Part shown: piece after piece, positions 1 through 64,000 of the stretch
How positions within the stretch are numbered: the stretch's first letter is position 1
Layout of the letters: each line of letters begins with the position of its first letter
Source of the DNA: Heterodontus francisci
Lineage: Eukaryota
Length of the DNA stretch: 64,000 nucleotides
Direction of reading: 5' to 3'
Assembly (NCBI RefSeq): GCF_036365525.1
Contig: NW_027140825.1
Coordinates: 1,178,001 to 1,242,000, forward strand
Made by a program: the position numbers and the translations under genes
The notes under the pieces: generated by a model
What the model was told of the DNA's origin: nothing
Database searches by the model: none
The model's input: only the letters and a program-made list of their open reading frames with translations

Positions 1-595
1 AGGGAGCCCAGCACATCAGTGCAAAAGATAAGGCTGAAGCATTTGCAAAAATCTTCAGCCAGAAGTGCTGAGTTGATGATCCATCTCGGCCTTCTCCTGC
101 AATCCCCAGCATCACAGATGTCAGTCTTCAGCCAATTCGATTCACTCCGCTTGATATCAAGAAATGACTGAAGGCACTGGATACTGCAAAGGCTATGGGC
201 CCTGACAATATCCCGGAAGTAGTACTGAAGACCTGTGCTCCAGAACTTGTTGCATCCTTAGCCAAGCTGTTCCAGTACAGCTACAACACTGGCATCTACC
301 CTGCAATGTGGAAAACTGCCCAGGCATGTCCTGTGCATAAAAAGCAGGACAAGTCAAAGCAGGGCAAGTTCAAGCCACCCAATTACCGTCCCATCAGTCT
401 ACTCTCTATCATCAGTAAAATGATGGAAGGTGTCGTTGACAGTGCTATCAAGCGGCACTTGCTCAGCAATTACCTGTTCAGTGATGGTCAGTTTGGGTTC
501 CGCCAGGGTCACTCAGCTCCTGACCTCATTACAGTGTGGTTCAAACATGGACAAAAGAGCTGAACTCAAGAGGTGAGGTGAGAGTGACTGCCCTT
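1..595 (+). mobile_element. Non-LTR retrotransposon (L2/CR1 group) reverse-transcriptase fragment
   Basis: ORF 195-563 has GPDNIP..VLKTCAPEL, NYRPISLLS..SKMME and QFGFRQGHS motifs of LINE RT; disrupted. Confidence 0.85.
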
Positions 596-889
596 CAGAT
601 AGAGTCTGTCAGGATCCTGCTGCTGTGTCTGACACTCACCAGAAAACATGAATCTCCTCAATTGCAGACCTGACAGAATACTACCCAGACATGCCAGCCC
701 TCTCTCCAGACAGCGAGCGTCTAGTTCAGTTCCCGAGAGTTTTAGTGAAGAGTTCACTCTGTTTTACAGATCCTATATTCACTGTGTCCCTTACAAAAAG
801 GAGGGCAGTGAGTAAACTGTCTCATTTCTATGGGAGACACGGGACATCCCAGAATCACCCATCTGCACCATATACAAACAGCAATCTAC

Positions 890-3485
890 CTGTACAATAA
901 GCAGCGTTACAGTCGGGTGGAGGCTTCAACTCATAAACAAAATAACTGCTGCAGTTTTTGATCTTTATTTCCTGGGTCCAGTGACAGCGATTTCCAGCCT
1001 TGTTAAAACAAACTGTCCTCGTTACTTCCCCCTGTCCCACACTGGGATGGGAACCTGAAATGAGAGTTTATGAATATTGAAGAAAGTAACCCACGTGAAC
1101 AGTGCTGGACAGTGAATGTAAATCTGATATTTTAAAGACGGAAATTACCCTGTAACCAGCCTGTGGCACGTGTGGAGCAGTGAAAATCTGGGACAACAGT
1201 GTCCGGAATCTTCCATCCACCAGAACTGAAACAATAATCACAGAGTCAGTCCCTGAACTGATGGTAAATATTAACTGTTAGAGAGACTGGGAACAACAGA
1301 TAGTGCCAGAAACTGGGGGAAATCCATTACTCCTCCCTCATTAACTGATTTACCCAGAATTTGTTCCTTTACATTACCTTTTAAATCTGTACCATCCTTG
1401 AGCAAGATTATCATCACACTTCTCCTGACCGGAGCCCACAGTGACATCACAATCGATGCTCCTCCAGGGCTGGTCCAGGACTGTGTGATTTACACACGGG
1501 TCAGTGAGTGTGGAGTCTGTGACTGAGTGACAGAAAGATGTTTAATGTTAATATAAAGTACAGTTAATGTTACACAGCGCCTTGTACCCTCCCGAAATAC
1601 CAATCATCTCAGTTTCACCCTCCGCCCTGGTCGAAACCCCCCAGATTAAAGCTGGAAAATGTCCTCCTTCTCTAAACTGGGTTTCCATCTGTCTCCCAGC
1701 TCAGCCTCCCCCTCTAACTCGCTGTTCACAGACAGTCCTCCCTATTCTAGATTAACCACCAGCTCTCAGGTCACAGAAAGCAGTAAATATCTCAGCTTCA
1801 CTTCATCCCAGTAGGAAAGATGTAAAGTGGAGGAGGAGCGAGAACTGCCAGGTGGAGCACAAGCGACCCAGTGTGACTGGTGGGTCCTGCAGAGGGAACG
1901 TGTAGTCTCAAAACCAACAACAACCTGCGTTTATGTACTGCCTTTGATGTAATAAAATGTCCCAAAGCACTTCATCGGTGTGTTACCATCCCGAACTGAC
2001 ACCGATCCACAGAAGCAGCTGGTCGGGCAGGTGGCCAAATGCTATGTCAAATAGGTAGGTTTTAAGGAGTGTCTGAAAGGCGGAAAGAGAGGTGGAGAGA
2101 CGGAGAAGTTGAGGGAGAGAATTCCATAGCGTTAAGCCTCGGCAGGTGAAGGCACAGCTGCCAATGGTGGAAGGGATTCGAATCGGGAATACTCAAGAGG
2201 CCTGAATTAGAGGAGCGCAGAGATCTCCGAGGGTTGTGGGGCTGGAGATGATTTCAGCGGTAGGGAACGGCGAGGTGATAGAAGGATCTGGAAACGATTG
2301 TGAGAATATTGAAATCCAGGCCTTGCTGAACCGGGAGCCAGTGTAGGTCAGTGAGCACGGAGATGAAAGGTGAACTGGACTTGGGCAGTATCATACTGGA
2401 TGACCAAAATGTACAGAAGGTGGAATGTGAGAGATCAGCCAGGAGATCTTTGGAATAGTCAAGTCTAGAGGTACCAAAGTACTGCTAAAGGGTTTGAGCA
2501 GCAGAGAAGCTGCAAGAGCCAAGTCAGGAATACTGTTTCTGATCATCCTTCTCGAATTGTCGGCAGTCTTTGACACAATTCACCACACTATCCATCGCCA
2601 ACACCTCTCCTTCCATGTCCAGCTGGGTGGAACTGCTCTGGCCTATTTCCACTCAACCCAGTCTAGTCTCAGCCAGAGAGTCTCCTGCAGTGTCTTCCTT
2701 ACCCACTCCAGCACTGTTACCTCTAGGGTATCCCGAGAATCTATCTTGTCCCTCTCCAATTTCTCATCAGCTTCCGACTGTGCCCAGCTTCCTTCCCTGT
2801 CGCCTCCTCATCACAAGGACATCCAATTACAACCTCCGTAATATCCACCATCACAGATTTTGCCTCAGCCAATCCTCTACCAAAAACCCTCTACCTTCTG
2901 GAGAATCAAATCTTCTAATCCACTCCTGGCCAGCCTCCCAGCTTCCACTTTCCAGAAGTCAGGTCTCCTCCAACACACTGCTGTTGCATGTTATCTTGCA
3001 GAAAGTTTAAGTCATACATCAGCCCTGTGCTCTCTGACCCACATTGGTTCACAGCTGCAAACGCCTTTGATGTACAACTTCCATCTTCCTGTTCAAATTC
3101 TTTCATGACCTCTCCCGCCCTCTCCCACCACATTTCTGTAATCTTCACCAACTCTCTGTTTCTCTGACCCAAGCCTCCTGTATAAATTCCCTCCACTCCC
3201 TTTCCTCCAGCAGTGTCTGATGTGGCTTCAAGATGTCTAGCCTCCTAAACCTTTCTGCCTCTCCACCTCCGTCTGCTCTTTTAAACTAACAGTCAGCCCT
3301 CCAGTCATCTCCTTTCCTGCTGTGTCAGACATTTCTTCAATCAGATTTCTGTGCAACATCTTGGGAGATTATTCTATGTAACGGTATGAATAAACACAGC
3401 TTGTTCTAGTTGTACTGGGGGTGAACTTTGTCGAGAATGAAAGTTACTCACTCAGGTAACCCAGAATGATCAGCAGAGTCCACAT
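890..3485 (-). CDS. Secreted GP2/uromodulin/OIT3-like D8C-domain protein, 5' part (exons 3485-3452, 1516-1378, 1225-1149, 1054-890); 3' end not resolved
   Basis: Four GT-AG exons with compatible phases splice to MWTLLIILGYLNSTLTDPCVNHTVLDQPWRSIDCDVTVGSGQEKCDDNLAQGWYRFKSSGGWKIPDTVVPDFHCSTRATGWLQGSHPSVGQGEVTRTVCFNKAGNRCHWTQEIKIKNCSSYFVYELKPPPDCNAAYCT. DPC..LDxPWR, CD..GWYRF, GWLxGxHP, VTRxVC, YxVY.L, AYCT are UMOD/GP2 D8C hallmarks. The link to the signal-peptide exon is inferred. Confidence 0.85.
1915..3400. mobile_element. Degenerate L2-like LINE fragments (- strand 3' end ~1915-2480; + strand RT/3' remnant ~2530-3400)
   Basis: ILLELSAVFDTIHH resembles L2 RT LLDLSAAFDTIDH; L2-type 3' tail sequence. 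Confidence 0.6.
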
Positions 3486-4619
3486 CTTACTGGTGAGATT
3501 CTGGAAAGGGAAACACAAGACAAACATTTGAGAGAGATGACCGAGTAGGGAATTGGAGGGAATATTAAATAGGGAGTTGCCGAGGAGTTCGTCAGTATAT
3601 CTGTTTTAGAGAGGTGAGCTCCATCTAATTATCTCTCTCTCACTGGGGCTCTTACAGACAGAGGTGAGCTCAGCTACATGTTCTTGTTAAACATCAGGAA
3701 CTTGACTCCAATCCTTCACCCTTTCCACTCTCCAAAGCTTTTATGAATAAACCACATGTGTTCCTGACTCTCTCCTCCGAGGTCTGTCTCCTGCATCCCT
3801 GAAACAAACCTCTTTGAATTTCTGACAAAGGTTATTCATGAAGATGGTGTTGTTTCAGGAGAAGCAGGACACACACCCCCTGGGTCAATACCTAGCAAGT
3901 GACAAACTCCTTTGCTTTTTCTAACAGTCCTCCCATACCCGACTGCTTACCAGAGTCTCCAATGGAGGTGTCACTGGGTGGGAGATGTTGTCGGTTCAGT
4001 TCCAGCTGCTTGCTCCTCAGTCTCGGGTCCACTCTGCTGTGAACAGTGTCAGTCTCAGTGTCAGCTCCAACTCCTATATACACCACGACGGATTGACTGC
4101 AGTGCTGGTTGGCTGAAATATTAACATTTAGTAATGATGAATGACATTACATAATCTATGCAAACGAAGGCCTTTTGGTTAAAGTAGCTGCCATAATAAA
4201 CCAAATTAATATTTCTCCTGGGACCATGCTAACCCACGGGGCTTTGCTGTTGTAACATAACTTGTCTTCAGTTACCCAACAGAGAGTGTGTAGGGAGATT
4301 GGAGCCTGGGGCTGGGACTCTGAATATTAAAGTTAGTATTTGCCAGTTGGCTGTGTATATTTGATCTTTCATAGGCATTAAGTATTAGGGAGAGAATATT
4401 CACAGGAGACATGCCTCTCTTATCAGTAGTGGGTCAGTATTGGGGGGATGATGAGAGGGGGCAGAGAAACAAGATGTTCCGGAGAGACAAATGATCGGAC
4501 ATCCATTTTCCTCCTTGAGGTCGTTGGGGTTAAAGTAAATGATTCTGTTTTTCAGAATATAGTCACAGAATGAGAACAATGAAATCCTCACATCAGCGAC
4601 AGTGATACCATCTCCGAAA

Positions 4620-5650
4620 TAGCACAGATACAGCGTTAGTAACACATACAAACCAGAATGAGGAGGACATAAATTTCTCAGTGAGAGAGTGTTTGAGTAT
4701 TCAGGACATGGGATATTGTGAGGGGTCCCTGACCAAATGTTAATGTCTCAGTCACTGAATGCTCCTCAACTGCTAACATTGGGATAGCAGTGGGCTTCAG
4801 GTATAAACTTCAATATAAGAACCACCCAGGATGTTGTTTTATGGAAGGAAAAGTGTTGTATGTAAACTTTATAGAGTTACTGGCAGACCATTGTCCATGA
4901 CTGACCGAATAATAATAAGCAGGTAATTTGTCCCAGATATGGGTGGGATTAGTCTTTGATATGTTTGATTTTGACTGCGAGAATGAGGAGAGATGAAACA
5001 ATACAATTTGTGAAGTGGTGCAAGAACAGAGAGACCTGGGGGATGCTTGTGCAGGAATATTTAAAGGTGACAGGGTAGGTTGAGAAAGCGATTAATAAAT
5101 CATATTACAGTCTGGGCTTTGTAAATAGAGAGGTCGAGTACAAAACTCCGGGAGTCATGCCAAACCTGTATAAAACACCAGTTCGGTCCCTGTTGGTACA
5201 ATTCTGGGCACCACACTTTAGGAAACACCTGTAGGCTTTGGAGAGGTTGCAGAAGAGATTTTCTCGGATGGTTCAGTTGGTGAGGAATTTCAGTCAAGTA
5301 AAAAGACTGGGCTAGAAAGGGACGTTCTCCTCAGAGCAGAGAAGGTTAAGGGGAGATTCGATAGATCACCAGAGGGCACAGCTTTAATGTGATGGGCAAA
5401 GGTACCAGAGGTGACATGAGGATAAATGTTTTTTAATATCATGAGTGGTTTGGATTTGGAGGGCAATGTCTGATAGGGTGGTGGAAATTCAATGGTATTA
5501 TTCAAAAAGGGAATTGGCTCAATATTTGAAGGGGAATTAAATGAGGGAAATGGTGAAAGAGAGGGGAGTTGGATTAACTGGGTTGATTTTCGAAAGAGAT
5601 GACAACCCCTCGATGGCCCGAATGGCCTCCCTCTGTTGTACTATTCTAGG
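4620..5650 (+). mobile_element. Old CR1 LINE 3' fragments
   Basis: Degenerate similarity to the CR1 RT C-terminus and tail seen intact at 28300-29030. Confidence 0.55.
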
Positions 5651-6504
5651 ATTTGTTTCTGATGTGGGTGAGATTCGTCTGTCCCCACATTTCTCTGTCA
5701 GATCATTAGCACATTGGGCAGTGCAGTCAGTCCAGGGCTCCAGATAATATTCCTGTGACAGAATCACAATGTCACTGTCCCCTCAGTAATCACAATCACC
5801 TTGCAGCACATTGTTACTCAATGTTACACTGCCTGTGAAAAGGGGTGTCTGAATGTGCATCTCAGTTCCAACCAGCCCATGTCCAACTCCTCGTCCCTGA
5901 TAGTTTCCACAGTTTCCATTCTCACTGGATTGCTGATTCTGTCAGTGCCCCTGAGTCCATGCCAGGTTGTCAGATATTCATTCAGTCCCACAATGGGCCC
6001 ATTAGCTCTTCTGAGCCGGCTTTGATATTTGCATTCCCTGGGACTAACAGATTTGAATGTTGTGCCGTGTGTCAACTGGGAAAATGTCAACTTTTGCAAA
6101 GCAGGAAGCTGTTGTGTTTGTCAAGGACTGAGAACAATAGACTCTTCTTATCAGAGGCACAGATACGATCAGCTGAAGGACAAAGATGCACAACTAACAA
6201 CATAGTCAAACAAACTGAGGAGAGAGAGGGGGTGGGGGAGAGAGTGTTGGGAGAGTGTGTGTGGTGTATGCGTGCATCCAGTCATGCATTATGGAACGTG
6301 TGATTAATGGAAGAAGCTACAATACAAAGGGTTTGGAGGTAATGCCACAGTTGTAGGAGGCTCTGGTTAGACTACATTTGGAATATTGCACACAGTCTGG
6401 GCACCTTCCTCAACAAGCAGCTGTTTGCCTTGGACCAGATACAGCTGAGATTCACCAGAATGATACTGGGGTTAACACTGAGTACACTCGATGAACAGTG
6501 ACAA

Positions 6505-7160
6505 TTATCCCTGTCTCTGTAACCTCCTCCAGCCCCTACAACCCTCCCTATCTCTGTAACCTCCTCCAGCTCCTCCAATCCTCCCTATGTCTGTATCCTG
6601 CTTAAGGTACTGCAACCCTCCCTATCTCCGTAACCCCCTCCAGCCCCCTACAAGCTTCCCTGTTTCAGTAACCTCCTCCTGACCCGACAACGTTCCCTAT
6701 CGATGTAACCCCCTCCAGCCCCCAACAAACTTCCTTATTTCTGTAACTTCGTCCAGCCCCGACAACCCTCCCTATCTCTGTTCCCTCCTCCAGCCCCCAC
6801 AATCTTCCCTATCTCTGTAACCTTCTCCAGCTCAACAACCCTCCCTGTCTCTGTAACCTCCTCCAGCCCCGACAATCCTCTCTATCTCTGAAACCTCCTC
6901 CAGCCCTACAACCCTCCCTATCTCTGTAACATCCTCCATCCCTACAACCCTCCCTATCTCTGTAACTTCCTCCAGCCCCTACAATACTCCCTATCTCTGT
7001 CACCTCCTCCAGCCCTACAACCCTCCCTATCGCTGTAACCTCCTCCAGACCTACAACCCTTCCTATCTCTGTAACTTCCTCCAACCCCTACAATACTCCC
7101 TTTCACTGTAACCTCCTCCAGCCCTACAACCCTCCCTATCTCTGTAACCTCCTCCGGGCA
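6505..7160. repeat. ~35-36 bp minisatellite (ccctatctctgtaacctcctccagcccctacaaccct)
   Basis: Visible tandem units; the reverse complement of the same unit occurs at 31935-32595. Confidence 0.9.
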
Positions 7161-7429
7161 ATACAACAAATACAACAAAAACCTCAGCACGAAAAGCATC
7201 AACACATTCAACAACAGCCTCAGCGGGGGAAAACACCAACAAATTCAGAAGCAACGTTGGCAAACAAAAGCTCACCAACCAATGTCAGGAGGAGAAAAAA
7301 ACACCAACAGAATTCAAGAAGTGCGTCAGGAGGAGAAAAGCAACAAAGACAACTTCAGCAGGTGAAAAACAGCAGCAGATGCAACAACATGTTGAATCTG
7401 CACGGTCCTCCTTACCAACATTTCGGGCC

Positions 7430-8500
7430 TTGTGCCAAGGTTGGGAGAGCTGTCAAGCAACAACCTGACATAGTCATACTCAGGGAATCATGCCTTGCAG
7501 ACAATGTCACAGAGCTCGCTATCGCCATCCCCGGGTACGTCCTGTTCCACCATCTCCAACTGCTTCATAAATGAAATTCCCTTCAATCATAAGCTCAGAG
7601 TGGGGATGTTCACTGATGATTTCACAATGTTCAGCATCATTTGCGACAGCTCAGATTCTGAAGCAGCCCGTGTTCAGATGTAGCAAGACCTGGACAACAT
7701 CCAGGCTTGGGCTGATAATCCTGACATTCGCACCACACAAGTGCCATGCATTGACCATCTACAACAGGAGAGAATATAACCATCTCCCTTTGACATTCAA
7801 TGGCATTACCATCGCTGAATCCCCCACTATCAACATCCTGGGGATTGCCATTGAACAGAATCTGAACTGGAGTAGCCGTATAAATACTGTGGCTACAAGA
7901 GCAGGTCAGAGGCTAGGAATCATGCGGCGAGTAACTCGCCTCCTGACTCCCCAAAGCCTGTCCACCATCCACAAGGCACAAGTCAGGAGTGTGATGGAAT
8001 ACTGTCCATTTGCCTGGATGGGTGCAGCTCCAACAACACTCAAGAAGCTCGACACCATCCGGGACAAAGCAGCCCGCTTGATTGGCACCCCATCTACAAA
8101 CATTCACTCCCTCAACCACTGATGCATAGTGTCAGCAGTGTGTACCATCTACAAGATCGACTGCAGCAATGCACCAAGGCTCCCTCCGTCAACACCTTCC
8201 AAACCCGTAACCTCTACCACCTAGAAGGACAAGGGCAGCAGATGCATGGGAACACCACCACTTGCAGGTTCCCCTCCAAGTCACACACCATCCTGACTTG
8301 GAACTATATCGGCTGTTCCTTCACTAACTGTGGGTCAAAATCCTGGAACTCCCTTCCTAACAGCACTGTGGGTGTACCCACCCCACATGGACTGCAGCGG
8401 TTCAAGAAGGCAGCTCACCACCACCTTCTCAAGGGGCAATTAGGGATGGACAATAATTGTTGGCCTCAACCAGCATCGCCCAAAATCCCATGAATGAGCT
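7430..8500 (+). mobile_element. L2/CR1-group LINE, 3' portion (RT end and C-terminal region)
   Basis: MFTDD, FAPHKC, LGI.IEQNLNWSSRI, KAQVRSVMEY, SWNSLPNS..RFKKAAHHHLLKG; frameshifted. Confidence 0.85.
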
Positions 8501-8970
8501 AAAAAACGGAAAATAACCTCAGCAGGGAAAAAAACTGCAAATTAAAACAACAACCTCAACATAAAAAAAATTCAACAACTTAAGCAGGGAAGGAAACAAG
8601 AAGTACGACAAAAACCTCAGCAGGGAAAACACCAACAAAAACAACAACTACCTCAGCAGGAGAACAGCGTCAACAAATTCAACAACAGATCAGCAGGAGA
8701 TTCAAACACCAGCAAATTCAACAACCTCAGTTGGAGAACAACACCAGCAAATACAATAACAAATACAACAACAACTTCAAAATTATACCAACAAATGCAA
8801 CAACAACTACTGGCAGCCAATGGTAGAGAGAGGGGCGTGGGTTTCCCATCAGGGAGGGAGGTGTTGTGCAAACCTGAATCACTTGCTTGAATCTTCATGT
8901 GGCTTCTCACAAGACTCAACTCTCTTCTTTCCACTGATTTTCCAATTGCAGGATAAGCTTCCAGTGGAAG

Positions 8971-9160
8971 ATGTATCTGTTACTGAGTCTCATGGTCTTA
9001 TTTCAAAATAATGTTTTACTCCCCAGCTGTACCAAGTGTGATTTCAGAGGGGACGGTGGGGGGTTTCAGCGCCAAGTGACCGACTGACGCCCAGTTCAAC
9101 CTGGAGTCCTCCAGCCTGTGGGAGAATCACTCGGCCATGCATTGCTGTGCCTGGAGTCTG
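8971..9160 (+). pseudogene. TRBV: TRBV pseudogene, family A (MYLLL leader, CAWS end), internally deleted
   Basis: Leader ATG at 8971 has its donor changed to ataa and is fused directly to the 3' half of the V exon; in-frame TGA; YFC decayed to HCC; paralogue of 13870-14361. Confidence 0.85.
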
Positions 9161-9199
9161 CACAGTGACTCAGAGAGATGGAGCAGTTCAACAAAAACA
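9161..9199 (+). other. 23-RSS
   Basis: CACAGTG-23-ACAAAAACA. Confidence 0.9.
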
Positions 9200-9299
9200 C
9201 CAACAGAAACACCTGTTTCAGATAAAAGCCTGCAGCTCTGTATCCTGTTGGGTTTACCTACTGCAGTGTGAACATGTCTTCGACATGAAGAAGACACAG

Positions 9300-10190
9300 A
9301 AAGATGTTCAGGGATGATACGAGAAGTGAGAGGTTATAATGATCAGGAAAAGACTGAACAGACTGGGGCTCTTTTCTCTAGAAAAGAGAAGGCTGAGGAG
9401 TGACCTGATCGAGCTATTTAAGATGATGAAAGGGGTCTTGATCAGATAAATGTAGAGAAAAATGTTTGCATTTGCGGGTGAGACCAGTAAAAACGGGGCA
9501 GGTGCGTCAATATAATACAGTCACCAAAACATCCAATTGGAAATTTGAGAGAAACATCTTCACCCAGAGAGTGGGGAGAATGTGGAACTCAGTACCACAG
9601 GATGAAAGGAATAGGGAAGATGTATTTAAGCTGGGGGGGAGGGGGGCAGTTGGATAGGACATGAGGGAGAGAGGAACAGAAGGAGATGTGGCTGGGGGCG
9701 AGATGAAGAGGGCGTGGAACGACGTTCGTGTGGACCAAAAAGGTCGGCAAGGACGTGTCGGGCTGTAAATTCCTTGCAGCTGGAGCGAAGAGCAGGAACA
9801 CCAACACTGTGGGACTAGTCAGTGGAGCTGGGGACTGACTCCTGGGTGAGGAGCAGCTTTTCTTTGTAATCTTTATCTAAACCTGTCACAATCTTGTACA
9901 CCTCTATCAGGTCTCCACGCAATCTCAGTTTCTCCAGGGAGAACAACCCCAGCTTCTCCAACCTAACCTTGTAACTAAAATCCTCCATTCCTGGAACGAT
10001 TCTGGTAAATCTCCTCTGCACCCTCTCAAGGAACCTCACCTCCTTCCTAAAGTGTGGTGACCAGAACTGGATGCAAGTTTGCAGTTGTGGCCTAACCAGA
10101 GCTTTATAAAGGTTCAGCATAACTTCCCAGTTTTTGCACTCAATGGCTCTATTTATGAAGCCCAAGATCTCGCATGTTTTGCTATTCCCA
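9300..10190. mobile_element. CR1 LINE 3' fragments (+ ~9300-9780; - ~9855-10190)
   Basis: ORF 9815-10273(-) LYKALVRPQL..QFWSPH..LERVQRRFTR..RLRGDLIEVYK; repeated at ~14530-15790. Confidence 0.8.
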
Positions 10191-10289
10191 TATTCTTTGC
10201 TACTGTTTCGAAGTACGGCCACTGCTGTAATGTAGGAACAGTGGCAGTCACTTTCTAAAAGGCAAGATCCCATGAACAGACAACGTGCA

Positions 10290-11460
10290 GATCCTGCTGA
10301 AGTTGTTGTTGAATCTGTTGGTGTTTTTCTCCTGCTGAAGTTTCTGTTGAATTTGCTGTTTTTCTCCTGCTGAAGTTGTTGTTGACTTTGTTGGTGTTTC
10401 CTCCCGCTGAAGTTGTTGACTTTGTTGCTGTTTTTCCTGTTGAGGTTGTTGTTGAATTTGTTGGCGTTTTTCCTGTTGAGTTTGTTGTTGAACTTGGAGG
10501 TGTTTTTCTCCTGTTAAAGTTGTTGTTGAATTTGTTGGTATTTTCCCATTTGAATTTGTTGTTGAACTTGTTGGTGCTTTTCCTGCTGAAGTTGTTGTTG
10601 AATTTGTTGGTGCTTTTTCCTCTTTAAGTTGTTGTATTTATTTGTGCTATTTCCTGTTGAGGTTGTTTTTGAATTTGTTTGTGTCTTTCTTGTTGAGGTT
10701 GTTATTGAATTTATTGTTGTTTTTCTTTCCTCCTGTTGAAGTTATTGTTCAATTTGTTCGTATTTTTATTCTGCTGCCGTTGTTTTTGTATTTTGGTGGG
10801 GGGTTTCTCCTCCAGGGGAACAGCAGACTTCACCAATATTGATTTTTTAAAAAGGTTAACATTGTTCAGTAAAATTGTTTCTTGGCTCTCTCTCTTCATG
10901 TCTGTTTCTCTCTCTCTCTGTTGCTCTTGTTATCTTTCCTCTCTCACACATTCTCATTCTCTCTCTTTATCACTGTCTCTCCTTCCTTCTCTCATTTCCT
11001 CTCTGCTCTGTTGCTCTTTCTGTCTCTCACACACGCACCCAATCTCATTCTCTCTCTTTATCTCACTCTCTTCTTTCCTTCCCCTCTCTTTCTCGCCTCT
11101 CATTTCCTTGCTTACTCTTGCTGTCTGTCTCCATTTCTCTCTCACACACACTCACTCTTATTCTCTCTCTCTCTCTCATTAATTCTTACAATCTCCTCTC
11201 ATTTTCTGCCTCTGTGTCGCTCTGTCTCTGTCTCTCCCTGTCTGTCTCTACACCTCCTATTGCCTCATTCTCTCTATCTGTCACTCGTTCTCTCAATCTC
11301 TCTCTCTCTCTCTCTTTCGAACTAATTTTCCCTGAATCATTCCATCTCTCAGTGGCTTTGTTGATCAGTCTGTCTCTCTCTCTCTGTCTTTGTCTCACTC
11401 TACCTCTCCCTTGCTCCCTCTCAGCTGTCCTCTCTCTCTCACTCGTTCTTTATCTCTCCC
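10290..11460. repeat. Low-complexity GTT-rich then CT-rich tract (duplicated at ~15915-17445)
   Basis: Directly visible composition. Confidence 0.85.
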
Positions 11461-11656
11461 TATGTGGGGTTCCCTGGGATGGCCTCTGCCTGTCCAGCTC
11501 TGTTGCCCTCTAAGATTTTGTTGGTATGATGTGGCCAGAGGGTGCTCTGTATGGAATACAATGCCAGCGACATTGTCTGCAGTTTCCACAGTAGCGGGGC
11601 GGTTTGATCACATTGCTTATAACGAGCCTCCTCCTCTGAAACGAATCTCACAGATC

Positions 11657-11980
11657 CAGCCTCACAGCTCCAGCGACCCGGGTTCAATTCTGGGTACTGC
11701 CTGTGTGGAGTTTGCAAGTTCTCCCTGTGTCTGCGTGGGTTTCCTCCGGGTGCTCCGGTTTCCTCCCACATGCCAAAGACTTGCTGGTTGATAGGTTAAT
11801 TGGCCATTATATATTTGCCCCTTGTATAGGTAGGTGGTAGGGGAATATAGGGACAGGTGGGAATGTGGTAGGAATATGGAATTAGTATCGGATTCGTATA
11901 AATGGGTGGTTGATGGTCGGCACAGCCTCGGTGGGCAGAAGGGCCTGTTTCAGTGCTCTATCTCTAAACTAAACCAAACT
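11657..11980 (+). mobile_element. HE1-like V-SINE (elasmobranch), 5'-truncated
   Basis: tRNA-like head (gacccgggttcaattc), V-domain gggtttcctccgggtgctccggtttcctcccaca, CR1-type tail ending (ctaaa)n; absent from the paralogous site at ~17645. Confidence 0.8.
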
Positions 11981-12513
11981 AGTTAGAGATCTGCTGACAG
12001 AAGATACTGAAGTGTTATTCGGAGATACTGGTCATGATTCCTTGCCATTCCATATTTCTGCTTTCCACCTTTAAGACAGGAAACACCACTATCCCCATTT
12101 GGTACCATTGTTGATGAAATTAATGTTCGTAATAGTTACTTTATGCATTGTTATACATCATCAGCTCGTCAACCAAACTGAAATAATTTACTGTTCCTTG
12201 ATCTGAACAGCAGTTAGGATTCTTTTAACAGAGTATCATCCTTAAACATTACCAATTTTCCTCTTTCTCAGATGCAGACTGAGCTGGTTTGTGTTCATCC
12301 TTCCGGGTTTGGCACATTTATAGTTTTATCAATGTAATAAATCTGATTTATAATTGGGCTTAACCTGTCGAGCAAATAGAAGTGTGAAGGCAGCAGCGTG
12401 ACTGGAGGAAATTATTTTGTCTCCTTCTTAATCCCTTTCTTCTGCTTTTGCCTCTGTCCCTCCCTGTAACCCTCTATCGTTCTCTCCCCATTGATCTGCC
12501 ATCCTGTGTGAAG

Positions 12514-12807
12514 AATCTTGTCAGATGTTAGATGGTTCTCCAGTCCCCGGCGGCCAACGCCCTGGTTCCTGGGGAGATAACCACGTTCCACAGCAGTATT
12601 GGGCAGGGCAACATGACTGGTATGGACTGGTACTTGCAGATTGGTGACTGCCTGGAATGGATTAGATAGAGTGTACTTTCTGCATCTAAATGCAGGAAAA
12701 GGATTGAAACCCAGCACGAGACTCAAGCCAACACTTTGACTCTGTCCTTGAAAAGCTCCCGTGCACAAGACAACATCACTTACTACTGCGCGGCTCACAA
12801 GTACACA
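12514..12807 (+). pseudogene. TRBV: TRBV pseudogene, YYCAA-type (related to the V at 21428)
   Basis: VLQSPAANALVPGE...DWYLQIGDCLEWIR*...NTLTLSL...TYYCAAH; first Cys lost, TAG stop, frameshift; possible decayed leader at 12033-12078. Confidence 0.8.
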
Positions 12808-12846
12808 CACAGTGTAACTAGAATGCAAGGAAACACGGCATAAACT
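12808..12846 (+). other. 23-RSS
   Basis: CACAGTG-23-GCATAAACT. Confidence 0.8.
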
Positions 12847-13009
12847 CGGGAATGATGTAATACACCTTCCCCCAGTCTTTGGGGGTATGGTAGTATAGCT
12901 GTTATGTTACTGGGACTAGTAATCCAGAGGCCTCGACTGAATAATCCAGAGCACAGGAGGTCAAATCCCACCACAGCTTCTGGGGGAATCTAACTAAACA
13001 AACATCACC

Positions 13010-13410
13010 TTAAATATTCACTCCCACCACCACCAACGCACAGTGGAAGCAGTATGTACCAGCTGCAAAAAGCACTGCAGTAATGCACCAAGGCTCCTTC
13101 GACAGCACCTTCCAAACCCGCGGCCTCTACCAACTAGATGGACAAGGGCAGCAGAATCATGGGGACACCACCGCCTGCAAGGTCCCCTCCAAGTCACACA
13201 CCATCGTGACTTGGAACTATATCACCGTTCCTTCATTGTCGCTGGGTCAAAATCCTGAAACTCCCTTCCTAACAGCACTGTGGGTGTACCTACACTACAT
13301 GGACTGCAGTGGTTCACGAAGGCAGCTCACCACCACCTTCTCAAGGGGCAATTAGGGATGGACAATAAATGCTGACCTCAACCAGCATCGCCCAAAATCC
13401 CATGAATGAA
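13010..13410 (+). mobile_element. L2/CR1-group LINE 3' fragment, chimeric junction copy
   Basis: Same element as 8100-8500 and 18630-19030. Confidence 0.85.
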
Positions 13411-13869
13411 TTAAAAAATAGAAAATAACCGCACCAAAAATACATCAACAACCTCAACATGCAAAAACCAAATTGAACAACAATTTAAACAGGGAAGAAA
13501 ACAACAAGTACAACAAAAACCTCAGCAGGGAAAACACCAACCAACACAACAACTACCTCAGCAGGAGAACAAGGCCAACAAATTCAACAACAGATCAGCA
13601 GGAGATTCAAACACCAACAAATTCAACAACCTCAGTCGGAGAAAAACACCAGCAAATACAACAACAACCTCAGCAGCAGAATGATACCAATAAATGCCAC
13701 AGCAACTACTGGCAGCCAATGGTAGAGAGAGGGGCGTGGGTTCCCCATCAGGGAGGGAGGTGTTGTGCAAACCTGAATCACTTGCTTGAGTCTACATGTG
13801 GCTCCTCACAAGACTCAACTGTCTTCTTTCCACTGATTTCCCAATTGCAGGATAAGCTTCCAGTGGAAG

Positions 13870-14361
13870 ATGTATCTGTTACTGAGTCTCATGGTCTTAT
13901 TTCAAAGTAAAGGATCTTTCTCACCACCACCCCACACCCCCATTGTTTTTATTAACAGCTCTCTTTCTTATTTTCTTTCGCTCTATCTTTCTCTTCTTCC
14001 TTCATTCTTCACATCCCAGATTGTCCATGTTCACTGACTTTCTTCTCTCCCGGTCTCTTCCCCCAGGCGCAATCTCCGCGAGGGTCCGCCAGACTCCCAC
14101 CGCCATCTCCAGATTTCCTGGGGAGGGAGTGGGACTGGAGTGCCGTGTGGAGGATGAGAGTAGCGGTTACATGTTCTGGTACAGACAGGACCGGGGAAGG
14201 AGCCGCGGCTGATGTTTTACACCACAGCTACACCAGGTGTGAACTCAGAGGGGACGGTGGAGGGTTTCAACGCCAAACGACCGACTGGCTCCCAGTTCAA
14301 CCTGGAGTACACCAGCCTGCTGGAGAATCACTCGGCCCTGTATTTCTGTGCCTGGAGTCAG
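13870..14361 (+). pseudogene. TRBV: TRBV pseudogene, family A (leader 13870-13906, V exon 14067-14361)
   Basis: MYLLLSLMVLFQ | AISARVRQTP..LECRV..MFWYRQ, 1-nt deletion near 14190, then MFY..FNLE..LYFCAWSQ. Confidence 0.9.
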
Positions 14362-14400
14362 CACAGTGACTCAGAGAGACGGAGCAGTTCAACAAAACAC
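14362..14400 (+). other. 23-RSS (nonamer variant)
   Basis: CACAGTG-23-ACAAAACAC. Confidence 0.85.
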
Positions 14401-15030
14401 CAAGAGAAACACCTGTTTCAGATTAAGGCCTGCAGCTCTGTATCCTGTTGGGTTTACCTGTTGCAGTGTGAACATGTCTTTGACATGATGAAGACACAGG
14501 TTGCATTGAACGTCGGGGAAAAGTTGCACGGAAATATCTTCAAGGATGATACGAGAACTGGGAGGTTATAATGATCAGAAAAAGACTGAACAGATTGGGC
14601 TCTTATCGCTTGAAAAGAGAAGGCTCAGGAGTGCCCTGATAGAGCTCTTTAAGATTATGAAAGGGTTTTTGATCAGATAAATGTAGAGAAGTTTTTTTTC
14701 ATTTGCGGGTGAGACCAGAAAAAGGGGTGGGGCATCAATATAAGACAGTCAGCCATAAATCCAATTGGGAATTCGGGAGAAACATCTTCACCCAGAGAGT
14801 GGGGAGAATGTGGAACTCATTATCACAGGCTGAGGGGAATAGGGAAGATATATTTAAGCTGAGGGGATGCTGGATAGGACATGAGGGAGAGAGGAACAGA
14901 AGGATATGTGGCTGGGGGCGCGATGAAGAGGGCGTGGAACAACGTTCGTGTGGACCAAAAAGACCAGCATGGATGTATCGGGACGAATGGCCTGTTGCTG
15001 TGCTGTAAATTCCCTGCAGCTGGAGCGAGG

Positions 15031-15464
15031 AGCAGGAGCACAAACAATGTGGGACTAGTCAGTGGAGCTGGGGGACTGACTCCTGGGTGAGTAGCAGGAA
15101 CACCAACACTGTGGGACTAGTCAGTGGAGCTGGGGGACTGACTCCTGGGTGAGGAGCAGGAACACCAACACTGTGGGACTAGTCAGTGGAGCTGAGGGAC
15201 TGACGCCTGGGTGAGTAGCAGGAACACCAACACTGTGGGACTAGTCAGTGGAGCTGGGGGACTGACTCCTGGGTGAGTAGCAGGAACACCAACACTGTGG
15301 GACTAGTCAGTGGAGCTGGGGGACTGACTCCTGGGTGAGTAGCAGGAACACCAACACTGTGGGACCAGTCAGTGGAGCTGGGGGACTGACGCCTGGGTGA
15401 GTAGCAGGAACACCAACACTGTGGGACCAGTCAGTGGAGCTGGGGGACTGACTCCTGGGTGAGT
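15031..15464. repeat. 62-bp VNTR, 7 copies
   Basis: agcaggaacaccaacactgtgggactagtcagtggagctgggggactgactcctgggtgagt x7; single copy at ~9792-9853. Confidence 0.95.
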
Positions 15465-16334
15465 AGCAGCTTTTCTTTGTGATCTTTATCTAAACCTGTC
15501 ACAATCTTGTACACCTCTATCAAGTCTCCACGCAATCTCAGTTTCTCCAGGGAGAATAACACCAGTTTCTCCAACGTAACCTTGTAACTAAAATCCTCCA
15601 TTCCTGGAACTATTCTGGTAAATCTCCTCTGCACCCACTCTATGACCCTCACCTCCTTCATAAAATGTGATAACCAGAACTGGAAGCAATTCTCCAGTTG
15701 TGGCCTAACTAGAGCATTATAAAGGTTCAGCATAACTTACTAGTTTTTGTAGGCTTTGCGTCTATTTATGAATCCCAAGATCTCGCATTTTTTGCTAATC
15801 TCATAGGTTTTTCTATTCCCATATTCTTTGCTACTGTTTCGAAGTACGGCCCCTGATGTAATGTAGGAAGAGTGGAAGCCAGTTTCTACAAGGCAAGATC
15901 CCAGGAACAGACAACCTGCTGAAGTTGTTGTTGAGTTTGTTGGTGTTTTTCCTGTTGAGGTGGTTGTTGAATTTGTTGGTGTTTTTCCTGCTGAGGTTGT
16001 TGTTCAATTTTATTGGTGTTTTTCTCCTGCTGAAGTTGTTGCTAACTTTGTTGATGTTTTTCTCCTGCTAAAGCTGTTGTTGGCATTGTTGGTGTTTTTC
16101 CTGTTGAAAGCGTTGTTGAATTTGATGGTGTTTTTCCTGTTGAAGTTGTTGTTGAATTTGCTGGTGTTTTTATCCTGCTGCAGTTGTTGTTGAATTTGTT
16201 GGTGTTTTTCTCCTACTGAAGTTGTTTTTGTATTTGTTGGTGTTATGTCCTGTTGAAATTGTTGTTGAATTTGTTGATGTTTTTCCTGTAATAAGTTGTT
16301 GTTGAATTTGTTGGTGTTTTTCCTGTTGAAGTTG

Positions 16335-16655
16335 TTTAGTTCAGAGTTTAGTTTAGAGATACAGCACTGAAACAGGCCCTTCGGCCTACCATGTCTGTGC
16401 CAACCACCAACCACCAATTTATACTAATCCTACACTAATTCCATATTCCTACCACATCCCAACCTGTCCCTGTATTTCCCTGCCACCTACCTTTACCACG
16501 GGCAATGTATAATGGCATGTGGGAGGAAACCAGAGCACCCACAGGAAACCCACGCAGACACAGGGAGAACTTGCAAACTCCACACAGGCAGAATTGAACC
16601 CGGGTCGCTGGAGCTATGAGGCTGCGGTGCTAACAACTGGGCCACTGTGCCGCCC
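16335..16655 (-). mobile_element. HE1-like V-SINE
   Basis: Reverse complement of the family at 11657-11980; absent from the paralogous tract at ~10600. Confidence 0.8.
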
Positions 16656-18130
16656 TTTTCATTGGTGCTTTTATTTTTCCTGTTGAAGTTATTGTTGAAT
16701 TTGTTAGTGTTTTTTTGTGCTGCAGTTGTTTTTGTATTTTTGGGGGGTTTTCTCCTCCGGGGGACAGCAGAGGGCGAGCTAGGACCAGGAAACACATCAG
16801 ACTTCACCAATATTGATTTAAAAAACATCGTTTATGTTGTTCTGTAAAATTGTTTCCTTTCTCTCTCTCTTCATGCCTGTTTCTCTGTCTCTGTTGCTCT
16901 TGTTATTTTTCCTCTCTCACACACACTCACTCTCATTCTCTTTCTTTATCCCTGTCTCTCTTTCCTTCTCTCATTTCCTCACAGCTCTGTTGCTCTTTCT
17001 GTCTCTCACACGCACACCCATTCTCATTCTCTCTCTTTATCTCACTCTCTTCTTTCCTTCCCCTCTCTTTCTCGCCTCTCATTTCCTCGCTTCCTCTTGC
17101 TGTCTGTCTCTATTTCTCTCTCAAACGCACTCAGTCTCATTCTGTCTCTCTGTCTCTAATTAATTCTGCCTATCTCCTCTCATTTCCTGTCTCTGTTTCG
17201 CTCTGTCTCTGTCTCTCCCTGTCTGTCTCTACACCTCCTATTGCCTCATTCTCTCTATCTGTCACTCGTTCTCTCAATCTCTCTCTCTCTCTCTCTTTCG
17301 AACTAATTTTCCCTGAATCATTCCATCTCTCAGTGGCTTTGTTGATCAGTCTGTCTCTCTCTCTCTGTCTTTGCCTCACTCTACCTCTCCCTTGCTCCCT
17401 CCCAGTTGTTCTCTCTCTCTCATACTCTCTTTATTTCTCCCTATGTGGGGTTCCCCGGGATGGCCTCTCCCTGTCCGGCTCTGTTCCCCTCTAAGGTTTT
17501 GTTGGTATGATGTGGTCAGAGGGTGCTCTGCAAGGAATACAACGCCAGTGACACTGGTTATTTGACCTATCTGCAGTTTCCACAGCAGCAGGGGCGGTTT
17601 GATCACACTGCTTATAACGAGCCTCCTCCTCTGAAATGAATCTCAAAGTAGTTTGAGATCTGCTTTCCATATTCCTGCTTTCCAGCTTTCAGACAGGAAA
17701 CACCACTATCCCCATTTGGTCCCATTGTTGATGAAATTAATGTTTGTAATAGTTACTTTATGCATTGCTATACATAATCTCCTCGTCTACCAAATTGAAA
17801 TAATTTACTGTTCCTTGATGTGAACAGCAGTTAGGATTATTCTGACAGAGTATCATCATTAAACATTACCAATTTTCTTTTTTCTCAGATACAGACTGAG
17901 CTGGTTTGTGTTCATCCTTCCGACTTTGGTGCTTTTATAGTTTTATCAATGTAATAAATCTGATTTATAATTGGGCTTAACCTGCGGAGCAAATATAAGT
18001 ATGAATGTAGCAGCGTGACTGGAGAAGAATAGTTTGTCTCCTTCTTATTCCCTCTCTTCTGCCTTTGCCTCTGTCCCTCCCTGTAACCCTGTATCGTTCT
18101 CTCCCCATTGATGTGCCATCCTGTGTGAAG

Positions 18131-18430
18131 AATCTTGTTAGATGTTAGATGGTTCTCCAGTCCCCAGCGGTCAACGCCCTGGTTCCCGTGGAGGAACCCA
18201 TGATCCACAGAAGCATTGGGCAGGGCAACATGACTGAGTGTTGTTTGGACTGGTACTTGCAGATTGGTGACTGCCTGGAATGGATCAGATAGAGTGTACT
18301 TTCTGCATCTAACTACAGGAAAAGGATTGAAACCCAGCACGAGACTCAGGCCAACACTTTCCCTCTGTCCTTGAAAAGCTCCTGGCTCCAAGACAACAGC
18401 ACTTACTACTGCGGGGCTCACTAGGATACA
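18131..18430 (+). pseudogene. TRBV: TRBV pseudogene, duplicate of 12514-12807
   Basis: VLQSPAVNALVP..DWYLQIGDCLEWIR*..TYYCG; shares the stop and the missing first Cys. Confidence 0.8.
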
Positions 18431-18469
18431 CACAGTGCAACTAGAATGCAAGGAAACACGGCAAAAACT
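18431..18469 (+). other. 23-RSS
   Basis: CACAGTG-23-GCAAAAACT. Confidence 0.85.
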
Positions 18470-18629
18470 TGGGAATTGTGTAATACACCTTATCCCAGTC
18501 TCTGGGGGTATGGTAGCATTGCTGTTATGTTACTGGGACTAGTAATCCTGAGGCTTCGACCGAATGATCCAGAGCACAAGAGTTCAAATCCCACCACAGC
18601 AGCTGGGGGAATCTAACTAAACAAACACC

Positions 18630-19030
18630 ACCTTAAATATTCACTCCCTCCGCCACAGACACACAGTGGCAGCAGTGTGTACCAGCTACACAATGCACTG
18701 CAGTAACGCACCAAGGCTCCTTCGACAGCACCTTCCAAACCCGCGACCTCAATCTAGAAGGACAAGTGCAGCAAATGCATGGGAACACCACCACCTGCAA
18801 GTTCCCCTCCAAGTCACACACCATCCTGACTTGGAACTGTTTCGGCCGTTCCTTCACTGTCGCTGGGTCAAAATCCTGGAACTCCCTTCCTAACAGCACT
18901 GTGGGTGTACTTACCTCACATGGACTGCAGTGGCTCAAGAAGGCAGCTCACCACCACCTTCTCAAGGGCGATTAGGGATGGGCAATAATTGCTGGCCTGG
19001 CCAGTGACTCCCACATCCAATGAAATAATA
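18630..19030 (+). mobile_element. L2/CR1-group LINE 3' fragment
   Basis: MHCSNAPRLLRQHLPNPRP..SWNSLPNS..KKAAHHHLLKG. Confidence 0.85.
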
Positions 19031-19354
19031 AAAGAATGTTTGCAGATGTCACTAAAATCTGTGCACGGGTTAAGACAGTAGAGGGGTCCTGTGGAATCCA
19101 AAGTGATTTCCCTGTGGCAGGGGATTAGGCCACACAATGGCAACTGGCATTAAATTTAGGCTTATGTTGTGTTATGTACGTTGATGGGGCCAGAAATGAA
19201 TCCAATTGCAGGGAAGATACTGAAAGAGGCCAGCAGAGAATTATTCTGGTCTGATCAGTGAAGGGTGAAGACTGATGTAAAGAGCCTGCAGTTAAAGTTA
19301 ACGGGTTTTTAGATTGTGTTAATGGAATCATCATGAATCAAATGACTAGATTTT

Positions 19355-20790
19355 AGAATAACATGAGAAATCGGAGCAGGAGTAGACCATTCGGCCCGTC
19401 GATCCTGCTCTGTCATTCAATACCATCATGACTGATCCTCTAACTCAACTCCACTTTTCCACCCGCTCCCCATATCCCTTCAGTCCATCAGTGACCACAT
19501 ATCTGTCTATCACAACCTGAAATATATTCAATAATGGAGCATCCACCACCCCCGGGGGTAGAGAATTCCAAAGATTTACCACCCTTTGAGTGAAGAAACC
19601 TCTCCTTATCTCAGTCCCAAATGCTTGGCCCCTTATCCTGAGGCTGCAAGAGATTCCCCAGCCAGGGGAAACAACTTCTCAGTGTCTACCCAGTCAAGCA
19701 CATTCAGAATCTTGTATGTTTCACTGAGATCACCTTTCATTCTTCTAACCTCCATAGAATACAGGCTCTCTCATCATAGGACAAACCTTTCATCCCAGGA
19801 ACCAATGGAGTGACCCTTCGTTGTACTGCCACCAAGGCAAGTGTAGCCTTCCTCGGATATGAAGACCACAACTGTGTACAGTAAAGCAGGTGTGATCTTA
19901 TCAAAGCGCTGGCCAATTGTAACAAGACTTCCTTATTCCTGTACTCCAATCCCACTTGCAGTAAAGGCCAACAGGCCATTTGCCTTGCTAATTTCTTGCT
20001 GCACCTGCATGTGAACTTACTGTGTCTCATGTACGGGGACACCCAAGCCTCTCTGAACATCAACATCGAGAAGATTCACGCCTTGTAAAAAATTATATTC
20101 TTACAACCAAAGTGAACAACCTCATTCTTCCCCACATTATACTCCATCTGCCAATCACTTATTTTGAAATTATGCTGCCTAGTTCTAGATTCGCCCACCA
20201 GGGAGAAACATCCTCTCGGCTTCCAAGCTGTCAATCACCCTTAAATTATTACATGTCTCGGTAAGATCACCTCTCATTCTTCTAAACTCCAGTGGGTATC
20301 GGCTCAAACTGCTCAACATTTCCTCATAAGACAATCCCTTCATCCCAGGTATCAGCCGAGTGAACCTTCTCTGAACTAATTCCAATGCATTTATGTCCTT
20401 TCTTAATTACGTAGACCAATACTTTACTCAGTACTCCAGATGTGGTCTAACTAAGGCCCTGTACAGCTTTAGCAACACTTCCCTACTTTTATATTCTATT
20501 CCCCTTGCAATAAACAACAACATTTCATTTGCCGCCCTAATCACTCGCTGTACCTACATGCTGACTTTTTGTGATTCACGTACCAGGACACGCAGATCCC
20601 TCTGTACTGTCGAGACCTGCAGTCTCTCTCTATTTAAATAATATTCTGAATTCCCATGCTTCCTGCCAAAGTGGGCAAGCTCACATTTGTCCACAGTATG
20701 CTCCATCTGCCATTTTTTGCCCACTTACTTAACCTATCTATAACCCTCTGCAGACTCTTTGTGCCCTCCTCACAATTTGTTTTCCAACCT
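19355..20790 (-). mobile_element. Nested degenerate CR1 LINE 3' fragments
   Basis: VQRRFTRLIPGMKGLSYEE..RRMRGDL; CR1 tail. Confidence 0.75.
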
Positions 20791-21099
20791 ATCTTTCGCA
20801 TGGTCAGCACATTCCTGACCAATCAAAAAATAAGGCAATATTCCATGGAAGGAAAGGTGGGAATGTTGGGAAGGGAAGAGAGAAAGTCGGGCTCAGGGGC
20901 TTGCAGGAATCTGCATAAATAACAGCAATGCTGCTGAGGGAAGTGCTCCTCATTTGTTCACTCTGCTGACAGGCGTGGTCGAGGTACAGGATGGGCGGCC
21001 AATCGTTCCACTCTCTTCATCACAACCGGTGGCATTTCCATTTACCAGGCGCCGGCTTGATGCTCAGTAAGGGCTGCCTCTCTGCTTCTGAGAAGGACA

Positions 21100-21725
21100 A
21101 TGGCAGTCTCAGCTAAAAACATCTCAATCTTGGTCATCTTATTGCTTGGACATTGGATTTTTTGTAAGTGCTATCCCTTCAGCAGGTGGAAGTAGATTCA
21201 ATAGTAATCTCCCAAATGGCTATTGGATCAGGGCTTGGAGCAGGGAAATTGGGAGGGCAATGGGGTAGGAGCAGGGGCAAGTGAGACTAACTCGATAGCT
21301 CATTCAAACAGCCAGCGCAGATACGATGGGCAGAACGGCCTCTTTCTATTCTATTAGATTCTATGATTTATGCTACCATTTTCCTTGCATGATTCTGAAT
21401 CACTTTCTTTTATGGAATGTGTTCCAGGGGTTCAGTCTGCACCTACTGTGGTCCAGACTCCAGCCGCGGCTTCTATTCGACCGGGGAAGCCCCTCGCCCT
21501 CGGCTGCAACTTGGAGGGAGCCAGCATGGGCAGCTACACCATGCACTGGTACAGGCAGGAGGGGAAGGCAGTAGAGTGGATGTGCAATGAGCACGGCAGC
21601 TGTGGGCCAGGCTTTGAGAAGCGGTTCACTGTGCAACAAGACTCTGCAAGCAACCGATTCTCCCTGCAGCTGGGCGACCCCCAGCCGACAGACACTGCGA
21701 CCTACTACTGTGCAGCAAGTGTGGG
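21100..21725 (+). CDS. TRBV: TRBV segment, open, YYCAAS family (leader 21100-21163, V exon 21428-21725)
   Basis: MAVSAKNISILVILLLGHWIF|WVQSAPTVVQTP..LGCNLEGASMGSYTMHWYRQEGKAVEWMCNEHGSCGPGFEKRF..DTATYYCAASV; GT-AG phase-1 intron; Cys23, Trp41 and Cys104 present. Confidence 0.9.
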
Positions 21726-21764
21726 CACGGCGATACAACCCTGCAGCAGAGTGAGACAAAAACG
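21726..21764 (+). other. 23-RSS with variant heptamer
   Basis: CACGGCG-23-ACAAAAACG. Confidence 0.85.
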
Positions 21765-21914
21765 TCCTCACCCTCCCAACCTGCCCCTAAAACACCCACC
21801 TGTGAGCAGCAGCATCTGGAAAGCTCAGCAAACCAACGAGCCCCTGTGTATCTCTATTGGTGACCTTTGCAACACCATGTCATTTGAAAACACTTTACAG
21901 CCAGTTAGCCAAAA

Positions 21915-22425
21915 AGTCATACAGCCAGTATGGTACAGAAGGAGGCCATTCGGCCCATCGAGTCCATGCAATCTAGTCAATTCCATTCCACCTCTCTATC
22001 CCTGCGGTCTAGCAAGATTATCCCCTTCAAGTGTCCATTCAATTTCCTTTTGAAATCATTCATTGTCTCCACTTCCACCACCCTGGTAGGCAGTGAATTC
22101 CCTGTTGTTACCACTCACTGTGTATAGAGGTTCTTCCTCAAATACCCCAGTATCTATTGTCCAGAATCATCAATCTGTGACCAATAGTCCTTGCACCATC
22201 CACTAATGGGAACAGGTTTACTCTGTCTACTTTATCTAACACTGTCACAATCGTGTACATCTCCTATCCGATCTCCCCTCAATCGCCTTTGCTCAAAGGA
22301 AAACCACCCCATATTCTCCAATCTAACCATGTAACATCCCTGGAACCATTCTGGTAAATCTCCTCTGCAGCCTGTCAAGGACACTCATCCTTCCTAAAGT
22401 GTGGTGACCACAACTGGACGGCATA
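21915..22425 (-). mobile_element. CR1 LINE 3' fragment
   Basis: aggaggccattcggcccatcgag tail and RT C-terminal remnants. Confidence 0.7.
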
Positions 22426-22426
22426 C

Positions 22427-23505
22427 TCCCCCTCTCACCATCTCCATCTGCTGGTGACCCTGTCTCACTGCAGTTACTGTCCCCCTCCCACCATCCCCAT
22501 CTGCTGGTGTCCCTCTCTCACTGCAGTCACTGCCCCCCTCTGACCATCTCCATCTGCTGGTGTCCCTCTCTCAATGCAGTCACTGCCCCCCTCTCACCAT
22601 CTCCATCTGCTGGTGACCCTCTCTCACTGCAGTTGCTGTCACCCCTCTGACCATCTCCATCTGCCTCACTGCAGTTACTCCCCCACTCACCATCCCCATC
22701 TGCTGGTGACACTCTCTCACTGCAGTTCCTGTCCCCCTCCCACCATCTCCATCTGCTGGTTTCCCTCTCTCACTGCAGTCACTGCCCCCCTCTGACCATC
22801 TCCATCTGCTGGTGTCCCTCTCTCACTGCAGTCACTGCCCCCCTCTGACCATCTCCATCTGCTGGTGTCCCTCTCTCACTGCAGTCACTGCCCCCCTCTC
22901 ACCATCTCCATCTGCTGGTGACCCTCTCTCACTGCAGTTACTGTCACCCCTCTGACCATCTCCATCTGCCTCACTGCAGTTACTCCCCCTCTCACCATCT
23001 CCATCTGCTGGTGACACTCTCTCACTGCAGTTACTGTCCCCCTCCCACCATCTCCATCTGCTGGTGTCCCTCTCTCACTGCAGTCACTGCCCCCTCTCAC
23101 CATCTCCATCTGCTGGTGACACTCTCTCACTGCAGTTACGGTCCCCCTCCCACCATCTTCATCTGCTGGTGTCCCTCTCTCACTGCAGTTACTGTCCCCC
23201 CTCTGACCACCTCCATCTGCTGGTGACCCTGTCTCACTGCAGTTACTCCCCCTCTCACCATCTCCATCTGCTGGTGTCCCTCTCTCACTGCAGTTACTCC
23301 CCCTCCCACCATCTCCATCTGCTGGTGTCCCTGCCTCACTGCAGTTACTCCCCCTCTCACCATCTCCATCTGCTGGTGTCCCTCTCTCACTGCAGTTACT
23401 GTCCCCCTCCCACCATCTCCATCTACTGGTGGCCCTGTCTCACTGCAGTTACTCCCCCTCTCACCATCTCCATCTGCTGGTGTCTCTATCTCACTGCAGT
23501 TATTG
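22427..23505 (-). repeat. ~50-bp minisatellite, ~19 full plus 2 deleted units, each with a CTCF-like motif on the - strand
   Basis: - strand unit: actgcagtgagagagggacaCCAGCAGATGGAGatggtgagagggg. The repeat is certain; the CTCF role is inferred. Confidence 0.9.
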
Positions 23506-23809
23506 GTCCCTCTCTCGCTGATGATGTTAACTCCTTTTCACTCCCCACAGAGGCTGTCTGATCTGTTAACTATTTCCAAGCTTGTCTATTTATAATTCAG
23601 AAGCTCAGCCAGCAGCAATAAAGTGACACAGCTCCCAGAACCGAAACCATGCATTAACTTCACCAGCATCCAGTCTGTTAAATTATGAAGAAATGTTGCA
23701 TAGACAAGGCTTGCAGTCCCGACATGAGAATATTGACAGGGGAATCTAATGGAGGTGTTTAATTTTTTAAAGGATTTAAGATGGTGAGAGGGAACAGTAA
23801 CTGCAGTGA

Positions 23810-24150
23810 GACAGGGAGCAGGATTAGGCCATTCAGCCCATTGAGCCTGCTCTGCCATTCAATACTATCATGGCTGATCATCCACATCAATGCCTTTTCT
23901 CCAGACTATCCTCATATCCCTTTATGTCATTGGTATTTAGAAATCTGTTAATCTCTGCTTTAAACATACTCAATGACTGAGCTTCCACAGCCCTCTGGGA
24001 TAGAGAATTCCAAAGATTCACAACCCTCTGAGTAAAGAAATTTCTCCTCATCTCAGTCCCAAGTGGCTTCCCCCTTATTTTGAAATTGTGCACCTTGGTT
24101 GTAGACTCCCCAACCAAGGGAAACATCTTACCTGCATCTACCCTGTTGAT
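23810..24150 (-). mobile_element. CR1 LINE 3' end
   Basis: MRRNFFTQRVVNLWNSL..FKAEINRFL. Confidence 0.85.
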
Positions 24151-25165
24151 AAGTCATAGGGAGAGAGAACGGAAAAGATTCACGAGTATGGTTCCAGGGA
24201 TGAGGAATTTCAGTTATTGAAGATCGATTGGAGAAGTCGGAGATAAACCAACCACAAAGAGCAAGAGTGTTCGAGAGCAAGTAACAGAGAGAGAAATAGA
24301 GAAGAGAGAGAGGGGGGATGTGGGGGGGAACGAAATGGAAAGGAAAATAGAGAGACGGAGAGACTACGAGATAATGGGTGATGGAGACAGAGTAAGAAGG
24401 AAAATGAGAAATTAGAGGAAAAGAGGGTGTACAGAAAGTGAGAAAAATGAATGAGAGGTAGAGTGCCCAAGATAAGGAAAGCCTGGGACAGAGAGAAAGA
24501 CAGAAAGCGAGAGAGAGTGAGAGAAAGAGAGATTGTGTGTGTGTGCGAAAGAGATCAAACAGTCGTTTAATTTTAACAAAAGTAACTTTAACCCCAGAAA
24601 AATGAGTGGAGTCACACATACAAACACAGAGTGCAGGTTAATGCCCAGACATGCTTTATTAAAGATTAAAAGTTGCAGAGAGAAATCACTCAGTAATCAC
24701 GGTTGCAACCCATTGGACTCGATACAATGGTCCAAAAATATTATCACTGCCAATCAAACAATTTCATCAGCTCAACAGCGATTAGTGAAATGATCCATAA
24801 ACTGCAGTGTTCAATGATTGGAGGAAGATTACAGAGCATGACTGAGAATATATAGCAATGTGTTTAACACATCTCCCAGATCAATTACAAGATGAATTAT
24901 ATAATCAGTAAATTCACTCCCTACTGTCCGATCAAATCTGACTTCCTAATTGTTGGACTTGACTTCCCTTCACTTTCTCTCTTGGCGTGCTGCCAGCTGC
25001 CACCCATGGACAGAGTGTACACTCCTTCCTCCCCTTCCCCAACACCCTCATGTCTTTATTCATCCACAGTGTCCCATTAGGGAATTAGTGTGCTCTTGGT
25101 TTGAAGTGAAACACAATTTTCCAGCTCAATGTTTGAAATCCTTCTCACTGTTGTTCTGCATCATT

Positions 25166-25760
25166 GTAGGGAGTGACCTGGAGAATGAAGCATTATTATA
25201 GAGAGTGACCTGGACAATGAGGGATTATTATAGGGAGTGATCTGGAGAATGAGGGATTTTTATAGAGAGAGATCTGGAGAATGAGGGATTATTATAGGGA
25301 GTGATCTGGAGAATGAGGGATTATTATCGAGAGTGATCCAGAGAATGAGGGATTATTATAGAGAGTGATCTGGAGAATGAGGGATTATTATAGAGAGTGA
25401 TCTGGAGAATGAGGGATTTTTATAGAGAGTGATCAGGAGAATGAGGGATTATTATAGGGAGTGATCTGGAGAATGTGGGATTTTAATAGAGAGTGATCTG
25501 GAGAATGAGGGATTATTTTAGAGAGTGATCTGGAGAATGAGGGATTATTATAGAGAGTGACCTGGGGAATGAGGGATTATTGTAGAGAGTTGTCTGGGGA
25601 ATGAGGGATTATTATAGAGAGTGATCTGGAGAATGAGGGATTGTTATAGAGAGTGATCTGGGGAATGAGGGATTGTTATAGAGATTGATCTGGAGAATGA
25701 GGGATTGTTATAGAGAGTGATCTGGAGAATGAGGGATTATTATAGAGAGTGATCTGGGGA
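25166..25760. repeat. 32-bp minisatellite (atagagagtgatctggagaatgagggattatt), ~18 copies
   Basis: Directly visible. Confidence 0.95.
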
Positions 25761-25769
25761 AAGCTGCAT

Positions 25770-28700
25770 TATTAGCTGAAAGCTAGGACGGACAGAGTTG
25801 TTATCTCTGGTTTGTTGCCGGCGCCACGTGATAGTGAGGCTAGGAATAGGGAGAGAGCACAGCTGAACACGTGGCTGCAGGAATGGTGTAGGAGGGAGGG
25901 CTTCCAGTTCTTGGATAATTGGACTGCATTCTGGGGAAGATGGGACCTGTTCAAACAGGACGGGCTGCATCTGAACCAGAGGGGCACCAATATCCTGGGA
26001 GGGAGGTTTGCTAGTACTGTTCGGGAGGGTTTAAACTAGTTTGGGAGGGGGATGGGAACCGGACTTGTAGTCCAGGGACCAGTGGGTCCACTCAGAAAGA
26101 CAAAGAGTGTAGTGAGGTATTGGGGAAGGTAGCACTGTCGCAGAGGACAGATGGGCACGGAGAAGGGTTAAAGTGCGTATACTTCAACGCAAGAAGCATC
26201 AGGAATAAGGTGAGTGAATTGAAGGCGTGGATGGGCACTTGGGACTACGATGTTGTGGCCATCACTGAAACGTGGATAGGTGAGGGGGAGGAATGGTTCT
26301 TGGAGGTACCTGGTTATAGATGTTTTCATAAGATTAGGAATGGTGGTAAAAGAGGTGGGGGGGTGGCATTGTTAGTTAGAAATAGTGTAACAACTGCTGA
26401 AAGAATTTTCGAGGAGGATCTGCCGACTGAGGCACTGTGGGTTGAGGTCAGGAACAGGAAAGGAGCAGTCACCTTGATGGGAGTTTTCTATCGGCCCCCC
26501 AATAGCAGCAGGGTGTGGAAGAGCAGATTGGGAAACAGATTTTGGAAAGGAGCAGAAGTCACAGGGTAGTAATTATGGGGGATTTCAACTTCCCAAATAT
26601 TGATTGGCAACTCTTCAGATCGAATAGTTTGGATGGGGTAGTGTTTGTGCAGTATGTCCAGGAAGCTTTTCTGACTCAGTATGTAGACTGCCCGACCAGA
26701 GGGGAGGCAATATTGGATTTGGTACTAGGTAATGAACCAGGGCAAGTGATAGAGCTGTTGGTGGGCGAGCACTTTGGAGATAGTGATCACAATTCTGTAG
26801 CATTCACTGTGGTAATGGAGAGGGATAGGTATGTGCAACAGGGCAAGGTTTACAATTGGGGGAAGGGTAGATATGATGCTGTCAGGCAGGAACTGAGGAG
26901 CATAAGTTGGGAGCATATGCTGGCAGGGAAGGGCACGGTCGAAATGTGGAACTTTTTCAAGGAGCAGATAGTAGGGGCCATTGATAAGCATGTCCCTGTC
27001 AGACAGGGAAGGGATGGTCATGTGAGGGAACCGTGGTTGACAAGAGAGGTTGAGAGTCTTGTTAGGAAGAAGAAGGATGCGTATATAAGGTTGAGGAAAA
27101 AGGGCACAGGCATAGCTCTGGAGGGATACAAGATGGCCAGGAAGGATCTGAAGAAAGGGATTAGGAGAGCTAAGAGAGGGCATGAAAAATGCTTGGCGGG
27201 TAGGATAAAAGAAAACCCCAAGGCCTTTTACGCGTATGTCAGAAATATGAGGATGACTAGGGGGACCGTAGGTCCGGTCAAGGACAATAGCGGGAGACTG
27301 TGTGTTGAGCCGGAAGAGATAAGTGAGGTTTTGAATGAGTACTTCTCTTCGGTATTTACGAATGAGAAGGGGTGTATTACTGAAGAGGACGGTGTGAAAC
27401 AGACTGGTAAGCTCGAGGAAGTGCTCGTTAGGAGGGAAGATGTGTTGGGGTTTTTGAATAACTTGAAGATAGACAAGTCTCCCGGGCCTGACGGGGTATA
27501 TCCAAGGATGTTATGGGAAGCAAGGGATGAAATTGCAGAGCCGCTGGCAATGATCTTTTCATCTTCTCTGTTGACGGGGGTGGTACCAGGTGATTGGAGG
27601 GTGGCAAATGTTGTGCCCCTGTTCAAGAAAGGGAATAGGAACAACCCTGGGAATTACAGGCCAGTTAGTCTTACTTCGGTGGTAGGCAAGTTGATGGAAA
27701 AGGTGCTGAGGGATAGGATTTCTGAGCATCTGGAAAGACACTGCTTGATTCGGGACAGTCAGCACGGTTTTGTGAGGGGTAGGTCTTGCCTCACAAGCCT
27801 GATTGAATTCTTTGAGCAGGTGACCAAGCAAGTGGATGAGGGTAAACCAGTGGATGTGGTGTACATGGATTTTAGTAAGGCATTTGATAAGGTCCCCCAT
27901 GGTAGACTTATGGAGAAAGTCAGGAGGCATGGGATAGTGGGGAATGTGGCCAGTTAGATTAAGAATTGGCTAACTGATAGAAGGCAGAGAGTGGTCTTAG
28001 ATGGTAAATACTCAGCCTGGAGCCCAGTTACCAGTGGCGTGCCACAGGGATCAGTTCTGGGTCCTCTCCTGTTTGTGATTTTTATTAACGACTTGGATGA
28101 GGAAGTCGAAGGGTGGGTCAGTAAATTTGCAGATGATACAAAGGTTGGTGGAGTTGTGGATACCGAGGAGGGCTATTGTCGTCTGCAAAGGGACTTGGAT
28201 AGGTTGCAGTGCTGGGCTGAAAAGTGGCAGATGGAGTTTAACCCTGAAAAGTGTGAGGTCGTCCATTTTGGAAGGACAAACACGAATGCAAAATACTGGG
28301 TTAACGGTAGGGTTCTTGGGCATGTGGAGGAGCAGAGAGACCTTGGGGTCTATGTGCATAGATCGTTGAAAGTTGCAACTCAAGTGGATAGGGCTGTGAA
28401 GAAGGCATATGGGGTGTTAGCGTTCATTAGCAGAGGGATTGAATTTAAGAGCCGTGAGGTGATGATGCAGCTGTACAGGACCTTGGTAAGGCCTCATTTG
28501 GAGTACTGTGTGCAGTTCTGGTCGCCTCATTTTAGGAAGGATGTGGAAGCCTTGGAGAGGGTGCAGAGGAGATTTACCAGGATGTTGCCTGGAATGGAGA
28601 ATAAGTCTTACGAGGAAAGGCTGAACATTCTAGGCCTCTTCTCATTAGAACGGAGAAGGATGAGGGGTGACATGATAGAGGTTTATAAGATGATCAGGGG

Positions 28701-29030
28701 AATAGATAGGGTAGACAGTCAGAAACTTTTTCCCCGGGTGGAGCAAAGCGTTACAAGGGGTCATAAATTTAAGGTGAAGGGTGGGAGATATAAGGGGGAT
28801 GTCAGGGGAAGGTTCTTTACCCAGAGAGTGGTCGGGGCATGGAATGCCTTGCCTGGGGAAGTTGTTGAGTCAGAAACTTTAGGGACTTTCAAACGGCTTT
28901 TAGATAGGTATATGGATAAAGGAGAATGATGGGGTATAGATTAAATTGTCCTTGACAGAGGACAAAGGATCGGCACAACATCGTGGGCCGAAGGGCCTGT
29001 TCTGTGCTGTATTTTCTATGTATGTTCTAT
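25770..29030 (+). mobile_element. CR1 LINE, 5'-truncated in ORF1; ORF2 (APE endonuclease + RT) near complete with one frameshift (~26515) and one TAG (27955)
   Basis: ORF1 SGNH-esterase end (DGLHLN), YFNARS, ITETW, GDFN, SDH, NYRPVSLTS, YMDFSKAFD, VPQGSVLGP, KFADDTK; tail ttctatgtatgttctat. Confidence 0.95.
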
Positions 29031-29139
29031 ATTAACAGAATAAAATGGAAGTAGATAGATTTCTAGAGTAATAGAATGATTTGCACTGTTTTCCTGGGAC
29101 TCTCTGATCTGCTATTGCCTCCTGTAGTGAGACTGTTTA

Positions 29140-31182
29140 CTAGATACAGTAGCCCCCAGGGTGGGTGCAGTCCTGACACTGTATTTGGCTGTTGGTCCCA
29201 TCACACTTTCTGATGTGAAAGCCTGCCTGGGTAACTTGTCCCAGCTTGTTTCGAACTGTGGGGATCTTATTTCTATTATTGTCGTATCGGTACAATGTAC
29301 TGAAGACAAAATACTTCTGAACCTGCGGGCCAGCCCATGGGTGGCTAAAGGGTGCCTGGCCTAACGCGGCGAGGATGTCACAATTCTCATTGCCACTGAA
29401 GCAGCTCTGGATGCAGGGGGTGTAGGTGGTGTAGAGAATGACACAGCCAACCTGCAGCCCCTGGTTATTGATGCTATTCTGAAGCAGCCGAGCTGCACTG
29501 TCAGTCTGCCCATAGCGTTGATCCTCCTGAGTGAAGTGTAACAGTTTATTCTCTGAGCAGCGACTTCCTGTGTTGGGGTAAACTGCGATGTAGTTTACTG
29601 ATCGACTGTTCAGGAAGTAATTCACACCGCCACGAATAACCGGTCTTCCTGTATCAGAGGGTCTGAATTGTACATTCTGATTGATATTGGCACCGGTGCA
29701 TTGTTGAGGAGTTAACACCATCAGGAAGGCGAACTGTCCTCCCCCAGTCGTACTGCTGGGCTGGTGGCCAGACACTTGTCGGAATCTGAAAGGGACAAAC
29801 ACAAAGTGAGAGTCAAGGTAGGAATTGTGAATGAAATTCTCCTTGTGCCAGGTCAGTATGATGTGGATTATGGTCACCTGCCTATTTAATACCATACCTC
29901 ATGATGGAAGGAGGGAAACTGGGAGTTTGAGTCAGAGAGTCAAAGAGTTACACAGCACAGAAACAGGCCCTTCGGCCCATCGTGTCTGTGCCAGCCATCA
30001 AGCACCTAACTATTCTAATCCTATTTCCCAGCACTTGGCCCGTAGTCTTGTATGCTGTGGCATTTCAATAAATTTGGTCATTAATTTACGACATTGGAAA
30101 GGACGGGACCGAATGAACTCATTCCAATGAAACAGAGATGGAAAGAGGGATGGGAACAAGAGCAAGGGAGAAACAAAGAGGTGGAGAGATGGATGGAGGG
30201 AGGGAGACAGAGAATGTGATAGAGGGAGGGTAGAAGACAGCAGGAGAGACAGAGATGGAGAGAAGAAACAAAGCGAGGGAAAGGAAGAGTTCTGGAGACA
30301 AGTACATAGAAACAGATAGAGACAGAAAAAGGAAGAACAAGATGGAGACAGATACAGATAGAGACAGAGAGAGGGAACAGAGGCAGTGATAAACTGAAAA
30401 AGGATAAAGTAATAGAGACAGAGATGAGAGAGATAGACAGGCCGTCGAGCATGGAGAGGGACAAGTGACAGGAGAAATACAGTGAGAGATTAACAGCAAC
30501 ACAAACCAAGAGATAAATAGAATGGAAGACATAGAGAGAGAAAGAGATAGACACAGGGCAACAGGGAGAGAGAGCGAGAGGGGGAGAGGAGCGAGGTCAG
30601 TGAGCGAGGTCAGTGAGCGGGGTCAGTGAGTGGGGTCAGTGAGTGGGGTCAGTGAGAGGGGTCAGTGAGTGGGGTCAGTGAGTGGGGTCAGTGAGAGGGG
30701 TCAGTGAGAGGGGTCAGTGAGAGGGGTCAGTGGGTGGGGTCAGTGAGTGGGGTCAGTGAGTGGGGGCAGTGAGTGGGGTCAGTGAGTGCGGTATGTAAGT
30801 GGGGTCAGTGAGTGGGGTCAGTGAGTGGGGTCAGTGAGCGGGGTCAGTGAGTGGGGTCAGTGAGTCAGATTATTGATGAAGTGACATGTCTCACTCTGAG
30901 TCCTTTCTCGCTCACCTTCCCCTCTCTGTAGTTCCATGTTATTTTAATTTAACTGGACTCTGCCCTGTTCCCCCTCATCACTTTGACAGAGCGGAGACTC
31001 ATGCCAGGAGAGTAGACCTGGGCCATTCTCACAGCCTAACCCTGTCAGTGAATGGTGAAAGGCCTGGGCAGGATGAACACTTACTGTGAGACAATTCCAG
31101 CCAAGACATTGTCATTTAGTGCAGCCGCATCTGACTCGGGGACCCAGAACAGCACCAACAGGAACAAGCAGAGAGTCCGCAT
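29140..31182 (-). CDS. Secreted novel AID/APOBEC-like deaminase (SNAD family, SNAD1-like), 247 aa; coding exons 31182-31085 and 29785-29140
   Basis: Signal-peptide exon MRTLCLFLLVLFWVPESDAAALNDNVLAGIVS (gtaagt donor, phase 2) joins in phase to the tttcag acceptor. Product has GQFAF..C, CSE(N)KLL (HxE position), LYTTYTPCIQSC (PCxxxC), FVFSTLY and a Cys-rich tail RKC..CQDC..YC*. An acceptor at 31211-31212 implies an upstream non-coding exon. Confidence 0.85.
30590..30868. repeat. 13-bp tandem repeat (ggtcagtgagtgg), ~21 copies, in the deaminase intron
   Basis: Directly visible. Confidence 0.95.
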
Positions 31183-31660
31183 CGTGGGATCTTCCTGCCC
31201 ACTCCAAATCCTGAAAGAGGGAACAAAGGGAGGAGGTCATCAATGGGACAGAATTTCTAATCGAAGACCCAGTCAGTGTGAGAGAGACAGAGCGAGAGAG
31301 AGAGAGGGTGACAAAGATAGAGAGCGATAGATAGAGAGCAACTGAGAGAGACGGAGAGAGAGATAGATAGAGAGCAAGTGATAGAAATTTAGAGAGACAG
31401 ACAGAGAGAGAGAGAAAGATAAAGAGCAAGTGAGAAAGACAGAGAGAGAGAGACGGAGAGAGAGCAAGAGAGACAGAGAGCAAGTGATATAAACTTAGAG
31501 AAAGACAGAGAGAGAGAGAGTGACAAAGATAGAGAGAGAAAGATAGAAAGATAGAGGGAGAGAGAGGCAAAGAGAGAGAGATAGCAAGCGCGACAGAGAC
31601 AGAGAAAGACATCGACAGACAGAAAGAGAGCGACAGAGAGCGACAGAGAGAGAGCAAGTG

Positions 31661-31697
<37 letters not shown>

Positions 31698-31934
31698 CGG
31701 ACAGAGAGAAAGATGGATAGAGCAAGAGACGGAAAGAGAGAGAGAGAGGAAGAGAGAGAGACAGACAAAAGTGACAGTGACCGATTCTTTCCAGAGCTGC
31801 CTTTTTAAGATAAATGTTTATTACCTCCCGCCTCTGCTGGGAAAGAGGGATTTTCTACACTGTAGTGACCGGCAATGACTACTTCACACCTTCTTTATTT
31901 CTGTAGAACCCATTCAATTCTGGAATGTTTTATA

Positions 31935-32595
31935 GAGATAGGGAGAGTTGCAGGGCCTGGAAGAGGTTACCAAGGTAGGGAGTGTTGAAGTTGCTGGAGG
32001 ATATACAGAGATAGGGAGAGTTGCAGTTGCTGGAGGAGGTTACAGAGAGAGTGATGGTTGTCGGGGCTGGAGGAGGTTACAGAGATAGGGTGGGATGTAG
32101 CGGTTGGAGGGGATTACAGAGAGAGTGATGGTTGTAGGCACTGGAGGGGGTTACAGAGATAGGGTGGGTTGCAGGGGCTGGAGGCGATTACAGAGAGAGT
32201 GATGGTTGCAGGGACTGGAGGAGGTTACAGAGATAGGGTGGGATGTAGGGGCTGGAGGCGATTACAGAGAGAGTGATGGTTGTAGGCACTGGAGGAGGTT
32301 ACAGAGATACGGTGGGATGCAGGGGCTGGAGGCGATGACAGAGAGAGTGATGGTTGTCGGCACTGGAGGAGGTTACAGAGATAGGGAGGGTTGTAGGGAC
32401 TGGAGGAGGTTACAGAGATAGGGAGGGTTGTAGGGACTGGAGAAGGTTACAGAGATAGGGAGGATTGTAGGGGCTGGAGGAGGTTCCAGAGACAGGAAAG
32501 CTTGTCGGCGCTAGAGGAGATTACAGAGGCAGGAAGGGTTGCAGGGGCTGGAGGAAGTTACAGAGAATGGGAGGATTGAAGGGGCTGGAGGAGAT
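31935..32595. repeat. ~36-bp minisatellite (ggggctggaggaggttacagagatagggagggttgta)
   Basis: Reverse complement of the 6505-7160 family. Confidence 0.9.
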
Positions 32596-32644
32596 TGCTG
32601 CACAGTTAGTACAGAGGCAGCGATTCTCTGTCAAAGAGTCGAAA

Positions 32645-33325
32645 CTGAGGGAGTGCCGCACTGTCGGAGGGTCAGTAATGAGGGAGTGCCGCACTGTCGG
32701 AGGGTCAGTACTGAGGGAGTGCCGCACTGTCGGAGGGTCAGTACTGATGGAATGCTGCACTGTCAGAGGGTCAGTACTGAGGGAGTGCGGCACTGTCGGA
32801 GGGTCAGTACTGAGGCAGCGCCGCACTGTCGGAGGGTCAGTACTGAGGGAGCACCACACTACCAAAGGGTCAGTACTGAGGGAGTGCTGCACTGTCGGAG
32901 GGTCAGTACTGAGGCAGCGCCGCACTTTTGGAGGGTCAGTACTGAGGGAGCGCCTCACTGTCGGAGGGTCAGGGCTGAGGCAATGCCGCACCATTGGAAG
33001 GTCAGTACTGAGGGAGCACTGCGCTGTTGGAGGTTCAGTACTGAGGGAGAGCCGCACTGTTGGAGGGTCAGTACTGGGGGAGTGCTGCACTGTTGGAGGG
33101 TCAGTACTGAGGGAGTGCTGCACTATTGGAGGGTCAGTACTGAGGGAGTGCTGCACTGTTGGAGGGTCAGTACTGAGGGAGTGCTGCACTGTTGGAGGGT
33201 CAGTACTGAGGGAGTGCCTCACTTTTGGAGGGTCAGTACTGAGGGAGTGCTGCACTGTTGGAGGGTCAGTACTGAGGGAGTGCTGCACTTTCGGATGGTC
33301 AGTACTGAGAGAGTGCTGCTCCATG
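32645..33325. repeat. 33-bp minisatellite (gagggagtgctgcactgtcggagggtcagtact), resembling the Deu-SINE core
   Basis: ~20 tandem units; a related unit occurs in the introns at 50695-50900, 53120-53290 and 55328-55535. Confidence 0.9.
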
Positions 33326-36300
33326 CCAGGGTTACCCGCATCCCAAGAATACATTTTACTATTCTCTACATGTCCTTATACAATGTCATCTACGATCAGC
33401 TGGCACCATGAAATATTTCACCCATTTTCTCTGTGATTATAATTTATACTTTACCTTCGATCAGTCTCTGCTGCTTCGAACACCAACAGTTGGCAGTCCA
33501 ATGTTCACAATGTACGTCTGACAGGATGACAAACACACTGTGATTTAAGTTCAACTCCTGTTGAATTAACCGCTGCCAAAATAAACCTGAGCAGATCCAC
33601 CAGACGCTTTCTAAGTCACAAGTGGGCTGTGATGAAAAGGGGTCAAGGATCTACCACAATTCTGGGAAACTCTGACTAAACCCCATGTGGAGTTAACACA
33701 TTCAGTTCTGCACACCAAAGCTCAGAAAGCATCGTCCTTGGAGGGGTTGCTGTTTAGGTTCACTACAATGATACCTGAGCAGAAGTAGTTCAATGATCAG
33801 GACATTTTGGAGAAACTAGACTGGCATTCCCTTCAGTATAAAACAATAAAGTGTCATCTAATTTATTTCAGCAGATATGGAGAAACTATTGGCTCTCGTG
33901 CCGTTTACAGATCATATAAGGTTAAGCTCAACATTTGAGCACGGCCATTCAGCAATGATGTCAGGAATGGCTCTGTCACTGAACCCCCTCACTGTCCATA
34001 CACAGAGCAGAGGGAGGAGTGTGAGAAGGAGGGGGAATGGAAAGGCGGAGGGTAGTAGAGAAAGGGAGAACAGGATGGGCAGGGGAACACAGAATCCATT
34101 AAATAGCTGCAGGAGCAGGCCATTCAGCCCCTCGAGCCTGCTTCACCATTCAATAGGATCACAGCTACTCCTCAACCTCGACTCTACCTTCTTACCCAAT
34201 CCTCATATCCCTGGATTCTCTCTGAATCCAAAAATCTATCAATCTCGGTCTTCACTTTCCTCAACGAGTGAGCATCCACAGTTCTCATTGGTAGAGAATT
34301 CCAAAGATTCACAACCCACTGAGTGAAGACATTTCTACTCATCTCATTCCCAAATGGCCAACCCCTTATCCTGAAATTGTGACTCTCTATCCCAGGGGAA
34401 AGGTACTCTTAGCATCCACCACACCCTAACAATTGTCTATGTTTCAAAGAGATATCCTCGCATTGTTTTAAACTATGGGGAACATAAACCCAGACCTCTC
34501 AACCACTGCTCATAAAATAATCCCGAAATCCCAGGAATCATCCGAGTGAACCTTCATTGAACTCACTCAAATGTATGTATAGCATTCCTCAAATAAGGAG
34601 ACCAAAACTGTACACAGTACTCCCGGAACCTGTACAACTGCAGTGTGGGAAGAATGATGCTCCGATAGTGAAGCTCTCCCTCAGCACTGCTTCCCGAGAG
34701 TACATCACCCTCTCCTTACTGCACCTCCGATGGTGCTGTAATCTCCCAGTAGGGCCCCGCTCCAGTTTAATATAGCGCCCCTTTATTTTTTCTTTAGCTG
34801 GGGTTCGTTGCTGCAACCAGCAGGCAGCACCTCCAATCAAGCAACAACCAACCCCGCTTTCTCTTCTTTTTTTATGGGAACAGCGGAGAGGGAGCTTTAT
34901 TCTGTATCTAACTCCGTTTGTTTTTAAAGGAAGCCTTTATACCCCAGGCCCCTTTTATATATTATTTGTCGAGGGGGCCTTTATTCTCCAGGCCCCCTTA
35001 GAGTGCCCCTCACAACACAGTGTTCATTCAGTATTGTCTCTCCGAGAGTGATGTGTCTCTATGTATGGCCCCTGAACAGTTAACAAGGCCTGAGTTAATT
35101 GGTGACAGCAAACAAGAAGGGGTAAAAGGGTCAATTGTATTTTGCTGACAGCACTGAGGTTTTATTTACCTGGTGTCTGATTGGTTCAATGAGAGGCGTT
35201 TACATGTGGTGCAAATAAACTTTGGAAAGTCGTTGGAAAAGTGCCAACATATTAAAGTGAAGCGCTCCCTCAGTACAGATACACAAAAACAGACACAAAC
35301 ATGCAGATATACACACACACAGAGACACACCAACAAACATGCAGACAATATCTCAGAGGGGTGTTGGGCTGGAGGTGGTTCAGAGCCAGTGAAGGCCGAA
35401 GCCAATGAGGGATTTGAGTCTGAGGTTGAGAAATCTACACCCGAGCCAGCAGTGGACTGGGAGCTGCAGGGTGACCGTTTTTTGGGACAATAAGAGACGC
35501 TTAGAATAAAACTCAGAAACAAAATGTAGAGACACTGGCGAAGATGCAAGGAATGCCCTCCTTCTGTATTGGAAAGCTTTCTATCTTTCTATTAATGATT
35601 AACAAGGATGATACTGGAACTGAAAGGTTGTAATTATCAGAAGAGAATATCAGTAAAAAGATACAGGTTTTAACCACTATCAGAGTGTCTTCTTTCCCTG
35701 GGATGAGGAAAATGTTTATCAGGAACACAATAAACAGGAGGAGGCCATTCAGCCCCTCTGGATCCAACACACCCACACATTTCTCCTATCCTCCATACAA
35801 ATGTTCCCTGCACCCTCCCATCGAGGTAAAGCTGAAACGAGCTGTCCGTTTTCGAATGTGGGGAGGCGGGGGTGTGGGGGGGTGGAGGGTGGGGTCTTGT
35901 TTTTACATATAGTGAGGGGGGAAAGGATGTAGGAGGGAACTGCAGGACGACATTCCTAAGAAAAGACAGGTTACAGTGACAGTGAGAGATTAGAGATATA
36001 GGCACTGGAGAAAGGGGCAAAGGACGATTAATCACGATGTCACCAGAACTGAGATTCACTGCAACTATTCACTATCAGGAAGCAATGACAATAAGCTGGG
36101 TTTTTATGCACTGAACCTGTGTTTACCTTCTCCACAGGGACAGCAGAGGAAGTGGGACCGGAGGGCTGTAGGACCATGTAACAGACAATGGCTTTGAGAA
36201 GGATTTAGTGAGAAAACTGAAAGAGCAGGAGACCACGCCGATCCAGCTTGATACACATCAACAGGACAAGGACACCCACTTAATTAGAGTGAGAAAGAGA

Positions 36301-36777
36301 GTGTGTGTGTGTGACAGAGAGAGAGATGTAGTGAGAGAGTGGAAAGAGAGAGGAAAAATGACAGACAGAGTTAAAGAGACTGAGACAGAAAGGTAGACAG
36401 AGATAGAGGCAAAGACAGCGAGACAGCAAGAGACACATAATTACAGAGAGAGAGAGAGAGAGAGTGGGACACTGAGGAGAGACTGAGACAAAGAGACTGA
36501 GATAGATAGGGAGACAGTGCTCGAGAGAGAGAGATGGAGTGATAGAGAAAGAGAGTGAAGGTAGACTGAGAGACAAAGAGAGAGAGAGAAAGACATTGGC
36601 AACAAATTTGATTGTGATTTGTTGACCTGGGGAATGGGCGTCTCCAACATTCTATCACTTCCTAATGCTCTTCATGTTCCTCCCAATGATTTGCAAAGAG
36701 TGAATTTGGACCCTCACAAGACTTTAACCTCCTGCTCTCACTCCTGTGTTTAGTAAGAGAACAAGTTGTAGTGAAAG

Positions 36778-37229
36778 ATGTATCAGTTACTGGGTCTGAT
36801 AATCCTGTTTCATTGTAAGTGAGTGTGAAATACAAAGATATCGTTAATAACTTTCCTTTCCTCTCTCTGTCTCCCTTTCATTCCAAGAAGTTCCCTATTT
36901 AATGATCTCCTCCTCTCTCCATCTCTCTCCCAGATGTGAACTCACAGACAATCCACCAGATTCGTGCCGCTGTCTCCAGATTGCGTGGAGAAGCAGTGGA
37001 ACTGAGGTGCACCGTGCAGGGCACCAGTACTGATAGAATGTGCTGGTACAGACAATACCTGGGGAAGGAGCCGCTGTTGATGTTTTATTCCAATACTGCT
37101 AACTATGTGGATCCAGAGGGGACGGTGGACGGTTTCACCGCCGGGAGACCGAGGAATTCCGAGTTCAACCAGGAGTCCTCCAGCCTGTGGGAGAATCACT
37201 CGGTCGTGTATTTCTGTGCCTGGAGAGAT
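36778..37229 (+). CDS. TRBV: TRBV segment, family A, open frame but weak RSS (leader 36778-36814, V exon 36934-37229)
   Basis: MYQLLGLIILFH|YVNSQTIHQ..LRCTV..MCWYRQYLGKEP..VYFCAWRD; framework Leu replaced by Gln (FNQES). Confidence 0.85.
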
Positions 37230-37268
37230 CACAGTGACTCAGAGAGATGGAGCAGTTCATCGAAGACA
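37230..37268 (+). other. 23-RSS, degenerate nonamer
   Basis: CACAGTG-23-TCGAAGACA. Confidence 0.75.
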
Positions 37269-38016
37269 CCAAAGGCAGCAGGAAGAATCTGTGGAGGATA
37301 AAACTGCTCGGAGCCTCGAACTTGTTTCGTTTTGCAGAGCGAAAGTGTTTATGATAACACGAAGAGATGGGTTAGAGTGGGAGTGAGAGATTAGATATAC
37401 AGATAGTGGAGAATGTGTAAAGAACAATTAACAAGGATAACACCAGATCTGAGGTTGTAACTATCAGGAAGAATTAACTATAAAACGACTTGAGTTTTAC
37501 TGCACTGACACTGAGTTTTCTTCCTCTATATGATTAACAGAGGGTGCTCTCGGACCATGAATATGCAATGGTCTGTAAAACATTTAATAGGAAAACAGAA
37601 AGAGGCAGAGGTCATACAACCCTCAAGCTTCATACACATGGACAGGAGAAGGACATTCATCACATTAGAGAGGGATATACACACACACAGTGAGAGAGAC
37701 AAAGAGAGGGAGACCGAATGTGTGAGAGAGGGAGAGAACAAGATTGAGAGGAAAACTGACAGAGACAGAGAGACAGAGACAGAGAGAGAAAAGAGAGAAG
37801 AGGACAGAGAGGAGGACAGAAAGGAGGACAGAGGGTGACATAGAGGAGGTCAGAGAGGGTGGCAGAGAGGAGGAGGGAGACGAGGATCAAGAAAGGTCGA
37901 GAGAGCGACAGAGAAAACAAGAAAGACCGAGAGACCGAGTGAGAGAAAAAAAAGGAAACATGGATCAAGAGACTGAGACAGATTGGGAGAAAGACAGACA
38001 GACAGACAGACAGACA

Positions 38017-38056
<40 letters not shown>

Positions 38057-38792
38057 GAGAGGGACAGAAAGACAGAGAGCAGTAAAACAGACAGGGACAG
38101 TGAACTAAAGACAGAGCGAGTGAAAAACACACACACACACACATGCACAGCTTTGTATCCGTGCCCATTCATCTTCCAGCTCATTGAATCAGAATATCCC
38201 GTGATCTCAGGATAGTAACTGTCAGGAAAGAATAACAATAAAAGGACTGGGGCTGTTATAGACTGACACTGTGTATATGTTCACCACAGGGACAGCTGAG
38301 GACGCTCGAGGACCATGTGATGCACAATGGCATTGAGAAGGAGTTCATAGGAAAACTGAAACAGTGAGAGATCATACAGTCCTCCAGGTTGATATGCATG
38401 ACCAGGAGAAGGACACCCACCTCCTTCGAGAGAGAGACACACAGCGAGAGAGACAAAGAGAGAAAGGGACCTTGTGTGTTTGTATCTGTGAGAGAGAGAT
38501 CGAGATAAAGAGACTGAGACATACAGGGAGGCAGAGAATGAGAGACAGAGACAGAGAGAAAAACACAGCACAAGTTAGAGAAAGGGAGAGAGAGAGAGAG
38601 AAAGTGGAACATTGACAACCAACTCGATTCTCATTTGTTGATCTTGAAAATAAGTGTCACCATCTCTGCATCACTTCCTAATGCTCTCCCCGTTCCTCCC
38701 AATGATTTGTAAAGAGTGGGTTGGTTCTTGACAACACTCATGAATCCTGCTTTCTCCCCTTTGCTGATTCAGAGGGCAGCTTAAAGTAAAAG

Positions 38793-39273
38793 ATGTATCT
38801 GTTACTGACTCTGATCACCCTGTTTCACCGTAAGGGATTTTATTGAAACAATAAGTCCACTTAACATTTCTTTTGGTTATGCTTTTATTTATTTATCTCT
38901 CTCTTTCTCTCTCCCCACTGGACTGAATGTTACTGTTTACTGATCTCCTCCTCTCCCTGTCTCTTTCCCAGATGTGAACTCACAGACTATCCGCCAGACT
39001 CCCACCACTGTCTCCAAAATTCCTGGGGAGCAGGTGAAGCTGAAATGCACCGTGCTGGGCAGCAGCACCAGTAACCCTAACATGTTCTGGTACTGACAAT
39101 ACCCGGGGAAGGAACCGCAGTTTATGTTTTACTCCACGGGTGCCAATATCGTATCTCCAGAGGAGGCGGTGGATGGTTTCACCACCGAGAGACCGAGTAA
39201 CTCCGAGTTCAACCTGGAGACCTCCAGCCTGCGGGAGGATCACTCGGCCGTGTATTTCTGTGCCTGGATTCTT
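38793..39273 (+). pseudogene. TRBV: TRBV pseudogene, family A (leader 38793-38829, V exon 38972-39273)
   Basis: Single in-frame TGA at 39094-39096 in WY*Q; ends YFCAWIL. Confidence 0.9.
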
Positions 39274-39312
39274 CACAGTGACTCAGAGAGATGGAGCAGT
39301 TCAACAAAAACC
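39274..39312 (+). other. 23-RSS, perfect consensus
   Basis: CACAGTG-23-ACAAAAACC. Confidence 0.95.
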
Positions 39313-39839
39313 CCAAAGGCAGCAGGAAACACCTGTGGGAGATAAAATTGCACGGTGTTCCCGCTTTTTTTTTGTGCAGGGCGATTGTGTTTGTGACGAT
39401 AAGAAGACAAATGAGACTAAAAGTGAGATAATAAATGTACAGGCACTGACGAAGTGACAATGAACGGACTCACCTGTGCGGTAAAACTTTCTATCTCTCT
39501 CTGAATGATTAACAAGGATAACACCAGATCTGAGGTTGTAACGATCAGGAAAGATTAACAATAAAACGACTTGAGTTTTTCTGCACTGACATTGAGTTTT
39601 CCTCCTCTATAGGGTTAACAGAGGGTGCTCTAGGACCATGAATACACAATGGACGAGAAAGCATTTAATAGGAAAGCAGAAAGAGGCAGAGGTCATACAG
39701 TGGTCGAGCTTCATCCACGTGGACAGGAGAAAGACATTCATCACCTTAGAGACGGATATACACACAGATAGCGGGAGAGACAAAGATAGAGAGAGAGCGA
39801 GTGTGAGAGAAAGGGTGAGAACGAGATTGAGAGGAAAAC

Positions 39840-41743
39840 TGACAGAGATAAAGAGACTGAGACAGAGAGACTGAGAGTGAGAGAGACTGAGAGATAGAGA
39901 CTCAGAGGGAGAGAGTGTCTGACAGAGAGAGAGACAGAGAGAGAGAGAGAGACTGAGACAGAGAGACAGAGAGAGAGACTGAGAGTGAGAGACTGAGACA
40001 GAGAGAGACTGAAACAGAGAGACCGAGAGAGAGAGACTGAGAGCGAGAGAGACTGAGAGATAGAGACTGAGAGGGAGTGAGAGTCTGACTGAGAGACAGA
40101 GAGAGACAGAGAGAGAGAGAGACTGAGAGTGAGAGACTGACACAAAGAGACTGAGAGAGAGAGAGGCTGAGAGAGAGAGACTGAGACTGAGACAGAGAGA
40201 GACTGAGACAGAGAGACTGAGAGAGAGAGACTGAGACAGAGAGAGACTGAGACAGAGACTGAGAGAGAGAGACTGAGAGAGAGAGAGACTGAGAGGGAGA
40301 GAGTGTCTGACAGAGAGAGAGACAGAGAGAGAGACTGAGACTGAGACAGAGAGACTGAGACAAAGAGACTGAGAGTGAGAGACTGAGACAGAGAGAGACT
40401 GAAACAGAGAGACCGAGAGAGAGAGACTGAGAGCGAGAGAGACTGAGAGATAGAGACTGAGAGGGAGTGAGAGTCTGACTGAGAGACAGAGAGAGACAGA
40501 GAGAGAGAGAGACTGAGAGTGAGAGACTGACACAAAGAGACTGAGAGAGAGAGAGGCTGAGAGAGAGAGACTGAGACTGAGACAGAGAGAGACTGAGACA
40601 GAGAGACTGAGAGAGAGAGACTGAGACAGAGAGAGACTGAGACAGAGAGACTGAGAGAGAGAGACTGAGAGAGAGAGAGACTGAGAGAGAGAGGCTGAGA
40701 GAGAGAGAGACTGAGACAAAGAGCATGACAAAGAGAATGAGACAAAGAGACTGAGAGAGAGATACTGAGAGAGAGAGACTGAGACAAAGAGACTGAGAAA
40801 AAGAAACTGTGCAAGAGAGCCTGGGACAAAGAGACTGAGACAGAGAGTCTGAGAGAAGGAGAATGGGAGACTGAAAGAGAGAGACTGAGACAGAGACTCT
40901 GAGAAAAGGAGAGAGGGAGACTGAAAGAGAGAGACTGAGACAGAGAGGCTGAGAGAGAGAGAGACTGAGACAAAGAGTCAGAGATGGAGAGGCTGACATA
41001 AAGAGATTGAGACAGAGAGATTGAGACGAAGAGACTGTGAGATAGAGACTGAGAGAGAGACTTGAGAGAGAGAGAGAGAGAGACTGAGACAAAGAGACTG
41101 AGAAAAAGAAACTGTGCAAGAGAGCCTGGGACAAAGAGACTGAGACAGAGAGTCTGAGAGAAGGAGAATGGGAGACTGAAAGAGAGAGACTGAGACAGAG
41201 ACTCTGAGAAAAGGAGAGAGGGAGACTGAAAGAGAGAGACTGAGTCAGAGAGACTGAGTGAGAGAGAGACTGAGACAAAGAGTCAGAGATGGAGAGTCTG
41301 ACACAAAGAGATTGAGACAGAGAGATTGAGACGAAGAGACTGTGAGAGAGAGACTGAGAGAGAGACTGAGAGAGAGACTTGAGAGAGAGAGAGAGAGACT
41401 GAGAGAGACTGAGACAAAGAGACTGAGAGAGAGATACTGAGAGAGAGAGAGGGAGACTGAGACAAAAAGACTGAGTCAAAGAGACTGTGAGAGAGAGACT
41501 ATGAGAGAGAGACTGAGACAGAGACTCTGAGACAGAGAGACTCAGACAAAGAGACTGAGACAGAGAGTCTGAGAGAGGGAGAGTCTGCGAGAGGGAGACT
41601 GAGAGAGAGATAATGAGAGAGAGAGAGAGACTGAGAGAGAGACTGAGACAAAGAGACTGAGACAGAGAGACTGAGAAAGAGAGAGACTGAAACAAAGAGT
41701 CAGAGACAGAGAGGTTGACACAAAGAGATTGAGAGAGAGAGAT
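39840..41743. repeat. (GA)n/(GAGACT)n compound microsatellite running into the assembly gap
   Basis: Directly visible. Confidence 0.95.
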
Positions 41744-41919
41744 NNNNNNNNNNNNNNNNNNNNNNNNNNNNNNNNNNNNNNNNNNNNNNNNNNNNNNNNN
41801 NNNNNNNNNNNNNNNNNNNNNNNNNNNNNNNNNNNNNNNNNNNNNNNNNNNNNNNNNNNNNNNNNNNNNNNNNNNNNNNNNNNNNNNNNNNNNNNNNNNN
41901 NNNNNNNNNNNNNNNNNNN
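41744..41919. other. Assembly gap (N run)
   Basis: Ns. Confidence 1.
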
Positions 41920-42089
41920 CTCGATTCTCATTTGTTGATGTGGGAAATGAATGTCACCATCTCTGCATCACTTCCTAATGCTCTCCCTGTTCCTCCCAAT
42001 GATTTGTAAAGAGTGGGTTGGTTGTTGACAACACTAATCACTCCTGCTCCCTCCCCTTTACTGATTCAGAGGGCAATTTCAAGTAAAAG

Positions 42090-42571
42090 ATGTATCTGTT
42101 ACTGACTCTGATCACTCTGATTCACCGTAAGGGACTTTATTGAAACAATAATTCTACTTCACATTTCTGGAGGTTATGTTTTTATTTATTTCTCTCTCTC
42201 TTTCTCTCTTTCTCTCTCCCCCACTGACTGAATGTTCCTGTTTATTGATCTCCTCCTCTCCCTGTCTCTTTCCCAGATGTGAACTCACAGACTATCCACC
42301 AGACTCCCGCCGCTGTCTCCAAATATTCTGGGGAGAAGGTGAAGCTGAAATGCACTGTGCAGGGCAGCAGTAACCCTGAGATGTTCTGGTACAGACAATA
42401 CCCGGGGAAGGAGACTAGTTTATGTTTTATTCCACGGATACTAATCACATAAATCCGGAGGAGGCGTTGGAGGGTTTCACCGCCGAGAGACCGAGCAACT
42501 CCGACTTCAACCTGGAGTCCTCCAGCCTCCGGGAGGATCACTGGGCCATGTATTTCTGTGCCTGGAGTCTT
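42090..42571 (+). pseudogene. TRBV: TRBV pseudogene, family A (leader 42090-42126, V exon 42277-42571)
   Basis: 1-nt deletion near 42415 after WYRQYPGKE; ends MYFCAWSL. Confidence 0.9.
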
Positions 42572-42610
42572 CACAGTGACTCAGAGAGATGGAGCAGTTC
42601 ATCAACAACA
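42572..42610 (+). other. 23-RSS, degenerate nonamer
   Basis: CACAGTG-23-TCAACAACA. Confidence 0.75.
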
Positions 42611-42787
42611 CCAAAGGCAGCAGGAAACACCTGTGGAGGATAAAACTGCTCGGAGCCTCTAACTTCTTTCGTTTTGCAGAGAGAAAGTGTTTATGATAAC
42701 AAGAAGAGATGGGTTTGAGTGGTAGTGAGAGATTAGATATACAGGTAATGGAGAATGCGCAAAGAACAATTAACAAGAATAACACCA

Positions 42788-45661
42788 AAGAACAAAAAGA
42801 ACAAAGATAATTACAGCACAGGAACAGGCCCTTCGGCCCTCCAAGCCTGCGCCGATCCAGATCCTCTCTCTAAACATGTCGCCTATTTTCTAAGGTTCTG
42901 TATCTCTTTTCTTCCTGCCCATTCATGTATCTGTCTAGATACATCTTAAAAGACTCCATCGTGCCCGCATCTACCACCTCCGCTGGCAATGCGTTCCAGG
43001 TGCCCACCACCCTCTGCGTAAAGAACTTTCCACGCATATCCCCCCTAAACTTTTCCCCTTTCACTTTGAACTCGTGTCCTCTAGTAATTGAAACCCCCAC
43101 TCTGGGAAAAAGCCTCTTGCTATCCACCCTGTCTATACCTCTCATGATTTTGTACACCTCAATCAGGTCCCCCCTCAACCTCCGTCTTTCTAATGAAAAT
43201 AATCCTAATCTGCTCAACCTCTCTTCATAGCTAGCGCCCTCCATACCAGGCAACATCCTGGTGAACCTCCTCTGCACCCTTTCCAAAGCATCCACATCCT
43301 TTTGATAATGTGGCGACCAGAACTGTACGCAGTATTCCAAATGTGGCCGAACCAAAGTCCTAGACAACTGTAACATGACCTGCCAACTCTTGTACTCAAT
43401 GCCCCGTCCGATGAAGGAAAGCATGCCGTATGCCTTCTTGACCACTCTATTTACCTGCGTTGCCACCTTCAGGGAACAGTGGACCTGAACACCCAAATCT
43501 CTCTGGACATCAATTTTCCCCAGGACTTTTCCATTTACTGTATAGTTCACTCTTGAATTGGATCTTCCAAAATGCATCACCTCGCATTTGCCCTGATTGA
43601 ACTCCATCTGCCATTTCTCTGCCCAAGCCTCCAATCTATCTATATTCTGCTGTATTCTCTGACAGTCCCCTTCACTATCTGCTACTCCACCAATCTTAGT
43701 GTCGTCTGCAAATTTTCTAATCAGTCCACCTATACTTTCCTCCAAATCATTAATGTATATCACAAACAACAGTGGTCCCAGCACGGATCCCTGTGGAACA
43801 CCACTGGTCACACGTCTCCATTTTGAGAAACTCCCTTCTACTGCTACTCTCTGTCTCCTGTTGCCCAGCCAGTTCTTTATCCATCTAGCTAGTACACCTT
43901 GGACCCCAAGCGCCTTCACTTTCTCCATCAGCCTGCCATGGGGAACCTTATCAAACGCCTTACTGAAGTCCATGTATATGACATCGACAGCCCTTCCCTC
44001 ATCAATCAACTTTGTCACTTCCTCAAAGAATTCTATTAAGTTGGTAAGACATGACCTTCCCTGCACAAAACCATGTTGCCTATCACTGATGAGCCCATTT
44101 TCTTCCAAATGGGAATAGATCCTATCCCTCAGTATCTTCTCCAGCAGCTTCCCTACCACTGACGTCAGGCTCACCGGTCTATAATTACCTGGATTATCCC
44201 TGCTACCCTTCTTAAACAAGGGGACAACATTAGCAATTCTCCAGTCCTCCGGGACCTCACCCGTGTTTAAGGATGCTGCAAAGATATCTGTTAAGGCCCC
44301 AGCTATTTCCTCTCTCGCTTCCCTCAGTAACCTGGGATAGATCCCATCCGGACCTGGGGACTTGTCCACCTTAATGCCCTTTAGAATACCCAACACTTCC
44401 TCCCTCCTTATGCCGACTTGACCTAGAGTAATCAAACATCTGTTCCTAACCTCAACATCCGTCATGTCCCTCTCCTCGGTGAATACCGATGCAAAGTACT
44501 CGTTTAGAATCTCACCCATTTTCTCTGAGTCCAAGCATAACATTCCTCCTTTGTCCTTTAGTGGGCCAATCCTTTCTCTAGTTACCCTCTTTCTCCTTAT
44601 ATATGAATAAAAGGCTTTGGGATTTTCCTTAACCCTGTTTGCTAAAGATATTTCATGACCCCTTTTAGCCCTCTTAATTCCTCGTTTCAGATTGGTCCTA
44701 CATTCCCGATATTCTTTCAAAGCTTCGTCTTTCATCAGCCGCCTAGACCTTATGTATGCTTCCTTTTCCCTCTTAGCTAGTCTCACAATTTCACCTGTCA
44801 TCCATGGTTCCCTAATCTTGCCATTTCTATCCCTCATTTTCACAGGAACATGTCTCTCCTGCACGCTAATCAACCTCTCTTTAAAAGCCTCCCACATATC
44901 ACATGTGGATTTACCTTCAAACAGCTGCTCCCAATCTACATTTCCCAGCTCCTGCCGAATTTTGGTGTAGTTGGCCTTCCCCCAATTTAGCACTCTCCCT
45001 TTTGGACCACTCTCGTCTTTGTCCATGAGTATTTTAAAGCTTACGGAATTGTGATCACTATTCCCAAAGTAGTCCCCTACTGAAACTTCAACCACCTGGC
45101 CGGGCTCATTCCCCAACACCAGGTCCAGTATGGCCCCTTCCCGAGTTGGACTATTTACATACTGCTCCAGAAAACCCTCCTGGATGCTCCTTACAAATTC
45201 TGCTCCATCTAGACCTCTAACACTAAGTGAATCCCAGTCAATGTTGGGAAAATTAAAATCTCCTATCACCACCACCCTGTTGCTCCTACATCTTTCCATA
45301 ATCTGTTTACATATTTGTACCTCTATCTCACGCTCGCTGTTGGGAGGCCTGTAGTACAGCCCCAACATTGTTACCGCACCCTTCCTATTTCTGAGTTCTG
45401 TCCATATTGCCTCACTGCTCGAGTCCTCCATAGTGCCCTCCTTCAGCACAGCTGTGATATCCTCTTTGACCAGTAATGCAACTCCTCCACCCCTTTTACC
45501 TCCCTCTCTATCCTGCCTGAAGCATCGATATCCTGGGATATTTAGTTGCCAATCATGCCCTTCCCTCAACCAGGTCTCAGTAATAGCAATAACATCATAC
45601 TCCCAGGTACTAATCCAAGCCCTAAGTTCATCTGCCTTACCTACTACACTTCTTGCATTAA
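42788..45661 (-). mobile_element. Young CR1 LINE, 5'-truncated at the start of ORF2, with uninterrupted EN+RT frame (42870-~45660)
   Basis: 899-aa ORF extends upstream in frame to FNARSVVGKADEL..ITETW; GDFN, SDH, VPQGSVLGP, KFADDTK; (ctttgtt)-type tail; possible ACCA target-site duplication at 42784-42787 and 45662-45665. Confidence 0.95.
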
Positions 45662-46355
45662 ACCAGATCTGAGGTTGTAACTATCAGGAAGAATTAACTA
45701 TAAAACGACTGAGTTTTACTGCACTGACACTGAGTTTTCTTCCTCTATATTGTTAACGGAGGGTGCTCCAGGACCATGAATACACAATGGCCTGCAAAAC
45801 ATTTAATAGGAAAACAGAAAGAGGCAGAGGTCATCCAGCCCTCCAGCTTCAGACACATGGACAGGAGAAGGACATTCATCACCTTAGAGAGGGATATACA
45901 CACACACAGTGAGAGAGACAAAGAGAGGGAGACCGAGTGTGAGAGAGGGTCAGAACGAGATTTAGAGGAAAACTGACAGAGACAACAGACTGAAAAAGAG
46001 AGACTGAGACAGAGAGACTGAGACAGAGAGACTGAGACAGAGAGGGGAACAGAGAGACTGAGACAGAGAGACTGAGAGAAAAAGTCTGAGAGAAAGAGAG
46101 AATGATACTGAGAGAATGAGACCAAGAAACTGAAACAGAGAAGAGGACAGAGAGGGAGACAGAGACGGTGACAGAGAGGAGGACAGAGAAAGGGACCAAG
46201 AAAGGTTGAGAGAGAGTGAGAGCGATAGAAAGAGAGAACAAAGATCCAGAGAACTGAGAGAGAAAACAAGAAAGACCGAGCGACAGAGACTGAGAAAAAA
46301 AAAAGAAAACACAGATGAAGAGACTGAGACATATTGGCAGACAGACAGACAGACA

Positions 46356-46389
<34 letters not shown>

Positions 46390-46932
46390 GAAAGAGAGAG
46401 GGACAGAAAGACAAAGAGCAGTAAAACAGAGAGGGGCAGTGAACTAAAGACAGAGCGAGTGAAAAACACACACACACACATGCACAGCTTTGTATTCGTG
46501 CCCATTCATCTTCCAGCTCATTGAATTAGAATATCCGTGATCTCAGGATAGTAACTGTCAGCGAAGAATAACAATGAAAGGAGTGGGGCAGTTATAGACT
46601 GACACTGCGTATATTTTCACTATGGGGACAGCTGAGGACGCTCGAGGACCATGTGATGCACAATGGCTTTGAGAAAGAGTTAATAGGAAAACTGAAATAG
46701 TGGGAGATCATACAGTCCTCCAGGTTGATATACATGACCAAGAGAAGGACACCCACCTCCTTAGAGAGAAAGAGAGATAGAGGGAGAGACAAAGAGAGAG
46801 ACTGAGAGAGAGAGAGAGACCTAGTGTGTGTGCGAGAGAGAGAGACTGAGATAAAGAGACTGAAACCTATAGGGAGGTAGAGAATGTGAGACAGAGACAG
46901 AGCGAAAGAAAAAAACAGCGCAGGTAAGAGAC

Positions 46933-46968
<36 letters not shown>

Positions 46969-47135
46969 TGGGACATTGGCAACCAACTCGATTCTCATTT
47001 GTTGATGAGTTGATCACTTCCTAATGCTCTCCCTGTTCCTCCCAATGATTTGTAAAGAGTGGGTTGGTTATTAACAACACTCATCACGCCTGCTCTCTCC
47101 CCTTTGCAGATTCAGAGGGCAGCTTAAAGGAAAAG

Positions 47136-47657
47136 ATGTATCTGTTACTGACTCTGATCACCCTGTTTCACCGTAAGGAATTTTATTGAAACAATAATTC
47201 CGCTAAACATTTCTTTAGGATATGTTTTTATTTATTTCGTTCTCTCCTTCTCTCTCTTTCTCTCTCCCTACTGGACTGATTTTCTCTCTCTCTCCTCTTT
47301 CTCCCCACTGGACTGAAGTTGTCTGTTTACTGATCTCCTCCTCTCCCTGTCTCTTTCCGAGATGTGAACTCACAGACTATAAACCAGACTCCCGCCACTG
47401 TTGCCAACTTTTCTGGGGAGCAGGTGAAGCTGAAATGCACCGTGGATGGTACCAGTAACCCTTACATGTACTGGTACAGACAATACTCGGGGAAGGAGCC
47501 GCAGCTGATGTTTTACTCCCTAACTGCACAAAGGGTGAACTCAGAACGTTAGGTGGAGAGTTTCACTGCTGAGAGACCGAGTAACTCCAAGTTCAACCTG
47601 GAGTCCTCCAGCCTGTAGGAGAATCACTCGGTCTTGTATGTCTGTGCCTGGAGTCTT
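47136..47657 (+). pseudogene. TRBV: TRBV pseudogene, family A (leader 47136-47172, V exon 47362-47657)
   Basis: Two in-frame TAG (47550 and ~47616), GAG acceptor; ends YVCAWSL. Confidence 0.9.
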
Positions 47658-47696
47658 CACAGTGACTCAGAGAGATGGAGCAGTTCAACAAAAACC
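47658..47696 (+). other. 23-RSS, perfect consensus
   Basis: CACAGTG-23-ACAAAAACC. Confidence 0.95.
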
Positions 47697-48776
47697 CCAA
47701 AGGCAGCAGGAAGCACCTGTGGAGGATAATATCGTTCGGTGCCTCGACCTCCTGTTCCCTTATGCAGAGTGAAAGTGTTTGTTACAATAAAAAGAGTTGA
47801 GTTATGGTTGTAGTGACACACTAGATTTACAGGTACTGCCGAGGGTGCAATGAACGATTAATAAAGATGTCACGAGATCTCAGAATGTAACTATCAGGAA
47901 TCAATGACAATAATCTGGGTTTTTATGCACTGACCCTGTGTTTACCTTCTCCACAGGGACAGCAGAGGGGGATCCAGGACCATGGAACGGACAATGGCTT
48001 TGAGAAGGATTCAGTGAGAAAACTGAAAGAGCAGGAGATCCATGTAGATCCAGCTTGATACACATCAACAGGACAAGGACACCTACTTCGATAGAGAGAG
48101 AAAGAGCGTGTGACAGAGAGATCTGGTGAGAGAGAGAGAAAACGACAGATAGAGTTAAAGAGACTGAGATAGAGAGGGAGACAGAAATCGAGGCAAAGAC
48201 AGCGAGACAGCAAGAGAGAGAGAGAGAGTGCGACACTGAGAGAGAGAAGGAGAGAAAGAGAGACTGAGACAAAGAGCCTGCGACATCTAGGGAGATAGAT
48301 CTAGAGAGAGACAGAGACAGGGAAAGAACTAAAGAGAAAGCAAGAGTAAGAGAAAGGGAGAGTCAGAAAGAAGGAGAGAGTGGGAGACAGAACCCTGGAT
48401 ACACGATGAGAGAGAGAGAAAGACAGAGAGAGAAAGAGAGTAAAAATAGACTGAGATAGCGAGAGAGAGTAGGAGAGAGTGGAAGACAGAACCCTTGACA
48501 CATGAGGTGACAGACACAGGAAGAGAGAGCAAAAGAGCTGAAGGTAAAAAGATATACGTATATATATATATATATATGGAGAGAGAGAAGGAGATTGGCA
48601 ACGAATTCGATTGTTATTTGTTGACCTGGGGAATGGGCGTCTCCAACATTGTATCACTTCCTGACGTTCTTCATGTTGCTCCCAATGATTTGTAAAGAGT
48701 GAATTTGGACCCTCACAAGACTCGAAGCTCCTGATCTCACTCCTGTGTCTATTAAGGGAACAGGTCGATGTGAAAG

Positions 48777-48923
48777 ATGCATCAGTTACTGGTTCTGATA
48801 ATCCTGTTTCATTGTAAGTGAGTGTGAAATACAAAGATTATCGTTAATAACTTTCCTTTACTCTCCCTGTCTCCCTTTCATTCCCAGAAGTTCCCTGTTT
48901 ACTGATCTCCTCCTCTCTCCATC
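48777..48923 (+). pseudogene. TRBV: Orphan TRBV family-A leader exon and intron; V exon deleted
   Basis: MHQLLVLIILFH|gtaagt, near-identical to 36778 onward; similarity ends ~48923, just before the acceptor. Confidence 0.8.
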
Positions 48924-50507
48924 AGAGTCTGGAACACACTTTAACAGTGACCTGGGAACACAAGGAGAACATTCATCACCTCGAAAACACTCCGCCCTTC
49001 AATGAGTTCATGACTTATCAATAACTTTCTGTCGCTCCCTCTCTCCATCCCTCTGTCTCCATTCCTCTCTAACCATCCCTCTGTCTCCATCCCTCTCTCT
49101 CCATCCCACTCTCTCCATCTCTCTCGCTCCCTCTCTCTATTCCCCACTCTACCACTGGCTGCAAAGCTGGCGTAAAATGGTAGAATGCGAATTAACATTC
49201 CTGTCTTTTACAGGAGCAGTGACTGTCTCTCCATGCAGCTCGCTATTTCTCTACCTGTCTGACTTTCCCTCCAACTCTCTATTTCTCTACCTCTCTCGAT
49301 ATCAATCTATCTCTCTCCCTGGTGATCTATCTCTCTGTCTCTCTATCTATCCAACTCTATCTTTGGGTGATTACACTTTGTATGAACTAATTAAACATGC
49401 TGCACCAATATAATGAATGACCATCTTTTCCGGGATTTTCTATACATTGACCAGTAGATGATGTGGTTTGTCATCAATTATCTATCAAAATCTTTTATCA
49501 TCTTCAATATCTGTATCACATCTACCATTAACCTTCTCTGCTCTCAGGAGAGAAACCCCCAGCTTCTCCAGTCTCTCCACAGTAATTGAGCTCCCTCATC
49601 CCTGGTACCAGTCTTGTTAATCTCCCTCTAACCTTCACTACACAGAGGCGAACAACCCCCCAATGAACAGGAACTAACTCAGCTCGGAACCCTTAACCAT
49701 CTGACCGCTGTTTCACACTGTTGAAAGGCGAGATCCCTCTCCAGATAACTTCATCTCTGGGACACCTGCCTCCTGACAGCGAGTTCAGAAGAGCACAAGT
49801 GTCCTTCTTGAATAATGGTACAACATTCGCTATCCTCCAGTCCTCTGAGACCACTCCTGTGGCCAGAGGGGAATTGAAAATTTGTGTCAGAGGCCCTGAA
49901 ATCTCCTCCCTTGCCTCACATAACAGCCTGGGATATGTCTCATCCGGGCTGCGGTCTTATCCACTTTTAAGACTGCTAAAACAGCTAATACTCCTCCCTT
50001 TAAAAGCTAATATGTTCAAGTATATCACAACCCCCCTCCCTGATATCTACACCTACATCATCCTTCTCCATAGTGAACATAGTGAAATATGCCGTTCTTA
50101 CACGGTCTGGCCTATATGTGCCTCCAGACCAACAGCAATGTTGTTGACTATTAACTGCCCAGCAGGCATTCCCGAAGATGGTTCACCACCACCAACTCAA
50201 GGGCAATAAGGGATGGGCACACTCTCCGGGTACAGAGGGTTGTTTCCCTGAATTCTACTCTATCAAATCCCTTTCTGAAATGTGAACACCTCTATTCAAT
50301 CTCCCCCTATCCCCTTGTGTTGTATCATTCTACAACATTGCTATGTAAATTAATGGGGTGGAGCAGAGTGTCGCAGTAAGTGACTGCCAATCACAATGAC
50401 AACCGGATGCTGGGTATTTAATTGGATACAATATAGAAACTGCCTGCAAGTGTGTTGTTGAAAACTCCACACGTTCACACATCGAGTTAGTATCGAATGA
50501 AGAAATC

Positions 50508-51342
50508 ATGTTGCATGAAGTTCTCTGTCTAATCTTGATGGCTGCATTCTTCCCACGTAAGTCAAAGTCAGAAACTGTGTCGAATAATGTATTGTAATGT
50601 CAGCGGTGATTCTGTTCCATAACACTGCTGTGTCAGAGTCTCACTCCAGAACACTTGAGCTCAAAGTCAAAACTAACACCCCAGGTGTCAGGGCTGAGGG
50701 AGTGCTGGACTGTTGCAGAGGCAGTACTGAGTGTGTGCTGCACTGTCGCAGAGGCAGTACTGAGGGAGTGCTGCACTGTCGCAGAGGCAGTACTGAGGGA
50801 GTGCAGCACTGTCACAGAGGCAGTACTGAGGGAGTGCTGCACTGTTGCAGAGGCAGTACTGAGGGAGTGCCGCACTTTCGCAGAGGCAGTAATGAGGGAG
50901 TAACTACATTGGTTGCAAAGCCGTTTCTGATGCCCTGAGGTCCTGAACGGCGATATATTAATGTCAGCCCTCTCTTTCTTGTAATGCAGACCCTGCTCCA
51001 ATCCATTATTGACTGAAATAATAATCTAATCGATGTTCCATTCCACAGGAATACTCGCCTCCTATGTGGAACAGTCGCCCTCTATCCTATCGATTTCCGC
51101 AGGAGAGTCGACAACACTCAGATGCACGCTGAAGAATACTGGCTATCCTGCAATGTACTGGTACAGACAACAACCAGACAGGGCACTGGAAGCTCTGTTC
51201 TATTCTGCTGGAACAGGGTCTGTCACCAATTACACATCCGAGTCATTTAAGGCAGACAGAGCCAGCAATACTCTGTTTACTTTGGCACTGAGAGACGCCG
51301 CTCCATCTCACACCGCTGTCTATTTCTGCGCTTGTAGTATCG
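50508..51342 (+). CDS. TRBV: TRBV segment, family B (CACS), apparently functional (leader 50508-50556, V exon 51049-51342)
   Basis: MLHEVLCLILMAAFFP|RILASYVEQSP..LRCTLKNTGYPAMYWYRQQPDRALEALFYS..TAVYFCACSI. Confidence 0.92.
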
Positions 51343-51381
51343 CACAGTGTTTGAGAAAGCGGATCAGCAGCTGCAAAAACC
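51343..51381 (+). other. 23-RSS
   Basis: CACAGTG-23-GCAAAAACC. Confidence 0.95.
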
Positions 51382-51400
51382 TGCAGCGGATGAACGGGAG

Positions 51401-51435
51401 TTCAGTGCTCAACTTCAACTGGCAGGGGGCAGCAG
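51401..51435 (+). promoter_or_regulatory. Putative RSS-proximal CTCF-binding element
   Basis: ttcagtgc..CTGGCAGGGGGCAGCA; core starts at 51419, 38 bp after the nonamer. Confidence 0.5.
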
Positions 51436-51479
51436 TAGATTGAAGCTTTCTGTTCATATCTATCTGTCCACCTGATTGT

Positions 51480-51730
51480 TTATCTCTCTGTCTCTCTATC
51501 TATCTATCTCTCTACCTGGTCATCTATCTCTCTGTCTCTCTATCTATCTATCTCTTTACCTGGTTATCTATCTCTCTGTCTCTCTATCTATCTATCTCTC
51601 TACCTGGTTATCTATCTCTCTGTCTCTCTATCTATCTATCTCTTTACCTGGTTATCTATCTCTCTGTCTCTCTATCTATCTATCTCTCTACCTGGTTATC
51701 TATCTCTCTGTCTCTCTATCTATCTAAATC
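51480..51730. repeat. TCTA-rich ~44-bp tandem repeat
   Basis: tatctctctgtctctctatctatctatctctctacctggttatc units. Confidence 0.85.
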
Positions 51731-52284
51731 TATATTTAGGTAATTACAGTTTGTATGAACTAATTAAACAGACTGTAGTAATGTAATGAATGACTATCTT
51801 TTCATCGATTTTCTATATATTGACCAGTAGATGATGTGGTTTATCATCAATTATCTATCAAAATCCTCTATGATCTTCAATATCTGTATCACATCTAATT
51901 AACCTTCTCTGCTCTAAGGGCAGAAACCCCCAGCTTCTCCAGTCTCTCCACAGTAACTGAAGTCCCTCATCCCTGATACCAGTCTGGTTAATCTCCCTCT
52001 AACCTTCACAAAACAGAGGCGAACAACCCCCCAATGCACAGGAACTAACTCAGCTCAGAACCATTAACCATCTGAACGCTGTTTCACACAGTTCAAAGTG
52101 AGACCCCTCTCCAGATACCTTCATCTCTGGGACACCTGCCTCCTGACAGCGAGTTGAGAAGCTGCTGAAAACTCTTTACCCACTTTCATCTTATACTCGA
52201 GTCACATTTAATGTGTTCTTCAAAGAAACTAGCAGTTCAGACCAGTGAACAATTTAACCCTTTAACTCTCATTCACCACGGAGG

Positions 52285-52640
52285 TTCGGCAGCAGAGCAG
52301 TTATGTTACTGGGCTAGTAATCCAGAGGCCTGGACTAATGATCCCCAGACTTGAGTTCAATTCCCACCGGGGCAGAAATGCAATTTAAATTCAATTAATT
52401 AAATAAATAAAAATCTAGAATGGAAAGTATGAGTAATCCTGAACATGGAGTGTCGTAAAAACCCAACGTCTTCATTGATTACCTTCAGGGAAGGAAATCT
52501 GCCATTCTTACCCGGTCTGGCCTATATGTGACTGCAGACCCACAGCAATGTGGTTGACTGTTAACTGCCCTCTGATATGGCCCAGCAGGTATTCCCGAAG
52601 ATGGTTCACCATCACCTTCTCAGGGGCAATAAGGGATGGG
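52285..52640 (+). mobile_element. tRNA-derived SINE with L2/CR1-group LINE tail (copy at ~54500-54855; heads at ~12885 and ~18510)
   Basis: A/B-box-like head (gagttcaa[a/t]tcccacc) and a tail shared with the LINE at 8400-8450. Confidence 0.65.
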
Positions 52641-52929
52641 CACACTCTCTGGGTACAGAGGGTAGTTTCCCTGAATTCTACTCTATCAAATCCCTTTCTG
52701 AAATGTGAACACCTCTATTCAATCTCCCCCTATCCTCCTGTGTTGTATCATTCAACAACATTGTTATCCAATGTAATGGGGTGGAGCAGAGTGTGCAGTA
52801 AGTGACAGCCAATCACAATGACAACCGGATGCTGGGTATTTAATTGAACACAGTATAGAAACAACCTGCAAGTGTGTTGTTGAAAACGCCACACGTTCAC
52901 ACATCGAGTTAGTATCGAATGAAGAAATC

Positions 52930-53731
52930 ATGTTGCATGAAGTTCTCTGTCTAATCTTGATGGCTGCATTCTTCCCACGTAAGTCAAAGTCAGAAACTGT
53001 GTCGAATAATGTATTGTAATGTCAGCGGTGATTCTGTTCCGTAACACTGCTGTGTCAGAGTCTCACTCCAGAACACTTGAGCTCAAAGTCAAAATTAACA
53101 CCCCAGGTGTCAGGGCTGTGGGAGTGCTGGACTGTCGCAGAGGCAGTACTGAGGGTGTGCTGCACTGTCGCAGAGGCAGTACTGAGGGAGTGCTGCACTG
53201 TCGCAGAGGCAGTACTGAGGGAGTGCTGCACTGTTGCAGAGGCAGTACTGAGGGAGTGCCGCACTTTCGCAGAGGCAGTAATGAGGGAGTAACTACATTG
53301 GTTGCAAAGCCGTTTCTGATGCCCTGAGGTCCTGAACGGCGATATATTAATGTAAGCCCTCTCTTTCTTGTAATGCAGCCCCTGCTCCAATCCATTATTG
53401 ACTGAAATAATAATCTAATCGATGTTCCGTCCCACAGGAATACTCTCCTCCTATGTGGAACAGTCGCCCTCTATCCTATCGATTTCCGCAGGAGAGTCGA
53501 CAACACTCAGATGCACGCTGAAGAATACTGGCTATCCTGCAATGTACTGGTACAGACAACAACCAGACAGGGCACTGGAAGCTCTGTTCTATTCTGTTGG
53601 AACAGGGTCTGTCACCAATTACACGTCCGAGTCATTTAAGGCAGACAGAGCCAGCAATACACTGTTTACTTTGGCACTGAAAGACGCCGCTCCATCTCAC
53701 ACCGCTGTCTATTTCTGCGCTTGTAGTATCG
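52930..53731 (+). CDS. TRBV: TRBV segment, family B, apparently functional (leader 52930-52978, V exon 53438-53731)
   Basis: Near-identical to 50508-51342; open frame, GT-AG intron. Confidence 0.92.
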
Positions 53732-53770
53732 CACAGTGTTTGAGAAAGCGGATCAGCAGCTGCAAAAACC
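53732..53770 (+). other. 23-RSS
   Basis: CACAGTG-23-GCAAAAACC. Confidence 0.95.
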
Positions 53771-53789
53771 TGCAGCGGATGAACGGGAG

Positions 53790-53824
53790 TTCAGTGCTCA
53801 TCTTCAACTGGCAGGGGGCAGCAG
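53790..53824 (+). promoter_or_regulatory. Putative RSS-proximal CTCF-binding element
   Basis: CTGGCAGGGGGCAGCA core at 53808. Confidence 0.5.
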
Positions 53825-55142
53825 TAGATTGAAGCTTTCTGTTCATATCTATCTGTCCACCTGATTGTTTATCTCTCTGTCTCTCTATCTATCTATCTCT
53901 CTACCTGGTTATCTATCTCTCTGTCTCTCTATCTATCTAACTCTATCTTTATGTAATTACACTTTGTATGAACTAATTAAACATACTGCAGTAATGTAAT
54001 GAATGACCATCTTTTCATAGATTTTCTATATATTGACCAGTAGAAGATGTGATTTATCATCAATTATCTATCAAAATCCTCTATGATCTTCAATATCTGT
54101 ATCACATCTAATTAACCTTCTCTGCTCTAAGGGCAGAAACCCCCAGCTTCTCCAGTCTCTCCACAGTAACTGAAGTCCCTCATCCCTGATACCAGTCTGG
54201 TTAATCTCCCTCTAACCTTCACTACACAGAGGCGAACAACCCCCTAATGCACAGGAACTAACTCAGCGCAGAACCATTAACCATCTGAGCGCTGTTTCAC
54301 ACTGTTCAAAGTGAGACCCCTCTCCAGATACCTTCATCTCTGGGACACCTGCCTCCTGACAGCAAGTTCAGAAGCTGCTGAAAACTCTTTACCCACTTTC
54401 ATCTTAGACTCGAGTCACATTTGATGTGTTCTTCAAAGAAACACGCAGTTCAGACCAGTGAACAATTTAACCCTTTAACCTCCATTCAGCAAGGAGGTAC
54501 GGTAGCAGAGCAGTTATGTTACTGGACTAGTAATCCAGAGGCCTGAACTAATGATCCCCAGACATGAGTTCAATTCTCACCAGGGCAGAAATTGAATTTA
54601 AATTTAATTAAGTAAATAAATAAAATCTGTAATGGAAAGTAAGAGCAATTCTGAACATGGAGTGTCGTAAAAACCTAACGTATTCATTGATGACCTTCAG
54701 GGAAGGAAATCTGCCATTCTTACCCGGTCTGGCCTATATGTGACTGCAGACCCACTGCAATGTGGTTGACTATTAACTGCCATCTGATATGGCCCAGCAG
54801 GTAATTCCGAAGATGGTTCACCACCACCTTCTCAGAGGCAATAAAGGATGGGCACACTCTCTGGGTATAGAGGGTTGCTTCCCTGAATTCTACTCTATCA
54901 AATCCCTTTCTGAAATGTGAACACCTCTATTCAATCTCCCCCTATCCCCTTGTGTTGTATCATTCAACAACATTGCTATACAATGTAATGGGGTGGAGCA
55001 GAGTGTCGCAGTAAGTGACTGCCAATAACAATGACAACCGGATGCTGGGTATTTAATTGAACACAATATAGAAACCGCCTGCAAGTGTGCTGTTGAAAAC
55101 TCCACACGTTCACACATCGAGTTAGTATCGAATGAAGAAATC

Positions 55143-55977
55143 ATGTTGCATGAAGTTCTCTGTCTAACAATGATGCCTGCCCTGTTCCCACGTAAGTCAA
55201 AGTCAGAAACTGTGTCGAATAATGTACTGTAATGTTAGCGGTGATTCTGTCTGGAACACGCCTGTGTTAGAGTCTCACTCCAGAACACTTCAGCTCAAAA
55301 TCAAGGCTGAACACCCCGGGTGTCATGACTGAGGGAGTGCTGCACTGTCGCAGAGGCAGTACTGGAGAAGTGCTGCACTGTCACAGAGGCAGTACTGAGG
55401 TAGTGCTGCACTGTCGCAGAGGCAGTACTGAGGTAGTGCTGCACTGTCGCACAGTCAGTACTGAGGTAGTGCTGCACTGTCGCAGAGGCAGTACTGAGGG
55501 ACTGCTGCACTGTCGAATAGGCAGTACTGATGGAGTAACTGCATTTGTTGCAAAGCACTTTCTGATGTCCGGAGGTCCTGAACGGCGCTATATTAATGTA
55601 AGCCGTTTCTTTCTTGCAATGCAGCCCCTGCTCCAATCCATTATTGACTGAAATAATAATCTAATCGATGTTCCATTCCACAGGAATACTCGCCTCCTAT
55701 GTGGAACAGTCACCCTCGATCCTATCGATTGCAGCAGGAGAGTCGACAACACTCAGATGCACGCTGACCAATACTGCCAATTCCTGTATGTACTGGTACA
55801 GACAACAACCAGACAGGGCACTGGAAGCTCTGTTCTATTCTGCTACAGAAGGGTCTGTTACCAATTACACGTCCGAGTCATTTAAGGCAGTCAGAGCCAG
55901 CGATACGCTGTTTACTTTGGCACTGAGAGACGCCGCTCCATCTCACACCGCTGTCTATTTCTGCGCTTGTAGTATTG
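55143..55977 (+). CDS. TRBV: TRBV segment, family B, apparently functional (leader 55143-55191, V exon 55684-55977)
   Basis: MLHEVLCLTMMPALFP|RILASYVEQSP..CTLTNTANSCMYWYRQ..YFCACSI. Confidence 0.9.
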
Positions 55978-56016
55978 CACAGTGTTTGAGAAAGCGGATA
56001 CTCAGCTGCAAAAACC
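55978..56016 (+). other. 23-RSS
   Basis: CACAGTG-23-GCAAAAACC. Confidence 0.95.
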
Positions 56017-56035
56017 TGCAGCGGATGAACAGGAG

Positions 56036-56395
56036 TTCAGTGCTCATCTTCCACCGGCATGGGGCAGCAGCAGATTGTATATCAATGCTCATTTTCCACC
56101 AGCAGGGGGCAGCAGTAGATTGAATCTCAGTGCTCATCCTCCACCGGCAGGAGGCAGCAGTAGATTGAATCTCAGTGCTCATCCTCCACTGGCAGGGAGC
56201 AGCAGTTGATTGAATCTCAGTGCTCATCTTCCACCGGCAGGGGGCAGCAGTAGATTGAATCTCAGTGCTCATCTTCCACCGGCAGGGGGCAGCAGTAGAT
56301 TGAATCTCAGTGCTCATCTTCCACCGGCAGGGGGCAGCAGTAGATTGAATCTCAGTGCTCATCTTCCACCGGCAGGGGGCAGCAGTAGACTGACT
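56036..56395 (+). repeat. 45-bp tandem repeat x8, each unit a CTCF-like motif
   Basis: ctcagtgctcatcttccaCCGGCAGGGGGCAGCAgtagattgaat. Confidence 0.92.
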
Positions 56396-56769
56396 GCTCA
56401 TTTTCTGCAACCAGTTCATGGAATCATCTTGGATAACAGAACAGAAGGAGACCATTCGGCCCATCTCCCCCGTACTGGCTTATTTGAAAGAACTGTCCAG
56501 TTTATGCTCTTCCCCCCTGCTACTTCCCCATAGCCATGCACATTGATTCCATTCACGTGTGCAATCCATTGCCTTTTGAATGTTCATGTTCAAGGTGCTT
56601 CCAACACCCTTTCAGACAGTGCTAGCCACATCATAACAACTCGCTGCTTAAACAAATCATCACATCTCCCCCCTCCCCCCACTTATTCATCTGCCAGTTA
56701 CATTTAATCAATGTCTCCTGGTTGCCTTCTGCCGAAAGAAGCAGCTTCTGTTCATTTATAGTTTTAAAA

Positions 56770-57330
56770 TAATTATTTATTGAGATGTGAGCATCGCTGA
56801 CCAGTCCAACATTTGCTATCCATCCCAAGTTGCCCTTGAGAAGGTGGTGGTGAGCTGCCTTCTTGAACCACTGCAGTCCATGTGGGGTAGGTCCACCCAC
56901 GGTCCTGTTAGGAATGGAGTTCCAGGATTTTGACCCAGCGACAGTGAAGGAACGGCGATATAGTTCCAAGTCAGGATGGCATGTGGCTTGAAGGAGAACC
57001 TGCAGTTGGTGATGTTCCCGTGCATCTGCTGTCCTTGTCCTTCTAGGTGTTGGAGGTCGTGGTTTTGGAAGGTGTTGTCGAAGGAGCCTTGGTGCATTGC
57101 TGCAGTGCATTTTCTATATAGTGCACACTGCTGCCACTGTGCGTCGGTGGTGGAGGGGTGAAAGTTTGTGAATGGGGTGCCAATCAAGCGGGCTGTTTTG
57201 TCCTGGATGGTATCGAGCTTCATCAGTGTTGTTGGAGCCACACTCTAGTGGAGAGTATTCCAACACACTCCTGACTTGTACCTTATAGATGGTGGACAGG
57301 CTTTGGGGAGTCAGGAGGTGAGGTACTCAA
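56770..57330 (-). mobile_element. L2/CR1-group LINE 3' fragment
   Basis: MHCSNAPRLLRQHLP..KKAAHHHLLKGN. Confidence 0.85.
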
Positions 57331-58559
57331 GACTCAACGTGCGCTGCCTGAGTGGGTAGAACTGTCCTCTCTGAGTTAGAAGGACCCACTGCACAGACTG
57401 GAGCCAAGAAAAAGGCTGACACTTTAGTGCCAAAAAACTGCAGGTAAGTCAAAACAAATCCACCGAGCAAAAATGTCGTACCGAAATGCATGTTTCATAC
57501 TATTTTCCCTGATTAAGCAGAATTAACGCACACAATTTTGAATGCAACACAAACGCAACAAATTGATGCTAAACCCTTTATAAAAAGCCTGTTTTGGCTT
57601 CAACCGGTGTGCTACGTCCACTTCTGTACATGACATTGTTGGGAGGATGCAGAGGGTGCAAAGGAGATTTACAAGGAGGTGACCGGGCGTGAGGGATTTC
57701 AGCTATGTGGAGGTGTGGGAGAAGCTGTTCATTGTAACACACAAGGTTCCAAAAAGCCCCAGAACCCTATCCAGAAGGTTAGGGGTGCGATGCTGGACCA
57801 CACCACTGCTCATTCAATCCACACACATTGGAATGTTTCCCATTCCATCCATGGTCTCCTCACTTCATGTCAAGTGCATCTATGGAATAGTTAACTTGTC
57901 ACCCCACTCCTGGTCTAACCTTTAACATTTCCTTTGTTACCGAGTCCTGATGGATATTTAAGAAAGAAAGTGAACATTTACTCTTGTAACATCTCAGCTT
58001 TTCTGAAATGACCCTCCCAGCAATGCACACATCCCATCACTGAATACATTCAGATACAATTGGAAGAGAACAAGCTTGATAATGATGGTGGAGTGATCAT
58101 CTTTTCATGGTTATGAGGCTGCTGAGGGTGAGGCTGACACAGATGCTGGCGGTCGGGAGGAGGGTGACAATGTGGCCTCAGATGGTAATGATGAGTGTGA
58201 GGATGGTGTCAGGATGAATGTGGTTATGATCAGGGGAGTATTGAAGGTATTGATGATCCCAACACACCCGCTCATTTAATCACCTCTCCACCACAGAAGA
58301 TAGTTTACATCACATTTACTCCCTTCCTTTCTGCAACTTTCAAAGACATGAAACAGAACTGCAGGCCCAGAAACCGATGAGCTGGGGCTCAAACATTGGT
58401 CCCTCCCCAGAAATGACGAGTCCTCGGTGAGCCCATGAGCAAAGATAGAAAGCTTGGCTCCGCCTAGGAAAATGTTGAAGATGATGGAGAGAGAAGCTGC
58501 AAATTCCAGTCAGTGCCCAGAACTTTGAGATACTCTACAATAAAAGTTCTCAGTCATTT

Positions 58560-58573
58560 CATATAAAACCACA
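58560..58573 (+). promoter_or_regulatory. TATA-like box overlapping a RUNX motif upstream of a family-C leader (also at 63171-63184)
   Basis: catataaaaccaca about 35 bp before the ATG in both paralogues. Confidence 0.4.
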
Positions 58574-58594
58574 CGGATCCTTCACCCTCCAGAG

Positions 58595-59213
58595 ATGGCT
58601 GTGTCTCAGCTCTGGGTTGTGTTGTTGGTGTTAACGGGTAAGGAGGTGCCTGAACTGTGAGGTTACAATGATGTACATGTGTCTCTGCTTCTCAGTCTCT
58701 GGCTGTCTTTGTCTCTCTCCTTCTCCCTCCATATTTCGTTCTCTGTCTCTCATCTCTCTCTCTCTGCCTCTCTGCCTCTAACTGGTCCCCACCGCTCTCT
58801 TTATCTCTGTCTGTCTGCCCACTTCTACCTCTTCTTGTTGGTAACGATTTGGACATTGTCCCTGGGTTTATCTCTCTATTTCTCTCTCTCTCTCTCTCCC
58901 TCTCTGTTTTACAGATGTGGGGGCTGTGTTGATCCAACAGACTCCCGCTTCCATATCCCATTCCCCAGGCTCTCCAGTCAGGATCCAATGTATTTACACA
59001 GAAGCAACAGCAGGCTCCTATTTCTACTGGTACCGATGGCATCTGGACCGTGAGCCTCAGGACCTTTTCTATTCCAGCTACGCCGGAACGGTCAACCCCT
59101 CAGGTGAGGTGGACGGTTTCACCGCCAGGAGACCCGAAAACACCCATTTTTACCTGGAGTCCTCCAGCCTGTGGGTGAATCAATCAGCCGTGTATTACTG
59201 TGCTTGGAGTCAG
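58595..59213 (+). CDS. TRBV: TRBV segment, family C, apparently functional (leader 58595-58637, V exon 58915-59213)
   Basis: MAVSQLWVVLLVLT|DVGAVLIQQTP..IQCIYTEATAGSYFYWYRWHLDREP..SAVYYCAWSQ. Confidence 0.92.
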
Positions 59214-59252
59214 CACAGTGATTCAGAAAGGCGCCGGAGTTCAGCAAAAACT
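59214..59252 (+). other. 23-RSS
   Basis: CACAGTG-23-GCAAAAACT. Confidence 0.92.
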
Positions 59253-61319
59253 CTAGACATTGTCAGAGCTCACTTGTGGGAGATAGACCTGTCTATCTGG
59301 GGTGTCATTCTAACACTCTGACGATCTGTCAGTTTCTAAGTCTACTGTCGAATGAACTGGCTCTTTGACAGAGTTGTCTGACCAGTTCCCATTCACTGAC
59401 CAGTTCTCCATTACATTAATAAATCTCCCCATCATCTGCTTCTCCAATTGACATCTGGAAGTTACTATTGGATCGTCTTCCACCGCCCTTTCAGTCAGTG
59501 TCCTCCACATGATAACAATTCACTGAGGAGAAAGATTCCACTCATCTCCCACTCTGGTTCCTTTCCCAATTACCTTCAATTCTTGGTTCCTGGTTTATCG
59601 ACCCTCCTGACAGTAGATGCAACCATCTGGATACAGTTTCTCTTTCAAGACACTTCTGACAACATCTTTCAAATCTCCCCTTACCCTCATTACTCTAATG
59701 GACACAAGTCCATACAAATAGGAAATGGTTGATCTTGGAACCTTTAATCATGTCTCTGATGATTCATACAGTGCAAAGGCGAGAAACCTCTCCAGATCCG
59801 TCTCTGACTGGAACACCTGCCTCCAGACGGCGGCTTCAGCATCTGTTCAAAACTGTTAACCCACTTGTCTCTCAGTCTCTCGGTGTCTTTTGAAGAATTT
59901 TCACAATGACTGGAGTTCAGTGCGGTGAAGAACTTAACCCTTTAGCTCCCGTTTAGTACAAGTGGGGGAAGGGGGTGGGGGAGGTGTGGGTGGGGAATGA
60001 AACTGTCTTGGCCCTGAAACAAGGCAGCAGGTTGACGGGTCTTATTGGATCATAGAATAATGCAGGACAAATCCAGGCCATTCAGCCCATCGATCCTGGC
60101 CTGCCTGTTCGAAAGAGCGACCTCCTCCCATCTCTCTTCATCCTACCCTATCAACAGATTCTCCTATTCCTTTCTCACTCATGTATTTATTGAGCTCCCC
60201 CCTTAACAGTATTGTCTCTATTCGACCTCAACCCATTCCAGTTGGTCGCGAATTCCACATTCTGACCGCTCCCTGGGTTAAAGAACCTCCTTCTGAATTC
60301 CCAATTGGATTTATTAAGGACAACCTTACATTTATGATCCCTCGTTTTCATCTTCCCTGTCCAATTACTCCCACTCCCTGTTCTTTCTGAATATCCCTGC
60401 ACTTGATCTTGCAGCTTGTCTGCCTCCTTCCCGACATTACAACAGTGACTGCACTTCAAAATGTATTTGACTGGTTGCGGCTTGAGTGAAGCAGAGAGCT
60501 GTCTGGCCGAATGGCGCGGAAGAGTGCATTAACTTCCATCTGGTTCTATGCCACAAGCGCAAACGGGAGTCGAGTAGGAGGATAAAGCCAATGACTGATA
60601 CAATTTTAGAGTCTGAGACTGAAACGCCTGCAGAATCGGTGCTTGCAGTTGCACGTGAAGCCACTAGGTGCCAGTGTTACTCTAGTGTCGCCGCTGCCCA
60701 GAACATGCTCAGACAGAGTGAGCTTTACCCACAGCAGCTCTGCAGGTCAACTTGGCTGCTTCTGAAATGTTTCACTTCTCAACTATTTCACACAAAATAT
60801 TCTGGCAATGTCAAACAAATCAATGATTTGATATCAGGTAGATGAGCTTTAAATCTGATCCTTTTGGGGGCATTAAGTGACATTAATATCAGTCCAACCT
60901 TGAAATAGTTGCACCCAGATGCCAGTTTGCAGATTTCCAGTTTCTATTTTACAATTACATAGTCCCAGGTGTTTGTAGGAAACTAGGAGAGAGCCTGAAT
61001 GTCCATCCTGACTTTAGCACAACTCCCACATGTATCGTGCCAAGTGTAAAGTAACATTTGCCCCCCATGTTCCCTGTTTCCTGGTGGAAAACGGGAGATC
61101 TGGTGCTCACTTCATGTGATCAAGTGAGGGACAGTTTTCAGAACAGAAGGCTTCACAATGACATGTTGTGATATCCTCACACCGCTGGTGGAGGTGCTGT
61201 ATTAATCAGGTCTGTTCTTTGAGGAGGTGAAACTCAGTATGTTGAGGTTTTAACAGCGGGTTTGCTTTTGCAGAATGGTGCAAAATAATAAATTAACCCG
61301 GAAGCTGGAGAGAGTTCAC

Positions 61320-61930
61320 CTTCTTAGGCAGTTCCCCCTGGATTGAGGATGACTTGCTTCCACTCCGGTTCAATGGGTTCTGAGATGGCTGATGAGTCCA
61401 GTGTATGATCTGCAGACTCTGTCACATGATGGGCAGGTGGTGCTTTGAGGATCAGGCAGGTGAGTAGTTTGCAGGTTTGTGTGCTCCCTCCGATGCCTCG
61501 GCCTGACCTCTGCATGTTCCTTAAGTTCCTCGAGGTGTCCAATGCCTTCCCGTATGTCCTTTCTCCATCTGGGATGGTCAGGAGCCATGTTCTCCCAGAA
61601 GTCAATGCGGATGTTTCATCTCTCCAGGGATGCTGTGAGGACATCTCTAAAACGTTTCCGCTGTCCTCCTGGGAGTCTCCTGACACGGCTAAGTTCTGAG
61701 TAGAACTGCTTCTTTGGGGAGTCTGGTGGCAGGAATGTGAATGACATGTCCCAGCCAGTGGAGCTGGTTTTGGGTGACTCGAACCCTGACACTAGACAGA
61801 TTGGTTTGGGAGAGGACGATGCTGTTGGACTACCTGTTTTGCCACTGGATTTGGAGGTTAATGCGGAGGCACCTCTGGTGTTACTTCTCTTGTGCTTTGA
61901 GGTGTCGACTGTAGGTTCTCCAAGGTAAGG
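61320..61930 (-). mobile_element. RTE-clade LINE 3' fragment
   Basis: C-terminal CPSCDRVCRSYTGLISHLRTH zinc-finger-like motif typical of RTE elements. Confidence 0.75.
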
Positions 61931-63205
61931 TAAATGTGGAGGTGCATTTATTTACAGTGACTGACAGGACAAAGCAGTTCAGAGTTATCCACTGTCTAGA
62001 CAAAGAACCACATACAGACTGACCTCAAACTCACGTAATTTTTCCACGAACTCAAAGAGCAGGGCCTGATCCACAGTTTTATCATCATGTACCTGGGTTC
62101 CAAAATTGGAATTTGCACATGTTTGGCCTCCAACCTCCTTGGGTAAAACACACTGGGTGCACTGTGAACATTTCAGGACTCCTCATTCCTTGGTTAGACT
62201 TCATTTGGAGAACTGTGCACTGTTCCATTCTCATTATACATTGGTTAGATCACAACTGGAGCACTGAGCACAGTTCTGGCGTCTATATACATTGGTTAGA
62301 CCACATTTAGATCACGGTATAATTATACATAACAGTAGAGATCGAACAGGCAGGGGTCCTTCTCTAGAAATGAGGGGTGCCCAGATAAGAAGTCTTTAAT
62401 ATTATTAATAGGTTTGATAGGATAGTCGTAGAGAAGATATTTTCACTTGAGGCCCAAGACCAGAACTATAAGGTATAAAATACTCAGTACAAATCCAGAC
62501 GTGAATTCAGGACAAACTTCATTACCCAGAGATTGGTGAGAATGGGGAACGAACCACCATAGGCAGTGGTGGAGGCAAATAGTATTCAGTGGGATACTAG
62601 TAGACATACGAGGCAGAAAGGATTGACAGGAGATGCTGAGAAGATGAGATAAAGAGGGATGAAAGGATGTATCTGTGGAACATCAACACCTGTATAGATC
62701 CGTTCACCTGATGCTGTGTTCTATATTGTCTGCAATTCTATATAGTCAACGTCAGTATCTGAAAGAGGGGAGAAAGTTGGAAAGCCGATCTGGAACTTCC
62801 CAAGGAGTTCTACAGCCAATGAAGTGCTTCTGTTGAATTTCAGGCATGTTGGTCTTTATTGCAAGGGGGATGGGAGTACAAGAATAAGGAAGTCGTATTA
62901 CATTTGTATTGGGTCTTGGTGAGAACACACCTGGAGTACTAGGTGCACATATTTGGAGAGAGCTCCGAATGATCGGGCTGCAGATGTCAATGACACAGAA
63001 CTGCAGTTCCAGAAAGCGATTACCAGGAGTCTAACATTGGTCCCTCCCCGGAAATGAAAGAAAACTGGGTCCCGCCTATCCGAATGATAAAGTGATGGAG
63101 AAGGAAGCTGTGAATTTCAGTCTGTGCCCAGAACTTTGAGATACTCGACAATAAAAGTGCTCAGTCATTTCATATAAAACCACACGGATCCTTCACCCTC
63201 CAGAG

Positions 63206-63819
63206 ATGTCTTTGTCTCAGCTCTGGGTTGTGTTGTTGGTGTTAACGGGTAAGGAGGTGTCTGAACTGTGAGGTGACAATGATGTACATGTGTCTCTGCT
63301 TCTCAGTCTCTGTCTGTCTTTGTCTCTCTCCTTCTCCCTCTATAATTCTTTCTCTGTCTCTCATTCTCTCTCTATCTCTCTCTCTGCCTTTATCTCTGCC
63401 TCCAACTGGTCCCCACCTCTCTCTTTATCTCTCTGTCTGCCCGCCTCTACCTCTTCTTGTTGATATCTTTATTGACATTGTCCTTGGGTTTATCTCCCTC
63501 GTTCCCTCTCTGTTTTACAGAAGTGGGGGCCGTGTTGATCCAACAGACTCCTGCTTCCATATCCCATTCCCCAGGATCTCCAGTCAGGATCCAGTGTATT
63601 TACACTGAAGCAACTGCTACGTCCTATTTCTACTGGTACCGGTGGCATCCGGACCGTGAGCCCGAGAATCTTTTCTATTCCTACCCCGCCGGAACGGTCA
63701 ACCCCTCCGGTGAGGTGGACGGTTTCACCACTAGGATACCCGACAACACCCATTTTTACCTGGAGTCCTCCAGCCTGTTGGCGAATCAATCAGCAGTGTA
63801 TTACTGTGCCTGGAGTCAG
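63206..63819 (+). CDS. TRBV: TRBV segment, family C, apparently functional (leader 63206-63248, V exon 63521-63819)
   Basis: MSLSQLWVVLLVLT|EVGAVLIQQTP..WYRWHPDREP..SAVYYCAWSQ. Confidence 0.92.
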
Positions 63820-63858
63820 CACAGTGACTCAGAAAGGCGCCGGAGTTCAGCAAAAACT
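63820..63858 (+). other. 23-RSS
   Basis: CACAGTG-23-GCAAAAACT. Confidence 0.92.
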
Positions 63859-64000
63859 CTAAACATTGACAGAACTCACTTATGGGAGATAGACCTGTCT
63901 ATCTGGGGTGTCATTCTATCACTCTGACTATCTGTCAGTTTCTATGTCTGCTGTTGAATGAACTGGCTCTTTGACAGAGTTGTCTGACTAGTTCCCATTC

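Follow-up and report, generated by a model that had tools for sequence, protein, structure and literature searches.

An intact SNAD1 deaminase-like gene, probably a passenger, in a TCR-beta-type V array of the horn shark

Introduction

Trypsinogen (PRSS) genes encode secreted proteins unrelated to the T-cell receptor (TCR), are expressed in a non-lymphoid organ and are embedded in the TRBV region of mammals, where rearrangement removes them from the alleles concerned in some T cells, with no known consequence. SNAD1, of the SNAD branch of AID/APOBEC-like deaminases, was defined in 2018; a four-cysteine cluster with a hairpin was described for SNAD1/2, and Krishnan et al. put forward, as a family-level hypothesis, a nucleic-acid deaminase role for SNADs (PMC5889660). 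In 2022, mass spectrometry identified SNAD1 proteins in the plasma of the nurse shark (PMC9207270); carp SNAD1, also shown to be secreted by mass spectrometry, occurs in blood and seminal plasma, with its highest level in liver (PMC11004436). No deaminase activity has been published for any SNAD, and their function was still called unknown in July 2026 (PMC13402138).

Here, we analyze a 64-kb stretch of DNA (the window) from the horn shark, Heterodontus francisci, in which a preliminary description had placed an intact SNAD gene antisense inside a TCR V array. We consider it likely that this gene is an intact SNAD1, encoding a predicted secreted deaminase with a non-lymphoid source, and that it is a passenger in a TCR-beta-type V array. 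The novelty lies only in where the gene sits, within a TRBV array, since both the SNAD1 family and its occurrence in sharks were known before; our literature searches returned neither an account of the TRB locus of a shark nor a report connecting SNAD with TCR loci.

Results

The gene model is complete and spliced in transcripts

The gene occupies the minus strand as two coding exons (Table 1), which join into a coding sequence of 744 nt (98 + 646), or 247 codons and a stop, with the intron splitting a CAA (Gln) codon. Exon 1 encodes the signal peptide and the beginning of the conserved N-terminal helix, and exon 2 encodes the entire SNAD1 deaminase domain (214 aa). The two exons were searched and folded separately and, checked exon by exon, both translations are identical to XP_067882232.1 (P0024 in our set; 247 aa, "uncharacterized protein", Heterodontus francisci). 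With this exact NCBI model and shark SNAD1 already published (PMC9207270), the initial view of the gene as poorly known was overstated. Two repeats lie in the intron: a tandem array with a 13-nt unit (30595-30865) and a piece of an interspersed repeat that is widely transcribed (~29924-30077).

Table 1. Positions of the SNAD1 gene, its predicted active-site motifs and the surrounding features in the window
Feature	Position	Strand	Details
Coding exon 1	31182-31085 (98 nt)	-	Starts ATG; ends ...TCACA, then GTAAGT
Full exon 1 with 5'UTR (start putative)	31085..31210	-	5'UTR part 31210-31183; ATG 31182; donor GTAAGT past 31085
Intron	29786..31084 (1299 nt)	-	GT..AG
Coding exon 2	29785-29140 (646 nt)	-	Preceded by TGTCCCTTTCAG; stop TAG at 29142-29140
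C-S-E	29551..29559	-	Cys76, first zinc ligand; Glu78, predicted catalytic residue (exon-2 numbering)
P-C-I-Q-S-C	29401..29418	-	Cys124 and Cys128, second and third zinc ligands, preceded by P123 (exon-2 numbering)
C-terminal four-cysteine cluster	29146..29205	-	C194, C203-x-x-C206, C213, on a beta-hairpin
Left flanking V gene	21100..21764	+	Leader ATG 21100; V exon ~21427-21725; open frame
Right flanking V gene	36778..37268	+	Leader ATG 36778; V exon ~36935-37229; open frame, ...YFCAWR
V array with 23-RSS	8800..63860	+	14 V-linked 23-RSS across the window; V-set Pfam matches
Degraded LINE	26120..28929	+	Endonuclease and reverse transcriptase split over three ORFs

Contigs from public sequencing runs, whose RNA label is a guess, carry the predicted junction: position 29785 joins 31085, skipping 1299 nt (CT..AC on the plus strand, GT..AG on the gene strand), in three contigs of run X2 and again in run X4, which derives from a different study and organism. 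This supports the intact, 247-codon gene spliced as first proposed. Contigs of X2 cover 29000-29846 and 31079-31232, with none in 31233-31300, and the intron is free of contigs from the exon-bearing runs except on the interspersed repeat, which is present in all four runs. X2 behaves as RNA: in a genomic-DNA run of the animal, contigs would be expected on the intron and the 5' flank as well. Three runs share one sample, and the transcript appears in X2 but not in X1 or X3, so that SNAD1 expression is probably tissue-restricted, although contigs cannot show absence in the latter two. Near-identical paralogues exist, so SNAD1 transcripts are not assignable to the 29140-31210 copy alone.

Because a pyrimidine tract and CAG lie at 31220-31211, the sequence suggests that exon 1 starts at 31210 and that a further non-coding exon lies upstream. 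The model of one paralogue, P0002, reads through 31218-31177, and probing for the upstream exon with paralogue N-termini gave low-complexity noise alone. At the other end, contigs run past 29000, extending the 3'UTR from 29140 to beyond that point; no canonical AATAAA or ATTAAA occurs in the 740 nt below the stop codon.

The protein carries the SNAD1 domain and a complete zinc-site signature

Exon 2 matches the Pfam SNAD1 profile (PF18744) at 58.3 bits (cut-off 25), with residues 11-207 aligned to profile positions 14-200 of 213, and the E value of 1.4e-15 excludes chance similarity; the SNAD2 profile scores 14.6 bits only on the same exon. Searching PDB chains with the exon-2 sequence yielded nothing beyond chance matches (E above 1), and the fold was therefore reached via an AlphaFold2 model of this exon (pLDDT 87.5, pTM 0.87). 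APOBEC3 and AID structures, and only these, appear throughout the matches listed (Foldseek ranks 1-49 and the VIA top 50), with E values of 1.3e-3 and higher, probabilities of 0.84-1.0 and Z of 7.6-8.4. The top matches reach E ~1e-3, probability 0.97-1.0 and Z 8.0-8.4, with an rmsd of ~4.3 Å over ~144 residues; overall, the scores are middling but uniform (TM 0.3-0.38, Z ~8). In the model, core strand 1 (19-24) and core strand 2 (65-68) are separated by a helical insert (helices 26-30 and 55-58), and helix 174-186 is followed by strands 190-197 and 200-205, a hairpin that replaces helices 5 and 6.

All of the motifs named in the preliminary description are present: QFAFLM, C-S-E, YTTYTPCIQSC, YFVFS and the tail C..CxxC..C. 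Together with the profile and fold matches, these bear out its assignment to the SNAD branch of AID/APOBEC-like deaminases, of which we classify the gene, on its sequence, as a SNAD1 member. Glu78 is kept in all 22 relatives, Cys76 in 20 and the PCx3C pair (Cys124, Cys128) in 21, while the tail cysteines are invariant or at least 90% conserved. We find that the predicted zinc and glutamate active-site signature is complete, and that CxE is the usual form of the putative first zinc motif among the SNAD1 relatives recovered here (20/22). Cys-x-Glu is a normal first motif in many active deaminases, for example the cytidine and dCMP deaminases. Reading CxE as the sign of an atypical or inactive variant is rejected, as it is the family norm here.

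The N-terminus begins M-R, continues LCLFLLVLFWV and then PESDA: the n-region (MR) is positive, the 11-residue core is hydrophobic (mean Kyte-Doolittle up to 3.5) and small residues occupy positions -3/-1 (S-D-A). By inspection, this reads as a typical signal peptide on exon 1, as originally proposed, and full-length relatives show the same hydrophobic N-terminus. A nuclear role as a TCR mutator is rejected: the signal peptide and a design rich in disulfides both indicate the secretory pathway.

SNAD1 is multi-copy in the horn shark

The horn shark has at least eight SNAD1 gene models, one being the 29140-31210 gene, in what is a lineage-specific set, and paralogues or orthologues are found in six shark genera and in bowfin. 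The other horn-shark copies include XP_067882234.1, XP_067881642.1, XP_067881645.1, XP_067884560.1, XP_067884565.1, XP_067881413.1 and XP_067881601.1, and the SNAD1 genes of other sharks include those of Stegostoma tigrinum (LOC132205978), Scyliorhinus canicula (LOC119958453), Mustelus asterias (LOC144485193, LOC144489058) and Heptranchias perlo (XP_067834216.1). Several scaffolds each carry at least two SNAD1 models with neighboring accession numbers, and near-identical copies lie on two other contigs of ~1.1-1.6 Mb. Within the 64-kb window, the SNAD region is single-copy and belongs to no V cassette repeat. Differences between the gene and paralogue P0002 cluster in residues 139-172, near the strand-4/loop-7 region.

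The surrounding V array is TCR-beta-like

The two positions initially given for the flanking V genes, 21100 and 36778, prove to be their leader ATGs, and both genes carry a 23-RSS. On the right, the RSS (37230-37268) has the heptamer CACAGTG and, after a 23-nt spacer, a weak nonamer, TCGAAGACA; on the left (21726-21764), a degenerate heptamer, CACGGCG, is followed by a 23-nt spacer and ACAAAAACG. Across the array, the heptamers lie at 9161, 12808, 14362, 18431, 21726, 37230, 39274, 42572, 47658, 51343, 53732, 55978, 59214 and 63820; about half of the V frames are open, the others contain stops, and V cassettes are segmentally duplicated within it.

For the V genes at 36936 and 51057, single-domain comparison with the PDB ranks TCR beta chains first. 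The earlier placement in a shark TCR V array thus holds for the array, which is TCR-beta-like, with the TRB assignment drawn from V similarity alone. It does not hold for the left V gene at 21100, which matches Ig VH and nanobody domains best in the PDB (E ~1e-20 per domain) and resembles Ig VH more than TCR V, falling outside TRBV on this comparison. Homologue searches with the two flanking V exons returned no candidates, a blank that means little.

Plus-strand V genes with 3' RSS place D-J-C to the right, and, as the preliminary description had reasoned for that case, deletional joining of a V gene left of 29 kb would remove the SNAD1 gene from that allele; no D-J-C lies within the 64-kb window. 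The V genes left of the SNAD1 gene in the window are all pseudogenes, except for the VH-like gene at 21100 with its degenerate heptamer. The SNAD1 gene is in antisense orientation to the V genes; the left RSS is ~7.4 kb away and the right leader ~5.6 kb, with satellites and the LINE in between. The LINE ends ~200 nt from the SNAD1 stop codon, convergent with the gene. Positions 1-41743 are without N, so that the SNAD1 gene and the V genes at 21.1, 36.8 and 39 kb are continuous; the sole assembly gap, 41744-41919, lies beyond them.

Discussion

We propose that the horn-shark gene is a passenger, carried in a repeat-rich, duplication-prone region and probably with no functional coupling to TCR rearrangement. 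Its signal peptide would be cleaved near ...ESDA to yield a disulfide-stabilized mature protein of ~228 aa. By analogy with nurse-shark and carp SNAD1, a non-lymphoid tissue such as liver would export this protein, with blood plasma as the most likely destination. Once secreted, SNAD1 may act as a zinc-dependent cytidine deaminase on pathogen single-stranded nucleic acid, either outside cells or in the vesicular pathway.

A passenger could nevertheless be an old one, if SNAD1 had long resided in the V region of an elasmobranch, or older, TRB locus, with conserved linkage and co-amplification with V cassettes. The scaffolds that each carry two or more SNAD1 models with neighboring accessions, and the segmental duplication of V cassettes in the window, are in keeping with this; on chromosome 9 of Atlantic salmon, SNAD1 (LOC106611397, 44.0 Mb) and TRB1/TRB2 (47.9 Mb, with TRBV6 at 47.92 Mb) are nominally nearby, but the two positions come from different assemblies. 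Against it, the SNAD region is single-copy in the window and outside the V cassette repeats, and SNAD1 and TRB are unlinked in zebrafish (chromosomes 15 and 17) and in trout (chromosome 17, with TRB on 19 and 25). We judge long residence unlikely, and its stronger statement, in which SNAD1 is a conserved elasmobranch resident of the TCR-beta V region, amplified with V cassettes in what may be an ancient gnathostome neighborhood, quite unlikely. Were it true, a member of the AID/APOBEC superfamily would have been inside an antigen-receptor locus since early jawed vertebrates, and should the SNAD1 genes of other sharks prove to lie among TRBV segments too, "mere passenger" would be too dismissive.

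A second alternative concerns the protein, which might be secreted yet non-enzymatic, a binder of nucleic acid or another ligand that keeps the deaminase scaffold. The absence of published activity for any SNAD (PMC13402138), a first zinc ligand that is Cys rather than the His of AID/APOBEC, and an extracellular milieu that is odd for an ssDNA/RNA deaminase all favor this reading. We regard it as rather improbable: across 22 relatives ranging from sharks to bowfin, Glu78 never changes and the three zinc ligands are retained in 20-21, a pattern that speaks for selection on catalysis, and the normal occurrence of Cys-x-Glu in active deaminases weakens the point about the first ligand.

It was also suggested that the address is functional: in T cells the gene would share the regulation of TRBV chromatin, and its dosage would vary with clonotype. 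Plus-strand V genes with 3' RSS do lie on both sides of the SNAD1 gene, and the presence of the transcript in one of three same-sample runs suits tissue-restricted expression. To our knowledge, any passenger gene in a V region is lost from some T cells without consequence. Co-regulation finds no support, in that SNAD1 is, in other species, a plasma protein expressed in liver (PMC9207270, PMC11004436), the gene is antisense and kilobases away behind satellites and a LINE, and zebrafish and trout lack the linkage. Meaningful clonotype-dependent dosage is likewise unsupported, as the left V genes in the window are pseudogenes or have a degenerate heptamer; and if the horn-shark SNAD1 is, like its counterparts, a plasma protein (with liver the main site in carp), its deletion in T cells would matter as little as that of the mammalian trypsinogen genes. 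We consider a functional address very improbable. It is hardly credible that misassembly of an unplaced scaffold full of repeats produced the placement. The contig (1.67 Mb) is below chromosome size, the surroundings are satellite-rich and the near-identical copies on the two ~1.1-1.6 Mb contigs could be haplotigs, but no N interrupts 1-41743, which spans the gene and its V neighbors.

The analysis provides, for one horn-shark SNAD1, a family assignment and a verified gene model with RNA support; it also documents a lineage-specific SNAD1 expansion in sharks, as in teleosts and turtles, and Cys-x-Glu as the usual predicted first zinc motif in this branch. The address is a curiosity unless conserved across sharks, in which case it bears on how deaminase genes and antigen-receptor loci became associated. 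The question of what any secreted AID/APOBEC-like deaminase does is not advanced by this finding; the abundant shark SNAD1 transcript is, in turn, a convenient source for a first enzymatic assay.

Comparison with known systems

The horn-shark protein shares with the SNAD1 family (PF18744) a signal peptide, the zinc site with its catalytic Glu, the C[VI]xxC spacing of the second motif, the hairpin with C..CxxC..C and lineage-specific expansion (PMC5889660), although cartilaginous fish were not among the species of that 2018 survey. Nurse-shark SNAD1 proteins are elasmobranch orthologues whose detection in plasma directly supports secretion; they differ in coming from another species, known from transcriptome and proteome only, with genomic location unreported (PMC9207270). 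Carp SNAD1/Cap31 and zebrafish SNAD1 are similarly multi-copy, with two- to three-exon genes, and are secreted to blood or seminal plasma (PMC11004436, PMC13402138); unlike the horn-shark gene, the zebrafish gene is not TRB-linked, teleost sequences have low identity to the shark protein, and the carp paper gives the first motif as HxE (PMC11004436), whereas the horn-shark protein and most relatives have Cys. AID and APOBEC3 share the fold (Z ~8, every top match) and the active-site architecture, but are intracellular, lack a signal peptide, have an HxE first motif and helices 5 and 6 instead of the hairpin, and are ~12% identical in sequence. The mammalian trypsinogen genes hold a comparable passenger position, with a different protein family.

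Structure and transcription of the deaminase gene

The gene examined here is a real, intact and expressed SNAD1 gene, a member of a known family. It is present once in the window, and its two coding exons (table below) join through a CAA codon that is divided by the intron, for a total of 247 codons. The translations of exon 1 and exon 2, each compared alone, are identical to XP_067882232.1 (NCBI), a 247-aa Heterodontus francisci sequence annotated as "uncharacterized protein", in which residue 33 is Gln. The public annotation already contains this exact gene model, and both the accession and the sequence agree with the preliminary description of a signal-peptide exon in phase with a 646-nt exon and an intact 247-aa protein. 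A pyrimidine tract and CAG at 31220-31211, upstream of exon 1 and coincident with a boundary of contig coverage, together with the longer model of the horn-shark paralogue P0002, suggest an extra non-coding exon farther upstream, which we looked for and did not locate.

Features of the window (window coordinates)
Feature	Position	Strand	Remarks
Exon 1, coding	31182-31085	-	98 nt; ATG at 31182; ends ...TCACA, then GTAAGT
Exon 2	29785-29140	-	646 nt; TGTCCCTTTCAG directly before; stop TAG at 29142-29140
Nearest V gene, left	leader ATG 21100, to 21764	+	open frame; RSS CACGGCG-23-ACAAAAACG, heptamer degenerate
Nearest V gene, right	leader ATG 36778	+	best solved-structure matches are TCR beta chains
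Satellites in V-free stretch	22.4-23.5, 25.2-25.8, 31.9-33.3 kb		
Degraded LINE	26120-28929	+	ends 200 nt from deaminase stop codon
LINE ORF2	42870-45569	-	899 aa; endonuclease and reverse-transcriptase domains; no stop
Assembly gap (only one)	41744-41919		176 N; inside long CT/GA-rich satellite, 39.6-41.9 kb
TRBV cassette, ~2.3 kb, three in tandem	50084-56100	+	90-98% identity; RSS at 51343, 53732, 55978
Further pair of related V genes	58.4-59.4 and 63.0-64.0 kb		
Duplicated ~5.5 kb cassette	8098-13378 vs 13012-18998		84-90% identity; two V pseudogenes and satellites

Contigs from four public sequencing runs (X1-X4), for which the RNA type is only a guess, were aligned over 29000-31300. X2 contigs cover 29000-29846 and 31079-31232, with none on 31233-31300, and within the intron they fall only on an interspersed repeat (~29924-30077) present in all four runs; X2 behaves as RNA, since a genomic-DNA run of the same animal would cover the intron and flank. 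The joint 29785 to 31085, which skips 1299 nt and reads CT..AC on the plus strand (GT..AG on the gene strand), is carried by three contigs of X2 and by one of X4, a run from a different study and organism, and a loose X2 end at 29785 continues into the final bases of exon 1. Because the X2 contigs behave as RNA and skip the intron, the predicted splice is observed. Runs X1 and X3, which share their sample with X2, have no contig on the exons, although contigs cannot prove absence, and contig depth was not used to rank expression.

The X4 contigs come from a paralogue or orthologue, as they are 90-95% alike to the window, lack 3 nt at 29153, near the C-terminus, without loss of frame, and have an exon-2 start linker (29747-29785) about 8 codons shorter, resembling that of P0002. 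Near-identical paralogues exist, so X2 transcripts are not assignable to the window copy alone. In all four runs the intron repeat has high summed contig depth, and many of these contigs continue into unrelated sequence, indicating a repeat family with widespread transcription; an oppositely oriented copy (~28975-29015, 3' flank) lies in or near the 3'UTR.

Family assignment, active site and fold

Protein analyses used exon 2 (window:29143-29784:-) and exon 1 separately rather than the joined protein. Exon 2 scores 58.3 bits against Pfam SNAD1 (PF18744; cut-off 25) and only 14.6 bits against SNAD2, and a full-library HMMER search with it returned only 20 cluster representatives, the named relatives being the sharks Pristiophorus, Stegostoma, Mustelus, Heptranchias and Scyliorhinus and the bowfin. 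In a 22-sequence alignment, Glu78 (exon-2 numbering) is kept throughout, P-C-x3-C occurs in 21 sequences, and few or no substitutions occur at the C-terminal C194, C203, C206 and C213. As first zinc ligand, 20 of the 22 sequences carry Cys, one carries His and one Ser; the CxE motif reported at this position is real, and we reject it as an oddity of the window gene, Cys being the norm for the branch. AlphaFold yields a confident model for the exon-2 domain (pLDDT 87.5, pTM 0.87). Its top listed Foldseek matches are all APOBEC3 or AID (E ~1e-3, probability 0.84-1.0), as are the best 50 VIA-align entries (Z 7.6-8.4, rmsd ~4.3 Å over ~144 residues), scores that are middling yet uniform. By inspection, the n, h and c regions expected of a signal peptide can be recognised at the N-terminus. 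These data support the SNAD1 family assignment and secreted nature, and bear out the earlier reading of a secreted-type AID/APOBEC-like deaminase of the SNAD branch.

The horn shark has at least eight SNAD1 gene models, including P0002 (86% identical) and P0003 (71%, two accessions). Clustering at 90% identity groups four different 247-aa sequences, filed under five accessions, whose contigs measure 1.67, 1.57 and 1.11 Mb. Pairs of models with adjacent accession numbers share a contig. Some copies could be haplotigs; the set is a lineage-specific expansion, as is typical of SNADs (PMC5889660). In APOBEC3 enzymes, the region of strand 4 and the loop that comes after it determines target preference. 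The corresponding exon-2 residues 139-172 (34 residues, window ~29269-29370) hold 17 of the 31 differences from P0002, a cluster suggestive of diversifying selection.

SNADs were defined in 2018, with cartilaginous fish not included (PMC5889660); two SNAD1 orthologues were identified in nurse-shark plasma by mass spectrometry in 2022 (PMC9207270), and in carp, SNAD1 proteins are found in both blood and seminal plasma and are expressed mainly in liver (PMC11004436). As of July 2026 their function was stated to be unknown, with no enzymatic assay reported (PMC13402138). We propose that the protein is very probably secreted and that the mature form would be stabilised by disulfides; it has about an even chance of being a zinc-dependent cytidine deaminase, whose substrate would be single-stranded nucleic acids of pathogens, outside the nucleus.

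The V array and its linkage to SNAD1

The plus strand carries 14 V-linked 23-RSS, and the V segments described on either side, at 21100 and 36778, are indeed present, these positions being the leader ATGs of the nearest V genes. The V family at 51-56 kb also finds its best solved-structure matches among TCR beta chains; its exons are open, end YFCACSI and are each preceded by a 33-nt tandem array. There is no D-J-C within the window, so the "TRB" label rests on V similarity. The deaminase gene stands in ~15 kb free of V genes and, while V cassettes are duplicated inside the window, its region belongs to no repeat unit there. With a single assembly gap, continuous sequence joins the deaminase gene to the V genes at 21.1, 36.8 and 39 kb. 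The stop-free LINE ORF2 sits between V segments, is related to the degraded plus-strand LINE and is possibly from a recently active element.

The domain of the left nearest V gene is far closer to Ig VH and nanobody structures than to TCR V domains. Sharks use Ig-like V in TCR delta, and this gene could be such a V, stranded in or recruited to the array.

The proposed co-regulation with TRBV chromatin, or any functional tie, is without support. The argument that deletional joining of a left V would remove the gene is logically correct and trivial, since it is valid for any passenger gene inside a V region; the V genes to the left within the window are pseudogenes or poorly recombinogenic. We found no paper describing a shark TRB locus and none linking a SNAD with a TCR locus; the location in a V array is new and so far anecdotal. 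Atlantic salmon is ambiguous, with SNAD1 on ssa09 at 44.0 Mb in one assembly (PMC11004436) and TRBV6 on Chr09 at 47.9 Mb in another. In zebrafish, chromosome 15 carries the SNAD1 genes (PMC11004436) and chromosome 17 carries TRB, and trout SNAD1 is on chromosome 17 (PMC11004436) and TRB on 19 and 25. Linkage of SNAD1 to TRB is thus not general among the fishes compared, the two lying on separate chromosomes in zebrafish and trout.
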